NCBI GenBank assembly: GCA_950097015.1
Contig: CATNEN010000008.1
Coordinates: 3,472,001 to 3,536,000, forward strand
Reading direction: 5' to 3'
DNA: 64,000 bases
Source: Macrostomum hystrix
Lineage: Eukaryota > Animalia > Platyhelminthes
Shown: piece after piece, positions 1 to 64,000 of the stretch
How the letters are laid out: every line of letters starts with the position of its first letter
Numbering within the stretch: the first letter of the stretch is position 1
Made by a program: the position numbers and the translations under genes
Notes under the pieces: model-generated
Database searches by the model: none
Seen by the model: the letters and a program-made list of their open reading frames with translations, nothing else
What the model was told of the DNA's origin: nothing

Positions 1-121
1 TTACACAGAATCAGTAACCTGTTACACAGAATCAGTAACCTGTTACACAGAATCAGTAACCTGTTACACAGAATCAGTAACCTGTTACACAGAATCAGTA
101 ACCTGTTACATAGAATCAGTA
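1..121. repeat. 21-bp minisatellite (TTACACAGAATCAGTAACCTG), cut by the window start; presumably in a myosin intron
   Basis: About 5.5 tandem copies read directly; outside the duplicated unit. Confidence 0.95.
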
Positions 122-593
122 ACATTTTAGGCAGTCGGCCAAATTCTATCAGAATGTTAAAAAGCAAAAATGATTCGCATCAGAATCAATTGCTTCTCAA
201 AGTTCTTGTGTTGCAATTTGGCTTCAGGAAGCATTTCCATAAATGGAAACAAAAACCAAAAAACTCTTTTGCGCAGCTTCGCTTTAAGCGAAATTGCCTT
301 GGAATAAAACAAAGAGTTTTAATTCTTTGGAGGCTCATTGCCAGCATGAAATGATTCACTAACAGCAAAGCCGCTGGTTCAACTTCGTCTCTCGCTACAA
401 ATAGATTTTCCATCGAAACATTTCTTACGAACCAGAAACCTAAAAAAGCATGTCTGTGAACCAGTAAATGAACGAAGCTGTTACCTTTGAACACTGAAAT
501 AAACCAACTTTATATCCGTAAACCCAAAAAAACTTAACCGTATTCTGTAAACCCCTAAATAAAATAATATAGATTAAAAAAATATACCAACAC

Positions 594-1090
594 CATGTCC
601 ATAAACCCAAAATAAACCAACCCCATGTCCATAAACCCAAAATAAACCAACCCCATGTCCATAAACCCAAAATAAACCAACCCCATGTCCATAAACCCAA
701 AATAAACTGATTGTATGCCCAAAAACCCCTAAAATGAACCATTATTATGTCCATAAGCCCCCTAAGTAAACCATCCCATATCTATAAGCTCCAAAACAAG
801 CCAGGCTTATGTCCATAAACCCCAAGCAAGCCAGGCTCATGTCCATAAACCCCAAGCAAGCCAGGCTCATGTCCATAAACCCCAAGCAAGCCAGGCTCAT
901 GTCCTTAAACCCCAAGCAAGCCAGGCTCATGTCCATAAACCCCAAGCAAGCCAGGCTTATGTCCATAAACCCCAAGCAAGCCAGGCTTATGTCCATAAAC
1001 CCCAAGCAAGCCAGGCTCATGTCCTTAAACCCCAAGCAAGCCCCGGCTTATGTCCATAAACCCCAAGCAAGCCAGGCTTATGTCCATAAA
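594..1090. repeat. 30-bp intronic minisatellite (TGTCCATAAACCCCAAGCAAGCCAGGCTYA) upstream of myosin exon A
   Basis: About 9-10 core copies here, preceded by degenerate 30-mers; other units at 7954-8810 (~28), 24225-24506 (~9) and 39871-40363 (~16). Confidence 0.95.
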
Positions 1091-1127
1091 CCGCCAAGTC
1101 AGCCCCGGCTCTCCACCCAATCCGCAG

Positions 1128-1647
1128 CACTGACCGGCAGCTGTCCTCGCAGTGGCCGGAGGGTGCAGAATCAGCCAATCGGGTTCAGAAGCGGCCCCCC
1201 TCAGCAGGTCTGCTGTTCAAGCAGAGCATCCAGGCTCTGGTGCAGCGGCTGGCAGGAATGCGGCCTCACTATGTCCGCTGCCTGAAGCCGAACAGTTCCA
1301 AGCAGTCCGGCATATTCGATAGTCGCCTAGTGGAACACCAGGCCCGCTACCTCAACCTGCTGGAGAGTGCCCGGGTGCGCAGGGCGGGGTTCGCGATGCG
1401 CCTGCCCTACCAGTACTTCCTGCAGAGATACAAGCTGTGCGACTCGCCCGCCGTGTGGCCGAACCCGCCGCCCGGCATGCCGCTCAGAGATGCCGCCCGA
1501 AGCATCCTGGCCAGGCTGCAGTTGGACAGTGCAGATCGGGTTCGATACGGCCTCACCAAACTGTTTGTGCGCCATGCTAGGACCGTGTTCGCTCTGGAGC
1601 AGGCCCGGGTTCGAGCCCTGCCTGCTGTGGTCACCGTCATTCAGAAG
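1128..1647 (+). CDS. MYO1D: Unconventional myosin class I (MYO1D-like), exon A: end of motor domain, converter and start of IQ1
   Basis: Acceptor CCGCAG|C at 1127/1128, donor AAG|GTATTA at 1647/1648. Translates to WPEG...KRPPSAGLLFKQSIQALVQRL...PHYVRCLKPN...YLNLLESARVRRAGFA...WPN...YGLTKLFVR, matching myosin-ID motor motifs. The 5' part of the gene lies upstream of the window. Confidence 0.92.
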
Positions 1648-1663
1648 GTATTAGAAACTGGCG

Positions 1664-2350
1664 AGATGAAAGGAGCGGGGAGATGGAGATGAAGGGAGGG
1701 TGAGATGAAGGGACTGGCGAGAAGAAGGGACGGGGAGATAAATGGACGGGGAGATAAAGGGACGGGGAGATAAAGGGACCCGGAGATGAAGGGACGGGGA
1801 TATGAAGGGACGGGGAGATAAAGGGACCGGGAGATGAAGGGACGGGGAGATGAAGGGAGGGTGAGATGAAGAGCCGGGGAGATGAAGGGACGGGGAGATG
1901 AAGGGACGGGGAGATGAAGGGTCGGGGAGAAGAAGGGACGGGGAGATGAAGGGACGGGGAGATGAAGAGACGGGGAGATGAAGTGAGGGTGAGATGAAGG
2001 GACGGGGAGATAAAGGGACCGGGAGATGAAGGGACGGGGAGATGAAAGGGCGGGGAGATTAAGTGACGGGGAGATGAAGAGACGGGGAGATGAAGGGAGG
2101 GTGAGATGAAGGGAGGGTGAGATGAAGGGACGTGGAGATGAAGGGAGGGTGAGATGAAGGGACGGGGAGATGAAAGGGCGGGGAGATTAAGGGACGGGGA
2201 GATGAAGAGACGGTCAGATGAAGGGACGGGGAGAGGAAGAGACGGGGAGATGAAGGGAGGGTGAGATGAAGGGACGGGGAGATGAAGGGACGTGGAGATG
2301 AAGGGAGGGGGAGATGAAGGGAGGGGGAGATGAAGGGAGGGGGAGATAAA
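1664..2350. repeat. 16-bp purine-rich intronic minisatellite (GAGATGAAGGGACGGG) in myosin intron A-B
   Basis: About 43 copies; other units at ~9385-10105, 25081-25770 and 40938-41660. Confidence 0.95.
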
Positions 2351-2841
2351 GATGAAATAGGAAGACAATGATTACAATAAATAGTCATGGAGATTTTACA
2401 TTTATTTAAGCAAGAGATACTTATACAGAATCCTAATTTTGTTTAAAGCAATTATATCATTTTTTATTCTTGGTTGCTTCTTTAGCGCATTCGCTCACAC
2501 AAAAGGCCTCATATTTATATTTGAGCATTTAGTCAGCTGTTGCTCACCTCTCAGACGGCTGTTGTCCATTTGGAATGCCGGTTCAGCCACACCGTCACAA
2601 AAATAGCCTTGTCTAGTCATCTGTCTATTCGCATTGGGCCTGAATTGTAAACAGGCTTGTCATCTAAGCAGTTCAATAATTCGCGCTTCTCTACTCATGC
2701 CAGTAGTGCGATTAGCATTTAACTCAAAGAGAAACGAGCAGATATTTTTTTTCCAGTGAAATAGTAATTAATATGCGCACGTTACTACTCACTAAAAGCA
2801 ACTAAAAAAATACGCCACCGCCCGCCCGTGCGTTGTTCTAG

Positions 2842-2907
2842 CACTATAGAGGCCGGCTTGGCAGGATCTACTTCGCCAAGTACAGGCTGGCCGTTTGGAT
2901 TCAGGCT
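2842..2907 (+). CDS. MYO1D: Myosin I exon B: 66-nt symmetric (phase 0-0) IQ-motif micro-exon
   Basis: TTGTTCTAG|CAC...GCT|GTAAGT; encodes HYRGRLGRIYFAKYRLAVWIQA, completing IQKHYRGRLGR and starting IQARVRGLLAR. Too short for the ORF track. Confidence 0.88.
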
Positions 2908-3206
2908 GTAAGTAAATTCAACTCGAAGACCAAGACAGCAGATTCTTGTGCTGAAACTGCACCGTTGCTGCTGTCAGTTGATTTTTATGCCTCTCCAAGA
3001 ACTGGTCTAACACCTTATTGCTTGGCTCGGTTGATTTGCACATCGGCTACCTCTGAGCCTATTTTTGTCTGCTTGTTTTGCAGCTGGTTGCTTTTAGCTG
3101 GGCACCAATTTGTAGATTTATTAGAAATCTGCCAAATTTCTTATCAACTTGTCTGTTTGTCCGGTTTTAACACATCTTCATCTACTTCTCTTTAATATGA
3201 TCTATT

Positions 3207-3558
3207 CCGCCTTCATTTCACCCCTTTCCGTCTTGATCTCACCCCTTTCCGCTTTAATCTCACCCCTTTCCGCTTTTATCTCACCCTTTCCGCTTTTATC
3301 TCACCCTTTCCGCCTTGATCTCACCCCTTTCCGCTTTAATCCCACCCCTTTCCGCTTTTATCTCACCCTTTCCGCTTTTATCTCACCCTTTCTGCCTTAA
3401 TCTCACCCCTTTTCACCTTGATCTCATCCCTTTCCGCCTTCATCTCATATCTTTCCGCCTTCATCTCATATCTTTCCGCCTTCATCTCATATCTTTCCGC
3501 CTTCATCTAATATCTTTCCGCCTTCATCTCATATCTTTCCGCCTTCATCTCACCCTTT
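3207..3558. repeat. 21-bp pyrimidine-rich intronic minisatellite (CCTTCATCTCATATCTTTCCG / CCTTGATCTCACCCCTTTCCG) in myosin intron B-C
   Basis: About 17 copies here; ~31 copies at 10960-11607, 26624-27271 and 42513-43160. Confidence 0.95.
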
Positions 3559-4053
3559 CTCATAGTGATTCAAAATAATTTAAAGCACTTAGATCATTAC
3601 ATGATTAGCCATTGCAGACAGCAAAGTAGCACTTGTTGTTGTCCTCTTTTAGTTTTTAATCCAACTTGAGCTGAATCTGGCTAAAGTGTGAATCTTTGTG
3701 CAATAATCTTCAGTTTTGAGTGAGTGCATGTGACCCTTTTTACGAGATTTTATACGAGAGTAGCTCGTTGTTTTAATTTTTAAATCCGTGCGATAAAAGC
3801 AAAAAGTTACAATATTTGTAATTCTGCAGTTAAAAAATAATCTATTGTTCAAGCATGCTTATGCTAGTTTAGTAATTAATAATTAATGAGGAGTCCGTCC
3901 CGTTTAAATTCTGTGGAGACTGAAGATTCCTTGCGTCCTACTATAAGTAGCGCTATTCGGTGATAATTATTTTAACTGAAAAAGGAAAAAATACTTTTTT
4001 TGCCCAACTGTCAGTAGTGCATCGCGGAAATCATTACCTCTTTTTATTCCCAG

Positions 4054-4698
4054 CGAGTGCGCGGCCTCCTAGCCAGAATTCGCTATCAACGCCTGCGCGC
4101 CGCCTGGACCATCGCCGTGCGCTATCGCCGCTACCGGATTCGAGCCCACATTCTTCGCGTCTGCGCCGCCTTCGCCGGAGTTGGCCAGCGTCGCGATCTC
4201 GGTCGCGGCGTCGAATGGCCTCGTGGGGAGCCTCCGGCCCTGGCCGGCCTGCTGGCCCAGCTGCGCCGGGTCCAAAACCGCTGGCGAGCCGAGCGCATGC
4301 TGGCCTCGATTCCCAGGCACGAGAGGCCGGAATTCCGGCTGAAACTGGCCAGCTGCGAGCTGCTGCTTGGCACCGACCGGCTGAGGGCCGGCCTGCCGCG
4401 CCGTTGGCTCGGCGAGTACCAGCTGCCCAGGCCGAGGGCGGCTGCCAAGATGCCGGGCCAGCTGCTGTTCTCCCACCCGGTTCTGAAGGCCGAGCGCGGT
4501 GGCGGCTTCAAGTTGACCCGGCGGTGCCTCCTCATCAGCGGCCTGGGCGTTGCCAAGGCGGATCAGAACGGCGCCGCCCTGATTGGCCCAGTGCGCCAGT
4601 TGTCCGGCCTGGCCTGGGTGTCCCTGACTCGGCTGGCCACCGATCCCACCGTCTGCCTGGCGTTCGATGGCCGCGGCTCCGGTGGCGACCTTCTCATG
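4054..4698 (+). CDS. MYO1D: Myosin I exon C: IQ motifs and TH1 tail domain
   Basis: TTTTTATTCCCAG|CGA ... ATG|GTGAGA; 215 codons, RVRGLLARIRY...RDLGRGVEWP...NRWRA...LLFS...LSGLAWVSL, collinear with the MYO1D tail. Confidence 0.9.
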
Positions 4699-4716
4699 GT
4701 GAGATTCAGTGGCATT

Positions 4717-5900
4717 GGGGGCGGATAAATCTAGGATTTGAGGGCGGATGAATCTAGGATTTGAGGGCGGATGAATATAGGATTGGGGGCGGATGAATCT
4801 AGGACTCGGGAGGCGGACGAATCTAGGATTGGGGGCGGATGAATCTAGGATTAGAGGCGTATGAATCTAGGATTGGGGGCGGAGGAATCTAGGATTAGAG
4901 GCGTATAAATCTAGGACTGTGGGGGGCGGATGAATCTAGGATTTAGGGGCGGATGAATCTAGGATTGGGGGGCCGGATAAATCTATTATTTTAGGGCGGA
5001 TGAATTTAGGATTGGGGGCGGATGAATTTAGGATTGGGGGCGAATGAATCTAGGATTGGGGGGGCGGATGAATCTAGGATTGGGGGCGGATGAATTTAGG
5101 ATTGGGAGGGCGGATGAATCTAGGATTGGGAGGGCGGATAAATCTATTATTTTAGGGCGGATGAATTTAGGATTGGGGGCGGATGAATTTAGGATTGGGG
5201 GTGGATGAATCTAGGACTGGAGGCGGATGAATCTAGGATTGGGGGGCGGATAAATCTATTATTTTAGGGCGGATGAATCTAGGATTGGGGGCGGATGAAT
5301 CTAGGATTGGGGTCGGATGAATCTAGGATTGAGGGCGGATGAATCTAGGATTGGGGGGCGGATGAATATAGGATTGGGGGGCGGATAAATCTATTATTTT
5401 AGGGCGGATGAATCTAGGATTGGGGGGCGGATGAATCTAGGATTGGGAGGGCGGATAAATCTATTATTTTAGGGTGGATGAATTTAGGATTGGGGGTGGA
5501 TGAATCTAGGACTGGGGGGCGGATGAATTTAGGATTGGGGGCGGATGAATCTAGGACTGGGGGGCGGATGAATATAGGATTGGGGGGGCGGATAAATCTA
5601 TTCTTTTAGGGCGGATGAATCTAGGATTGGGGGCGGATGAATCTAGGATTGGGGGGCGGATGAATCTAGGATTGGGGGGACGGATGAATCTAGGATTGGG
5701 GTCGGATGAATCTAGGATTGAGGGCGGATGAATCTAGGATTGGGGTCGGATGAATCTAGGATTGAGGGCGGATGAATCTAGGATTGAGGGCGGATGAATC
5801 TAGGATTGAGGGCGGATGAATCTAGGATTGGGGGGCGGATGAATCTAGGATTGGGGGGCGGATGAATCTAGGATTGGGGGGGCGGATAAATCTAGGATCG
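4717..5900. repeat. ~22-bp G-rich intronic minisatellite (GGATGAATCTAGGATTGGGGGC) in myosin intron C-D
   Basis: About 50 variable copies; other units at 12767-12826 plus 20677-22170, 28431-28490 plus 36341-37860, and 44320-45738. This array is the retrotransposon target. Confidence 0.95.
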
Positions 5901-6007
5901 AAGGACAGTTCAGGGCCAAAATCTAGGCGATCTCCTAGTCGCTGACTCAGTTCACAAACGCACCGTCGAGTTGGAATCCGGTGGGAACCCTCCGTCCCAT
6001 CGGCCAG

Positions 6008-6262
6008 GTGCTGACGAATGACGCCGGAGTGCCACTGACAACCGAGGAGCGCCTCACGGAGCTGGTCGCTGTGCTCCGCAGGGCCTGCCAACTGGCTGGT
6101 CGCGACCTGTCTGTGCGGCTGGCCGACCGGCTGGCATTCCGTTGCCATGGCAACAGCAAGCCGGCCTGCCAGGTGGATGTAAGGCAGGCAGATGCTGGCG
6201 GCGGTGGTCCCAGACTAACAAAAAGTCCAGCCGGAGCTGGGGTTCTGCAGCTGCAGCTCTGA
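6008..6262 (+). CDS. MYO1D: Myosin I exon D: terminal TH1 exon with stop codon
   Basis: CATCGGCCAG|GTG; VLTNDAGVPLTTEERLTELVAVL...RLTKSPAGAGVLQLQL*, which parallels the MYO1D C-terminus (ESRIGELVGVL...FTKNRSGFILSV). Confidence 0.85.
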   Translation: MLTNDAGVPLTTEERLTELVAVLRRACQLAGRDLSVRLADRLAFRCHGNSKPACQVDVRQADAGGGGPRLTKSPAGAGVLQLQL

Positions 6263-6788
6263 CACAGTCTGACGTTCGGACAAATATATTGAATTGAACA
6301 ATTGAATTTAAATTCGCACCAACAATTATAACACAATGAGATTTATTTTTTTTCTGATAATGAAAGATATACATTTTACGCTCATGGTTTTTCGAGTATC
6401 TACTGAAAGTAATACTGATATTTTTAAACAAACTTGTTCAAATCGTCAAATCTAACAACGGATTCTAACCCAATTCGAATTTTTTAATGTCATAAGGCTG
6501 AGACGTTTGTGCATTATATAGCACAGCACCCAGTACTGTACGGCTAAATCATGTATTGTCTGTGTTAAGGCATAGCTATACTATACATAAAAAGTTCCAT
6601 CATGCCGTTAAGTGCTTTCTAAAAATTCCTTTAACAGTTTTTTAATATTTCGCGCAAGTTTAAAACGGCATTTTTGTTAGTCCAGCGAAATAATATAATA
6701 TGCTATAGTTGATGTTCAATAACTGCTGGCTATTTTTGTAAGCTAATAAGCGGTTCATTTTCATCATTGATTATTATTGAAATCGAGT

Positions 6789-6797
6789 TTTATTAAA
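6789..6797. terminator. Possible bidirectional polyadenylation signal (TTTATTAAA) between the convergent myosin and KRI1 3' ends
   Basis: AATAAA on the - strand overlaps ATTAAA on the + strand; another - strand AATAAA is at 7010-7015. Motif match only. Confidence 0.3.
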
Positions 6798-7126
6798 CAC
6801 TTTTTTAAACAATACGAGAACCTTATTACGCGTACAGAATTAATTATAACAAAAACAAAAAATATATTTTTTAGTCTACGTTCGTTGATTGGGCGCTGTC
6901 GCGTGTTTGCTACTACTTTTATATATCGGATACTTTTTAAAGACGTATTGGCAGAACATTGACTTGATTGACTTGATTTTTTATATTTTTGTCATTGAAT
7001 TGCTGACTGTTTATTTTCCAGTTAGTTAGGCGAACAACAGTTGAACAATGCTTGTTAAAAATGCGACTGAACTTAAAGTGAAACAAGTTGATTTGATAAG
7101 CGGACAATGCAATGAGCAACGTTCAC

Positions 7127-7339
7127 CAGTCATTCAGCCATCACCCACCAGTCATTCAGGCATCACCCATCAGTCATTCAGGCATCACCCATCAGTCATT
7201 CAGGCATCACCCATCAGTCATTCAGGCATCACCCATCAGTCATTCAGGCATCACCCATCAGTCATTCAGGCATCACCCATCAGTCATTCAGGCATCACCC
7301 ATCAGTCATTCAGCCATCACGCACCAGTCATTCAGGTCA
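7127..7339. repeat. 22-bp minisatellite (CAGTCATTCAGGCATCACCCAT) directly after the KRI1 stop codon
   Basis: 213 bp in units 1 and 2 (7127-7339, 23401-23613); 169 bp in units 3 and 4 (39090-39258, 46966-47134). Confidence 0.95.
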
Positions 7340-7538
7340 TCAGTCTGCCCTAGTCGCCTCGGCGCCGCCTGTCTTCAGCTGCTGTCGCCGCATTCGCCGG
7401 AACTGCTTGGGGTCGATGCCCAGCTCCAGCAGTCGCTGCTCGCTGATCTGCAGCCTGTCATCGGATTTGGACTTCGGCTTCGACTTGTTCAGCTTCTTAG
7501 ACTTCAGCTTGGCCTTGCGGAGGTCAGGCGTTGCGTCC
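7340..7538 (-). pseudogene. KRI1: Duplicated 3' fragment of the KRI1 last exon (unit 1)
   Basis: DATPDLRKAKLKSKK...GGAEATRAD*, identical in protein to the C-terminus encoded at 47135-47333; truncated at the duplication junction. Confidence 0.9.
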
Positions 7539-10500
7539 TTCAGGAAGCATTTCCATAAATGGAAACAAAAAACCAAAAAACTCTTTTGCGCAGCTTCGCT
7601 TTAAGCGAAATTGCCTTGGAATAAAACAAATAGTTTTAATTCTTTGGAGGCTCATTGCCAGCATGAAATGATTCACTAACAGCAAAGCCGCTGGTTCAAC
7701 TTCGTCTCTCGCTACAAATAGATTTTCCATCGAAACATTTCTTACGAACCAGAAACCTAAAAAAAGCATGTCTGTGAACCAGTAAATGAACGAAGCTGTT
7801 ACCTTTGAACACTGAAATAAACCAACTTTATATCCGTAAACCCAAAAAAACTTAACCGTATTCTGTAAACCCCTAAAAAAAAATATAGATAAAAAAATAT
7901 ACCAACACCATGTCCATAAACCCAAAATAAACTGATTGTATGCCCATATTGTTATGTCCATAAACCCCAAGCAAGCCAGGCTCATGTCCATAAACCCCAA
8001 GCAAGCCAGGCTCATGTCCATAAACCCCAAGCAAGCCAGGCTTATGTCCATAAACCCCAAGCAAGCCAGGCTCATGTCCATAAACCCCAAGCAAGCCAGG
8101 CTTATGTCCATAAACCCCAAGCAAGCCAGGCTCATGTCCATAAACCCCAAGCAAGCCAGGCTCATGTCCATAAACCCCAAGCAAGCCAGGCTTATGTCCA
8201 TAAACCCCAAGCAAGCCAGGCTCATGTCCATAAACCCCAAGCAAGTCAGGCTTATGTCCATAAACCCCAAGCAAGCCCCGGCTTATGTCCATAAACCCCA
8301 AGCAAGCCAGGCTTATGTCCATAAACCCCAAGCAAGCCAGGCTTATGTCCATAAACCCCAAGCAAGCCAGGCTCATGTCCATAAACCCCAAGCAAGCCAG
8401 GCTCATGTCCATAAACCCCAAGCAAGCCCCGGCTTATGTCCATAAACCCCAAGCAAGTCAGGCTTATGTCCATAAACCCCAAGCAAGTCAGGCTTATGTC
8501 CATAAACCCCAAGCAAGCCCCGGCTTATGTCCATAAACCCCAAGCAAGTCAGGCTTATGTCCATAAACCCCAAGCAAGCCAGGCTCATGTCCATAAACCC
8601 CAAAGCAAGCCCCGGCTTATGTCCATAAACCCCAAGCAAGCCAGGCTCATGTCCATAAACCCCAAGCAAGCCAGGCTCATGTCCATAAACCCCAAGCAAG
8701 CCCCGGCTTATGTCCATAAACCCCAAGCAAGCCAGGCTTATGTCCATAAACCCCAAGCAAGTCAGGCTTATGTCCATAAACCCCAAGCAAGCCCAGGCTT
8801 ATGTCCATAAACCGCCAAGTCAGCCCCGGCTCTCCACCCAATCCGCAGCACTGACCGGCAGCTGTCCTCGCAGTGGCCGGAGGGTGCAGAATCAGCCAAT
8901 CGGGTTCAGAAGCGGCCCCCCTCAGCAGGTCTGCTGTTCAAGCAGAGCATCCAGGCTCTGGTGCAGCGGCTGGCAGGAATGCGGCCTCACTATGTCCGCT
9001 GCCTGAAGCCGAACAGTTCCAAGCAGTCCGGCATATTCGATAGTCGCCTAGTGGAACACCAGGCCCGCTACCTCAACCTGCTGGAGAGTGCCCGGGTGCG
9101 CAGGGCGGGGTTCGCGATGCGCCTGCCCTACCAGTACTTCCTGCAGAGATACAAGCTGTGCGACTCGCCCGCCGTGTGGCCGAACCCGCCGCCCGGCATG
9201 CCGCTCAGAGATGCCGCCCGAAGCATCCTGGCCAGGCTGCAGTTGGACAGTGCAGATCGGGTTCGATACGGCCTCACCAAACTGTTTGTGCGCCATGCTA
9301 GGACCGTGTTCGCTCTGGAGCAGGCCCGGGTTCGAGCCCTGCCTGCTGTGGTCACCGTCATTCAGAAGGTATTAGAAACTGGCGAGATGAAAGGAGCGGG
9401 GAGATGGAGATGAAGGGAGGGTGAGATGAAGGGACTGGCGAGAAGAAGGGACGGGGAGATAAATGGACGGGGAGATAAAGGGACGGGGAGATAAAGGGAC
9501 CCGGAGATGAAGGGACGGGGATATGAAGGGACGGGGAGATAAAGGGACCGGGAGATGAAGGGACGGGGAGATGAAGGGAGGGTGAGATGAAGAGCCGGGG
9601 AGATGAAGGGACGGGGAGATGAAGGGACGGGGAGATGAAGGGTCGGGGAGAAGAAGGGACGGGGAGATGAAGGGACGGGGAGATGAAGAGACGGGGAGAT
9701 GAAGTGAGGGTGAGATGAAGGGACGGGGAGATAAAGGGACCCGGAGATGAAGGGACGGGGAGATGAAAGGGCGGGGAGATTAAGTGACGGGGAGATGAAG
9801 AGACGGGGAGATGAAGGGAGGGTGAGATGAAGGGAGGGTGAGATGAAGGGACGTGGAGATGAAGGGAGGGTGAGATAAAGGGACGGGGAGATGAAAGGGC
9901 GGGGAGATTAAGGGACGGGGAGATGAAGAGACGGTCAGATGAAGGGACGGGGAGAGGAAGAGACGGGGAGATGAAGGGAGGGTGAGATGAAGGGACGGGG
10001 AGATGAAGGGACGTGGAGATGAAGGGAGGGGGAGATGAAGGGACGTGGAGATGAAGGGAGGGGGAGATGAAGGGAGGGGGAGATGAAGGGAGGGGGAGAT
10101 AAAGATGAAATAGGAAGACAATGATTACAATAAATAGTCATGGAGATTTTACATTTATTTAAGCAAGAGATACTTATACAGAATCCTAATTTTGTTTAAA
10201 GCAATTATATCATTTTTTATTCTTGGTTGCTTCTTTAGCGCATTCGCTCACACAAAAGGCCTCATATTTATATTTGAGCATTTAGTCAGCTGTTGCTCAC
10301 CTCTCAGACGGCTGTTGTCCATTTGGAATGCCGGTTCAGCCACACCGTCACAAAAATAGCCTTGTCTAGTCATCTGTCTATTCGCATTGGGCCTGAATTG
10401 TAAACAGGCTTGTCATCTAAGCAGTTCAATAATTCGCGCTTCTCTACTCATGCCAGTAGTGCGATTAGCATTTAACTCAAAGAGAAACGAGCAGATATTT

Positions 10501-12826
10501 TTTTTCCAGTGAAATAGTAATTAATATGCGCACGTTACTACTCACTAAAAGCAACTAAAAAAATACGCCACCGCCCGCCCGTGCGTTGTTCTAGCACTAT
10601 AGAGGCCGGCTTGGCAGGATCTACTTCGCCAAGTACAGGCTGGCCGTTTGGATTCAGGCTGTAAGTAAATTCAACTCGAAGACCAAGACAGCAGATTCTT
10701 GTGCTGAAACTGCACCGTTGCTGCTGTCCGTTGATTTTTATGCCTCTCCAAGAACTGGTCTAACACCTTATTGCTTGGCTCGGTTGAATTGCACAACGGC
10801 TACCTCTGAGCCTATTTTTGTCTGCTTGTTTTGCAGCTGGTTGCTTTTAGCTGGGCACCAATTTGTAGATTTATTAGAAATCTGCCAAATTTCTTATCAA
10901 CTTGTCTGTTTGTCCGGTTTTAACACATCTTCATCTACTTCTCTTTAATATGATCTATTCCGCCTTCATTTCACCCCTTTCCGTCTTGATCTCACCCCTT
11001 TCCGCTTTAATCTCACCCCTTTCCGCTTTTATCTCACCCTTTCCGCTTTTATCTCACCCTTTCCGCCTTGATCTCACCTCTTTCTGCCTTAATCTCACCC
11101 CTTTCTACCTTAATCTCACCCCTTTCCGCCTTGATCTCACCCCTTTTCACCTTGATCTCATCCCTTTCCGCCTTGATCTCACCCCTTTTCACCTTGATCT
11201 CACCCCTTTCCGCCTTGATCTCACCCCTTTTCACCTTGATCTCACCCCTTTCCGCCTTCATCTCATATCTTTCCGCCTTCATCTCATATCTTTCCGCCTT
11301 CATCTCATATCTTTCCGCCTTGATCTCACCCCTTTTCACCTTGATCTCACCCCTTTCCGCCTTCATCTCATATCTTTCCGCCTTCATCTCATATCTTTCC
11401 GCCTTCATCTCATATCTTTCCGCCTTCATCTCATATCTTTCCGCCTTCATCTCATATCTTTCCGCCTTCATCTCATATCTTTCCGCCTTCATCTCATATC
11501 TTTCGGCCTTCATCTCATATCTTTCCGCCTTCATCTCATATCTTTCCGCCTTCATCTCATATCTTTCCGCCTTCATCTCATATCTTTCCGCCTTCATCTC
11601 ACCCTTTCTCATAGTGATTCAAAATAATTTAAAGCACTTAGATCATTACATGATTAGCCATTGCAGACAGCAAAGTAGCACTTGTTGTTGTCCTCTTTTA
11701 GTTTTTAATCCAACTTGAGCTGAATCTGGCTAAAGTGTGAATCTTTGTGCAATAATCTTCAGTTTTGAGTGAGTGCATGTGACCCTTTTCACGAGATTTT
11801 ATACGAGAGTAGCTCGTTGTTTTAATTTTTTTAAATCCGTGCGATAAAAGCAAAAAGTTACAATATTTGTAATTCTGCAGTTAAAAAATAATCTATTGTT
11901 CAAGCATGCTTATACTAGTTTAGTAATTAATAATTAATGAGGAGTCCGTCCCGTTTAAATTCTGTGGAGACTGAAGATTCCTTGCGTCCTACTATAAGTA
12001 GCGCTATTCGGTGATAATTATTTTAACTGAAAAAAGAAAAAATACTTTTTTGCCCTACTGTCAGTAGTGCATCGCGGAAATCATTACCTCTTTTTATTCC
12101 CAGCGAGTGCGCGGCCTCCTAGCCAGAATTCGCTATCAACGCCTGCGCGCCGCCTGGACCATCGCCGTGCGCTATCGCCGCTACCGGATTAGAGCCCACA
12201 TTCTTCGCGTCTGCGCCGCCTTCGCCGGAGTTGGCCAGCGTCGCGATCTCGGTCGCGGCGTCGAATGGCCTCGTGGGGAGCCTCCGGCCCTGGCCGGCCT
12301 GCTGGCCCAGCTGCGCCGGGTCCAAAACCGCTGGCGAGCCGAGCGCATGCTGGCCTCGATTCCCAGGCACGAGAGGCCGGAATTCCGGCTCAAACTGGCC
12401 AGCTGCGAGCTGCTGCTTGGCACCGACCGGCTGAGGGCCGGCCTGCCGCGCCGTTGGCTCGGCGAGTACCAGCTGCCCAGGCCGAGGGCGGCTGCCAAGA
12501 TGCCGGGCCAGCTGCTGTTCTCCCACCCGGTTCTGAAGGCCGAGCGCGGTGGCGGCTTCAAGTTGACCCGGCGGTGCCTCCTCATCAGCGGCCTGGGCGT
12601 TGCCAAGGCGGATCAGAACGGCGCCGCCCTGATTGGCCCAGTGCGCCAGTTGTCCGGCCTGGCCTGGGTGTCCCTGACTCGGCTGGCCACCGATCCCACC
12701 GTCTGCCTGGCGTTCGATGGCCGCGGCTCCGGTGGCGACCTTCTCATGGTGAGATTCAGTGGCATTGGGGGCGGATAAATCTAGGATTTGAGGGCGGATG
12801 AATCTAGGATTTGAGGGCGGATGAAT

Positions 12827-13516
12827 TGTGGTGCCGGTGTCTCTGGCCTTGTGGTTTTGTTAGGCCTTCCTCACCCAGCGCCGTCTTGGCTGCCCGGTGC
12901 CCAGTGCCGCCATCTGATTGGCTGGGCGCGGGCATTGTGTGCCTATCCTACCCCAGCCCTGCGTGGCTTTGCCCTCACGCCAATCAGCTCTGCGTAGCTT
13001 TGCCCGTCCACCCGTCCAGCGCGTACAACCCTACCCCCCAGCGCGCTGTAGGCTTTGTTTGTGCTCCGCCCCTGTCTGCCCCCTTGTCAGCCCTTAAGGT
13101 ATCGTTTTCTGCCCGGGCCAAGGCTACCTCTCTCCCCCTTGCGAACTTTAAAAGATCGTGCCGTAAAGACGGTCTCTTACGGCGAAGGCTCAATTTATTG
13201 CATAGCGAAGTGATTATTGAATAGTGATTCCGAGTGCATGGTTTATTAAAGTGCAAAAATTGCCGACAAATACATTCAGCGTCATCCTGCCATCCTATCG
13301 TGCGTCCCGACCGGTAAGCACTGTATTTGTGTCTGTCCTTTCGGGGTGCCAGGTCCGCACGGAGTACTGTAATAATCTTAGAAGTACTGTGTGAGCGTCC
13401 TAACGCCACCAGTCCCTGACTGCAACAGAGCGTCCTAACGCCTGATTCAGTGATCGATAATATTTTACTTAATAGGGCTGTGGGCCGGGGATCTCAAACC
13501 GACCACTGTCACTACA
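12827..13516 (+). repeat. 5' LTR, copy 1
   Basis: TGTGGTGCC...CACTACA; inverted CCAAT pair (12914-12922, 12979-12987), TATA-like CTTTAAAAG at 13146-13154, ATTAAA at 13245-13250. Confidence 0.97.
13160..13205 (+). other. Spliced-leader-like sequence inside the LTR (also at 20320-20365, 28824-28869 and 35984-36029)
   Basis: GCCGTAAAGACGGTCTCTTACGGCGAAGGCTCAATTTATTGCATAG; differs at 3 positions from the M. lignano SL as recalled (not database-checked); forms a GCCGTAA/TTACGGC hairpin. Confidence 0.8.
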
Positions 13517-13519
13517 AAT

Positions 13520-13537
13520 TGGCGCCCGAACGGGGAC
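13520..13537 (+). promoter_or_regulatory. Primer-binding site for tRNA-Lys(UUU)
   Basis: TGGCGCCCGAACGGGGAC, 3 nt after the LTR; 17/18 match to the lentiviral tRNA-Lys3 PBS TGGCGCCCGAACAGGGAC. Confidence 0.85.
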
Positions 13538-13678
13538 ACGGTCCCTCATTACCGATAGCAACTATTTGTCTCAGCGAGCATCAAGCGGCCTCATTCAGCA
13601 TCAACTGGGTCAACGAGAGTGCCAGCTATTGTTCTCTGTCTAGACTCACCTACGCCTAGCCTGACAGAACTTTAAGTC

Positions 13679-14587
13679 ATGGGAGATCAAGCCATGGACG
13701 ATCTGATCAACGCGCTGGCCACGCGCCTTAGGGCCAACGCGGAACGCACAGCGCCGAGAATTCCGAAGCCGCCCAAGTACGTCCCATCGATGAACTTCAA
13801 CTTGTGGCTGCAAAATTTCAACGAGTACTGCGGGATGGTCGACATTGAAGAAGGAGACCGAAGGCCACACCTAATCAGCCTCCTTGATCTCACAACGGCA
13901 TACGCCGCAGTAGACAAATTGGACCTCCCGGACGATCTTGAATACGGAGAATTTACGGCGAGGCTCGTAGCCCGATTCACCATGAACAGGACGGTGCAGG
14001 ACTACCGCTTCGAGCTTTCGAACCGTGACCAGCTAGATAAAGAGGCTGTCGAAACCTACGGAGACGAGCTGTTGGAGCTGGCCCGCAACGCCTTCCCCAC
14101 TGCAGACGCAGACACTAGGACCGAGCTGGCAAAGGACAGATTCTTGAAGGGTGTCCGAGTGTCCGACACCGTGCGAGAGAGGCTCTACCTGCAACAGCCG
14201 ACCGACCTCGCGGAGGCCATTCGGACAGTACGACAGCTGGAGGCCGCGCAGAGGGCATCTTCAGCACAGTCTAGAACGAGACCCAGAGCCGGACTGAATG
14301 TTCTGGCTGCAGAGACACCGGCCACCGCTCTGGACAAAGAAGAGGAGCTGCGCCTGCTGCGTCAGCAGGTGAAGACAATGGAGGAGAAAATACAACGCAT
14401 GGAAAGAAACCAGGCGCAGTCAACTCAAGCGGCACGACCAGAGGCGCGAGTAAACCAGACCGGCCCTTCGAATCCAAAACAACGCAACGGCGTCACGTGC
14501 TACCGTTGCGGCGAGGTCGGACACCTGTCGTTCCAGTGCCAGAATTCGGGAAAAGACAGGAGGGGCCCACGTCCTGGAGGCAACTGA
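13679..14587 (+). CDS. gag: Gag (302 aa) with CCHC zinc knuckle
   Basis: ATG-initiated ORF after the PBS; CYRCGEVGHLSFQC = CX2CX4HX4C; capsid-like helical region. Confidence 0.93.
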   Translation: MGDQAMDDLINALATRLRANAERTAPRIPKPPKYVPSMNFNLWLQNFNEYCGMVDIEEGDRRPHLISLLDLTTAYAAVDKLDLPDDLEYGEFTARLVARFTMNRTVQDYRFELSNRDQLDKEAVETYGDELLELARNAFPTADADTRTELAKDRFLKGVRVSDTVRERLYLQQPTDLAEAIRTVRQLEAAQRASSAQSRTRPRAGLNVLAAETPATALDKEEELRLLRQQVKTMEEKIQRMERNQAQSTQAARPEARVNQTGPSNPKQRNGVTCYRCGEVGHLSFQCQNSGKDRRGPRPGGN

Positions 14588-17500
14588 GCCCCTGCTATTC
14601 GCCAGCCTCAAACCAGCATCATCAGCAACCCCAGCCTCACATTCAGCATCATCAGCAACCCCAGCCTCACATTCAGCATCATCAGCAAGCACTGCCTGGC
14701 AACCAGCATCATCAGCAAGCACTGCCTGGCAACCAGCATCATCAGCAAGCACTGCCTGGCAATCAGCAACATCAGCAAGCACTGCCTGGCAACCAGCATC
14801 ATCAGCAAGCACTGCCTGGCAACCAGCATCATCAGCAACCCCAGCCTCACATTCAGCATCATCAGCAAGCACTGCCTGGCAACCAGCATCATCAGCAAGC
14901 ACTGCCTGGCAATCAGCATCATCAGCAACCCCAGCCAGGCATCCAGCATCATCATCAACCCCAGCCTGGCAACCAGCAGCATCAGCAACCACAGCCTGGC
15001 ACCCAGCGTCATCGCAGATCGAGGCGCAAGAAGACAAAAGCGGGGCTGTCTACACCGCTAAGGCAACCATCGAGCCCACCTATTCAGATCAATCCGGTAT
15101 CAATTTTTGTCACCATTAATGTAGCCGAAAAGAAGCTAGACGCTTTAGTGGACTCTGGAGCATCGTGCTCTATCATGTCCACGGAGACCTACGAAAGCTT
15201 GCCGAACTCTAGAATCCAAGTCCTGGCAGGAGCAGAAGGTCATGTCAGCTTGGCAAACGGGAGTCCGATCTCTATCGAGAAGACAGTACAGTTGCCTGTG
15301 GCCATAGCTGGAAAACTCATCAGCACACCGGTACTGGTGGTCAGTGGAATCAAATACCAGCTGGTCCTAGGATCGGACTTCTGTAGGGACAACAGCTGTG
15401 TCATCGACTACCAGCATGCAGCGTTTAGAGTGGGCGAAAGCTCCATCCCGATCCGATGGCAGGCAGAACGACCGCTAGTGTGCAGGATCCTGTCACAAAG
15501 GTCACGAACTCTAAAACCAGGTCAGCAGATCGTCCTCCCTGGAAGGCTCGAAAGGAAAGGCCAGCGAAATAGCGGCTGTCTTGGCATCACCGAGAACCTG
15601 AGTCAGCTCAACCTCGAGTCCGGACGCTGCCTGGCCAAGGCTCTCGTAATACCATCAGAAAAAGCGCTGGTGCCGGCGAGACTCGTTAATCTAACAGAGG
15701 AGCCAGTACGAATTAGGAGAGGTAGCACGCTGGGTTGGTTCTGCCCACTTGAAGTCGCGGAACCGTTTAACACAGTCGAGCTACTTGCCATGGAATCTGA
15801 TCCGTCTCGAAGTGCGGGTCTCAGCAAAGGCGATCCAAACGAACTAGAAATTTCGGAGCTGCTGCCCAACTCCTATGGGTCCTGTGGGCTGACCAGTGAT
15901 GAAAACTCTGCCTTTCAAGATCTAATCTGGAAATACCGAGACGTGTTTGCGACCAAGCAGTCCGCGCCAAAAGTCACCACAGTGGTACAGCACGGAATTG
16001 ACACGACGAACGCGCGGCCCATCAAGATTCCACCGCGCCGATTGCCGCCGCACCTCCAGCCAGAAGTGGACCACCAAATTGACGAGCTGCTGGAAAAAGG
16101 CCAAATAGAAGTGGCACAGTCGCCTTGGTGCTCGCCACTCGTTTGCGTCCGTAAGAAGAGCGGAGAAATGAGGATGTGTGTGGATTATCGCAAGCTTAAC
16201 GATGTCACCGTCAAAGACGCAGTGCCTATGCCGAGAGTCGACGATGCATTGGAGGCCCTTCATGGGGCACAGATCTTCTCGACTATGGACCTGCACAGTG
16301 GGTTTTGGCAGGTCGGCATGTCTCCGAAGGACAAGGACAAGACAGCTTTTTCAGTGCCACACCGGGGACAATTCCGATGGAAAGTCATGCCGTTTGGCTT
16401 GGTGAACAGCCCGGCGACCTTTACCAGGTTGATGGCAGCGGTGTTGGACAAGCAGATGTGGAGAACTTGTTTGGTCTACATTGACGACCTGCTAGTGTGG
16501 TCTGCCGACGTCGCGGAACATCTGCGTCGATTGGAGGAAATCTTTGAAAAGCTTCAACTGGCTAATCTTAGCTTGAAGCCACAAAAATGCCACTTTCTGC
16601 AAAAAGAAGTTGAGTTCCTGGGGCACAAGGTCTCCGCCACAGGTATCAGCACGGAAGAGTCCAAAGTCCAGGAAGTGAGAGACTGGCCAACGCCAAAGAA
16701 CCTGTCGGAGCTGCAGTCTTTCTTAGGGTTGTGTGGCTACTACCGGAGATTCATCAGAAATTTTTCCGAGATCGCCGCACCATTGACTCTGTTGACAACT
16801 AAAGGCGCAAAGTTCCGATGGGAGGAGGAGCAGGAGACTGCCTTCGAAGCATTAAAACAGAATTTGACGAGCTCTGAAGTCATGGCACATCCGGACTTTT
16901 CGCCTACGGCTGGTGAGTTCGTGCTCGACACCGATGGAAGCTCAAAGGTTGGAATCGGGGCCGTACTCTCGCAAGTCCAGACCGATGGTTCGGAGCGAGT
17001 GATCGCGTATGCCTCAAAGTCGCTGAATCAAGCAGAGCGCAATTACTGCACGACACGATTAGAGCTGCTGGCAGTGGTGACGTTCGTTGCCAAGTTCAAA
17101 TACTACCTTCTCGGCAAAGAATTCTGCCTGCGCACTGACCACAGCAGCCTCCAGTGGCTAAAGAACTTCAAGGATGCTGAGGGACAGGTGGCACGTTGGC
17201 TGGAGAAGCTGGCACCGTTCCAGTACAGGATCGTCCACCGGCCAGGTCGAGCCCACGTCAATGCGGATGCAATGTCCCGAAAGCCGGTTGTAAGAAAGCA
17301 TTTTGGCGCCGACTCATGCCCTGTCTGTGCAAGTGGGTATAGCAACAGGATCAACAGCATCGAACTGCGAGGCTTTTCAGCAGCAGATCTCAAGCGCGAA
17401 CAGGATGAGGACGGTGACCTACGGGCTGTCAAGAATGCACTGATCCTTATTACTCAGTCGCCAAATGCGGGAGAGATCGACACCACGGCCTGGAGTCCAC

Positions 17501-18912
17501 TGGCAAGAGGAATTTGGGCGCGACGAGATGATTTGCTGCTCCAAGAAGAGACGCTGTTCATACGTGACAAGAACAAGAGCGACAAGCAACTCATCGTGCT
17601 CCCACAAAGCTGTCTTCCAAGGACGTTGAAAAGCTTGCACCAGGGTGTCGGAGGCGGCCACATGGGCTACGCGAAGACGAAACACAAGATGTTGCAGCGT
17701 TTCTGGCGGCCAGGTCTGGCCCGGGCGATTGAGGAGTTTATTCGAGGATGCGCTGTCTGCTGCAAAGCGAAAGCAGGGAAGAAGAATCGCGCCCCTCTAA
17801 AACCTCTCACATTTGCCGCACCATTCGACTGCATCATGGTGGACATTGTTGGGCCACTGCCGCGAAGCAAAGCCGGAAACTCGTACATTCTGACTGTCCA
17901 AGACTCCTTCACTAAGTGGCCAGACGCCTACCCATTGCGCAATCAGAAAGCGAAGACGGTTGCAAAAGTCCTGTTCGACAGATGGATTAGTCAGCATGGT
18001 TGTCCGAACACGCTGCACAGTGACCAAGGAAGAAACTTCGAGTCCAAAATCGTGCGAGAGATGTGCCGGATGCTCGAGATCAGGAAGTCGCGGACTACAG
18101 CCTACCATCCAAGTGGAAATGGACAGGTTGAAAACTTCAACAAGAGCTTGAAGTCCATGCTCAAGTGCTGCCTAGAAGACGCCGGACGGAACGACTGGGA
18201 GGAGTTCGTGAGTTCAGCGTTGATGGCGTACCGATCGAGCGTCCACAGAGGCACAGGCTACACGCCCCACTACATGGTCTACGGTACGGAGATGCGCCTG
18301 CCTATCGATCTGTCCGACCAGCCGCCCCAGCGCGTGAGCTCGCATGTGGAATTCGTCAAAGACCTGGAGATCAAATTGCAGACGGCTCATCGCGCTGCGC
18401 GGATGCAGCTAAACACGTATCAGAGAAGGCAGAAGGACCACTACGACAAAAAAACTCGGGGTTCCGACATCAAGGAGGGCGACCACGTCTTTATCTACAG
18501 TCCCGCACTGAAGCCTGACGAAGCAGCGAAGTTTCACATCAGTTGGCGAGGACCTGTCCGTGTACTCTGCAAAATCTCAGAGGTTCTGTTCAAGGTAGAG
18601 AATCCGTCGAACCACAGGAAAACGAAAGTCGTCCACTTCAACAACCTCCGGAAGTTCCAAGTACAGGAGGTGAAAGGGCCGGAGACCGAGCCGGACGACG
18701 TACAGTCCGAAGCCGAAGAACCCGAGCAAGATCAGGAAGAGGAAGACTGGCATCCTGGACACCAGAGGAAAGACCCAGTTAGACCTAACCCGGAGGTTCA
18801 GGCCGAACTGCCGCCGGAGCATGAGGAACCGGAGGAGGTGGAATTCGAACCACGAAGGTCCGGCAGAACACGCCGACAACCTGATCGATATGGCCAGCCT
18901 GTGCTGTACTGA
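14497..18912 (+). CDS. pol: Pol polyprotein (protease, RT, RNase H, integrase), probably expressed by -1 frameshift from about 14548
   Basis: LVDSGAS protease; YIDD RT; DTDGS...IGAVL RNase H; H-X6-H...CAVC zinc finger, DIVGP/HSDQG/QVENFN D-D-E, and WRGPV GPY/F-like integrase motifs. No stops. Confidence 0.98.
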   Translation: MLPLRRGRTPVVPVPEFGKRQEGPTSWRQLSPCYSPASNQHHQQPQPHIQHHQQPQPHIQHHQQALPGNQHHQQALPGNQHHQQALPGNQQHQQALPGNQHHQQALPGNQHHQQPQPHIQHHQQALPGNQHHQQALPGNQHHQQPQPGIQHHHQPQPGNQQHQQPQPGTQRHRRSRRKKTKAGLSTPLRQPSSPPIQINPVSIFVTINVAEKKLDALVDSGASCSIMSTETYESLPNSRIQVLAGAEGHVSLANGSPISIEKTVQLPVAIAGKLISTPVLVVSGIKYQLVLGSDFCRDNSCVIDYQHAAFRVGESSIPIRWQAERPLVCRILSQRSRTLKPGQQIVLPGRLERKGQRNSGCLGITENLSQLNLESGRCLAKALVIPSEKALVPARLVNLTEEPVRIRRGSTLGWFCPLEVAEPFNTVELLAMESDPSRSAGLSKGDPNELEISELLPNSYGSCGLTSDENSAFQDLIWKYRDVFATKQSAPKVTTVVQHGIDTTNARPIKIPPRRLPPHLQPEVDHQIDELLEKGQIEVAQSPWCSPLVCVRKKSGEMRMCVDYRKLNDVTVKDAVPMPRVDDALEALHGAQIFSTMDLHSGFWQVGMSPKDKDKTAFSVPHRGQFRWKVMPFGLVNSPATFTRLMAAVLDKQMWRTCLVYIDDLLVWSADVAEHLRRLEEIFEKLQLANLSLKPQKCHFLQKEVEFLGHKVSATGISTEESKVQEVRDWPTPKNLSELQSFLGLCGYYRRFIRNFSEIAAPLTLLTTKGAKFRWEEEQETAFEALKQNLTSSEVMAHPDFSPTAGEFVLDTDGSSKVGIGAVLSQVQTDGSERVIAYASKSLNQAERNYCTTRLELLAVVTFVAKFKYYLLGKEFCLRTDHSSLQWLKNFKDAEGQVARWLEKLAPFQYRIVHRPGRAHVNADAMSRKPVVRKHFGADSCPVCASGYSNRINSIELRGFSAADLKREQDEDGDLRAVKNALILITQSPNAGEIDTTAWSPLARGIWARRDDLLLQEETLFIRDKNKSDKQLIVLPQSCLPRTLKSLHQGVGGGHMGYAKTKHKMLQRFWRPGLARAIEEFIRGCAVCCKAKAGKKNRAPLKPLTFAAPFDCIMVDIVGPLPRSKAGNSYILTVQDSFTKWPDAYPLRNQKAKTVAKVLFDRWISQHGCPNTLHSDQGRNFESKIVREMCRMLEIRKSRTTAYHPSGNGQVENFNKSLKSMLKCCLEDAGRNDWEEFVSSALMAYRSSVHRGTGYTPHYMVYGTEMRLPIDLSDQPPQRVSSHVEFVKDLEIKLQTAHRAARMQLNTYQRRQKDHYDKKTRGSDIKEGDHVFIYSPALKPDEAAKFHISWRGPVRVLCKISEVLFKVENPSNHRKTKVVHFNNLRKFQVQEVKGPETEPDDVQSEAEEPEQDQEEEDWHPGHQRKDPVRPNPEVQAELPPEHEEPEEVEFEPRRSGRTRRQPDRYGQPVLY
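14548..14593 (+). promoter_or_regulatory. Putative -1 ribosomal frameshift signal (also at 30212-30257)
   Basis: G GGA AAA heptamer in the gag frame, 6-nt spacer, stem AGGGGC (14561-14566) / GCCCCT (14588-14593); pol is in the -1 frame. Confidence 0.7.
14611..15000 (+). repeat. Coding 30-bp tandem repeat x13 (NQHHQQALPG / IQHHQQPQPH) in the pol N-terminus (also at 30275-30664)
   Basis: 13 units counted from the translation. Confidence 0.95.
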
Positions 18913-19256
18913 GGCCCGCGAGTCGAGCAAAGCGACATCAAACTGCACGTTTCGTCGCATCATCTGATGTTCAGTAGCGTCCCGACGTGGATCTCTGCTA
19001 AAGATACTATCAGATTGCGTCATGCTCCCCGGTGTGAGTGGTCGGAGGGGACCCCGGCCTTCCTAGCCGCGTATTATTTAGCACGTACTTTACTGTATGT
19101 TCGTTTGGTGTAGGGTTTACTTGTACCGTATGTGTTCGTATGTACTAAACCTGGCATTCTGGGAGGGTGGACACGGGCCGCCTCTGCCGGCAGGTACAAG
19201 GCATCATCGCAGCCCCATGCCTGGTAACATCACTTCCCTGGCTGCAACGCCGCTCG

Positions 19257-19790
19257 GCCTGCGACGTCAACACCTTGCCTGCGATGCCATCGGACTGCCT
19301 GCGACGTCAGCGCACTGCCGGCGACGCCATCGCACTGTCTGCGGAGCCAGCGCCCTGCCTGCGACGTCAGCGCAATGCCTGCGACTCTAGCAATCCTGCG
19401 ACGACAGCGTATGCCCGCGAGGTCAGTGCTCTGCCGAGGTCGCCTGCGCCGGCAGCGACGGCTGCCCGGCCTGTGACGTCAACACCTTGCCTGCGATGCC
19501 ATCGGCCTGCCTGCGATGTTAGCGCACTGCCGGCGACGTCAGCGCACTGTCTGCGACGCCACCGCCCTGCCTGGGACGCCGGCGTGCGCCTGCGATGTCA
19601 GTGCTCTGCCGAAGTCGCCTGCGCCGGCTGCAACGGCTGCTCGGTCTGCGACGTCAGCGCCTTGCCTGCGGTGCCAGCACACTGTCTGCGACGTCAGCGC
19701 CGTGCCTGCGACGGCTGCCCTGGCTGCGACCACAGCGCTCTGCTATCAGCGCCGAGGCCGGTGACGTCAGTGCCCGGTCCGCGACGTCGG
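19257..19790 (+). repeat. Degenerate 20-bp tandem array (GCCTGCGACGTCAGCGCACT) in the element 3' UTR (also at 34921-35454)
   Basis: About 25 degenerate units with higher-order restarts at 19257, 19469 and 19644. Confidence 0.8.
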
Positions 19791-19975
19791 TACATAGCCT
19801 AGACGTGCGTCCCTACAGTCTTGCCGCGCTCTGCCAACCCCAGTGCCTCCCTGTCCAGTGCCAGTAACTTTCGTTTCGTTCCTTTTGTTTACATTTAAAT
19901 TTCGGTCGGTCGACGTCGTTTATCCCAGTGTCTTCTTTTCCCAGTTTCATCCTTATGCGTGTATTTTGCTTTTTT

Positions 19976-19987
19976 AGGAGGGGAGGA
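19976..19987 (+). promoter_or_regulatory. Polypurine tract (also at 35640-35651)
   Basis: AGGAGGGGAGGA abutting the 3' LTR and preceded by a T-tract. Confidence 0.9.
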
Positions 19988-20676
19988 TGTGGTGCCGGTG
20001 TCTCTGGCCTTGTGGTTTTGTTAGGCCTTCCTCACCCAGCGCCGTCTTGGCTCAGAGTGCCCGGTGCCGCCATCTGATTGGCTGGGCGCGGGCATTGTGT
20101 GCCTATCCTACCCCAGCCCTGCGTGGCTTTGCCCTCACGCCAATCAGCTCTGCGTAGCTTTGCCCGTCCACCCGTCCAGCGCGTACAACCCTACCCCCCA
20201 GCGCGCTGTAGGCTTTGTTTGTGCTCCGCCCCTGTCTGCCCCCTTGTCAGCCCTTAAGGTATCGTTTTCTGCCCGGGCCAAGGCTACCTCTCTCCCCCTT
20301 GCGAACTTTAAAAGATCGTGCCGTAAAGACGGTCTCTTACGGCGAAGGCTCAATTTATTGCATAGCGAAGTGATTATTGAATAGTGATTCCGAGTGCATG
20401 GTTTATTAAAGTGCAAAAATTGCCGACAAATACATTCAGCGTCATCCTGCCATCCTATCGTGCGTCCCGACCGGTAAGCACTGTATTTGTGTCTGTCCTT
20501 TCGGGGTGCCAGGTCCGCACGGAGTACTGTAATAATCTTAGAAGTACTGTGTGAGCGTCCTAACGCCACCAGTCCCTGACTGCAACAGAGCGTCCTAACG
20601 CCTGATTCAGTGATCGATAATATTTTACTTAATAGGGCTGTGGGCCGGGGATCTCAAACCGACCACTGTCACTACA
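19988..20676 (+). repeat. 3' LTR, copy 1
   Basis: Appears identical to the 5' LTR except for one clustered patch at 20053-20063. Confidence 0.97.
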
Positions 20677-23613
20677 GAATATAGGATTGGGGGCGGATGA
20701 ATATAGGATTGGGGCGGATGAATCTAGGACTCGGGGGGCGGACGAATCTAGGATTGGGGGGCGGATGAATCTAGGATTAGAGGCGTATGAATCTAGGATT
20801 GGGGGCGGAGGAATCTAGGATTAGAGGCGTATAAATCTAGGACTGTGGGGGGCGGATGAATCTAGGATTTAGGGGCGGATGAATCTAGGATTGGGGGGCC
20901 GGATAAATCTATTATTTTAGGGCGGATGAATTTAGGATTGGGGGCGAATGAATCTAGGATTGGGGGGGGGCGGATGAATCTAGGATTGGGGGCGGATGAA
21001 TTTAGGATTGGGAGGGCGGATGAATCTAGGATTGGGAGGGCGGATAAATCTATTATTTTAGGGCGGATGAATTTAGGATTGGGGGCGGATGAATTTAGGA
21101 TTGGGGGTGGATGAATCTAGGACTGGAGGCGGATGAATCTAGGATTGGGAGGGCGGATAAATCTATTATTTTAGGGCGGATGAATCTAGGATTGGGGGCG
21201 GATGAATCTAGGATTGGGGTCCGATGAATCTAGGATTGAGGGCGGATGAATGTAGGATTGGGGGGCGGATGAATATAGGATTGGGGGGGCGGATAAATCT
21301 ATTATTTTAGGGCGTATGAATCTAGGATTGGGGGGCGGATGAATCTAGGATTGGGAGGGCAGATAAATCTATTATTTTAGGGTGGATGAATTTAGGATTG
21401 GGGGTGGATGAATCTGGACTGGAGGCGGATGAATCTAGGATTGGGGGGCGGATAAATCTATTATTTTAGGGCGTATGAATCTAGGATTGGGGGGCGGATG
21501 AATCTAGGATTGGGAGGGCGGATAAATCTATTATTTTAGGGTGGATGAATTTAGGATTGGGGGTGGATGAATCTAGGACTGGAGGCGGATGAATCTAGGA
21601 TTGGGGGGCGGATAAATCTATTATTTTAGGGCGGATGAATCTAGGATTGGGGGCGGATGAATCTAGGATTGGGGTCGGATGAATCTAGGATTGAGGGCGG
21701 ATGAATCTAGGATTGGGGGGCGGATGAATATAGGATTGGGGGGCGGATAAATCTATTATTTTAGGGCGGATGAATCTAGGATTGGGGGCGGATGAATCTA
21801 GGATTGGGAGGGCGGATAAATCTATTATTTTAGGGTGGATGAATTTAGGATTGGGGGTGGATGAATCTAGGACTGGGGGGCGGATGAATTTAGGATTGGG
21901 GGCGGATGAATCTAGGACTGGGGGGCGGATGAATCTAGGATTGGGGGGGCGGATAAATCTATTATTTTAGGGCGGATGAATGTAGGATTGGGGGCGGATG
22001 AATCTAGGATTGGGGGGCGGATGAATCTAGGATTGGGGGGACGGATGAATCTAGGATTGGGGTCGGATGAATCTAGGATTGAGGGCGGATGAATCTAGGA
22101 TTGAGGGCGGATGAATCTAGGATTGGGGGGCGGATGAATCTAGGTTTGGGGGGGGGCGGATAAATCTAGGATCGAAGGACAGTTCAGGGCCAAAATCTAG
22201 GCGATCTCCTAGTCGCTGACTCAGTTCACAAACGCACCGTCGAGTTGGAATCCGGTGGGAACCCTCCGTCCCATCGGCCAGGTGCTGACGAATGACGCCG
22301 GAGTGCCACTGACAACCGAGGAGCGCCTCACGGAGCTGGTCGCTGTGCTCCGCAGGGCCTGCCAACTGGCTGGTCGCGACCTGTCTGTGCGGCTGGCCGA
22401 CCGGCTGGCATTCCGTTGCCATGGCAACAGCAAGCCGGCCTGCCAGGTGGATGTAAGGCAGGCAGATGCTGGCGGCGGTGGTCCCAGACTAACAAAAAGT
22501 CCAGCCGGAGCTGGGGTTCTGCAGCTGCAGCTCTGACACAGTCTGACGTTCGGACAAATATATTGAATTGAACAATTGAATTTAAATTCGCACCAACAAT
22601 TATAACACAATGAGATTTATTTTTTTTCTGATAATGAAAGATATACATTTTACGCTCATGGTTTTTCGAGTATCTACTGAAAGTAATACTGATATTTTTA
22701 AACAAACTTGTTCAAATCGTCAAATCTAACAACGGATTCTAACCCAATTCGAATTTTTTAATGTCATAAGGCTGAGACGTTTGTGCATTATATAGCACAG
22801 CACCCAGTACTGTACGGCTAAATCATGTATTGTCTGTGTTAAGGCATAGCTATACTATACATAAAAAGTTCCATCATGCCGTTAAGTGCTTTCTAAAAAT
22901 TCCTTTAACAGTTTTTTAATATTTCGCGCAAGTTTAAAACGGCATTTTTGTTAGTCCAGCGAAATAATATAATATGCTATAGTTGATGTTCAATAACTGC
23001 TGGCTATTTTTGTAAGCTAATAAGCGGTTCATTTTCATCATTGATTATTATTGAAATCGAGTTTTATTAAACACTTTTTTAAACAATGCGAGAACCTTAT
23101 TACGCGTACAGAATTAATTATAACAAAAACAAAAAATATATTTTTTAGTCTACGTTCGTTGATTGGGCGCTGTCGCGTGTTTGCTACTACTTTTATATAT
23201 CGGATACTTTTTAAAGACGTATTGGCAGAACATTGACTTGATTGACTTGATTTTTTATATTTTTGTCATTGAATTGCTGACTGTTTATTTTCCAGTTAGT
23301 TAGGCGAACAACAGTTGAACAATGCTTGTTAAAAATGCGACTGAACTTAAAGTGAAACAAGTTGATTTGATAAGCGGACAATGCAATGAGCAACGTTCAC
23401 CAGTCATTCAGCCATCACCCACCAGTCATTCAGGCATCACCCATCAGTCATTCAGGCATCACCCATCAGTCATTCAGGCATCACCCATCAGTCATTCAGG
23501 CATCACCCATCAGTCATTCAGGCATCACCCATCAGTCATTCAGGCATCACCCATCAGTCATTCAGGCATCACCCATCAGTCATTCAGCCATCACGCACCA
23601 GTCATTCAGGTCA

Positions 23614-23812
23614 TCAGTCTGCCCTAGTCGCCTCGGCGCCGCCTGTCTTCAGCTGCTGTCGCCGCATTCGCCGGAACTGCTTGGGGTCGATGCCCAGCTC
23701 CAGCAGTCGCTGCTCGCTGATCTGCAGCCTGTCATCGGATTTGGACTTCGGCTTCGACTTGTTCAGCTTCTTAGACTTCAGCTTGGCCTTGCGGAGGTCA
23801 GGCGTTGCGTCC
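23614..23812 (-). pseudogene. KRI1: Duplicated 3' fragment of the KRI1 last exon (unit 2)
   Basis: Same as 7340-7538. Confidence 0.9.
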
Positions 23813-26800
23813 TTCAGGAAGCATTTCCATAAATGGAAACAAAAACCAAAAAACTCTTTTGCGCAGCTTCGCTTTAAGCGAAATTGCCTTGGAATAAAAC
23901 AAATAGTTTTAATTCTTTGGAGGCTCATTGCCAGCATGAAATGATTCACTAACAGCAAAGCCGCTGGTTCAACTTCGTCTCTCGCTACAAATAGATTTTC
24001 CATCGAAACATTTCTTACGAACCAGAAACCTAAAAAAGCATGTCTGTGAACCAGTAAATGAACGAAGCTGTTACCTTTGAACACTGAAATAAACCAACTT
24101 TATATCCGTAAACCCAAAAAAACTTAACCGTATTCTGTAAACCCCTAAAAAAAATATAGATAAAAAAATATACCAACACCATGTCCATAAACCCAAAATA
24201 AACTGATTGTATGCCCATATTGTTATGTCCATAAACCCCAAGCAAGCCAGGCTCATGTCCATAAACCCCAAGCAAGCCAGGCTCATGTCCATAAACCCCA
24301 AGCAAGCCAGGCTTATGTCCATAAACCCCAAGCAAGCCAGGCTCATGTCCATAAACCCCAAGCAAGCCAGGCTCATGTCCATAAACCCCAAGCAAGCCCC
24401 GGCTTATGTCCATAAACCCCAAGCAAGCCAGGCTTATGTCCATAAACCCCAAGCAAGTCAGGCTTATGTCCATAAACCCCAAGCAAGCCCAGGCTTATGT
24501 CCATAAACCGCCAAGTCAGCCCCGGCTCTCCACCCAATCCGCAGCACTGACCGGCAGCTGTCCTCGCAGTGGCCGGAGGGTGCAGAATCAGCCAATCGGG
24601 TTCAGAAGCGGCCCCCCTCAGCAGGTCTGCTGTTCAAGCAGAGCATCCAGGCTCTGGTGCAGCGGCTGGCAGGAATGCGGCCTCACTATGTCCGCTGCCT
24701 GAAGCCGAACAGTTCCAAGCAGTCCGGCATATTCGATAGTCGCCTAGTGGAACACCAGGCCCGCTACCTCAACCTGCTGGAGAGTGCCCGGGTGCGCAGG
24801 GCGGGGTTCGCGATGCGCCTGCCCTACCAGTACTTCCTGCAGAGATACAAGCTGTGCGACTCGCCCGCCGTGTGGCCGAACCCGCCGCCCGGCATGCCGC
24901 TCAGAGATGCCGCCCGAAGCATCCTGGCCAGGCTGCAGTTGGACAGTGCAGATCGGGTTCGATACGGCCTCACCAAACTGTTTGTGCGCCATGCTAGGAC
25001 CGTGTTCGCTCTGGAGCAGGCCCGGGTTCGAGCCCTGCCTGCTGTGGTCACCGTCATTCAGAAGGTATTAGAAACTGGCGAGATGAAAGGAGCGGGGAGA
25101 TGGAGATGAAGGGAGGGTGAGATGAAGGGACTGGCGAGAAGAAGGGACGGGGAGATAAATGGACGGGGAGATAAAGGGACGGGGAGATAAAGGGACCCGG
25201 AGATGAAGGGACGGGGATATGAAGGGACGGGGAGATAAAGGGACCGGGAGATGAAGGGACGGGGAGATGAAGGGAGGGTGAGATGAAGAGCCGGGGAGAT
25301 GAAGGGACGGGGAGATGAAGGGACGGGGAGATGAAGGGTCGGGGAGAAGAAGGGACGGGGAGATGAAGGGACGGGGAGATGAAGAGACGGGGAGATGAAG
25401 TGAGGGTGAGATGAAGGGACGGGGAGATAAAGGGACCCGGAGATGAAGGGACGGGGAGATGAAAGGGCGGGGAGATTAAGTGACGGGGAGATGAAGAGAC
25501 GGGGAGATGAAGGGAGGGTGAGATGAAGGGAGGGTGAGATGAAGGGACGTGGAGATGAAGGGAGGGTGAGATAAAGGGACGGGGAGATGAAAGGGCGGGG
25601 AGATTAAGGGACGGGGAGATGAAGAGACGGTCAGATGAAGGGACGGGGAGAGGAAGAGACGGGGAGATGAAGGGAGGGTGAGATGAAGGGACGGGGAGAT
25701 GAAGGGACGTGGAGATGAAGGGAGGGGGAGATGAAGGGAGGGGGAGATGAAGGGAGGGGGAGATAAAGATGAAATAGGAAGACAATGATTACAATAAATA
25801 GTCATGGAGATTTTACATTTATTTAAGCAAGAGATACTTATACAGAATCCTAATTTTGTTTAAAGCAATTATATCATTTTTTATTCTTGGTTGCTTCTTT
25901 AGCGCATTCGCTCACACAAAAGGCCTCATATTTATATTTGAGCATTTAGTCAGCTGTTGCTCACCTCTCAGACGGCTGTTGTCCATTTGGAATGCCGGTT
26001 CAGCCACACCGTCACAAAAATAGCCTTGTCTAGTCATCTGTCTATTCGCATTGGGCCTGAATTGTAAACAGGCTTGTCATCTAAGCAGTTCAATAATTCG
26101 CGCTTCTCTACTCATGCCAGTAGTGCGATTAGCATTTAACTCAAAGAGAAACGAGCAGATATTTTTTTTCCAGTGAAATAGTAATTAATATGCGCACGTT
26201 ACTACTCACTAAAAGCAACTAAAAAAATACGCCACCGCCCGCCCGTGCGTTGTTCTAGCACTATAGAGGCCGGCTTGGCAGGATCTACTTCGCCAAGTAC
26301 AGGCTGGCCGTTTGGATTCAGGCTGTAAGTAAATTCAACTCGAAGACCAAGACAGCAGATTCTTGTGCTGAAACTGCACCGTTGCTGCTGTCCGTTGATT
26401 TTTATGCCTCTCCAAGAACTGGTCTAACACCTTATTGCTTGGCTCGGTTGAATTGCACAACGGCTACCTCTGAGCCTATTTTTGTCTGCTTGTTTTGCAG
26501 CTGGTTGCTTTTAGCTGGGCACCAATTTGTAGATTTATTAGAAATCTGCCAAATTTCTTATCAACTTGTCTGTTTGTCCGGTTTTAACACATCTTCATCT
26601 ACTTCTCTTTAATATGATCTATTCCGCCTTCATTTCACCCCTTTCCGTCTTGATCTCACCCCTTTCCGCTTTAATCTCACCCCTTTCCGCTTTTATCTCA
26701 CCCTTTCCGCTTTTATCTCACCCTTTCCGCCTTGATCTCACCTCTTTCTGCCTTAATCTCACCCCTTTCTACCTTAATCTCACCCCTTTCCGCCTTGATC

Positions 26801-29342
26801 TCACCCCTTTTCACCTTGATCTCATCCCTTTCCGCCTTGATCTCACCCCTTTTCACCTTGATCTCACCCCTTTCCGCCTTGATCTCACCCCTTTTCACCT
26901 TGATCTCACCCCTTTCCGCCTTCATCTCATATCTTTCCGCCTTCATCTCATATCTTTCCGCCTTCATCTCATATCTTTCCGCCTTGATCTCACCCCTTTT
27001 CACCTTGATCTCACCCCTTTCCGCCTTCATCTCATATCTTTCCGCCTTCATCTCATATCTTTCCGCCTTCATCTCATATCTTTCCGCCTTCATCTCATAT
27101 CTTTCCGCCTTCATCTCATATCTTTCCGCCTTCATCTCATATCTTTCCGCCTTCATCTCATATCTTTCGGCCTTCATCTCATATCTTTCCGCCTTCATCT
27201 CATATCTTTCCGCCTTCATCTCATATCTTTCCGCCTTCATCTCATATCTTTCCGCCTTCATCTCACCCTTTCTCATAGTGATTCAAAATAATTTAAAGCA
27301 CTTAGATCATTACATGATTAGCCATTGCAGACAGCAAAGTAGCACTTGTTGTTGTCCTCTTTTAGTTTTTAATCCAACTTGAGCTGAATCTGGCTAAAGT
27401 GTGAATCTTTGTGCAATAATCTTCAGTTTTGAGTGAGTGCATGTGACCCTTTTCACGAGATTTTATACGAGAGTAGCTCGTTGTTTTAATTTTTTTAAAT
27501 CCGTGCGATAAAAGCAAAAAGTTACAATATTTGTAATTCTGCAGTTAAAAAATAATCTATTGTTCAAGCATGTTTATACTAGTTTAGTAATTAATAATTA
27601 ATGAGGAGTCCGTCCCGTTTAAATTCTGTGGAGACTGAAGATTCCTTGCGTCCTACTATAAGTAGCGCTATTCGGTGATAATTATTTTAACTGAAAAAAG
27701 AAAAAATACTTTTTTGCCCTACTGTCAGTAGTGCATCGCGGAAATCATTACCTCTTTTTATTCCCAGCGAGTGCGCGGCCTCCTAGCCAGAATTCGCTAT
27801 CAACGCCTGCGCGCCGCCTGGACCATCGCCGTGCGCTATCGCCGCTACCGGATTAGAGCCCACATTCTTCGCGTCTGCGCCGCCTTCGCCGGAGTTGGCC
27901 AGCGTCGCGATCTCGGTCGCGGCGTCGAATGGCCTCGTGGGGAGCCTCCGGCCCTGGCCGGCCTGCTGGCCCAGCTGCGCCGGGTCCAAAACCGCTGGCG
28001 AGCCGAGCGCATGCTGGCCTCGATTCCCAGGCACGAGAGGCCGGAATTCCGGCTCAAACTGGCCAGCTGCGAGCTGCTGCTTGGCACCGACCGGCTGAGG
28101 GCCGGCCTGCCGCGCCGTTGGCTCGGCGAGTACCAGCTGCCCAGGCCGAGGGCGGCTGCCAAGATGCCGGGCCAGCTGCTGTTCTCCCACCCGGTTCTGA
28201 AGGCCGAGCGCGGCGGCGGCTTCAAGTTGACCCGGCGGTGCCTCCTCATCAGCGGCCTGGGCGTTGCCAAGGCGGATCAGAACGGCGCCGCCCTGATTGG
28301 CCCAGTGCGCCAGTTGTCCGGCCTGGCCTGGGTGTCCCTGACTCGGCTGGCCACCGATCCCACCGTCTGCCTGGCGTTCGATGGCCGCGGCTCCGGTGGC
28401 GACCTTCTCATGGTGAGATTCAGTGGCATTGGGGGCGGATAAATCTAGGATTTGAGGGCGGATGAATCTAGGATTTGAGGGCGGATGAATTGTGGTGCCG
28501 GTGTCTCTGGCCTTGTGGTTTTGTTAGGCCTTCCTCACCCAGCGCCGTCTTGGCTGCCCGGTGCCCAGTGCCGCCATCTGATTGGCTGGGCGCGGGCATT
28601 GTGTGCCTATCCTACCCCAGCCCTGCGTGGCTTTGCCCTCACGCCAATCAGCTCTGCGTAGCTTTGCCCGTCCACCCGTCCAGCGCGTACAACCCTACCC
28701 CCCAGCGCGCTGTAGGCTTTGTTTGTGCTCCGCCCCTGTCTGCCCCCTTGTCAGCCCTTAAGGTATCGTTTTCTGCCCGGGCCAAGGCTACCTCTCTCCC
28801 CCTTGCGAACTTTAAAAGATCGTGCCGTAAAGACGGTCTCTTACGGCGAAGGCTCAATTTATTGCATAGCGAAGTGATTATTGAATAGTGATTCCGAGTG
28901 CATGGTTTATTAAAGTGCAAAAATTGCCGACAAATACATTCAGCGTCATCCTGCCATCCTATCGTGCGTCCCGACCGGTAAGCACTGTATTTGTGTCTGT
29001 CCTTTCGGGGTGCCAGGTCCGCACGGAGTACTGTAATAATCTTAGAAGTACTGTGTGAGCGTCCTAACGCCACCAGTCCCTGACTGCAACAGAGCGTCCT
29101 AACGCCTGATTCAGTGATCGATAATATTTTACTTAATAGGGCTGTGGGCCGGGGATCTCAAACCGACCACTGTCACTACAAATTGGCGCCCGAACGGGGA
29201 CACGGTCCCTCATTACCGATAGCAACTATTTGTCTCAGCGAGCATCAAGCGGCCTCATTCAGCATCAACTGGGTCAACGAGAGTGCCAGCTATTGTTCTC
29301 TGTCTAGACTCACCTACGCCTAGCCTGACAGAACTTTAAGTC

Positions 29343-30251
29343 ATGGGAGATCAAGCCATGGACGATCTGATCAACGCGCTGGCCACGCGCCTTAGGGCCA
29401 ACGCGGAACGCACAGCGCCGAGAATTCCGAAGCCGCCCAAGTACGTCCCATCGATGAACTTCAACTTGTGGCTGCAAAATTTCAACGAGTACTGCGGGAT
29501 GGTCGACATTGAAGAAGGAGACCGAAGGCCACACCTAATCAGCCTCCTTGATCTCACAACGGCATACGCCGCAGTAGACAAATTGGACCTCCCGGACGAT
29601 CTTGAATACGGAGAATTTACGGCGAGGCTCGTAGCCCGATTCACCATGAACAGGACGGTGCAGGACTACCGCTTCGAGCTTTCGAACCGTGACCAGCTAG
29701 ATAAAGAGGCTGTCGAAACCTACGGAGACGAGCTGTTGGAGCTGGCCCGCAACGCCTTCCCCACTGCAGACGCAGACACTAGGACCGAGCTGGCAAAGGA
29801 CAGATTCTTGAAGGGTGTCCGAGTGTCCGACACCGTGCGAGAGAGGCTCTACCTGCAACAGCCGACCGACCTCGCGGAGGCCATTCGGACAGTACGACAG
29901 CTGGAGGCCGCGCAGAGGGCATCTTCAGCACAGTCTAGAACGAGACCCAGAGCCGGACTGAATGTTCTGGCTGCAGAGACACCGGCCACCGCTCTGGACA
30001 AAGAAGAGGAGCTGCGCCTGCTGCGTCAGCAGGTGAAGACAATGGAGGAGAAAATACAACGCATGGAAAGAAACCAGGCGCAGTCAACTCAAGCGGCACG
30101 ACCAGAGGCGCGAGTAAACCAGACCGGCCCTTCGAATCCAAAACAACGCAACGGCGTCACGTGCTACCGTTGCGGCGAGGTCGGACACCTGTCGTTCCAG
30201 TGCCAGAATTCGGGAAAAGACAGGAGGGGCCCACGTCCTGGAGGCAACTGA
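29343..30251 (+). CDS. gag: Gag, copy 2
   Basis: Translation identical to copy 1. Confidence 0.93.
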   Translation: MGDQAMDDLINALATRLRANAERTAPRIPKPPKYVPSMNFNLWLQNFNEYCGMVDIEEGDRRPHLISLLDLTTAYAAVDKLDLPDDLEYGEFTARLVARFTMNRTVQDYRFELSNRDQLDKEAVETYGDELLELARNAFPTADADTRTELAKDRFLKGVRVSDTVRERLYLQQPTDLAEAIRTVRQLEAAQRASSAQSRTRPRAGLNVLAAETPATALDKEEELRLLRQQVKTMEEKIQRMERNQAQSTQAARPEARVNQTGPSNPKQRNGVTCYRCGEVGHLSFQCQNSGKDRRGPRPGGN

Positions 30252-33200
30252 GCCCCTGCTATTCGCCAGCCTCAAACCAGCATCATCAGCAACCCCAGCC
30301 TCACATTCAGCATCATCAGCAACCCCAGCCTCACATTCAGCATCATCAGCAAGCACTGCCTGGCAACCAGCATCATCAGCAAGCACTGCCTGGCAACCAG
30401 CATCATCAGCAAGCACTGCCTGGCAATCAGCAACATCAGCAAGCACTGCCTGGCAACCAGCATCATCAGCAAGCACTGCCTGGCAACCAGCATCATCAGC
30501 AACCCCAGCCTCACATTCAGCATCATCAGCAAGCACTGCCTGGCAACCAGCATCATCAGCAAGCACTGCCTGGCAATCAGCATCATCAGCAACCCCAGCC
30601 AGGCATCCAGCATCATCATCAACCCCAGCCTGGCAACCAGCAGCATCAGCAACCACAGCCTGGCACCCAGCGTCATCGCAGATCGAGGCGCAAGAAGACA
30701 AAAGCGGGGCTGTCTACACCGCTAAGGCAACCATCGAGCCCACCTATTCAGATCAATCCGGTATCAATTTTTGTCACCATTAATGTAGCCGGAAAGAAGC
30801 TAGACGCTTTAGTGGACTCTGGAGCATCGTGCTCTATCATGTCCACGGAGACCTACGAAAGCTTGCCGAACTCTAGAATCCAAGTCCTGGCAGGAGCAGA
30901 AGGTCATGTCAGCTTGGCAAACGGGAGTCCGATCTCTATCGAGAAGACAGTACAGTTGCCTGTGGCCATAGCTGGAAAACTCATCAGCACACCGGTACTG
31001 GTGGTCAGTGGAATCAAATACCAGCTGGTCCTAGGATCGGACTTCTGTAGGGACAACAGCTGTGTCATCGACTACCAGCATGCAGCGTTTAGAGTGGGCG
31101 AAAGCTCCATCCCGATCCGATGGCAGGCAGAACGACCGCTAGTGTGCAGGATCCTGTCACAAAGGTCACGAACTCTAAAACCAGGTCAGCAGATCGTCCT
31201 CCCTGGAAGGCTCGAAAGGAAAGGCCAGCGAAATAGCGGCTGTCTTGGCATCACCGAGAACCTGAGTCAGCTCAACCTCGAGTCCGGACGCTGCCTGGCC
31301 AAGGCTCTCGTAATACCATCAGAAAAAGCGCTGGTGCCGGCGAGACTCGTTAATCTAACAGAGGAGCCAGTACGAATTAGGAGAGGTAGCACGCTGGGTT
31401 GGTTCTGCCCACTTGAAGTCGCGGAACCGTTTAACACAGTCGAGCTACTTGCCATGGAATCTGATCCGTCTCGAAGTGCGGGTCTCAGCAAAGGCGATCC
31501 AAACGAACTAGAAATTTCGGAGCTGCTGCCCAACTCCTATGGGTCCTGTGGGCTGACCAGTGATGAAAACTCTGCCTTTCAAGATCTAATCTGGAAATAC
31601 CGAGACGTGTTTGCGACCAAGCAGTCCGCGCCAAAAGTCACCACAGTGGTACAGCACGGAATTGACACGACGAACGCGCGGCCCATCAAGATTCCACCGC
31701 GCCGATTGCCGCCGCACCTCCAGCCAGAAGTGGACCACCAAATTGACGAGCTGCTGGAAAAAGGCCAAATAGAAGTGGCACAGTCGCCTTGGTGCTCGCC
31801 ACTCGTTTGCGTCCGTAAGAAGAGCGGAGAAATGAGGATGTGTGTGGATTATCGCAAGCTTAACGATGTCACCGTCAAAGACGCAGTGCCTATGCCGAGA
31901 GTCGACGATGCATTGGAGGCCCTTCATGGGGCACAGATCTTCTCGACTATGGACCTGCACAGTGGGTTTTGGCAGGTCGGCATGTCTCCGAAGGACAAGG
32001 ACAAGACAGCTTTTTCAGTGCCACACCGGGGACAATTCCGATGGAAAGTCATGCCGTTTGGCTTGGTGAACAGCCCGGCGACCTTTACCAGGTTGATGGC
32101 AGCGGTGTTGGACAAGCAGATGTGGAGAACTTGTTTGGTCTACATTGACGACCTGCTAGTGTGGTCTGCCGACGTCGCGGAACATCTGCGTCGATTGGAG
32201 GAAATCTTTGAAAAGCTTCAACTGGCTAATCTTAGCTTGAAGCCACAAAAATGCCACTTTCTGCAAAAAGAAGTTGAGTTCCTGGGGCACAAGGTCTCCG
32301 CCACAGGTATCAGCACGGAAGAGTCCAAAGTCCAGGAAGTGAGAGACTGGCCAACGCCAAAGAACCTGTCGGAGCTGCAGTCTTTCTTAGGGTTGTGTGG
32401 CTACTACCGGAGATTCATCAGAAATTTTTCCGAGATCGCCGCACCATTGACTCTGTTGACAACTAAAGGCGCAAAGTTCCGATGGGAGGAGGAGCAGGAG
32501 ACTGCCTTCGAAGCATTAAAACAGAATTTGACGAGCTCTGAAGTCATGGCACATCCGGACTTTTCGCCTACGGCTGGTGAGTTCGTGCTCGACACCGATG
32601 GAAGCTCAAAGGTTGGAATCGGGGCCGTACTCTCGCAAGTCCAGACCGATGGTTCGGAGCGAGTGATCGCGTATGCCTCAAAGTCGCTGAATCAAGCAGA
32701 GCGCAATTACTGCACGACACGATTAGAGCTGCTGGCAGTGGTGACGTTCGTTGCCAAGTTCAAATACTACCTTCTCGGCAAAGAATTCTGCCTGCGCACT
32801 GACCACAGCAGCCTCCAGTGGCTAAAGAACTTCAAGGATGCTGAGGGACAGGTGGCACGTTGGCTGGAGAAGCTGGCACCGTTCCAGTACAGGATCGTCC
32901 ACCGGCCAGGTCGAGCCCACGTCAATGCGGATGCAATGTCCCGAAAGCCGGTTGTAAGAAAGCATTTTGGCGCCGACTCATGCCCTGTCTGTGCAAGTGG
33001 GTATAGCAACAGGATCAACAGCATCGAACTGCGAGGCTTTTCAGCAGCAGATCTCAAGCGCGAACAGGATGAGGACGGTGACCTACGGGCTGTCAAGAAT
33101 GCACTGATCCTTATTACTCAGTCGCCAAATGCGGGAGAGATCGACACCACGGCCTGGAGTCCACTGGCAAGAGGAATTTGGGCGCGACGAGATGATTTGC

Positions 33201-34576
33201 TGCTCCAAGAAGAGACGCTGTTCATACGTGACAAGAACAAGAGCGACAAGCAACTCATCGTGCTCCCACAAAGCTGTCTTCCAAGGACGTTGAAAAGCTT
33301 GCACCAGGGTGTCGGAGGCGGCCACATGGGCTACGCGAAGACGAAACACAAGATGTTGCAGCGTTTCTGGCGGCCAGGTCTGGCCCGGGCGATTGAGGAG
33401 TTTATTCGAGGATGCGCTGTCTGCTGCAAAGCGAAAGCAGGGAAGAAGAATCGCGCCCCTCTAAAACCTCTCACATTTGCCGCACCATTCGACTGCATCA
33501 TGGTGGACATTGTTGGGCCACTGCCGCGAAGCAAAGCCGGAAACTCGTACATTCTGACTGTCCAAGACTCCTTCACTAAGTGGCCAGACGCCTACCCATT
33601 GCGCAATCAGAAAGCGAAGACGGTTGCAAAAGTCCTGTTCGACAGATGGATTAGTCAGCATGGTTGTCCGAACACGCTGCACAGTGACCAAGGAAGAAAC
33701 TTCGAGTCCAAAATCGTGCGAGAGATGTGCCGGATGCTCGAGATCAGGAAGTCGCGGACTACAGCCTACCATCCAAGTGGAAATGGACAGGTTGAAAACT
33801 TCAACAAGAGCTTGAAGTCCATGCTCAAGTGCTGCCTAGAAGACGCCGGACGGAACGACTGGGAGGAGTTCGTGAGTTCAGCGTTGATGGCGTACCGATC
33901 GAGCGTCCACAGAGGCACAGGCTACACGCCCCACTACATGGTCTACGGTACGGAGATGCGCCTGCCTATCGATCTGTCCGACCAGCCGCCCCAGCGCGTG
34001 AGCTCGCATGTGGAATTCGTCAAAGACCTGGAGATCAAATTGCAGACGGCTCATCGCGCTGCGCGGATGCAGCTAAACACGTATCAGAGAAGGCAGAAGG
34101 ACCACTACGACAAAAAAACTCGGGGTTCCGACATCAAGGAGGGCGACCACGTCTTTATCTACAGTCCCGCACTGAAGCCTGACGAAGCAGCGAAGTTTCA
34201 CATCAGTTGGCGAGGACCTGTCCGTGTACTCTGCAAAATCTCAGAGGTTCTGTTCAAGGTAGAGAATCCGTCGAACCACAGGAAAACGAAAGTCGTCCAC
34301 TTCAACAACCTCCGGAAGTTCCAAGTACAGGAGGTGAAAGGGCCGGAGACCGAGCCGGACGACGTACAGTCCGAAGCCGAAGAACCCGAGCAAGATCAGG
34401 AAGAGGAAGACTGGCATCCTGGACACCAGAGGAAAGACCCAGTTAGACCTAACCCGGAGGTTCAGGCCGAACTGCCGCCGGAGCATGAGGAACCGGAGGA
34501 GGTGGAATTCGAACCACGAAGGTCCGGCAGAACACGCCGACAACCTGATCGATATGGCCAGCCTGTGCTGTACTGA
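30161..34576 (+). CDS. pol: Pol polyprotein, copy 2
   Basis: Identical to copy 1 except VAGKKLDAL versus VAEKKLDAL (G at 30792 versus A at 15128). Confidence 0.98.
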   Translation: MLPLRRGRTPVVPVPEFGKRQEGPTSWRQLSPCYSPASNQHHQQPQPHIQHHQQPQPHIQHHQQALPGNQHHQQALPGNQHHQQALPGNQQHQQALPGNQHHQQALPGNQHHQQPQPHIQHHQQALPGNQHHQQALPGNQHHQQPQPGIQHHHQPQPGNQQHQQPQPGTQRHRRSRRKKTKAGLSTPLRQPSSPPIQINPVSIFVTINVAGKKLDALVDSGASCSIMSTETYESLPNSRIQVLAGAEGHVSLANGSPISIEKTVQLPVAIAGKLISTPVLVVSGIKYQLVLGSDFCRDNSCVIDYQHAAFRVGESSIPIRWQAERPLVCRILSQRSRTLKPGQQIVLPGRLERKGQRNSGCLGITENLSQLNLESGRCLAKALVIPSEKALVPARLVNLTEEPVRIRRGSTLGWFCPLEVAEPFNTVELLAMESDPSRSAGLSKGDPNELEISELLPNSYGSCGLTSDENSAFQDLIWKYRDVFATKQSAPKVTTVVQHGIDTTNARPIKIPPRRLPPHLQPEVDHQIDELLEKGQIEVAQSPWCSPLVCVRKKSGEMRMCVDYRKLNDVTVKDAVPMPRVDDALEALHGAQIFSTMDLHSGFWQVGMSPKDKDKTAFSVPHRGQFRWKVMPFGLVNSPATFTRLMAAVLDKQMWRTCLVYIDDLLVWSADVAEHLRRLEEIFEKLQLANLSLKPQKCHFLQKEVEFLGHKVSATGISTEESKVQEVRDWPTPKNLSELQSFLGLCGYYRRFIRNFSEIAAPLTLLTTKGAKFRWEEEQETAFEALKQNLTSSEVMAHPDFSPTAGEFVLDTDGSSKVGIGAVLSQVQTDGSERVIAYASKSLNQAERNYCTTRLELLAVVTFVAKFKYYLLGKEFCLRTDHSSLQWLKNFKDAEGQVARWLEKLAPFQYRIVHRPGRAHVNADAMSRKPVVRKHFGADSCPVCASGYSNRINSIELRGFSAADLKREQDEDGDLRAVKNALILITQSPNAGEIDTTAWSPLARGIWARRDDLLLQEETLFIRDKNKSDKQLIVLPQSCLPRTLKSLHQGVGGGHMGYAKTKHKMLQRFWRPGLARAIEEFIRGCAVCCKAKAGKKNRAPLKPLTFAAPFDCIMVDIVGPLPRSKAGNSYILTVQDSFTKWPDAYPLRNQKAKTVAKVLFDRWISQHGCPNTLHSDQGRNFESKIVREMCRMLEIRKSRTTAYHPSGNGQVENFNKSLKSMLKCCLEDAGRNDWEEFVSSALMAYRSSVHRGTGYTPHYMVYGTEMRLPIDLSDQPPQRVSSHVEFVKDLEIKLQTAHRAARMQLNTYQRRQKDHYDKKTRGSDIKEGDHVFIYSPALKPDEAAKFHISWRGPVRVLCKISEVLFKVENPSNHRKTKVVHFNNLRKFQVQEVKGPETEPDDVQSEAEEPEQDQEEEDWHPGHQRKDPVRPNPEVQAELPPEHEEPEEVEFEPRRSGRTRRQPDRYGQPVLY

Positions 34577-37500
34577 GGCCCGCGAGTCGAGCAAAGCGAC
34601 ATCAAACTGCACGTTTCGTCGCATCATCTGATGTTCAGTAGCGTCCCGACGTGGATCTCTGCTAAAGATACTATCAGATTGCGTCATGCTCCCCGGTGTG
34701 AGTGGTCGGAGGGGACCCCGGCCTTCCTAGCCGCGTATTATTTAGCACGTACTTTACTGTATGTTCGTTTGGTGTAGGGTTTACTTGTACCGTATGTGTT
34801 CGTATGTACTAAACCTGGCATTCTGGGAGGGTGGACACGGGCCGCCTCTGCCGGCAGGTACAAGGCATCATCGCAGCCCCATGCCTGGTAACATCACTTC
34901 CCTGGCTGCAACGCCGCTCGGCCTGCGACGTCAACACCTTGCCTGCGATGCCATCGGACTGCCTGCGACGTCAGCGCACTGCCGGCGACGCCATCGCACT
35001 GTCTGCGGAGCCAGCGCCCTGCCTGCGACGTCAGCGCAATGCCTGCGACTCTAGCAATCCTGCGACGACAGCGTATGCCCGCGAGGTCAGTGCTCTGCCG
35101 AGGTCGCCTGCGCCGGCAGCGACGGCTGCCCGGCCTGTGACGTCAACACCTTGCCTGCGATGCCATCGGCCTGCCTGCGATGTTAGCGCACTGCCGGCGA
35201 CGTCAGCGCACTGTCTGCGACGCCACCGCCCTGCCTGGGACGCCGGCGTGCGCCTGCGATGTCAGTGCTCTGCCGAAGTCGCCTGCGCCGGCTGCAACGG
35301 CTGCTCGGTCTGCGACGTCAGCGCCTTGCCTGCGGTGCCAGCACACTGTCTGCGACGTCAGCGCCGTGCCTGCGACGGCTGCCCTGGCTGCGACCACAGC
35401 GCTCTGCTATCAGCGCCGAGGCCGGTGACGTCAGTGCCCGGTCCGCGACGTCGGTACATAGCCTAGACGTGCGTCCCTACAGTCTTGCCGCGCTCTGCCA
35501 ACCCCAGTGCCTCCCTGTCCAGTGCCAGTAACTTTCGTTTCGTTCCTTTTGTTTACATTTAAATTTCGGTCGGTCGACGTCGTTTATCCCAGTGTCTTCT
35601 TTTCCCAGTTTCATCCTTATGCGTGTATTTTGCTTTTTTAGGAGGGGAGGATGTGGTGCCGGTGTCTCTGGCCTTGTGGTTTTGTTAGGCCTTCCTCACC
35701 CAGCGCCGTCTTGGCTCAGAGTGCCCGGTGCCGCCATCTGATTGGCTGGGCGCGGGCATTGTGTGCCTATCCTACCCCAGCCCTGCGTGGCTTTGCCCTC
35801 ACGCCAATCAGCTCTGCGTAGCTTTGCCCGTCCACCCGTCCAGCGCGTACAACCCTACCCCCCAGCGCGCTGTAGGCTTTGTTTGTGCTCCGCCCCTGTC
35901 TGCCCCCTTGTCAGCCCTTAAGGTATCGTTTTCTGCCCGGGCCAAGGCTACCTCTCTCCCCCTTGCGAACTTTAAAAGATCGTGCCGTAAAGACGGTCTC
36001 TTACGGCGAAGGCTCAATTTATTGCATAGCGAAGTGATTATTGAATAGTGATTCCGAGTGCATGGTTTATTAAAGTGCAAAAATTGCCGACAAATACATT
36101 CAGCGTCATCCTGCCATCCTATCGTGCGTCCCGACCGGTAAGCACTGTATTTGTGTCTGTCCTTTCGGGGTGCCAGGTCCGCACGGAGTACTGTAATAAT
36201 CTTAGAAGTACTGTGTGAGCGTCCTAACGCCACCAGTCCCTGACTGCAACAGAGCGTCCTAACGCCTGATTCAGTGATCGATAATATTTTACTTAATAGG
36301 GCTGTGGGCCGGGGATCTCAAACCGACCACTGTCACTACAGAATATAGGATTGGGGGCGGATGAATATAGGATTGGGGCGGATGAATCTAGGACTCGGGG
36401 GGCGGACGAATCTAGGATTGGGGGGCGGATGAATCTAGGATTAGAGGCGTATGAATCTAGGATTGGGGGCGGAGGAATCTAGGATTAGAGGCGTATAAAT
36501 CTAGGACTGTGGGGGGCGGATGAATCTAGGATTTAGGGGCGGATGAATCTAGGATTGGGGGGCCGGATAAATCTATTATTTTAGGGCGGATGAATTTAGG
36601 ATTGGGGGCGAATGAATCTAGGATTGGGGGGGGGCGGATGAATCTAGGATTGGGGGCGGATGAATTTAGGATTGGGAGGGCGGATGAATCTAGGATTGGG
36701 AGGGCGGATAAATCTATTATTTTAGGGCGGATGAATTTAGGATTGGGGGCGGATGAATTTAGGATTGGGGGTGGATGAATCTAGGACTGGAGGCGGATGA
36801 ATCTAGGATTGGGAGGGCGGATAAATCTATTATTTTAGGGCGGATGAATCTAGGATTGGGGGCGGATGAATCTAGGATTGGGGTCCGATGAATCTAGGAT
36901 TGAGGGCGGATGAATGTAGGATTGGGGGGCGGATGAATATAGGATTGGGGGGGCGGATAAATCTATTATTTTAGGGCGTATGAATCTAGGATTGGGGGGC
37001 GGATGAATCTAGGATTGGGAGGGCAGATAAATCTATTATTTTAGGGTGGATGAATTTAGGATTGGGGGTGGATGAATCTGGACTGGAGGCGGATGAATCT
37101 AGGATTGGGGGGCGGATAAATCTATTATTTTAGGGCGTATGAATCTAGGATTGGGGGGCGGATGAATCTAGGATTGGGAGGGCGGATAAATCTATTATTT
37201 TAGGGTGGATGAATTTAGGATTGGGGGTGGATGAATCTAGGACTGGAGGCGGATGAATCTAGGATTGGGGGGCGGATAAATCTATTATTTTAGGGCGGAT
37301 GAATCTAGGATTGGGGGGCGGATGAATCTAGGATTGGGAGGGCGGATAAATCTATTATTTTAGGGTGGATGAATTTAGGATTGGGGGTGGATGAATCTAG
37401 GACTGGAGGCGGATGAATATAGGATTGGGGGGGCGGATAAATCTATTATTTTAGGGCGGATGAATCTAGGATTGGGGGCGGATGAATCTAGGATTGGGAG

Positions 37501-39258
37501 GGCGGATAAATCTATTATTTTAGGGTGGATGAATTTAGGATTGGGGGTGGATGAATCTAGGACTGGGGGGCGGATGAATTTAGGATTGGGGGCGGATGAA
37601 TCTAGGACTGGGGGGCGGATGAATCTAGGATTGGGGGGGCGGATAAATCTATTATTTTAGGGCGGATGAATGTAGGATTGGGGGCGGATGAATCTAGGAT
37701 TGGGGGGCGGATGAATCTAGGATTGGGGGGACGGATGAATCTAGGATTGGGGTCGGATGAATCTAGGATTGAGGGCGGATGAATCTAGGATTGAGGGCGG
37801 ATGAATCTAGGATTGGGGGGCGGATGAATCTAGGTTTGGGGGGGGCGGATAAATCTAGGATCGAAGGACAGTTCAGGGCCAAAATCTAGGCGATCTCCTA
37901 GTCGCTGACTCAGTTCACAAACGCACCGTCGAGTTGGAATCCGGTGGGAACCCTCCGTCCCATCGGCCAGGTGCTGACGAATGACGCCGGAGTGCCACTG
38001 ACAACCGAGGAGCGCCTCACGGAGCTGGTCGCTGTGCTCCGCAGGGCCTGCCAACTGGCTGGTCGCGACCTGTCTGTGCGGCTGGCCGACCGGCTGGCAT
38101 TCCGTTGCCATGGCAACAGCAAGCCGGCCTGCCAGGTGGATGTAAGGCAGGCAGATGCTGGCGGCGGTGGTCCCAGACTAACAAAAAGTCCAGCCGGAGC
38201 TGGGGTTCTGCAGCTGCAGCTCTGACACAGTCTGACGTTCGGACAAATATATTGAATTGAACAATTGAATTTAAATTCGCACCAACAATTATAACACAAT
38301 GAGATTTATTTTTTTTCTGATAATGAAAGATATACATTTTACGCTCATGGTTTTTCGAGTATCTACTGAAAGTAATACTGATATTTTTAAACAAACTTGT
38401 TCAAATCGTCAAATCTAACAACGGATTCTAACCCAATTCGAATTTTTTAATGTCATAAGGCTGAGACGTTTGTGCATTATATAGCACAGCACCCAGTACT
38501 GTACGGCTAAATCATGTATTGTCTGTGTTAAGGCATAGCTATACTATACATAAAAAGTTCCATCATGCCGTTAAGTGCTTTCTAAAAATTCCTTTAACAG
38601 TTTTTTAATATTTCGCGCAAGTTTAAAACGGCATTTTTGTTAGTCCAGCGAAATAATATAATATGCTATAGTTGATGTTCAATAACTGCTGGCTATTTTT
38701 GTAAGCTAATAAGCGGTTCATTTTCATCATTGATTATTATTGAAATCGAGTTTTATTAAACACTTTTTTAAACAATACGAGAACCTTATTACGCGTACAG
38801 AATTAATTATAACAAAAACAAAAAATATATTTTTTAGTCTACGTTCGTTGATTGGGCGCTGTCGCGTGTTTGCTACTACTTTTATATATCGGATACTTTT
38901 TAAAGACGTATTGGCAGAACATTGACTTGATTGACTTGATTTTTTATATTTTTGTCATTGAATTGCTGACTGTTTATTTTCCAGTTAGTTAGGCGAACAA
39001 CAGTTGAACAATGCTTGTTAAAAATGCGACTGAACTTAAAGTGAAACAAGTTGATTTGATAAGCGGACAATGCAATGAGCAACGTTCACCAGTCATTCAG
39101 CCATCACCCACCAGTCATTCAGGCATCACCCATCAGTCATTCAGGCATCACCCATCAGTCATTCAGGCATCACCCATCAGTCATTCAGGCATCACCCATC
39201 AGTCATTCAGGCATCACCCATCAGTCATTCAGCCATCACGCACCAGTCATTCAGGTCA

Positions 39259-39457
39259 TCAGTCTGCCCTAGTCGCCTCGGCGCCGCCTGTCTTCAGCTG
39301 CTGTCGCCGCATTCGCCGGAACTGCTTGGGGTCGATGCCCAGCTCCAGCAGTCGCTGCTCGCTGATCTGCAGCCTGTCATCGGATTTGGACTTCGGCTTC
39401 GACTTGTTCAGCTTCTTAGACTTCAGCTTGGCCTTGCGGAGGTCAGGCGTTGCGTCC
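39259..39457 (-). pseudogene. KRI1: Duplicated 3' fragment of the KRI1 last exon (unit 3)
   Basis: Same as 7340-7538. Confidence 0.9.
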
Positions 39458-42400
39458 TTCAGGAAGCATTTCCATAAATGGAAACAAAAACCAAAAAACT
39501 CTTTTGCGCAGCTTCGCTTTAAGCGAAATTGCCTTGGAATAAAACAAATAGTTTTAATTCTTTGGAGGCTCATTGCCAGCATGAAATGATTCACTAACAG
39601 CAAAGCCGCTGGTTCAACTTCGTCTCTCGCTACAAATAGATTTTCCATCGAAACATTTCTTACGAACCAGAAACCTAAAAAAGCATGTCTGTGAACCAGT
39701 AAATGAACGAAGCTGTTACCTTTGAACACTGAAATAAACCAACTTTATATCCGTAAACCCAAAAAAACTTAACCGTATTCTGTAAACCCCTAAAAAAAAA
39801 TATAGATAAAAAAATATACCAACACCATGTCCATAAACCCAAAATAAACTGATTGTATGCCCATATTGTTATGTCCATAAACCCCAAGCAAGCCAGGCTC
39901 ATGTCCATAAACCCCAAGCAAGCCAGGCTCATGTCCATAAACCCCAAGCAAGCCAGGCTCATGTCCATAAACCCCAAGCAAGCCAGGCTCATGTCCATAA
40001 ACCCCAAGCAAGCCAGGCTCATGTCCATAAACCCCAAGCAAGCCAGGCTTATGTCCATAAACCCCAAGCAAGCCAGGCTCATGTCCATAAACCCCAAGCA
40101 AGTCAGGCTTATGTCCATAAACCCCAAGCAAGCCCCGGCTTATGTCCATAAACCCCAAGCAAGCCAGGCTTATGTCCATAAACCCCAAGCAAGCCAAGCT
40201 CATGTCCATAAACCCCAAGCAAGCCAGGCTCATGTCCATAAACCCCAAGCAAGCCCCGGCTTATGTCCATAAACCCCAAGCAAGTCAGGCTTATGTCCAT
40301 AAACCCCAAGCAAGTCAGGCTTATGTCCATAAACCCCAAGCAAGCCCAGGCTTATGTCCATAAACCGCCAAGTCAGCCCCGGCTCTCCACCCAATCCGCA
40401 GCACTGACCGGCAGCTGTCCTCGCAGTGGCCGGAGGGTGCAGAATCAGCCAATCGGGTTCAGAAGCGGCCCCCCTCAGCAGGTCTGCTGTTCAAGCAGAG
40501 CATCCAGGCTCTGGTGCAGCGGCTGGCAGGAATGCGGCCTCACTATGTCCGCTGCCTGAAGCCGAACAGTTCCAAGCAGTCCGGCATATTCGATAGTCGC
40601 CTAGTGGAACACCAGGCCCGCTACCTCAACCTGCTGGAGAGTGCCCGGGTGCGCAGGGCGGGGTTCGCGATGCGCCTGCCCTACCAGTACTTCCTGCAGA
40701 GATACAAGCTGTGCGACTCGCCCGCCGTGTGGCCGAACCCGCCGCCCGGCATGCCGCTCAGAGATGCCGCCCGAAGCATCCTGGCCAGGCTGCAGTTGGA
40801 CAGTGCAGATCGGGTTCGATACGGCCTCACCAAACTGTTTGTGCGCCATGCTAGGACCGTGTTCGCTCTGGAGCAGGCCCGGGTTCGAGCCCTGCCTGCT
40901 GTGGTCACCGTCATTCAGAAGGTATTAGAAACTGGCGAGATGAAAGGAGCGGGGAGATGGAGATGAAGGGAGGGTGAGATGAAGGGACTGGCGAGAAGAA
41001 GGGACGGGGAGATAAATGGACGGGGAGATAAAGGGACGGGGAGATAAAGGGACCCGGAGATGAAGGGACGGGGATATGAAGGGACGGGGAGATAAAGGGA
41101 CCGGGAGATGAAGGGACGGGGAGATGAAGGGAGGGTGAGATGAAGAGCCGGGGAGATGAAGGGACGGGGAGATGAAGGGACGGGGAGATGAAGGGTCGGG
41201 GAGAAGAAGGGACGGGGAGATGAAGGGACGGGGAGATGAAGAGACGGGGAGATGAAGTGAGGGTGAGATGAAGGGACGGGGAGATAAAGGGACCGGGAGA
41301 TGAAGGGACGGGGAGATGAAAGGGCGGGGAGATTAAGTGACGGGGAGATGAAGAGACGGGGAGATGAAGGGAGGGTGAGATGAAGGGAGGGTGAGATGAA
41401 GGGACGTGGAGATGAAGGGAGGGTGAGATGAAGGGACGGGGAGATGAAAGGGCGGGGAGATTAAGGGACGGGGAGATGAAGAGACGGTCAGATGAAGGGA
41501 CGGGGAGAGGAAGAGACGGGGAGATGAAGGGAGGGTGAGATGAAGGGACGGGGAGATGAAGGGACGTGGAGATGAAGGGAGGGGGAGATGAAGGGACGTG
41601 GAGATGAAGGGAGGGGGAGATGAAGGGAGGGGGAGATGAAGGGAGGGGGAGATAAAGATGAAATAGGAAGACAATGATTACAATAAATAGTCATGGAGAT
41701 TTTACATTTATTTAAGCAAGAGATACTTATACAGAATCCTAATTTTGTTTAAAGCAATTATATCATTTTTTATTCTTGGTTGCTTCTTTAGCGCATTCGC
41801 TCACACAAAAGGCCTCATATTTATATTTGAGCATTTAGTCAGCTGTTGCTCACCTCTCAGACGGCTGTTGTCCATTTGGAATGCCGGTTCAGCCACACCG
41901 TCACAAAAATAGCCTTGTCTAGTCATCTGTCTATTCGCATTGGGCCTGAATTGTAAACAGGCTTGTCATCTAAGCAGTTCAATAATTCGCGCTTCTCTAC
42001 TCATGCCAGTAGTGCGATTAGCATTTAACTCAAAGAGAAACGAGCAGATATTTTTTTTCCAGTGAAATAGTAATTAATATGCGCACGTTACTACTCACTA
42101 AAAGCAACTAAAAAAATACGCCACCGCCCGCCCGTGCGTTGTTCTAGCACTATAGAGGCCGGCTTGGCAGGATCTACTTCGCCAAGTACAGGCTGGCCGT
42201 TTGGATTCAGGCTGTAAGTAAATTCAACTCGAAGACCAAGACAGCAGATTCTTGTGCTGAAACTGCACCGTTGCTGCTGTCCGTTGATTTTTATGCCTCT
42301 CCAAGAACTGGTCTAACACCTTATTGCTTGGCTCGGTTGAATTGCACAACGGCTACCTCTGAGCCTATTTTTGTCTGCTTGTTTTGCAGCTGGTTGCTTT

Positions 42401-45400
42401 TAGCTGGGCACCAATTTGTAGATTTATTAGAAATCTGCCAAATTTCTTATCAACTTGTCTGTTTGTCCGGTTTTAACACATCTTCATCTACTTCTCTTTA
42501 ATATGATCTATTCCGCCTTCATTTCACCCCTTTCCGTCTTGATCTCACCCCTTTCCGCTTTAATCTCACCCCTTTCCGCTTTTATCTCACCCTTTCCGCT
42601 TTTATCTCACCCTTTCCGCCTTGATCTCACCTCTTTCTGCCTTAATCTCACCCCTTTCTACCTTAATCTCACCCCTTTCCGCCTTGATCTCACCCCTTTT
42701 CACCTTGATCTCATCCCTTTCCGCCTTGATCTCACCCCTTTTCACCTTGATCTCACCCCTTTCCGCCTTGATCTCACCCCTTTTCACCTTGATCTCACCC
42801 CTTTCCGCCTTCATCTCATATCTTTCCGCCTTCATCTCATATCTTTCCGCCTTCATCTCATATCTTTCCGCCTTGATCTCACCCCTTTTCACCTTGATCT
42901 CACCCCTTTCCGCCTTCATCTCATATCTTTCCGCCTTCATCTCATATCTTTCCGCCTTCATCTCATATCTTTCCGCCTTCATCTCATATCTTTCCGCCTT
43001 CATCTCATATCTTTCCGCCTTCATCTCATATCTTTCCGCCTTCATCTCATATCTTTCGGCCTTCATCTCATATCTTTCCGCCTTCATCTCATATCTTTCC
43101 GCCTTCATCTCATATCTTTCCGCCTTCATCTCATATCTTTCCGCCTTCATCTCACCCTTTCTCATAGTGATTCAAAATAATTTAAAGCACTTAGATCATT
43201 ACATGATTAGCCATTGCAGACAGCAAAGTAGCACTTGTTGTTGTCCTCTTTTAGTTTTTAATCCAACTTGAGCTGAATCTGGCTAAAGTGTGAATCTTTG
43301 TGCAATAATCTTCAGTTTTGAGTGAGTGCATGTGACCCTTTTCACGAGATTTTATACGAGAGTAGCTCGTTGTTTTAATTTTTTTAAATCCGTGCGATAA
43401 AAGCAAAAAGTTACAATATTTGTAATTCTGCAGTTAAAAAATAATCTATTGTTCAAGCATGCTTATACTAGTTTAGTAATTAATAATTAATGAGGAGTCC
43501 GTCCCGTTTAAATTCTGTGGAGACTGAAGATTCCTTGCGTCCTACTATAAGTAGCGCTATTCGGTGATAATTATTTTAACTGAAAAAAGAAAAAATACTT
43601 TTTTGCCCTACTGTCAGTAGTGCATCGCGGAAATCATTACCTCTTTTTATTCCCAGCGAGTGCGCGGCCTCCTAGCCAGAATTCGCTATCAACGCCTGCG
43701 CGCCGCCTGGACCATCGCCGTGCGCTATCGCCGCTACCGGATTAGAGCCCACATTCTTCGCGTCTGCGCCGCCTTCGCCGGAGTTGGCCAGCGTCGCGAT
43801 CTCGGTCGCGGCGTCGAATGGCCTCGTGGGGAGCCTCCGGCCCTGGCCGGCCTGCTGGCCCAGCTGCGCCGGGTCCAAAACCGCTGGCGAGCCGAGCGCA
43901 TGCTGGCCTCGATTCCCAGGCACGAGAGGCCGGAATTCCGGCTCAAACTGGCCAGCTGCGAGCTGCTGCTTGGCACCGACCGGCTGAGGGCCGGCCTGCC
44001 GCGCCGTTGGCTCGGCGAGTACCAGCTGCCCAGGCCGAGGGCGGCTGCCAAGATGCCGGGCCAGCTGCTGTTCTCCCACCCGGTTCTGAAGGCCGAGCGC
44101 GGCGGCGGCTTCAAGTTGACCCGGCGGTGCCTCCTCATCAGCGGCCTGGGCGTTGCCAAGGCGGATCAGAACGGCGCCGCCCTGATTGGCCCAGTGCGCC
44201 AGTTGTCCGGCCTGGCCTGGGTGTCCCTGACTCGGCTGGCCACCGATCCCACCGTCTGCCTGGCGTTCGATGGCCGCGGCTCCGGTGGCGACCTTCTCAT
44301 GGTGAGATTCAGTGGCATTGGGGGCGGATAAATCTAGGATTTGAGGGCGGATGAATCTAGGATTTGAGGGCGGATGAATATAGGATTGGGGGCGGATGAA
44401 TATAGGATTGGGGCGGATGAATCTAGGACTCGGGGGGCGGACGAATCTAGGATTGGGGGGCGGATGAATCTAGGATTAGAGGCGTATGAATCTAGGATTG
44501 GGGGCGGAGGAATCTAGGATTAGAGGCGTATAAATCTAGGACTGTGGGGGGCGGATGAATCTAGGATTTAGGGGCGGATGAATCTAGGATTGGGGGGCCG
44601 GATAAATCTATTATTTTAGGGCGGATGAATTTAGGATTGGGGGCGAATGAATCTAGGATTGGGGGGGGGCGGATGAATCTAGGATTGGGGGCGGATGAAT
44701 TTAGGATTGGGAGGGCGGATGAATCTAGGATTGGGAGGGCGGATAAATCTATTATTTTAGGGCGGATGAATTTAGGATTGGGGGCGGATGAATTTAGGAT
44801 TGGGGGTGGATGAATCTAGGACTGGAGGCGGATGAATCTAGGATTGGGAGGGCGGATAAATCTATTATTTTAGGGCGGATGAATCTAGGATTGGGGGCGG
44901 ATGAATCTAGGATTGGGGTCCGATGAATCTAGGATTGAGGGCGGATGAATCTAGGATTGGGGGGCGGATGAATATAGGATTGGGGGGGGCGGATAAATCT
45001 ATTATTTTAGGGCGTATGAATCTAGGATTGGGGGGCGGATGAATCTAGGATTGGGAGGGCAGATAAATCTATTATTTTAGGGTGGATGAATTTAGGATTG
45101 GGGGTGGATGAATCTGGACTGGAGGCGGATGAATCTAGGATTGGGGGGCGGATAAATCTATTATTTTAGGGCGTATGAATCTAGGATTGGGGGGCGGATG
45201 AATCTAGGATTGGGAGGGCGGATAAATCTATTATTTTAGGGTGGATGAATTTAGGATTGGGGGTGGATGAATCTAGGACTGGAGGCGGATGAATATAGGA
45301 TTGGGGGGGGCGGATAAATCTATTATTTTAGGGCGGATGAATCTAGGATTGGGGGCGGATGAATCTAGGATTGGGAGGGCGGATAAATCTATTATTTTAG

Positions 45401-47333
45401 GGTGGATGAATTTAGGATTGGGGGTGGATGAATCTAGGACTGGGGGGCGGATGAATTTAGGATTGGGGGCGGATGAATCTAGGACTGGGGGGCGGATGAA
45501 TCTAGGATTGGGGGGGCGGATAAATCTATTATTTTAGGGCGGATGAATGTAGGATTGGGGGCGGATGAATCTAGGATTGGGGGGCGGATGAATCTAGGAT
45601 TGGGGGGACGGATGAATCTAGGATTGGGGTCGGATGAATCTAGGATTGAGGGCGGATGAATCTAGGATTGAGGGCGGATGAATCTAGGATTGGGGGGCGG
45701 ATGAATCTAGGTTTGGGGGGGGCGGATAAATCTAGGATCGAAGGACAGTTCAGGGCCAAAATCTAGGCGATCTCCTAGTCGCTGACTCAGTTCACAAACG
45801 CACCGTCGAGTTGGAATCCGGTGGGAACCCTCCGTCCCATCGGCCAGGTGCTGACGAATGACGCCGGAGTGCCACTGACAACCGAGGAGCGCCTCACGGA
45901 GCTGGTCGCTGTGCTCCGCAGGGCCTGCCAACTGGCTGGTCGCGACCTGTCTGTGCGGCTGGCCGACCGGCTGGCATTCCGTTGCCATGGCAACAGCAAG
46001 CCGGCCTGCCAGGTGGATGTAAGGCAGGCAGATGCTGGCGGCGGTGGTCCCAGACTAACAAAAAGTCCAGCCGGAGCTGGGGTTCTGCAGCTGCAGCTCT
46101 GACACAGTCTGACGTTCGGACAAATATATTGAATTGAACAATTGAATTTAAATTCGCACCAACAATTATAACACAATGAGATTTATTTTTTTCTGATAAT
46201 GAAAGATATACATTTTACGCTCATGGTTTTTCGAGTATCTACTGAAAGTAATACTGATATTTTTAAACAAACTTGTTCAAATCGTCAAATCTAACAACGG
46301 ATTCTAACCCAATTCGAATTTTTTAATGTCATAAGGCTGAGACGTTTGTGCATTATATAGCACAGCACCCAGTACTGTACGGCTAAATCATGTATTGTCT
46401 GTGTTAAGGCATAGCTATACTATACATAAAAAGTTCCATCATGCCGTTAAGTGCTTTCTAAAAATTCCTTTAACAGTTTTTTAATATTTCGCGCAAGTTT
46501 AAAACGGCATTTTTGTTAGTCCAGCGAAATAATATAATATGCTATAGTTGATGTTCAATAACTGCTGGCTATTTTTGTAAGCTAATAAGCGGTTCATTTT
46601 CATCATTGATTATTATTGAAATCGAGTTTTATTAAACACTTTTTTAAACAATACGAGAACCTTATTACGCGTACAGAATTAATTATAACAAAAACAAAAA
46701 ATATATTTTTTAGTCTACGTTCGTTGATTGGGCGCTGTCGCGTGTTTGCTACTACTTTTATATATCGGATACTTTTTAAAGACGTATTGGCAGAACATTG
46801 ACTTGATTGACTTGATTTTTTATATTTTTGTCATTGAATTGCTGACTGTTTATTTTCCAGTTAGTTAGGCGAACAACAGTTGAACAATGCTTGTTAAAAA
46901 TGCGACTGAACTTAAAGTGAAACAAGTTGATTTGATAAGCGGACAATGCAATGAGCAACGTTCACCAGTCATTCAGCCATCACCCACCAGTCATTCAGGC
47001 ATCACCCATCAGTCATTCAGGCATCACCCATCAGTCATTCAGGCATCACCCATCAGTCATTCAGGCATCACCCATCAGTCATTCAGGCATCACCCATCAG
47101 TCATTCAGCCATCACGCACCAGTCATTCAGGTCATCAGTCTGCCCTAGTCGCCTCGGCGCCGCCTGTCTTCAGCTGCTGTCGCCGCATTCGCCGGAACTG
47201 CTTGGGGTCGATGCCCAGCTCCAGCAGTCGCTGCTCGCTGATCTGCAGCCTGTCATCGGATTTGGACTTCGGCTTCGACTTGTTCAACTTCTTAGACTTC
47301 AGCTTGGCCTTGCGGAGGTCAGGCGTTGCGTCC
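39458..47333. repeat. Tandem segmental duplication unit 4 (no retrotransposon; continues into the full KRI1 gene)
   Basis: Empty site GGATGAATATAGG; after 47333 the sequence continues as authentic KRI1 (GCGTCC-GCAGACAG). Confidence 0.95.
40402..46102 (+). pseudogene. MYO1D: 5'-truncated duplicate of myosin I exons A-D (unit 4), intact, no insertion
   Basis: Exons at 40402-40921, 42148-42213, 43657-44301 and 45848-46102. Confidence 0.85.
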
Positions 47334-47830
47334 GCAGACAGTTTGGCTTTCTTGGCCGCTGGGGGTTCCTCGGCTGCTGACAGCTCCGCTTGCCGCGGCT
47401 GCGGTCGCTTCTTGCGCGATCTGGGCACGGCCTCTTCGGATATCCCGGAGGTGGCAGCATCAGCAGCAGCAGTATCTTTGGTCTTCTTGTTCTTCTTCTT
47501 TTGCCGGCGTCGCTTCTTCCGCGTGTCGCCAGTTGATTGGCTCTCGGCATCGGCGTTGCTGTCGAGCACGTCTCGGCCTGATGAGGCCGCCCTAGCCCAG
47601 GCCTGCTCATCGGCAAACTGGGCAGCTGCCAGCAGGCGCTTCATCATGCCCGGCATGAGCTGGGCTTTGCGCTCCTGCAGCCGGGCGCTGCGAAACCGGC
47701 GCCTGTCGCGCCAGTCGGCCTCGCGGTCCCGGTACTGGCTGGCCTTGCGCAGAGAGCACCAAGCGTTCAGCTCGCGATCGTCGGCAAGGAGAATCTCGGC
47801 TGCAGTCAGACCGAAATCGTTCGGCTCCAC
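47135..47830 (-). CDS. KRI1: KRI1 homolog (40S ribosome biogenesis), exon 5 of 5
   Basis: TTCCAG|GTG; VEPNDFGLTAAEILLADDRELNAWCSLRK matches the Kri1 C-terminal domain (human [29 protein letters not shown]); tail QRLLELGIDPKQFRR. Confidence 0.93.
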   Translation of the reverse strand: MEPNDFGLTAAEILLADDRELNAWCSLRKASQYRDREADWRDRRRFRSARLQERKAQLMPGMMKRLLAAAQFADEQAWARAASSGRDVLDSNADAESQSTGDTRKKRRRQKKKNKKTKDTAAADAATSGISEEAVPRSRKKRPQPRQAELSAAEEPPAAKKAKLSADATPDLRKAKLKSKKLNKSKPKSKSDDRLQISEQRLLELGIDPKQFRRMRRQQLKTGGAEATRAD

Positions 47831-47879
47831 CTGGAAGTCATTGGAGTGCCAGGCTTTCATTCGGGGAATGCAGAGGTGA

Positions 47880-48430
47880 ATGTGGGATAAACTCATCAGT
47901 GGATGTGGGATAAACTCATCAGTGGATGTGGGATAAACTCATCAGTGGATGTGGGATAAACTCATCAGTGGATGTGGGATAAACTCATCAGTGGATGTGG
48001 GATAAACTCATCAGTGGATGTGGGATAAACTCATCAGTGGATGTGGGATAAACTCATCAGTGGATGTGGGATAAACTCATCAGTGGATGTGGGATAAACT
48101 CATCAGTTGATGTGGGATAAACTCATCAGTGGATGTGGGATAAACTCATCAGTGGATGTGGGATAAACTCATCAGTTGATGTGGGATAAACTCATCAGTG
48201 GATGTGGGATAAACTCATCAGTGAATGTGGGATAAACTCATCAGTGGATGTGGTATAAACTCATCAGTGGATGTGGGATAAACTCATCAGTGAATGTGGG
48301 ATAAACCCATCAGTGGATGTGGGATAAACTCATCAGTGGATGTGGGATAAACTCATCAGTGAATGTGGGATAAACCCATCAGTGGATGTGGGATAAACTC
48401 ATCAGTGGATGTGGGATAAACTCATCAGTG
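47880..48430. repeat. 23-bp minisatellite (GTGGGATAAACTCATCAGTGGAT) filling KRI1 intron 4
   Basis: About 24 near-identical copies, no spacers. Confidence 0.95.
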
Positions 48431-48443
48431 ATTGCATCAGCAC

Positions 48444-49529
48444 CTGTCGATAGTTGAACCGACAGGGCAGGTCGGGCTCCCCGGGTCCAGCCCTTATCAG
48501 GTCCTCGGCGCCAAGCTTGTCCGCCTCATCCTGCAGTTGCCTACGCAGCGCCTCGACCGACTCCAAGTCCGCCTCGCCCTCGCCGTCCTCGTCCTCGCTA
48601 AACTCTGGCTTCTTTTCAATCTTCTTATTCCCAGCAGCATCGTCGATCTCGCCGTAGAATTCCTCGCCGAATAGACTAGCCATTCGCCGATCGTGCTCGG
48701 CCGGATCGAAGTCCTCTTCGAGGAAGTCGCCGCCCAGCGTCTCGGCGACTCGGTCGGTTTTGTCGCCCTTGCCATTATTGACCTCGCCGTGGACATCGGC
48801 GATGCCGGCATTGCGCCGCAGACGTTCGAGTCGCCTTTCCAACTCGGCCGCCTTCATCTGGGCGACGGCGTCGAACTCCCGACGACGGGCCAGCCGGTCC
48901 GCTTTCCGACGCGCCCGAAGCTCGGCCCGACGACGCGCCCGATCGGCGTCCGAAGTCGACTGACGCAGCGAGTCGCCGATGCGGCGAGGATAACTGCGAA
49001 TGCCAACAGACCCGGAGTCGCCTGCATCCTCCTGTGGAGCCTCATCATCGTCATCATCAGTTTCATCCACAGCCGCTGCCGACCGATGCCCGCCTTGCCG
49101 CAGTTCCAGTCGGAGCAGCTCGGCGCTGGCCTCCTCTTCTGCTTTGTCTAGTGGCTCCGGCTCAGCCGCTGCTGAAGAAGAAGACTTCTTGACGACGAAC
49201 AGCTCACCGTCTTCGTCGTCATCTTCCTCTAAGAGGCCGTCGCCGCTGGCGAAGGTGCGCTTAAAGCCCGACTCGAACTCGGGATCGCGCTCGTCTGTTC
49301 GAACATTCCAACGCGACTCAAACTCGGACTGGCGAGTTAGGAAGGCCTCGTCCTCTGAGAGTTGCTCCTCAGCTTCTTTATCTTCCTCCGTGTCGGATTC
49401 CTCTGTTGCAGCCTTCTTCTGCTGCTGCCGCTGCGGCTGACGCCAGAACTCCTTGGTGATGTAATCCCGGAGATAGCGCTCCGCCTCAGTTAGACGGCCC
49501 TCGTTAGTCCAGTGACGCTTCAGCTTGGC
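48444..49529 (-). CDS. KRI1: KRI1 exon 4 of 5
   Basis: CACCCAG|GCC ... CAG|GTGCTG, 1086 nt; LKRHW...ERYLRDYI, FESRWNVR, IRSYPRRIGDSLR, EDFDPAEHDRRMASLFGEEFY, DLPCRFNYR. Confidence 0.93.
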
Positions 49530-49589
49530 CTGGGTGCGTGGGCGGGTGGGATCAGATTGGGACAAATGCCCACTAACACCTGACAGCTC

Positions 49590-50002
49590 ACCCCTCACCT
49601 GACCTACCACTCCCCTCACCTGACAGCCCACCCTCGCCTGACCTACCAATCCCCTCGCCTGACCTACCAATCCCCTCGCCTGACCTACCAATCCCCTCGC
49701 CTGACCTACCAATCCCTTCACCTGACCTACCAATCCCTTCACCTGACCTACCAATCCCTTCACCTGACTTATCAATCCCCTCACCTGACCTACCAGTCCC
49801 TTCACCTGACTTACCAATCCCCTCACCTGACCTACCAGTCCCTTCACCTGACCTACCAATCCCCTTGCCTGACCTACCAATCCCCTCGCCTGACCTACCA
49901 ATCCCCTCACCTGACCTACAAATCCCTTCACCTGACCTACCAGTCCCTTCACCTGACCTACCAATCCCCTCACCTGACCTACCAATCCCTCACCTGACCT
50001 AC
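49590..50002. repeat. 21-bp minisatellite (CACCTGACCTACCAATCCCCT) in KRI1 intron 3
   Basis: About 19 copies. Confidence 0.95.
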
Positions 50003-50031
50003 AAATCCTCAACTGACAGCCCACCCCTCAC

Positions 50032-50218
50032 CAGATCAGCCTTGCACTCAGGTTCCAGGCCCTCGCCGGCGTCAGAAGGCTCAGCCACGAACCGATGCAG
50101 CCGCAGCATGGGGTCCGCCTCGCCGCCGTCTGTTGCTTGATTTTGGCCGCGACGCTGCACCAGAAAGTCGTCATCGTCAGTTGCGCTTTCGTCGCCATTT
50201 GATTTAGCTTCGGAGGCA
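50032..50218 (-). CDS. KRI1: KRI1 exon 3 of 5
   Basis: CTTGCAG|T GCC ... CTG|GTGAGG; 187 nt, phases fit exons 2 and 4; DDDDFLVQRR. Confidence 0.82.
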
Positions 50219-50269
50219 CTGCAAGTTTTTATAGAAGGAAAATTTACGGAGAATGAAATTGCTGAGGAA

Positions 50270-52125
50270 GGCACAGAATGGCAGAGGAAGGCACAGAATG
50301 GCAGAGGAAGGCACAGAATGGCACAGGAGGGCACAGAATGGCACAGGAAGGCACAGAATGGCACAGGAAGGCACAGAATGGCAGAGGAAGGCACAGAATG
50401 GCACAGGAGGGCACAGAATGGCAGAGGAAGGCACAGAATGGCACAGGAAGGCACAGAATGGCACAGGAAGGCACAGAATGGCAGAGGAAGGCACAGAATG
50501 GCACAGGAAGGCACAGAATGGCACAGAATGGCACAGGAAGGCACAGAATGGCAGAGGAAGGCACAGAATGGCACAGGAAGGCACAGAATGGCACAGGAAG
50601 GCACAGAATGGCACAGGAAGGCACAGAATGGCAGAGGAAGGCACAGAATGGCAGAGGAAGGCACAGGAAGGCACAGAATGGCACAGGAAGGCACAGAATG
50701 GCAGAGGAAGGCACAGAATGGCACAGGAAGGCACAGAATGGCACAGGAAGGCACAGAATGGCACAGGAAGGCACAGAATGGCAGAGGAAGGCACAGGAAG
50801 GCACAGGAAGGCACAGGAAGGCACAGAATGGCACAGGAAGGCACAGAATGGCACAGGAAGGCACAGAATGGCAGAGGAAGGCACAGAATGGCACAGGAAG
50901 GCACAGAATGGCATGGGAAGGCACAGAATGGCACAGGAAGGCACAGAATGGCAGAGGAAGGCACAGGAAGGCACAGGAAGGCACAGGAAGGCACAGAATG
51001 GCACAGGAAGGCACAGAATGGCACAGGAAGGCACAGAATGGCAGAGGAAGGCACAGAATGGCACAGGAGGGCACAGAATGGCAGAGGAAGGCACAGAATG
51101 GCACAGGAAGGCACAGAATGGCACAAGAAGGCACAGAATGGCAGAGGAAGGCACAGAATGGCAGAGGAAGGCACAGAATGGCACAGGAGGGCACAGAATG
51201 GCACAGGAAGGCACAGAATGGCAGAGGAAGGCAAAGAATGGCAGAGGAAGGCACAGAATGGCACAGGAAAGCACAGAATGGCACAGGAAGGCACAGAATG
51301 GCAGAGGAAGGCAAAGAATGGCAGAGGAAGGCACAGAATGGCAGAGGAAGGCACAGAATGGCACAGGAAGGCACAGAATGGCAGAGGAAGGCACAGAATG
51401 GCAGAGGAAGGCACAGAATGGCACAGGAGGGCACAGAATGGCACAGGAAGGCACAGAATGGCACAGGAAGGCACAGAATGGCAGAGGAAGGCACAGAATG
51501 GCACAGGAAGGCACAGAATGGCAGAGGAAGGCACAGAATGGCACAGGAAGGCACAGAATGGCACAAGAAGGCACAGAATGGCAGAGGAAGGCACAGAATG
51601 GCAGAGGAAGGCACAGAATGGCACAGGAGGGCACAGAATGGCACAGGAAGGCACAGAATGGCAGAGGAAGGCAAAGAATGGCAGAGGAAGGCACACAATG
51701 GCACAGGAAAGCACAGAATGGCACAGGAAAGCACAGAATGGCACAGGAAGGCACAGAATGGCAGAGGAAGGCACAGAATGGCACAGGAGGGCACAGAATG
51801 GCACAGGAAAGCACAGAATGGCACAGGAAGGCACAGAATGGCAGAGGAAGGCACAGAATGGCACAGGAGGGCACAGAATGGCACAGGAAGGCACAGAATG
51901 GCACAGGAAGGCACAGAATGGCAGAGGAAGGCACAGAATGGCACAGGAGGGCACAGAATGGCACAGGAAGGCACAGAATGGCACAGGAAGGCACAGAATG
52001 GCACAGGAAGGCACAGAATGGCACAGGAAGGCACAGAATGGCAGAGGAAGGTACAGAATGGCAGAGGAAGGCACAGAATGGCACAGGAAGGCACAGAATG
52101 GCAGAGGAAGGCACAGAATGGCACA
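50270..52125. repeat. 20-bp minisatellite (GCACAGAATGGCACAGGAAG, 10-bp subunits) filling KRI1 intron 2
   Basis: About 93 copies; source of the spurious 600-690 aa ORFs in all six frames. Confidence 0.97.
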
Positions 52126-52331
52126 TAGCGGGTCTCACTGAGCTCTAGCCAGGGAGTGTCGAATCTGTTCAGCTTCCTGCATATTGTGGCGCATACTGTC
52201 GCTGCTGTCAGGCTCAGTCGGTGCTCCATTGTCCTCGGATTTGCTGTCCAGGTGGTTGAGTAGGCGGGAGTGCAGCTAATTAATGTTTTGTGACACGCAG
52301 CAAAAGTACATTTGAGTTGAGCCAAACTTAC

Positions 52332-52683
52332 TAGGCACCCTCCAGCAGAAACTTTCTGTGAAACTCATTATAGTACATTGGCCGGTGCTTCTCAGCAGCA
52401 TCAGCGTCTGGCTCGCCATTGTCGGCTTCATCGTCCTCGCTGTTCTGTTCCTCCTGGAACCACCGGACCTCGGGGTCGTACAGGCGCTGATCGTTAGACT
52501 GCAGAGCTGCGTACACACGCAGGAAGCCAGCCTCCGTGTGCGGCGTCCAGCCACGACCCTCCGAGTCTGACGATGAGGATTCTGATTCCGAATGCGAATC
52601 GGATGCCGAATGATCCCCTTCCGTAGGCTTTGAGGCGCGAGATTTCGCTTCGCTCAGCTTCACATCACCGTATCTGTCCTTGA
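52332..52683 (-). CDS. KRI1: KRI1 exon 2 of 5
   Basis: CCATCAG|TC AAG GAC AGA TAC ... GCC TA|GTAAGT; KDRYGD...EAGFLRVYAALQSNDQRLYDPEVRWF...RPMYYNEFHRKFLLE matches the Kri1 N-terminal motifs. Confidence 0.9.
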
Positions 52684-52779
52684 CTGATGGCAATTTGGTG
52701 ATTTGCTGAATACTCATATGCAGATACTAGTGACAAACTTCTGCACCTGACACATCTACTCACCACACCTCATCTAGTC

Positions 52780-53370
52780 TTACTCTATCCAGATCTAGCC
52801 ACTATCCTAGTCCATTTCTAGCCACTATCCTAGCCCAGATCTAGCCACTATCCCAACCCCGATCTAGCCACTATCCCAACCCAGATCTAGCCACTATCCC
52901 AACCCAGATCTAGCCACTATCCTAGCCCATATCTAGCCACTATCCTAGCCCATTTCTAGCCACTATCCTAGCCCATATCTAGCCACTATTTCAACCCATA
53001 TCTAGCCACTATCCTAGCCCATATCTAGCCACTATCCTAGCCCATATCTAGCCACTATTTCAACCCATATCTAGCCACTATTCTAGCCCATATCTAGCCA
53101 CTATTTCAACCCATATCTAGCCACTATCCTAGCCCATATCTAGCCACTATCCTAGCCCATATCTAGCCACTATCCTAGCCCATATCTAGCCACTATCCTA
53201 GCCCATATCTAGCCACTATTTCAACCCATATCTAGCCACTATCCTAGCCCATATCTAGCCACTATCCGAGCCCATTTCTAGCCACTATTTTAACCCATGT
53301 CTAGCCACTATCCTAGCCCATATCTAGCCACTATTTCAACCCATGTCTAGCCACTATCCTAGCCCATTTC
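52780..53370. repeat. 23-bp minisatellite (CCCATATCTAGCCACTATCCTAG) in KRI1 intron 1
   Basis: About 25 copies. Confidence 0.95.
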
Positions 53371-53408
53371 TCGCAGATATTAAGCTGTGTAACACAAGCA
53401 GCGCTTAC

Positions 53409-53478
53409 ACTTTTGCAGCTCCTCCTTTCGTCGATATTCGTCATATTTCTTAGCGAACTTATTATTGATTTTCAGCAT
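53409..53478 (-). CDS. KRI1: KRI1 exon 1 of 5 (start codon)
   Basis: MLKINNKFAKKYDEYRRKEELQK then T|GTAAGC (human [22 protein letters not shown]). The five exons total 2391 nt, giving 796 aa plus stop. Confidence 0.88.
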
Positions 53479-53634
53479 AACTTCGCAGCTAAATATGAGA
53501 GTTGAGAAACCTTGTTTTAATAGCCGCACAAGACTACCTTGAAGCCAAGCTAAACTGGGTAGTCTGGAAGGTAAAGACAAGAATATTCGGAATACTAGCT
53601 GATTATAGAAACTTTAGTGGACAAAATAGGTGGG

Positions 53635-54643
53635 GTGAATCAGGGTGAGGAATGGGAAATTCAGTGGGATGAATCAGGGTGAAGAATGGGAAATTCAGTG
53701 GGATGAATCAGGGTGAGGAATGGGGAATTCAATGGGATGAATCAGGGTGAGGAACGGGAAATTCAGTGGGATGAATCAGGGTGAAGAATGGGAAATTCAG
53801 TGGGATGAATCAGGGTGAGGAATGGGGAATTCAGTGGGATGAATCAGGGTGAGAAATGGGGAATTCAGTGGGATGAATCAGGGTGAGGAATGGGAAATTC
53901 ATTTGGATGAATCAGGGTGAAGAATGGGAAATTCATTTGGATGAATCAGGGTGAGGAATGGGGAATTCAATGGGATGAATCAGGGTGAGGAATGGGAAAT
54001 TCAGTGGGATGAATCAGGGTGAGGAATGGGAAATTCATTTGGATGAATCAGGGTGAGGAATGGGAAATTCAGTGGGATGAATCAGGGTGAGGAATGGGAA
54101 ATTCAGTGGGATGAATCAGGGTGAGGAATGGGAAATTCATTTGGATGAATCAGGATGAGGAATGGGAAATTCAGTGGGATGAATCAGGGTGAGGAATGGG
54201 AAATTCAGTGGGATGAATCAGGGTGAGGAATGGGGAATTCAGTGGGATGAATCAGGGTGAGGAATGGGGAATTCAGTGGGATGAATCAGGGTGAGGAATG
54301 GGAAATTCAGTGGGATGAATCAGAGTGAGGAATGGGAAATTCAGTGGGATGAATCAGAGTGACGAATGGGAAATTCAGTGGGATGAATCAGAGTGACGAA
54401 TGGGAAATTCAGTGGGATGAATCAGGGTGAGGAATGGGAAATTCAGTGGGATGAATCAGGGTGAGGAATGGGGAATTCAGTGGGATGAATCAGGGTGAGG
54501 AATGGGGAATTCAGTGGGATGAATCAGGGTGAGGAATGGGGAATTCAGTGGGATGAATCAGGGTGAGGAATGGGAAATTCAATGGGATGAATCAGGGTGA
54601 GGAATGGGAAATTCAGTGGGATGAATCAGGGTGAGGAATGGGA
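53635..54643. repeat. 34-bp minisatellite (GGGATGAATCAGGGTGAGGAATGGGAAATTCAGT) upstream of KRI1
   Basis: About 30 copies. Confidence 0.95.
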
Positions 54644-55299
54644 AGTATTGATATGTGCAGACTGTTTCTGAAGCAACAAAAACATTTAGAGTTGAAACAT
54701 TTTGTCCATCAAAATGATGTCAGGAAAAAATATTCAGAATAACCGGTCACACAAAATTATGCTTTATATTTTTACAATAAAGCTAATTATTATAAAGAAC
54801 CCACAGCTGCAGGAAATGTTTTCAACTGTTGCATATTTTTAATTGGCGACCCAAAATTGATAATATGAATACACACTTTATATTAGTTTTCTGTTTACAG
54901 AAATTCAAGGCAAAAATAAAGAAATTTAGGTAGAGAAAAAAACTGATTTTCTTAAACAATTTCTTTCGTTGTTCTTAAACCATTTGATCGATAGAAAACA
55001 CACCGTATCTTGGTAACCGGTTAGCCAAAAAATCACATAATTTAAATTTAAATTTATTAACAAAAATAGTTTAAGAATGCAGTACAATATATTTTTTAAC
55101 TTTGTGACAGTTGTTATATTGAGTGACTTTAACTTTAACAAACATTAATGCTTTCAACATTAGGCAATCTATTGACTACTAACATGAGCCATGAACAGGG
55201 TCATGGTTTGCGCCTATAAGCATGTCATTAAGATAATCTAGAATCTTTATTTGATTATCTCTAATTTAGAGGATAATCTGAAAACCTAGATAGGTTAAT

Positions 55300-56125
55300 C
55301 CACAACCTAGATAGGATAATCTAGAACCTATATAGGATAATCCACACACTAGATAGGATAATCCACACCCTAGATAGGATAATCCACACCCTAGATAGGA
55401 TAATCCAGAACCTAGATAAGATAATCCACACCCTAGATAGGATAATCCACACCCTAGATAGGATAATCCACAATCTTGATAAGATAATCCAGAACCTAGA
55501 TAAGATAATCCACACCCTAGATAGGATAATCCACACCCTAGATAGGATAATCTACACCCTAGATAAGATAATCCAGAACCTAGATAAGATAATCCAGAAC
55601 CTAGATAAGATAATCCACACCCTAGATAGGATAATCCACACCCTAGATAGGATAATCCAGAACCTAGATAAGATAATCCAGAACCTAGATAGGATAATCC
55701 ACACCCTAGATAGGATAATCCACAATCTAGATAGGATAATCCACACCCTAGATAGGATAATCCACACCCTAGATAGGATAATCCAGAACCTAGATAAGAT
55801 AATCCAGAACCTAGATAGGATAATCCACACCCTAGATAGGATAATCCACAATCTAGATAGGATAATCCACACCCTAGATAGGATAATCCACACCCTAGAT
55901 AGGATAATCCAGAACCTAGATAAGATAATCCACACCCTAGATAGGATAATCCACACCCTAGATAGGATAATCCAGAACCTAGATAAGATAATCCAGAACC
56001 TAGATAGGATAATCCACACCCTAGATAGGATAATCCACAATCTAGATAAGATAATCCAGAATCTAGATAGGATAATCCAGAACCTAGATGGGATAATCCA
56101 GAACCTAGATAGGATAATCCAGACT
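55300..56125. repeat. 21-bp minisatellite (GGATAATCCACACCCTAGATA / GATAATCCAGAACCTAGATAA) downstream of BTF3
   Basis: About 39 copies; same family as 60595-61260. Confidence 0.95.
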
Positions 56126-56292
56126 AAATAAGGGTGCGGTTTTTGGGATAACTTTGACTGACCCTACAGTTAAAAAACACCAACAAGTGAAATAAACCAG
56201 GAAAAAAATCACTGAATTTCGAATCAACAAATACAATTGCTGAAGTTTGATAAACACAATTTTATCATCATTGTCAAATAAAGCGCTGCCGT

Positions 56293-56414
56293 TTATTCAG
56301 CCTTGGCGGCTTCGTCAAAGTTGCCAACAAGTTCGGGAACCTCGTCGTCGTCGTTGGCTGCGGCAGCGGCCTCCGCCTTGTCGATGGCCGCGCCCTCGTC
56401 CGGCTTCGGCGCAC
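56293..56414 (-). CDS. BTF3: BTF3 / NAC-beta coding exon 2
   Basis: TAAACAG|GT GCG; GAPKPDEGAAIDKAEAAAAANDDDEVPELVGNFDEAAKAE*, the conserved DDEVPDLVENFDEASK motif. Confidence 0.92.
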
Positions 56415-56504
56415 CTGTTTAAATTAAATAAGAGGGATTTCAGAATGCGGATATTGGGATCTGGTGCAGGGATGCCTGTACAGATGAGGTGCAGGGTTGC
56501 GGAT

Positions 56505-57240
56505 GTTGGCCAGGGATGTGGTGCAGGGATGTAGTGCAGGGATGTAGTGCAGGGATGTAGTGCAGGGATGTGGTGCAGGGATGTGGTGCAGGGATAAGGT
56601 GCAGGGATGTAGTGCAGGGATGTAGTGCAGGGATGTAGTGCAGGGATGTAGTGCAGGGATGTAGTGCAGGGATGTAGTGCAGGGATGTAGTGCAGGGATG
56701 TGGTGCAGGGATGTAGTGCAGGGATGTAGTGCAGGGATGTAGTGCAGGGATGTGGTGCAGGGATAAGGTGCAGGGATGTAGTGCAGGGATGTAGTGCAGG
56801 GATGTAGTGCAGGGATGTAGTGCAGGGATGTAGTGCAGGGATGTAGTGCAGGGATGTAGTGCAGGGATGTGGTGCAGGGATGTAGTGCAGGGATGTAGTG
56901 CAGGGATGTAGTGCAGGGATGTGGTGCAGGGATAAGGTGCAAGGATGTAGTGCAGGGATGTAGTGCAGGGATGTAGTGCAGGGATGTAGTGCAGGGATGT
57001 GGTGCAGGGATAAGGTGCAAGGATGTAGTGCAGGGATGTAGTGCAGGGATGTGGTGTAGGGATGTGGTGCAGGGATGTGTAGGGATGCGGTGTATGGATG
57101 CGGTGTAGGGATGTGGTGGAGCGATGTGGTTTAGGGATGCGGTGTAGGGAGGTGGTGCAGGGATGTGATGTAGGGACGTGTTGGAAGTGATTTGGCGCAG
57201 GGATTTGGCGCAGGGATGTGGTGCAGGGATGTGGTGCAGG
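56505..57240. repeat. 13-bp minisatellite (GCAGGGATGTAGT) filling the BTF3 coding intron
   Basis: About 55 copies. Confidence 0.95.
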
Positions 57241-57263
57241 GTTGCAGCCAGAGCAGTGCTCAC

Positions 57264-57645
57264 CAAAGGCTCCAGCTCCAGTGGCAAGCCTCTTTAAGTT
57301 GGCAAAGTTCTCCGGGCCCATCTGGTTCCAGACAGTCGGCAGCAGCTCTGCGAGGCTCCTGGTCTCAGATTGGCCAGTGATGGCAAAGGTGTTGGCCTGT
57401 AGAGAGGCCTGCACCTTGGGATTATTAAAGTGAATGACCTCATTGTTATCCTTGAACATGTTGACCTCCTCAATGCCAGGAATCGAGTTAACAGCCAGCT
57501 TCTTCAGCGTGGCGGTGACCTTTCGCTCGTCAGTGCCAGTGTTCTTGTGCAGCACCTTCCTCTTGCGCCTAGCCGAACCTTTGCCGCCAATGCGAACTGA
57601 GTCCACCTGAGCTTTCAGCTTCTCAATCTTGGCCTGCCTGTCCAT
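57264..57645 (-). CDS. BTF3: BTF3 / NAC-beta coding exon 1
   Basis: [25 protein letters not shown]...[20 protein letters not shown]...[21 protein letters not shown]; donor G|GTGAGC. Total protein 167 aa. Confidence 0.96.
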
Positions 57646-57780
57646 GTCTGGCTTTGTGATTAAATAGTGCGCCTTTAACTAGACCAAGAGAGTCTTTGTT
57701 AACTTTGTTATTGGAGCTGAAATAATGATCTACAGTTTAGATTTTTATGGGCGAGATAAAAACGGTAAAAATCTGTATTG

Positions 57781-58327
57781 CAGAAAGCAGAAAGTGGCAG
57801 GGCACAGGCAGAAAGTGGCAGGGCACAGGCAGAAAGTGGCAGGGCACAGGCAGAAAGTGGCAGGGCACAGGCAGAAAGTGGCAGGGCACAGGCAGAAAGT
57901 GGCAGGGCACAGGCAGAAAGTGGCAGGGCACAGGCAGAAAGTGGCAGGGCACAGGCAGAAAGTGGTAGGGCACAGGCAGAAAGTGGCAGGGCACAGGCAG
58001 AAAGTGGCAGGGCACAGGCAGAAAGTGGCAGGGCACAGGCAGAAAGTGGCAGGGCACAGGCAGAAAGTGGCAGGGCACAGACGGAAAGTGGCAGGGCACA
58101 GACGGAAAGTGGTAGGACACAGTCAGAAAGTGGCACGGCAGAGACGGAAAGTGGCATAGGATAGATGGAAAGTGGCATAGGATAGATGGAAAGTGGCATA
58201 GGATAGATGGAAAGTGGCAGGGCATAGACAAAGTGGCAAGCGGGACAGACGGAAAGTGGCAGGGGACAGACGGAAAGTGGCAAGCGGGACAGACGGAAAG
58301 TGGCAGGGGACAGAGAGAAAGTGGCAG
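57781..58327. repeat. 21-bp minisatellite (GGCACAGGCAGAAAGTGGCAG) in the putative BTF3 5' UTR intron
   Basis: About 26 copies, degenerate toward 58327. Confidence 0.95.
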
Positions 58328-59446
58328 AGAGGATGGTGAATACTTTCAAAATGTCGTTATCAATTTAAATGATAATAAAATACTTGCAAGACACGTTTAG
58401 CGTGGAAAGTAAATGGTTTAAAATTGTGTATTTATAGCACAGAAACTTAAAGAAACTACACTTTGGTGTAAAAGGCCCTAAAGAGCTATTTTGTAAGCAC
58501 AGATAGACACTTCAGAATGCTTTGAGCTAAATTAAAGACATTTAACGCTATAAAGTTAAAATGCAATCGTTATTCATAATCCATCAGTTTTTCAGTCCTC
58601 CGTTCATCTTAGCTAGTCCAGGGTTGTCTAAAACAGTAAAACATGAAATAGGCAAATGTTAAATCAAGTCAAAAGTGTTGCTTCAAACATAAAAGTAATT
58701 AAACTAGAGTTAGAGAATCAGCTCTCATAACCTATATCACGGATGCCTGGACATGATACAACAAGCAAGCACTGACACATTCAGAATCATAGTTTGTTTC
58801 AAACAAAATTAATAAAAAACTATTACGCCAATTGAAATCTATGTAAATTCAAACAAAATTAATAAAATAATAATTATTATTACTAAACATATGACCCCAA
58901 AATATATCAGGCTGCAAGGTGTCACTCCGGCTTCAAATTTGGTTTAGTCATCATTTTATCAATCGATAGTTGCTGATGCTGTACAAAATAGTACAGATTA
59001 AACAACTTACTACTACGAGTACATACCTTGGGTAGTTAGTAGTACATGTTTCTGAAATCAAAGGAAAATAAGAAACACTTGTAAATATTATTTACAAAAA
59101 ATTAGCTACATACGTAAATAAAATTTAACAAATGAAAGTCAGATCTCATAACCTGTTTCATAGATTTGTCCTTCTGGGCCTTGAAATTCAGTAACTACGA
59201 GCTACATATATTTTATATAAATAATGAAAAAATACATATTGTTAGAAAATAATAAAACTGTAAAGAAATTAAGCAAAGAATCTCATAGAAACTATAATTA
59301 AAAACGAGTTTATAAAAAAACTTAAGACTCAATTGCCCCGACCGACAAGTTGATCAAATTTGTGTTTGTCATCATTCGAAATCATAAACAACACTATGTG
59401 AATGCAAATTAGTTATTGAATTAATAATAAGATTCGCGACACTTAC

Positions 59447-59491
59447 CTGCTTAATAGAATGGACTCGCCAACAAAGCAGCTTAAAGCACGG
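59447..59491 (-). other. Putative 45-nt non-coding exon (BTF3 5' UTR)
   Basis: Flanked by TTTTTTTTCAG| and |GTAAGT; the next acceptor is ATTATTTCAG| at 57717/57716, 71 nt before the BTF3 ATG. Confidence 0.55.
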
Positions 59492-59970
59492 CTGAAAAAA
59501 AATGATATTGCATATATACAAAAATTCAATAGAACAAGTAGATTTCTAAACTAATCTACTTTCCAATCAATTAACCAATAAAAGCTAAGATAGTCGAAAG
59601 CAGAAAGCAAAGACCAACAGTGAGCTTTTGTTGATGTTTTTATATTTTTATAGAAACTAAACATGGCCACACGACGTTATATATCATTTATTAGGGCCAA
59701 GTAGCAGTTTAAAGATGATTTTGCTAAGCCTATGCAATAACAATGATCTAACAAGTGACATAAGGAGGCCAGAGGTGGGGAACTTTTTACCATAGATAGG
59801 TTGGTGCTTGCTCAGTAATGATTTCAAAGCTTGGGTTTTTGTATTGATCTAAACTTAACTAATTACAATTAAAATTGGGAGTCATATTCTACTATCGCTA
59901 CTTACTTTACATAAGTAGTTAGATTAGCTAATAAAGTCTGAAATTGGTTTTTAACAGAAAAAACGATGAA

Positions 59971-60192
59971 TCACTTTAGTCGCTCCTCTTCAAGGCGATC
60001 CATTTCGGCGAACTTTCTACCATAGAATGGGATGTAGCGATTGGTGACTCGCCAGTCGCTAACGAATAGCAGCAGTATAACAGCGGAGGCTGCATAGGCG
60101 CCAACAGTGGCTGACCAATTAGAGACAGCCTCTAGGCGCCTGGGTGTGATGTACTGTGGCGCTTTCACAAACTGGCGGCCAAGGAATTTCAT
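59971..60192 (-). CDS. UQCR11: Cytochrome b-c1 complex subunit 10 (UQCR11/Qcr10-like), single coding exon, 73 aa
   Basis: NWSATVGAYAASAVILLLFVSDWRVTNRYIPFYGRKF matches the family pattern (W..T..., hydrophobic helix, DW...L..IP...GKF). Confidence 0.82.
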   Translation of the reverse strand: MKFLGRQFVKAPQYITPRRLEAVSNWSATVGAYAASAVILLLFVSDWRVTNRYIPFYGRKFAEMDRLEEERLK

Positions 60193-60594
60193 TCTTCTCT
60201 AATCCTAACTAGGATATTGGACTGGTTCACAATTGCTTAATATGTTCTGTCCTTTTTGTTTACGAATGCTCAATTAGAGCACAGCTGAAAATTTGTAATA
60301 AGGAGTTATACAAAGAAAGAAACTTAAAGAAAAGAAAGTTTAATTGAATAAGCTAATGAACGTAGCAAAACACGTTAGCGAGGATATTGACATTGGGGTA
60401 GACTATCAGCTAAGTAGTCAGGGTATACAGTTAGCTTAGTAGTATGCATTTTAATTAAAATAACTATAAGGCATATATATATTTGAACAAACAGAATTTG
60501 ATACCAAAAGCAATATCACTATAAACACAACCACCAGCTATAACCTTAAGTCACAAAGACATTGATAAGGTATTGTAAAGTATAGTAATTGAGA

Positions 60595-61260
60595 TGATAA
60601 TCCAAAACCTAGATAAAATAATATAGAACCTTGGTAGGATAATCCACAACCTAGATAGAATAATCTAGTAATCCAAAACCCAGATGGTATAATCCAGAAC
60701 CTAGATACAATAATCTAGTAATCCAAAACCCAGATGGTATAATCCAGAACCTAGATAAAATAATATAGAACCTTGGTAGGATAATCCACAACCTAGATAG
60801 AATAATCTAGTAATCCGAAACCCAGATGGTATAATCCAGAACCTAGATACAATAATCTAGAATCCAGATAAGATAATCCAGAACCTAGATATGATAATCT
60901 AACATCTAGATAAGATAATCCAGAACCTAGGTATGATAATCTAACATCTAGATAAGATAATCCAGAACCTAGATATGATAATCTAACATCTAGATACAAT
61001 AATCCAGAACCTAGATATGATAATCTAACATCTAGATAAGATAATTCAGAACCTAGATATGAAAATCTAAAATCTAGATAACACAATTCAGAACCTAGAT
61101 ATGATAATCCAGAACCTAGATATGATAATCTAACATCTAGATAACACAATTCAGAACCTAGATATGATAATCCAGAACCTAGATATGATAATCCAAAACC
61201 TAGATCGGATAATCCAGAACTTAGATACAATAATCAAGAATCCAGATTAGATTCGAGAAT
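60595..61260. repeat. 21-bp minisatellite (GATAATCCAGAACCTAGATAT) upstream of UQCR11
   Basis: About 30 degenerate copies, with a 120-bp higher-order duplication at its left end. Confidence 0.9.
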
Positions 61261-64000
61261 CCAGACCTCCTGCAGCCATCATTGGTGGATTGGGTTCAAG
61301 ATCAGCAAGATGCTGCGGCACTGTCAGGGCAGTTTGCCCATCACTTCAAGTTCAGCAACAGCATTTAAGTTAAGAGCTTTGGCAAGGATGCCGGCTGGTT
61401 GTCTGGTACTGTGGTTTCTATGGCCCAGTGCAACTATGATGTCTATGTTAGCAATAGCATTGTACAATGCCACATGCCATCATTCCATCTGCCACCATCA
61501 ACTCCAGTCCATGCCACTCAGCTAGGGCCGCTGCACCATCAATTATGTCAGCCTGAGGTTGAGCCTAGAACAGACCTGGTACCAGTGGTATCAAATGTGG
61601 CTAGTGGTATTTCCAATGCTCTGGACTTGGCATCATTGGAACCAGCAGCAGCTACTGAGCCTCTGGCCAGCTTGGTGAAGCACTACCCAGAGCAGATTTG
61701 AAATTGGCCAGACAGGTTGCAGCTTGAAGTTGACTGATCGATGATTTTGCACTAGTGACTGACACAATCTGAATATTCACATTTGCTGCTATTCTATACT
61801 ATTTGCTCCTACTATTATCCATTGCTATTTGTATATTTCTAGTTCTATTGCTGCTCATATTTGCATCAAACTCCCTTGAGGATGAAAATGTGAAAGCTCT
61901 GCTGCTTAAAAATATTATTACTCTTCATTAGTGCAATACTGCACATTTGAGCACATTGTCAATTTATTACTTGCCCATCCTAGCCAGTATGTACATTGAT
62001 ACTGCTCAAATAATATATGTACATTTATGCCAATGTGCAGATAAAATAATGTATATATATGTGACCCACACCATATACAAGTGCAATCGTGTACCTTTCT
62101 GACAATTCAACTACTGAGAGACTCACTCAATTCTTCACAAAATGCTGTATGTCTAATTTCCAGCTCAATAAATTATATATCCCATTGCTAAGCCTAGGCT
62201 CTTCTCTGTTAAACCTCTCAAATCCAATAATTCTAATAAATCCAATGATCTGAAACATTTCTCAAATATACATTTGTGGACACTGTGGACATTTGATATT
62301 TAACATGAAATATGCCCAAAACAAACAAATATAAAGGTAAATAATAATGATGGCTTTTTAAACTCAAGTTGCTCAACCTTTCCTCTCTTTTGTAAAAAAC
62401 TGATTTTGTCAATTGGGAGTAGTATCAACCATAACCAAGATGAATCACATTATGTCAAGCATGCCACAGCATTGTCAATGATAGCATTTAGTCAAATAAC
62501 TATTTATATACTGACATTGATATAGGATGCACGATATGATATGAAACCATACAAATAACCAAATGGTTAGCTATATAGGGGCCTAGTGACTACAAATTAC
62601 AAAATGGATATACATATGGGGACTATGATAAAAAACAAAGGAATGTTGAAGTCTCAAGAATTATTATAGGAATTGGCTTGTTAAAAGTGTTTAAATTTGA
62701 GCTTTGGGGCTGGGGCAGAATTAATTTTAATTATATGGCAGAAAAATACTTGTTTATTCTGCCCAAAAAATTTTATACATTAACTGAAAGCTGACTCACA
62801 TTTATATTTCTGCTTGTACCTTAAGTGTTTTGCACCATCTCCCATACATTAATTTCTCTTCACTTTATACTAAATAAAAAATTCAAACTAATGAGTAACC
62901 CAGAGTGTGATTTCGCATTTTGTCAACAAACTCCTTAGAAAAAATCAATTGAGTTCTGTGAATTAAATTATAGTCTAATACTTCTGTCACTAGAGAGCCA
63001 TGTCTCAGCCTAGCTGCATTTCAAATTATGCCATTTATCAAAATATCATTTTGTATACAAAATCAGGATACTAAGCTAGGCCCTACTAACTAATTCCAGT
63101 TTCTCCTAATTTGCACTTTGCAGCACTGCAAATTTAGACAAATACACAGATGCAACATGTAGGCCAACATACATATTTTGTGCAGACAATGCTTGGGCCA
63201 TGCCCATATGCCTATACCCATTTTGGCCATGTTGAAGCATTACTAGGTCTAGGTCATATGCGAGAAAATAGGTTGTCAAAAGACGTAGTTATTCTGGAAT
63301 ATAAGCCAAACTTTTTATATTGATAGCCAAAATTATTATTAATGCAATAGGCCTTTGCTAATTAGTAATAATGCATAGGGCCTAGGCCCCTACTAGCTCT
63401 ATAAAATCACTGACATAGCAGCATCCCCTAGATATGCAAGTGACACCGTCACACTCGTCTCCCTCACAAAGGTGGTTGGCAGCGCTCACGAGATATACTC
63501 ATTCCTTTAAGTGCATACCACAACACACCAATTCGAGTTGTCGTCTCCATTCGTCCGCCAGTCACAGTTACTAGAAAAATAATTAATGTCGCGACGTAAA
63601 TAATTTTCATTTTAAATAAAGATTAAGCGTGGTGCAAATCAATGCCGCTAATAAAACTAGGACAAAAATACTCCTTGGATTTTTACGCAAAAAAACATAT
63701 TTTTGTCATAAAAAGCGATTTTTTTTAGTTTTTTTGTTGTAAGTGATATACCATTTTAATTTCAATTTTATCCACACGGATCCGTGCCGATAATTTTCTG
63801 CTTATCCACACGGCAGCTTGTATGAAGAGGTGTAAAACTCTTTATATAAATATTGTTATTATTATTATTATTATTATTAATGCCGTGCCGTTAATTTCGA
63901 TTTTATCCACTCGGTTCTGTTCTCTGAAACAAGGCTCTTTCGGGTTTGAACGTTTTGTTGAACCCTCGAGCCAATAGATTGACAAAGTTGCTAGTGTGTT

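What the first reader, a model, noticed from the sequence alone, without database searches (positions are those of the whole stretch)
13160..13205. Host spliced-leader (SL)-like sequence embedded in every LTR of an intact Gypsy retrotransposon
Seen in sequence: all four LTRs contain GCCGTAAAGACGGTCTCTTACGGCGAAGGCTCAATTTATTGCATAG (13160, 20320, 28824, 35984). It lies between a TATA-like box (13146) and the LTR ATTAAA (13245), where R should begin, and folds into GCCGTAA/TTACGGC plus AGA/TCT. Recalled, not checked: the Macrostomum lignano SL is GCCGTAAAGACGGTCTCTTACTGCGAAGACTCAATTTATTGCATG. The LTR version then differs at three points. T>G converts a stem mismatch into a C-G pair, A>G is a simple substitution, and an inserted A destroys the terminal AUG that flatworm SLs carry. 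Established: SL-linked retroelements such as NeSL, SLACS and CZAR are non-LTR elements that insert into SL genes. I know of no LTR element that encodes an SL mimic in its own R region. Inference: a trans-spliced genomic RNA was reverse-transcribed and the leader became fixed at the U3/R border. Element mRNA would then look like a trans-spliced host mRNA, gaining translation, export or silencing evasion while avoiding an upstream AUG before gag. It would also create false trans-splicing calls in SL-seq data.
Basis: partly seen in the sequence, partly recalled or inferred. Interest (0 to 1): 0.92.

Follow-up and report, generated by a model that had tools for sequence, protein, structure and literature searches.

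The report
Spliced-leader relic in retrotransposon LTRs
Each long terminal repeat of this flatworm Gypsy retrotransposon holds a slightly mutated DNA copy of the host's 45-nt spliced leader, most likely left when a trans-spliced element RNA was reverse-transcribed; other retrotransposon families in the same genome carry the same scar, and it has been noted briefly in parasitic flatworms.

Summary
The 46-mer occurs exactly four times, each inside a 690-bp LTR. It matches the host's spliced-leader (SL) exon at 43 of 45 positions plus one inserted A. The similarity starts at SL nt 1 and ends at the splice-donor junction. Three corrections apply:
- The genome is Macrostomum hystrix, not M. lignano; the two species share the same SL.
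- The four LTRs are one insertion, copied by a 15.7-kb tandem duplication.
- The TATA-like motif lies only 13 nt upstream, so a transcription start at SL nt 1 is not supported.

The motif is not peculiar to this element. About 140 intron-less SL copies exist beside 19 real SL RNA genes. At least 65 of those examined sit in LTRs of four families: this Gypsy lineage, two BEL/Pao families and one unclassified family. Every relative of this LTR has one at the same place.

Best reading: a relic of reverse transcription of a trans-spliced element RNA, marking an ancestral U3/R border and inherited as DNA since. The mimicry function is untested. Contig-only RNA data could not map the start site.

The same explanation appears briefly in print for schistosomes (2018) and parasitic flatworms (2025). 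Earlier first-stage notes of this scan flagged the same thing elsewhere in this genome.

The parts
12823..12826 (+). Target-site duplication GAAT, 5' copy; the 3' copy is at 20677-20680
   Evidence: Read directly. The element sits in a 22-bp minisatellite, so the duplication is consistent but not unique.
12827..13516 (+). 5' LTR, 690 bp, TG..CA
   Evidence: Self-BLAST and sequence. It differs from the 3' LTR only in a cluster at 12892-12903 and by one base at the end.
13147..13154 (+). TATA-like TTTAAAAG, 13 nt upstream of SL nt 1. Relatives have TTTAAGA at the same place.
   Evidence: Related elements from another host (L115, L116, L118) have TTAAGG or TATAT motifs in a comparable LTR position. 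Its function is inferred.
13160..13205 (+). SL-derived segment: 43/45 identical to the host SL exon plus one inserted A at 13204
13206..13268 (+). Lineage-specific segment between the SL copy and the conserved 'caaataca...' U5-side block. It holds a 3-codon uORF (ATG at 13238) and ATTAAA at 13245-13250.
   Evidence: Found only in the 21 LTR copies of this family. Pairwise identity across relatives is 0.16-0.30. ATG count. The poly(A)-signal role is inferred.
13520..13537 (+). Primer-binding site TGGCGCCCGAACGGGGAC, 3 nt after the LTR
   Evidence: The same site follows the LTR in BEL/Pao families and in foreign relatives. That it is a tRNA-Lys type is from memory; the host tRNA was not verified.
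13679..14587 (+). gag ORF, 302 aa, with a CCHC zinc knuckle
14497..18912 (+). pol ORF, 1471 aa: protease, RT, RNase H, integrase. It overlaps gag in another frame.
19976..19987 (+). Polypurine tract aggaggggagga, abutting the 3' LTR
19988..20676 (+). 3' LTR, with the SL-derived segment at 20320-20365
28491..36340 (+). Second copy of the whole element, made by tandem duplication of element plus flank (offset 15664). SL-derived segments at 28824-28869 and 35984-36029.
   Evidence: 5' LTRs identical to each other, 3' LTRs identical to each other.

Best explanation
The 46-mer is a DNA relic of the host spliced leader.

Origin. In an ancestor of this Ty3/Gypsy lineage, an element RNA that had received the SL by trans-splicing served as the template for reverse transcription. 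Minus-strand strong-stop DNA is a run-off copy of the RNA's 5' end. After the first strand transfer, that end is joined to U3. The complete SL exon was therefore fixed directly after U3 in both LTRs, that is, at the U3/R border of that time.

Since then. The copy has been inherited as ordinary LTR DNA and has drifted: A>G and T>G are shared with close relatives, and the extra A is the youngest change. It remains one of the better-conserved LTR blocks because it lies in the promoter-proximal/R region. The SL is not re-added at each replication cycle.

Shown: SL identity, exon-exact limits, presence in all relatives and in unrelated families, and the Gypsy anatomy.
Inferred: the capture route, the U3/R assignment, and the absence of a special function.
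For: 1. SL identity. The copy is 43/45 identical to the SL exon, against 8/30 and 11/30 in the flanks of the real gene. Real genes continue gtaagacacc; the LTR does not.
2. Exon-exact 3' limit. Relatives at 75-91% LTR identity read ...GCATG followed directly by CGAAGTG. The junction was therefore exactly the exon end, and the extra A is derived.
3. Exact 5' limit. The copy starts at the 5' end seen in transcript-derived SLs.
4. Ancestral in the lineage. All 18 full relatives found by whole-LTR similarity carry an SL-like block at the same place.
5. Recurrent in the genome. 161 hits to a 22-nt SL core, against 0 for the reversed control. Only 19 are genes with the intron. Among the fetched sites, 24 are Gypsy-C, 23 BEL/Pao-B, 15 BEL/Pao-A and 3 family D. 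BEL/Pao identity comes from Pfam. In those families the SL lies 13-49 nt before the primer-binding site.
6. Inherited, not refreshed. Family-specific SL variants are fixed across many copies.
7. Precedent for trans-splicing of an LTR-element RNA: C. elegans Cer1 (PMC3315495).
8. The same explanation has been offered for flatworm retrotransposons.
Against: - No 5'-end data. The RNA runs were contigs and cannot place the transcription start.
- The TATA-like motif is only 13 nt upstream, so today's start may lie inside the SL copy rather than at nt 1.
- Capture needs a strand transfer with a non-homologous SL tail, a rare event that was not demonstrated.
- The SL block is conserved better than much of the LTR in distant relatives: 85-91% against 66-69% in U3. 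That leaves room for a function.
Confidence: 0.65

Rival explanations
1. Adaptive SL mimic. Transcription starts at or near SL nt 1, so element RNA carries a DNA-encoded leader resembling trans-spliced host mRNA. It gains in translation, export or escape from silencing. The T>G and the extra A would be adaptive.
For: - The SL block is among the conserved LTR blocks, with 0.83-0.92 pairwise identity. It is better kept than U3 in distant relatives.
- The leader 13160-13678 has a single ATG, so losing the SL's AUG fits selection against upstream AUGs.
- In BEL/Pao family A, a TAAATATAT motif sits about 33-37 nt before SL nt 1, which would put the start at about nt 1.
Against: - In this Gypsy lineage the TATA-like motif is 13 nt upstream.
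- A DNA-encoded leader would carry an m7G cap, not the trimethylguanosine cap of real SLs (established knowledge).
- The fold is not significant and not conserved.
- Relatives keep the AUG, and near-identical copies keep T at nt 22.
- Other U3 blocks are conserved more strongly, 0.89-0.97.
- No expression or translation data exist.
Confidence: 0.15
2. The SL copy is the working R repeat. It is the homology used for first-strand transfer. Because every trans-spliced RNA carries the same sequence, SL copies can be exchanged, or partly renewed, by template switching or by fresh trans-splicing of element RNA.
For: - In BEL/Pao families, SL plus 13-49 nt is all that lies between U3 and the primer-binding site.
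- LTR similarity switches at SL nt 1. The L074 5' LTR is 95% like B2 LTRs in U3, but 82% in the SL and 69% after it (p<1e-6).
- The two LTRs of L074 share SL+U5 but only 84% of U3.
- A four-change block (nt 7, 8, 9, 14) is shared by families A and B2, whose U3 are unrelated. It is the main difference between near-identical LTRs such as L058 or L110 and B2.
- Family A copies L002 and L049 carry a fully canonical SL behind a typical family-A U3.
- In this element CATAG|, and in family A CATAAG|, place an AG at the SL/body junction.
Against: - Family-specific variants are stable over many copies, so renewal is at most occasional.
- Graded series from canonical to variant can also be read as plain divergence.
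- Ordinary DNA recombination could produce the mosaics.
- For the Gypsy family itself, only one polymorphic site (nt 22) exists.
- Most families have no AG at the junction.
Confidence: 0.12
3. DNA-level capture: an ancestor inserted into, or recombined with, an SL RNA gene and kept a fragment.
For: SL RNA genes are multicopy, with 19 copies in ~11.6-kb repeats. Retroelements that target SL genes are known (NeSL, SLACS, CZAR; from memory).
Against: The similarity stops exactly at both exon ends, and the flanks are at chance level. There is no intron or Sm region in any of the LTR copies seen. None of the LTR copies lies in the SL gene arrays.
Confidence: 0.03
4. Chance similarity or an assembly artefact.
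For: The region is highly repetitive, and the two elements in the window may reflect a collapsed or expanded tandem unit.
Against: Shuffled and reversed controls gave 0 matches. There are 21 LTR copies on 9 contigs. RNA-run contigs join U3 to the SL copy, at 12985-13203 in three runs.
Confidence: 0.01

Closest known systems
Genome-encoded SL exons in flatworm retrotransposons: S. mansoni (Boroni et al. 2018, PMC5832876) and 24 parasitic flatworm species (MBE 2025, PMC12582326)
   Same: Intron-less SL exon copies sit inside mobile elements, 'primarily LTR and LINE'. The authors interpret them as integrated copies of retrotransposon transcripts that had been trans-spliced.
   Different: In those papers they were by-products discarded from SL-gene screens, described as partial leaders, and possibly assembly chimeras. 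No position within the LTR, family survey or age was given. Here the leader is complete. It sits at a fixed place in both LTRs of intact elements, in a free-living macrostomid, in both the Gypsy and BEL/Pao superfamilies.
SL relics in dinoflagellate retrogenes (e.g. PMC12014239)
   Same: DNA-encoded SL remnants at the 5' end of sequences that passed through an RNA intermediate (abstract).
   Different: Those are host-gene retrocopies, not autonomous LTR elements that keep copying the relic through their own replication.
Cer1 (Ty3/Gypsy) of C. elegans
   Same: An LTR-retrotransposon transcript that is SL trans-spliced (PMC3315495).
   Different: In Cer1 only the 2.4-kb spliced mRNA receives SL1. 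The 8-kb genomic RNA does not, and no SL copy in the LTR is reported.
Cassandra TRIM elements of plants
   Same: LTRs that carry a copy of a host small-RNA gene sequence (5S rDNA) and keep it conserved (abstract).
   Different: Cassandra holds gene-internal Pol III promoter sequence that drives its own transcription. The SL copy here is the spliced exon only, without the SL gene's promoter, intron or Sm site.
NeSL, SLACS and CZAR
   Different: They are non-LTR elements that insert into SL RNA genes. Here an LTR element carries the SL exon inside its own LTR and inserts elsewhere, in a minisatellite in this window.

Membership tests
Ty3/Gypsy LTR retrotransposon | Two near-identical LTRs ending TG..CA, flanked by a short target-site duplication | tested here: met
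   690-bp LTRs differing at about 2 events; GAAT on both sides.
Ty3/Gypsy LTR retrotransposon | Primer-binding site after the 5' LTR and polypurine tract before the 3' LTR | tested here: met
   13520-13537 and 19976-19987. The cognate host tRNA was not verified.
Ty3/Gypsy LTR retrotransposon | gag with a zinc knuckle; pol in the order protease, RT, RNase H, integrase | tested here: met
   Pfam hits in that order along the 1471-aa ORF.
SL relic (retro-copied trans-spliced RNA) | Matches the host's own SL exon | tested here: met
   43/45 plus a 1-nt insertion, compared with the SL genes of the same genome and with published SLs.
SL relic (retro-copied trans-spliced RNA) | Similarity limited to the exon: starts at nt 1, ends at the donor junction, with no intron or Sm region | tested here: met
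   Flanks are at chance level. Relatives read GCATG|CGAAGTG. The intron pattern is found only in 19 genes.
SL relic (retro-copied trans-spliced RNA) | Element RNA is (or was) a trans-splicing substrate | not testable with these tools
   Only contigs were available. The SL-to-internal joints at 14357, 14937 and 14973 lack AG acceptors and lie in a low-complexity repeat.
Functional SL RNA gene | GT splice donor directly after the exon, then intron hairpins and an Sm-like site | tested here: not met
   The LTR reads CATAG|CGAAGTG, while genes read CATG|gtaagacacc. Rfam gave no hit in the window.
SL-gene-targeting non-LTR elements (NeSL/SLACS/CZAR) | Non-LTR structure, inserted within SL RNA genes | tested here: not met
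   The element has LTR structure. Copies are dispersed on 9 contigs outside the SL arrays.
R region of the LTR (SL copy inside the transcribed repeat) | Lies between the transcription start and the poly(A) site | tested here: inconclusive
   ATTAAA lies 86 nt downstream. The TATA-like motif is 13 nt upstream, which predicts a start near SL nt 18. Contigs cannot show ends.

The most novel reading that the evidence does not exclude
In Macrostomum the host spliced leader has become the working R repeat of several LTR-retrotransposon lineages. First-strand transfer would use SL-to-SL homology. Element RNAs, heterologous elements and even host trans-spliced mRNAs could then exchange or renew LTR 5' ends, by template switching or by fresh trans-splicing at the AG created at the SL/body junction. 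Replication would become partly independent of a precise transcription start, and U3 regions would be shuffled between families.
Probability: 0.12. Interest if true: 0.8.

Novelty: new member of a known kind. Interest (0 to 1): 0.45.

Why it matters
- It shows, with sequence-level anatomy, that LTR-retrotransposon genomic RNAs in an SL trans-splicing animal can be trans-spliced and still complete reverse transcription. The leader is left as a dated scar at the U3/R border.
- The scar has arisen or spread in both Gypsy and BEL/Pao elements.
- It raises a concrete question for retroelement biology: how does first-strand transfer cope with a foreign 5' end?
- It offers a natural marker for the RNA 5' ends of ancestral elements.
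- It is a practical warning. About 140 genome-encoded SL copies in M. hystrix can be mistaken for SL RNA genes. They can also create false trans-splicing sites when SL-containing reads are trimmed and mapped.

Tried and rejected
- **The repeat finder:** swamped by a 10/20-bp satellite. Replaced by self-BLAST.
- **Rfam, gathering threshold:** nothing in the window.
- **RNA evidence:** the one sequencing-run search found no run on record as RNA. Three runs behave like RNA-seq: the SL bin has depth ~40,000 against ~5 elsewhere, and Illumina adapter abuts the SL. They are stored as contigs, so neither transcription start nor poly(A) site could be read.
- **Joints from the SL to 14357, 14937 and 14973:** rejected as evidence of internal trans-splicing. 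They have no AG, a 22-nt side, and lie in a CAG/CAT-rich 30-bp repeat.
- **Host-mRNA origin of the segment after the SL (13204-13275):** rejected. It occurs only in this family's 21 LTRs.
- **A second SL gene variant as the source of the ATGA..G block:** not found. All 19 genes are canonical.
- **Cross-species test through gag homologues:** relatives at 50-56% identity from a JGI metagenome have full 5' LTRs without the Macrostomum SL. Their host and its SL are unknown, so this says nothing either way. The Logan contigs were too short.
- **Literature:** the Macrostomum LTR-retrotransposon paper (PMC12801592) and the SL papers (PMC8629364, PMC10468722) do not mention SL copies in LTRs.

Full report
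**1. The observation**

The 46-mer occurs four times, exactly, on the + strand at 13160, 20320, 28824 and 35984. None of 100 shuffles gave a match.

Self-comparison shows 690-bp direct repeats at 12827-13516, 19988-20676, 28491-29180 and 35652-36340. The whole stretch 8525-24515 is repeated at 24223-40159 with 99.2% identity. The two 5' LTRs are identical to each other, and so are the two 3' LTRs. The window therefore holds one insertion that was later duplicated in tandem with its flanks, at an offset of 15664. 'All four LTRs' amounts to two independent LTRs.

**2. The host and its spliced leader**

The genome has 220,453,370 bases in 42 contigs. Contig C7 measures 13,505,968 and C38 measures 35,345,953. 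These are exactly the published figures for the Macrostomum hystrix assembly (PMC10468722). The host is M. hystrix, not M. lignano.

The published M. lignano 35-nt SL (PMC8629364) occurs 23 times exactly in this genome. Genuine SL RNA genes read GCCGTAAAGA, then that 35-mer, then gtaagacacc.... A search for the intron finds 19 such genes. All carry the canonical 35-nt core; two of them (C1:16047913 and C42:73829) differ in the first ~10-12 nt of the exon. Apart from the lone C1 copy, they lie in ~11.6-kb repeats on C15, C17 and C42. Transcript-derived SLs are the same 45 nt in M. cliftonense and the same sequence less two 5' bases in M. hystrix.

The LTR copy differs by T>G at nt 22, A>G at nt 29, and an inserted A before the last G. 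Identity is 43/45 inside the exon. In the 30 nt on either side of the real gene it is 8/30 and 11/30, which is chance level.

**3. The element**

It is an intact Ty3/Gypsy element:
- TG..CA LTRs and a GAAT target duplication.
- A primer-binding site TGGCGCCCGAACGGGGAC, 3 nt after the 5' LTR.
- A polypurine tract before the 3' LTR.
- A 302-aa gag with a CCHC knuckle.
- An overlapping 1471-aa pol with protease, RT, RNase H and integrase, in that order.

The LTRs differ at one small cluster (12892-12903) and one terminal base. The genome holds 21 LTR copies at 97% identity or more, on nine contigs. They include four further pairs spaced 7.2-8.4 kb apart.

**4. Where the SL copy sits**

It occupies LTR positions 334-379. 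TTTAAAAG lies at 13147-13154, only 13 nt before SL nt 1. Relatives have TTTAAGA at the same distance. With the usual ~30-nt TATA-to-start spacing (established knowledge), transcription would begin near SL nt 18, not nt 1. ATTAAA lies 86 nt after SL nt 1.

The leader from 13160 to the gag ATG at 13679 has a single ATG, a 3-codon uORF at 13238.

It is not significant (z -1.5), and the canonical SL and a BEL/Pao variant fold differently.

**5. Relatives of this LTR**

A whole-LTR search found diverged relatives at 75-92% identity. I fetched 20. Every full one carries an SL-like block at the same place; two are fragments without that region.

The closer group (L088-L094) reads ...GCATG followed directly by CGAAGTG.... 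The original junction was therefore the exact exon end, and the extra A is a late single-base insertion in the youngest subfamily. A>G is shared across that closer group (L088 reads GAAAGC there instead), while T>G is shared by only part of it: L088 and L094 keep T at nt 22. Three near-identical copies (C10, C14, C39) also keep T at nt 22.

A more distant group (L078-L087) keeps 33-41 of 45 positions. It lacks the ~63-nt segment 13206-13268, which is found only in this family's own 21 LTRs.

Across the alignment, the SL block has 0.83-0.92 mean pairwise identity. That is similar to or below a U3 block at 12985-13029 (0.89-0.97) and far above the segment after it (0.16-0.30). Against the most distant of the closer relatives, the SL is 85-91% identical while U3 is 66-69%.

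**6. The wider census**

A 22-nt core of the SL (up to 2 mismatches) hits 161 places. The reversed control hits none. Only 19 are genes.

I fetched the flanks of about 90 distinct sites and sorted them by flank:
- 24 in this Gypsy lineage.
- 23 in BEL/Pao family B.
- 15 in BEL/Pao family A.
- 3 in a fourth LTR family.
- 21 others, some of which look like 5'-truncated retrocopies of trans-spliced mRNAs.

BEL/Pao identity rests on DUF1759, Peptidase_A17, RVT_1, DUF5641 and integrase hits in L071, L074 and L077.

In these families U3 and U5 are unrelated to those of the Gypsy lineage. Even so, the SL again starts at nt 1 directly after U3. It is followed by only 13 nt (family A) or 43-49 nt (family B) before CA and the primer-binding site. 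A U3-only search for family B found 23 LTRs, all with the SL. The capture therefore happened at least twice, once per superfamily, or else spread between them.

**7. How it most likely arose**

Reverse transcription of LTR elements copies the RNA's 5' end into strong-stop DNA and then joins it to U3 (established retroviral mechanism). A complete leader directly after U3, limited exactly to the exon, is what a trans-spliced template would leave. Trans-splicing of an LTR-element RNA is documented for Cer1 in C. elegans.

The first capture needs a strand transfer in spite of a non-homologous SL tail. That step is inferred. Afterwards the copy is inherited as DNA, since family-specific variants are stable across many copies.

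**8. Hints of something more**

These come from the BEL/Pao families, not from the Gypsy element:
- LTR similarity switches at SL nt 1. The L074 5' LTR is 95% like B2-type LTRs in U3, but 82% in the SL and 69% after it.
- The two LTRs of L074 share SL+U5 yet only 84% of U3.
- A block of four changes (SL nt 7, 8, 9, 14) is shared by families A and B2, whose U3 are unrelated. It is the main difference between otherwise near-identical LTRs.
- No SL gene has that variant.

These patterns fit template switching within an SL that serves as R. Plain recombination and stepwise divergence are not excluded.

**9. RNA data**

No run is on record as RNA. Three runs of one study behave like RNA-seq, and their contigs cover the element body thinly. 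They join U3 to the SL copy (12985-13203) and the polypurine tract to U3. Contigs cannot give starts or ends.

All contigs over 13181 show the canonical T. No row appeared for 13188, which I cannot explain.

**10. Literature**

I found no report of this in Macrostomum. The kind is already in print, though:
- Boroni et al. 2018 found SL exons merged to transposable elements in S. mansoni. They suggested 'trans-spliced retro-transcribed elements'.

What is added here is the anatomy: a complete leader at a fixed place in both LTRs, near-identical LTR pairs, two superfamilies, and conservation across a lineage. First-stage notes of this scan flagged the same thing in other windows of this genome.

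**11. Verdict**

The feature is real and is correctly traced to the host SL. The RNA-capture origin is well supported. The U3/R assignment is reasonable for the ancestor but unproven for today's transcripts. The mimicry function is untested, and the novelty claim was overstated.

Noticed in passing
window 222-47333: The region is a higher-order array of minisatellites (periods 30, 16, 21 and 22 bp) repeated about four times. The element sits in the 22-bp array of one unit. The paralogous arrays at 4714-5898 and 44317-45738 are uninterrupted, so they serve as empty sites. The unit carrying the element was then duplicated.
   Followed up: partly
window 14611-15013 and 19167-19802: A 30-bp coding tandem repeat (Gln/His/Pro-rich) lies at the start of the pol ORF. 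A third ORF of 211 aa lies between pol and the 3' LTR; it has no Pfam hit and holds a 175-bp repeat (19297-19713).
   Followed up: no
G000 C39:12,667,884-12,685,526 and beyond: A ~927-bp satellite carries an SL-like 35-mer (3 mismatches, ending GCATG) in every unit.
   Followed up: no
L074 (G000 C7:8555800-8562400), L066, L058, L100, L110: BEL/Pao LTRs are mosaics whose similarity switches at SL nt 1. A four-change block inside the SL copy (nt 7, 8, 9, 14) is shared by families with unrelated U3 regions.
   Followed up: partly
L033, L034, L047, L018, L004 (G000 C25, C32, C38, C37, C7): Single SL copies outside LTR families, some 5'-truncated within the leader and followed by unique sequence. 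They look like retrocopies of trans-spliced host mRNAs. L001 and L018 look like degenerate SL genes.
   Followed up: no
L115, L116, L118 (JGI metagenome 3300040801): Gypsy elements with gag 50-56% identical to this one. They have the same type of primer-binding site and the same repeated GAGCGTC..ACGCC motif in U5, from an unknown host. Their LTRs have no Macrostomum SL.
   Followed up: partly
window 13188 in read-laying output: Contigs of the abundant canonical SL show the expected T at 13181, but no difference is listed at 13188, where the canonical SL has A and the LTR has G.
   Followed up: no
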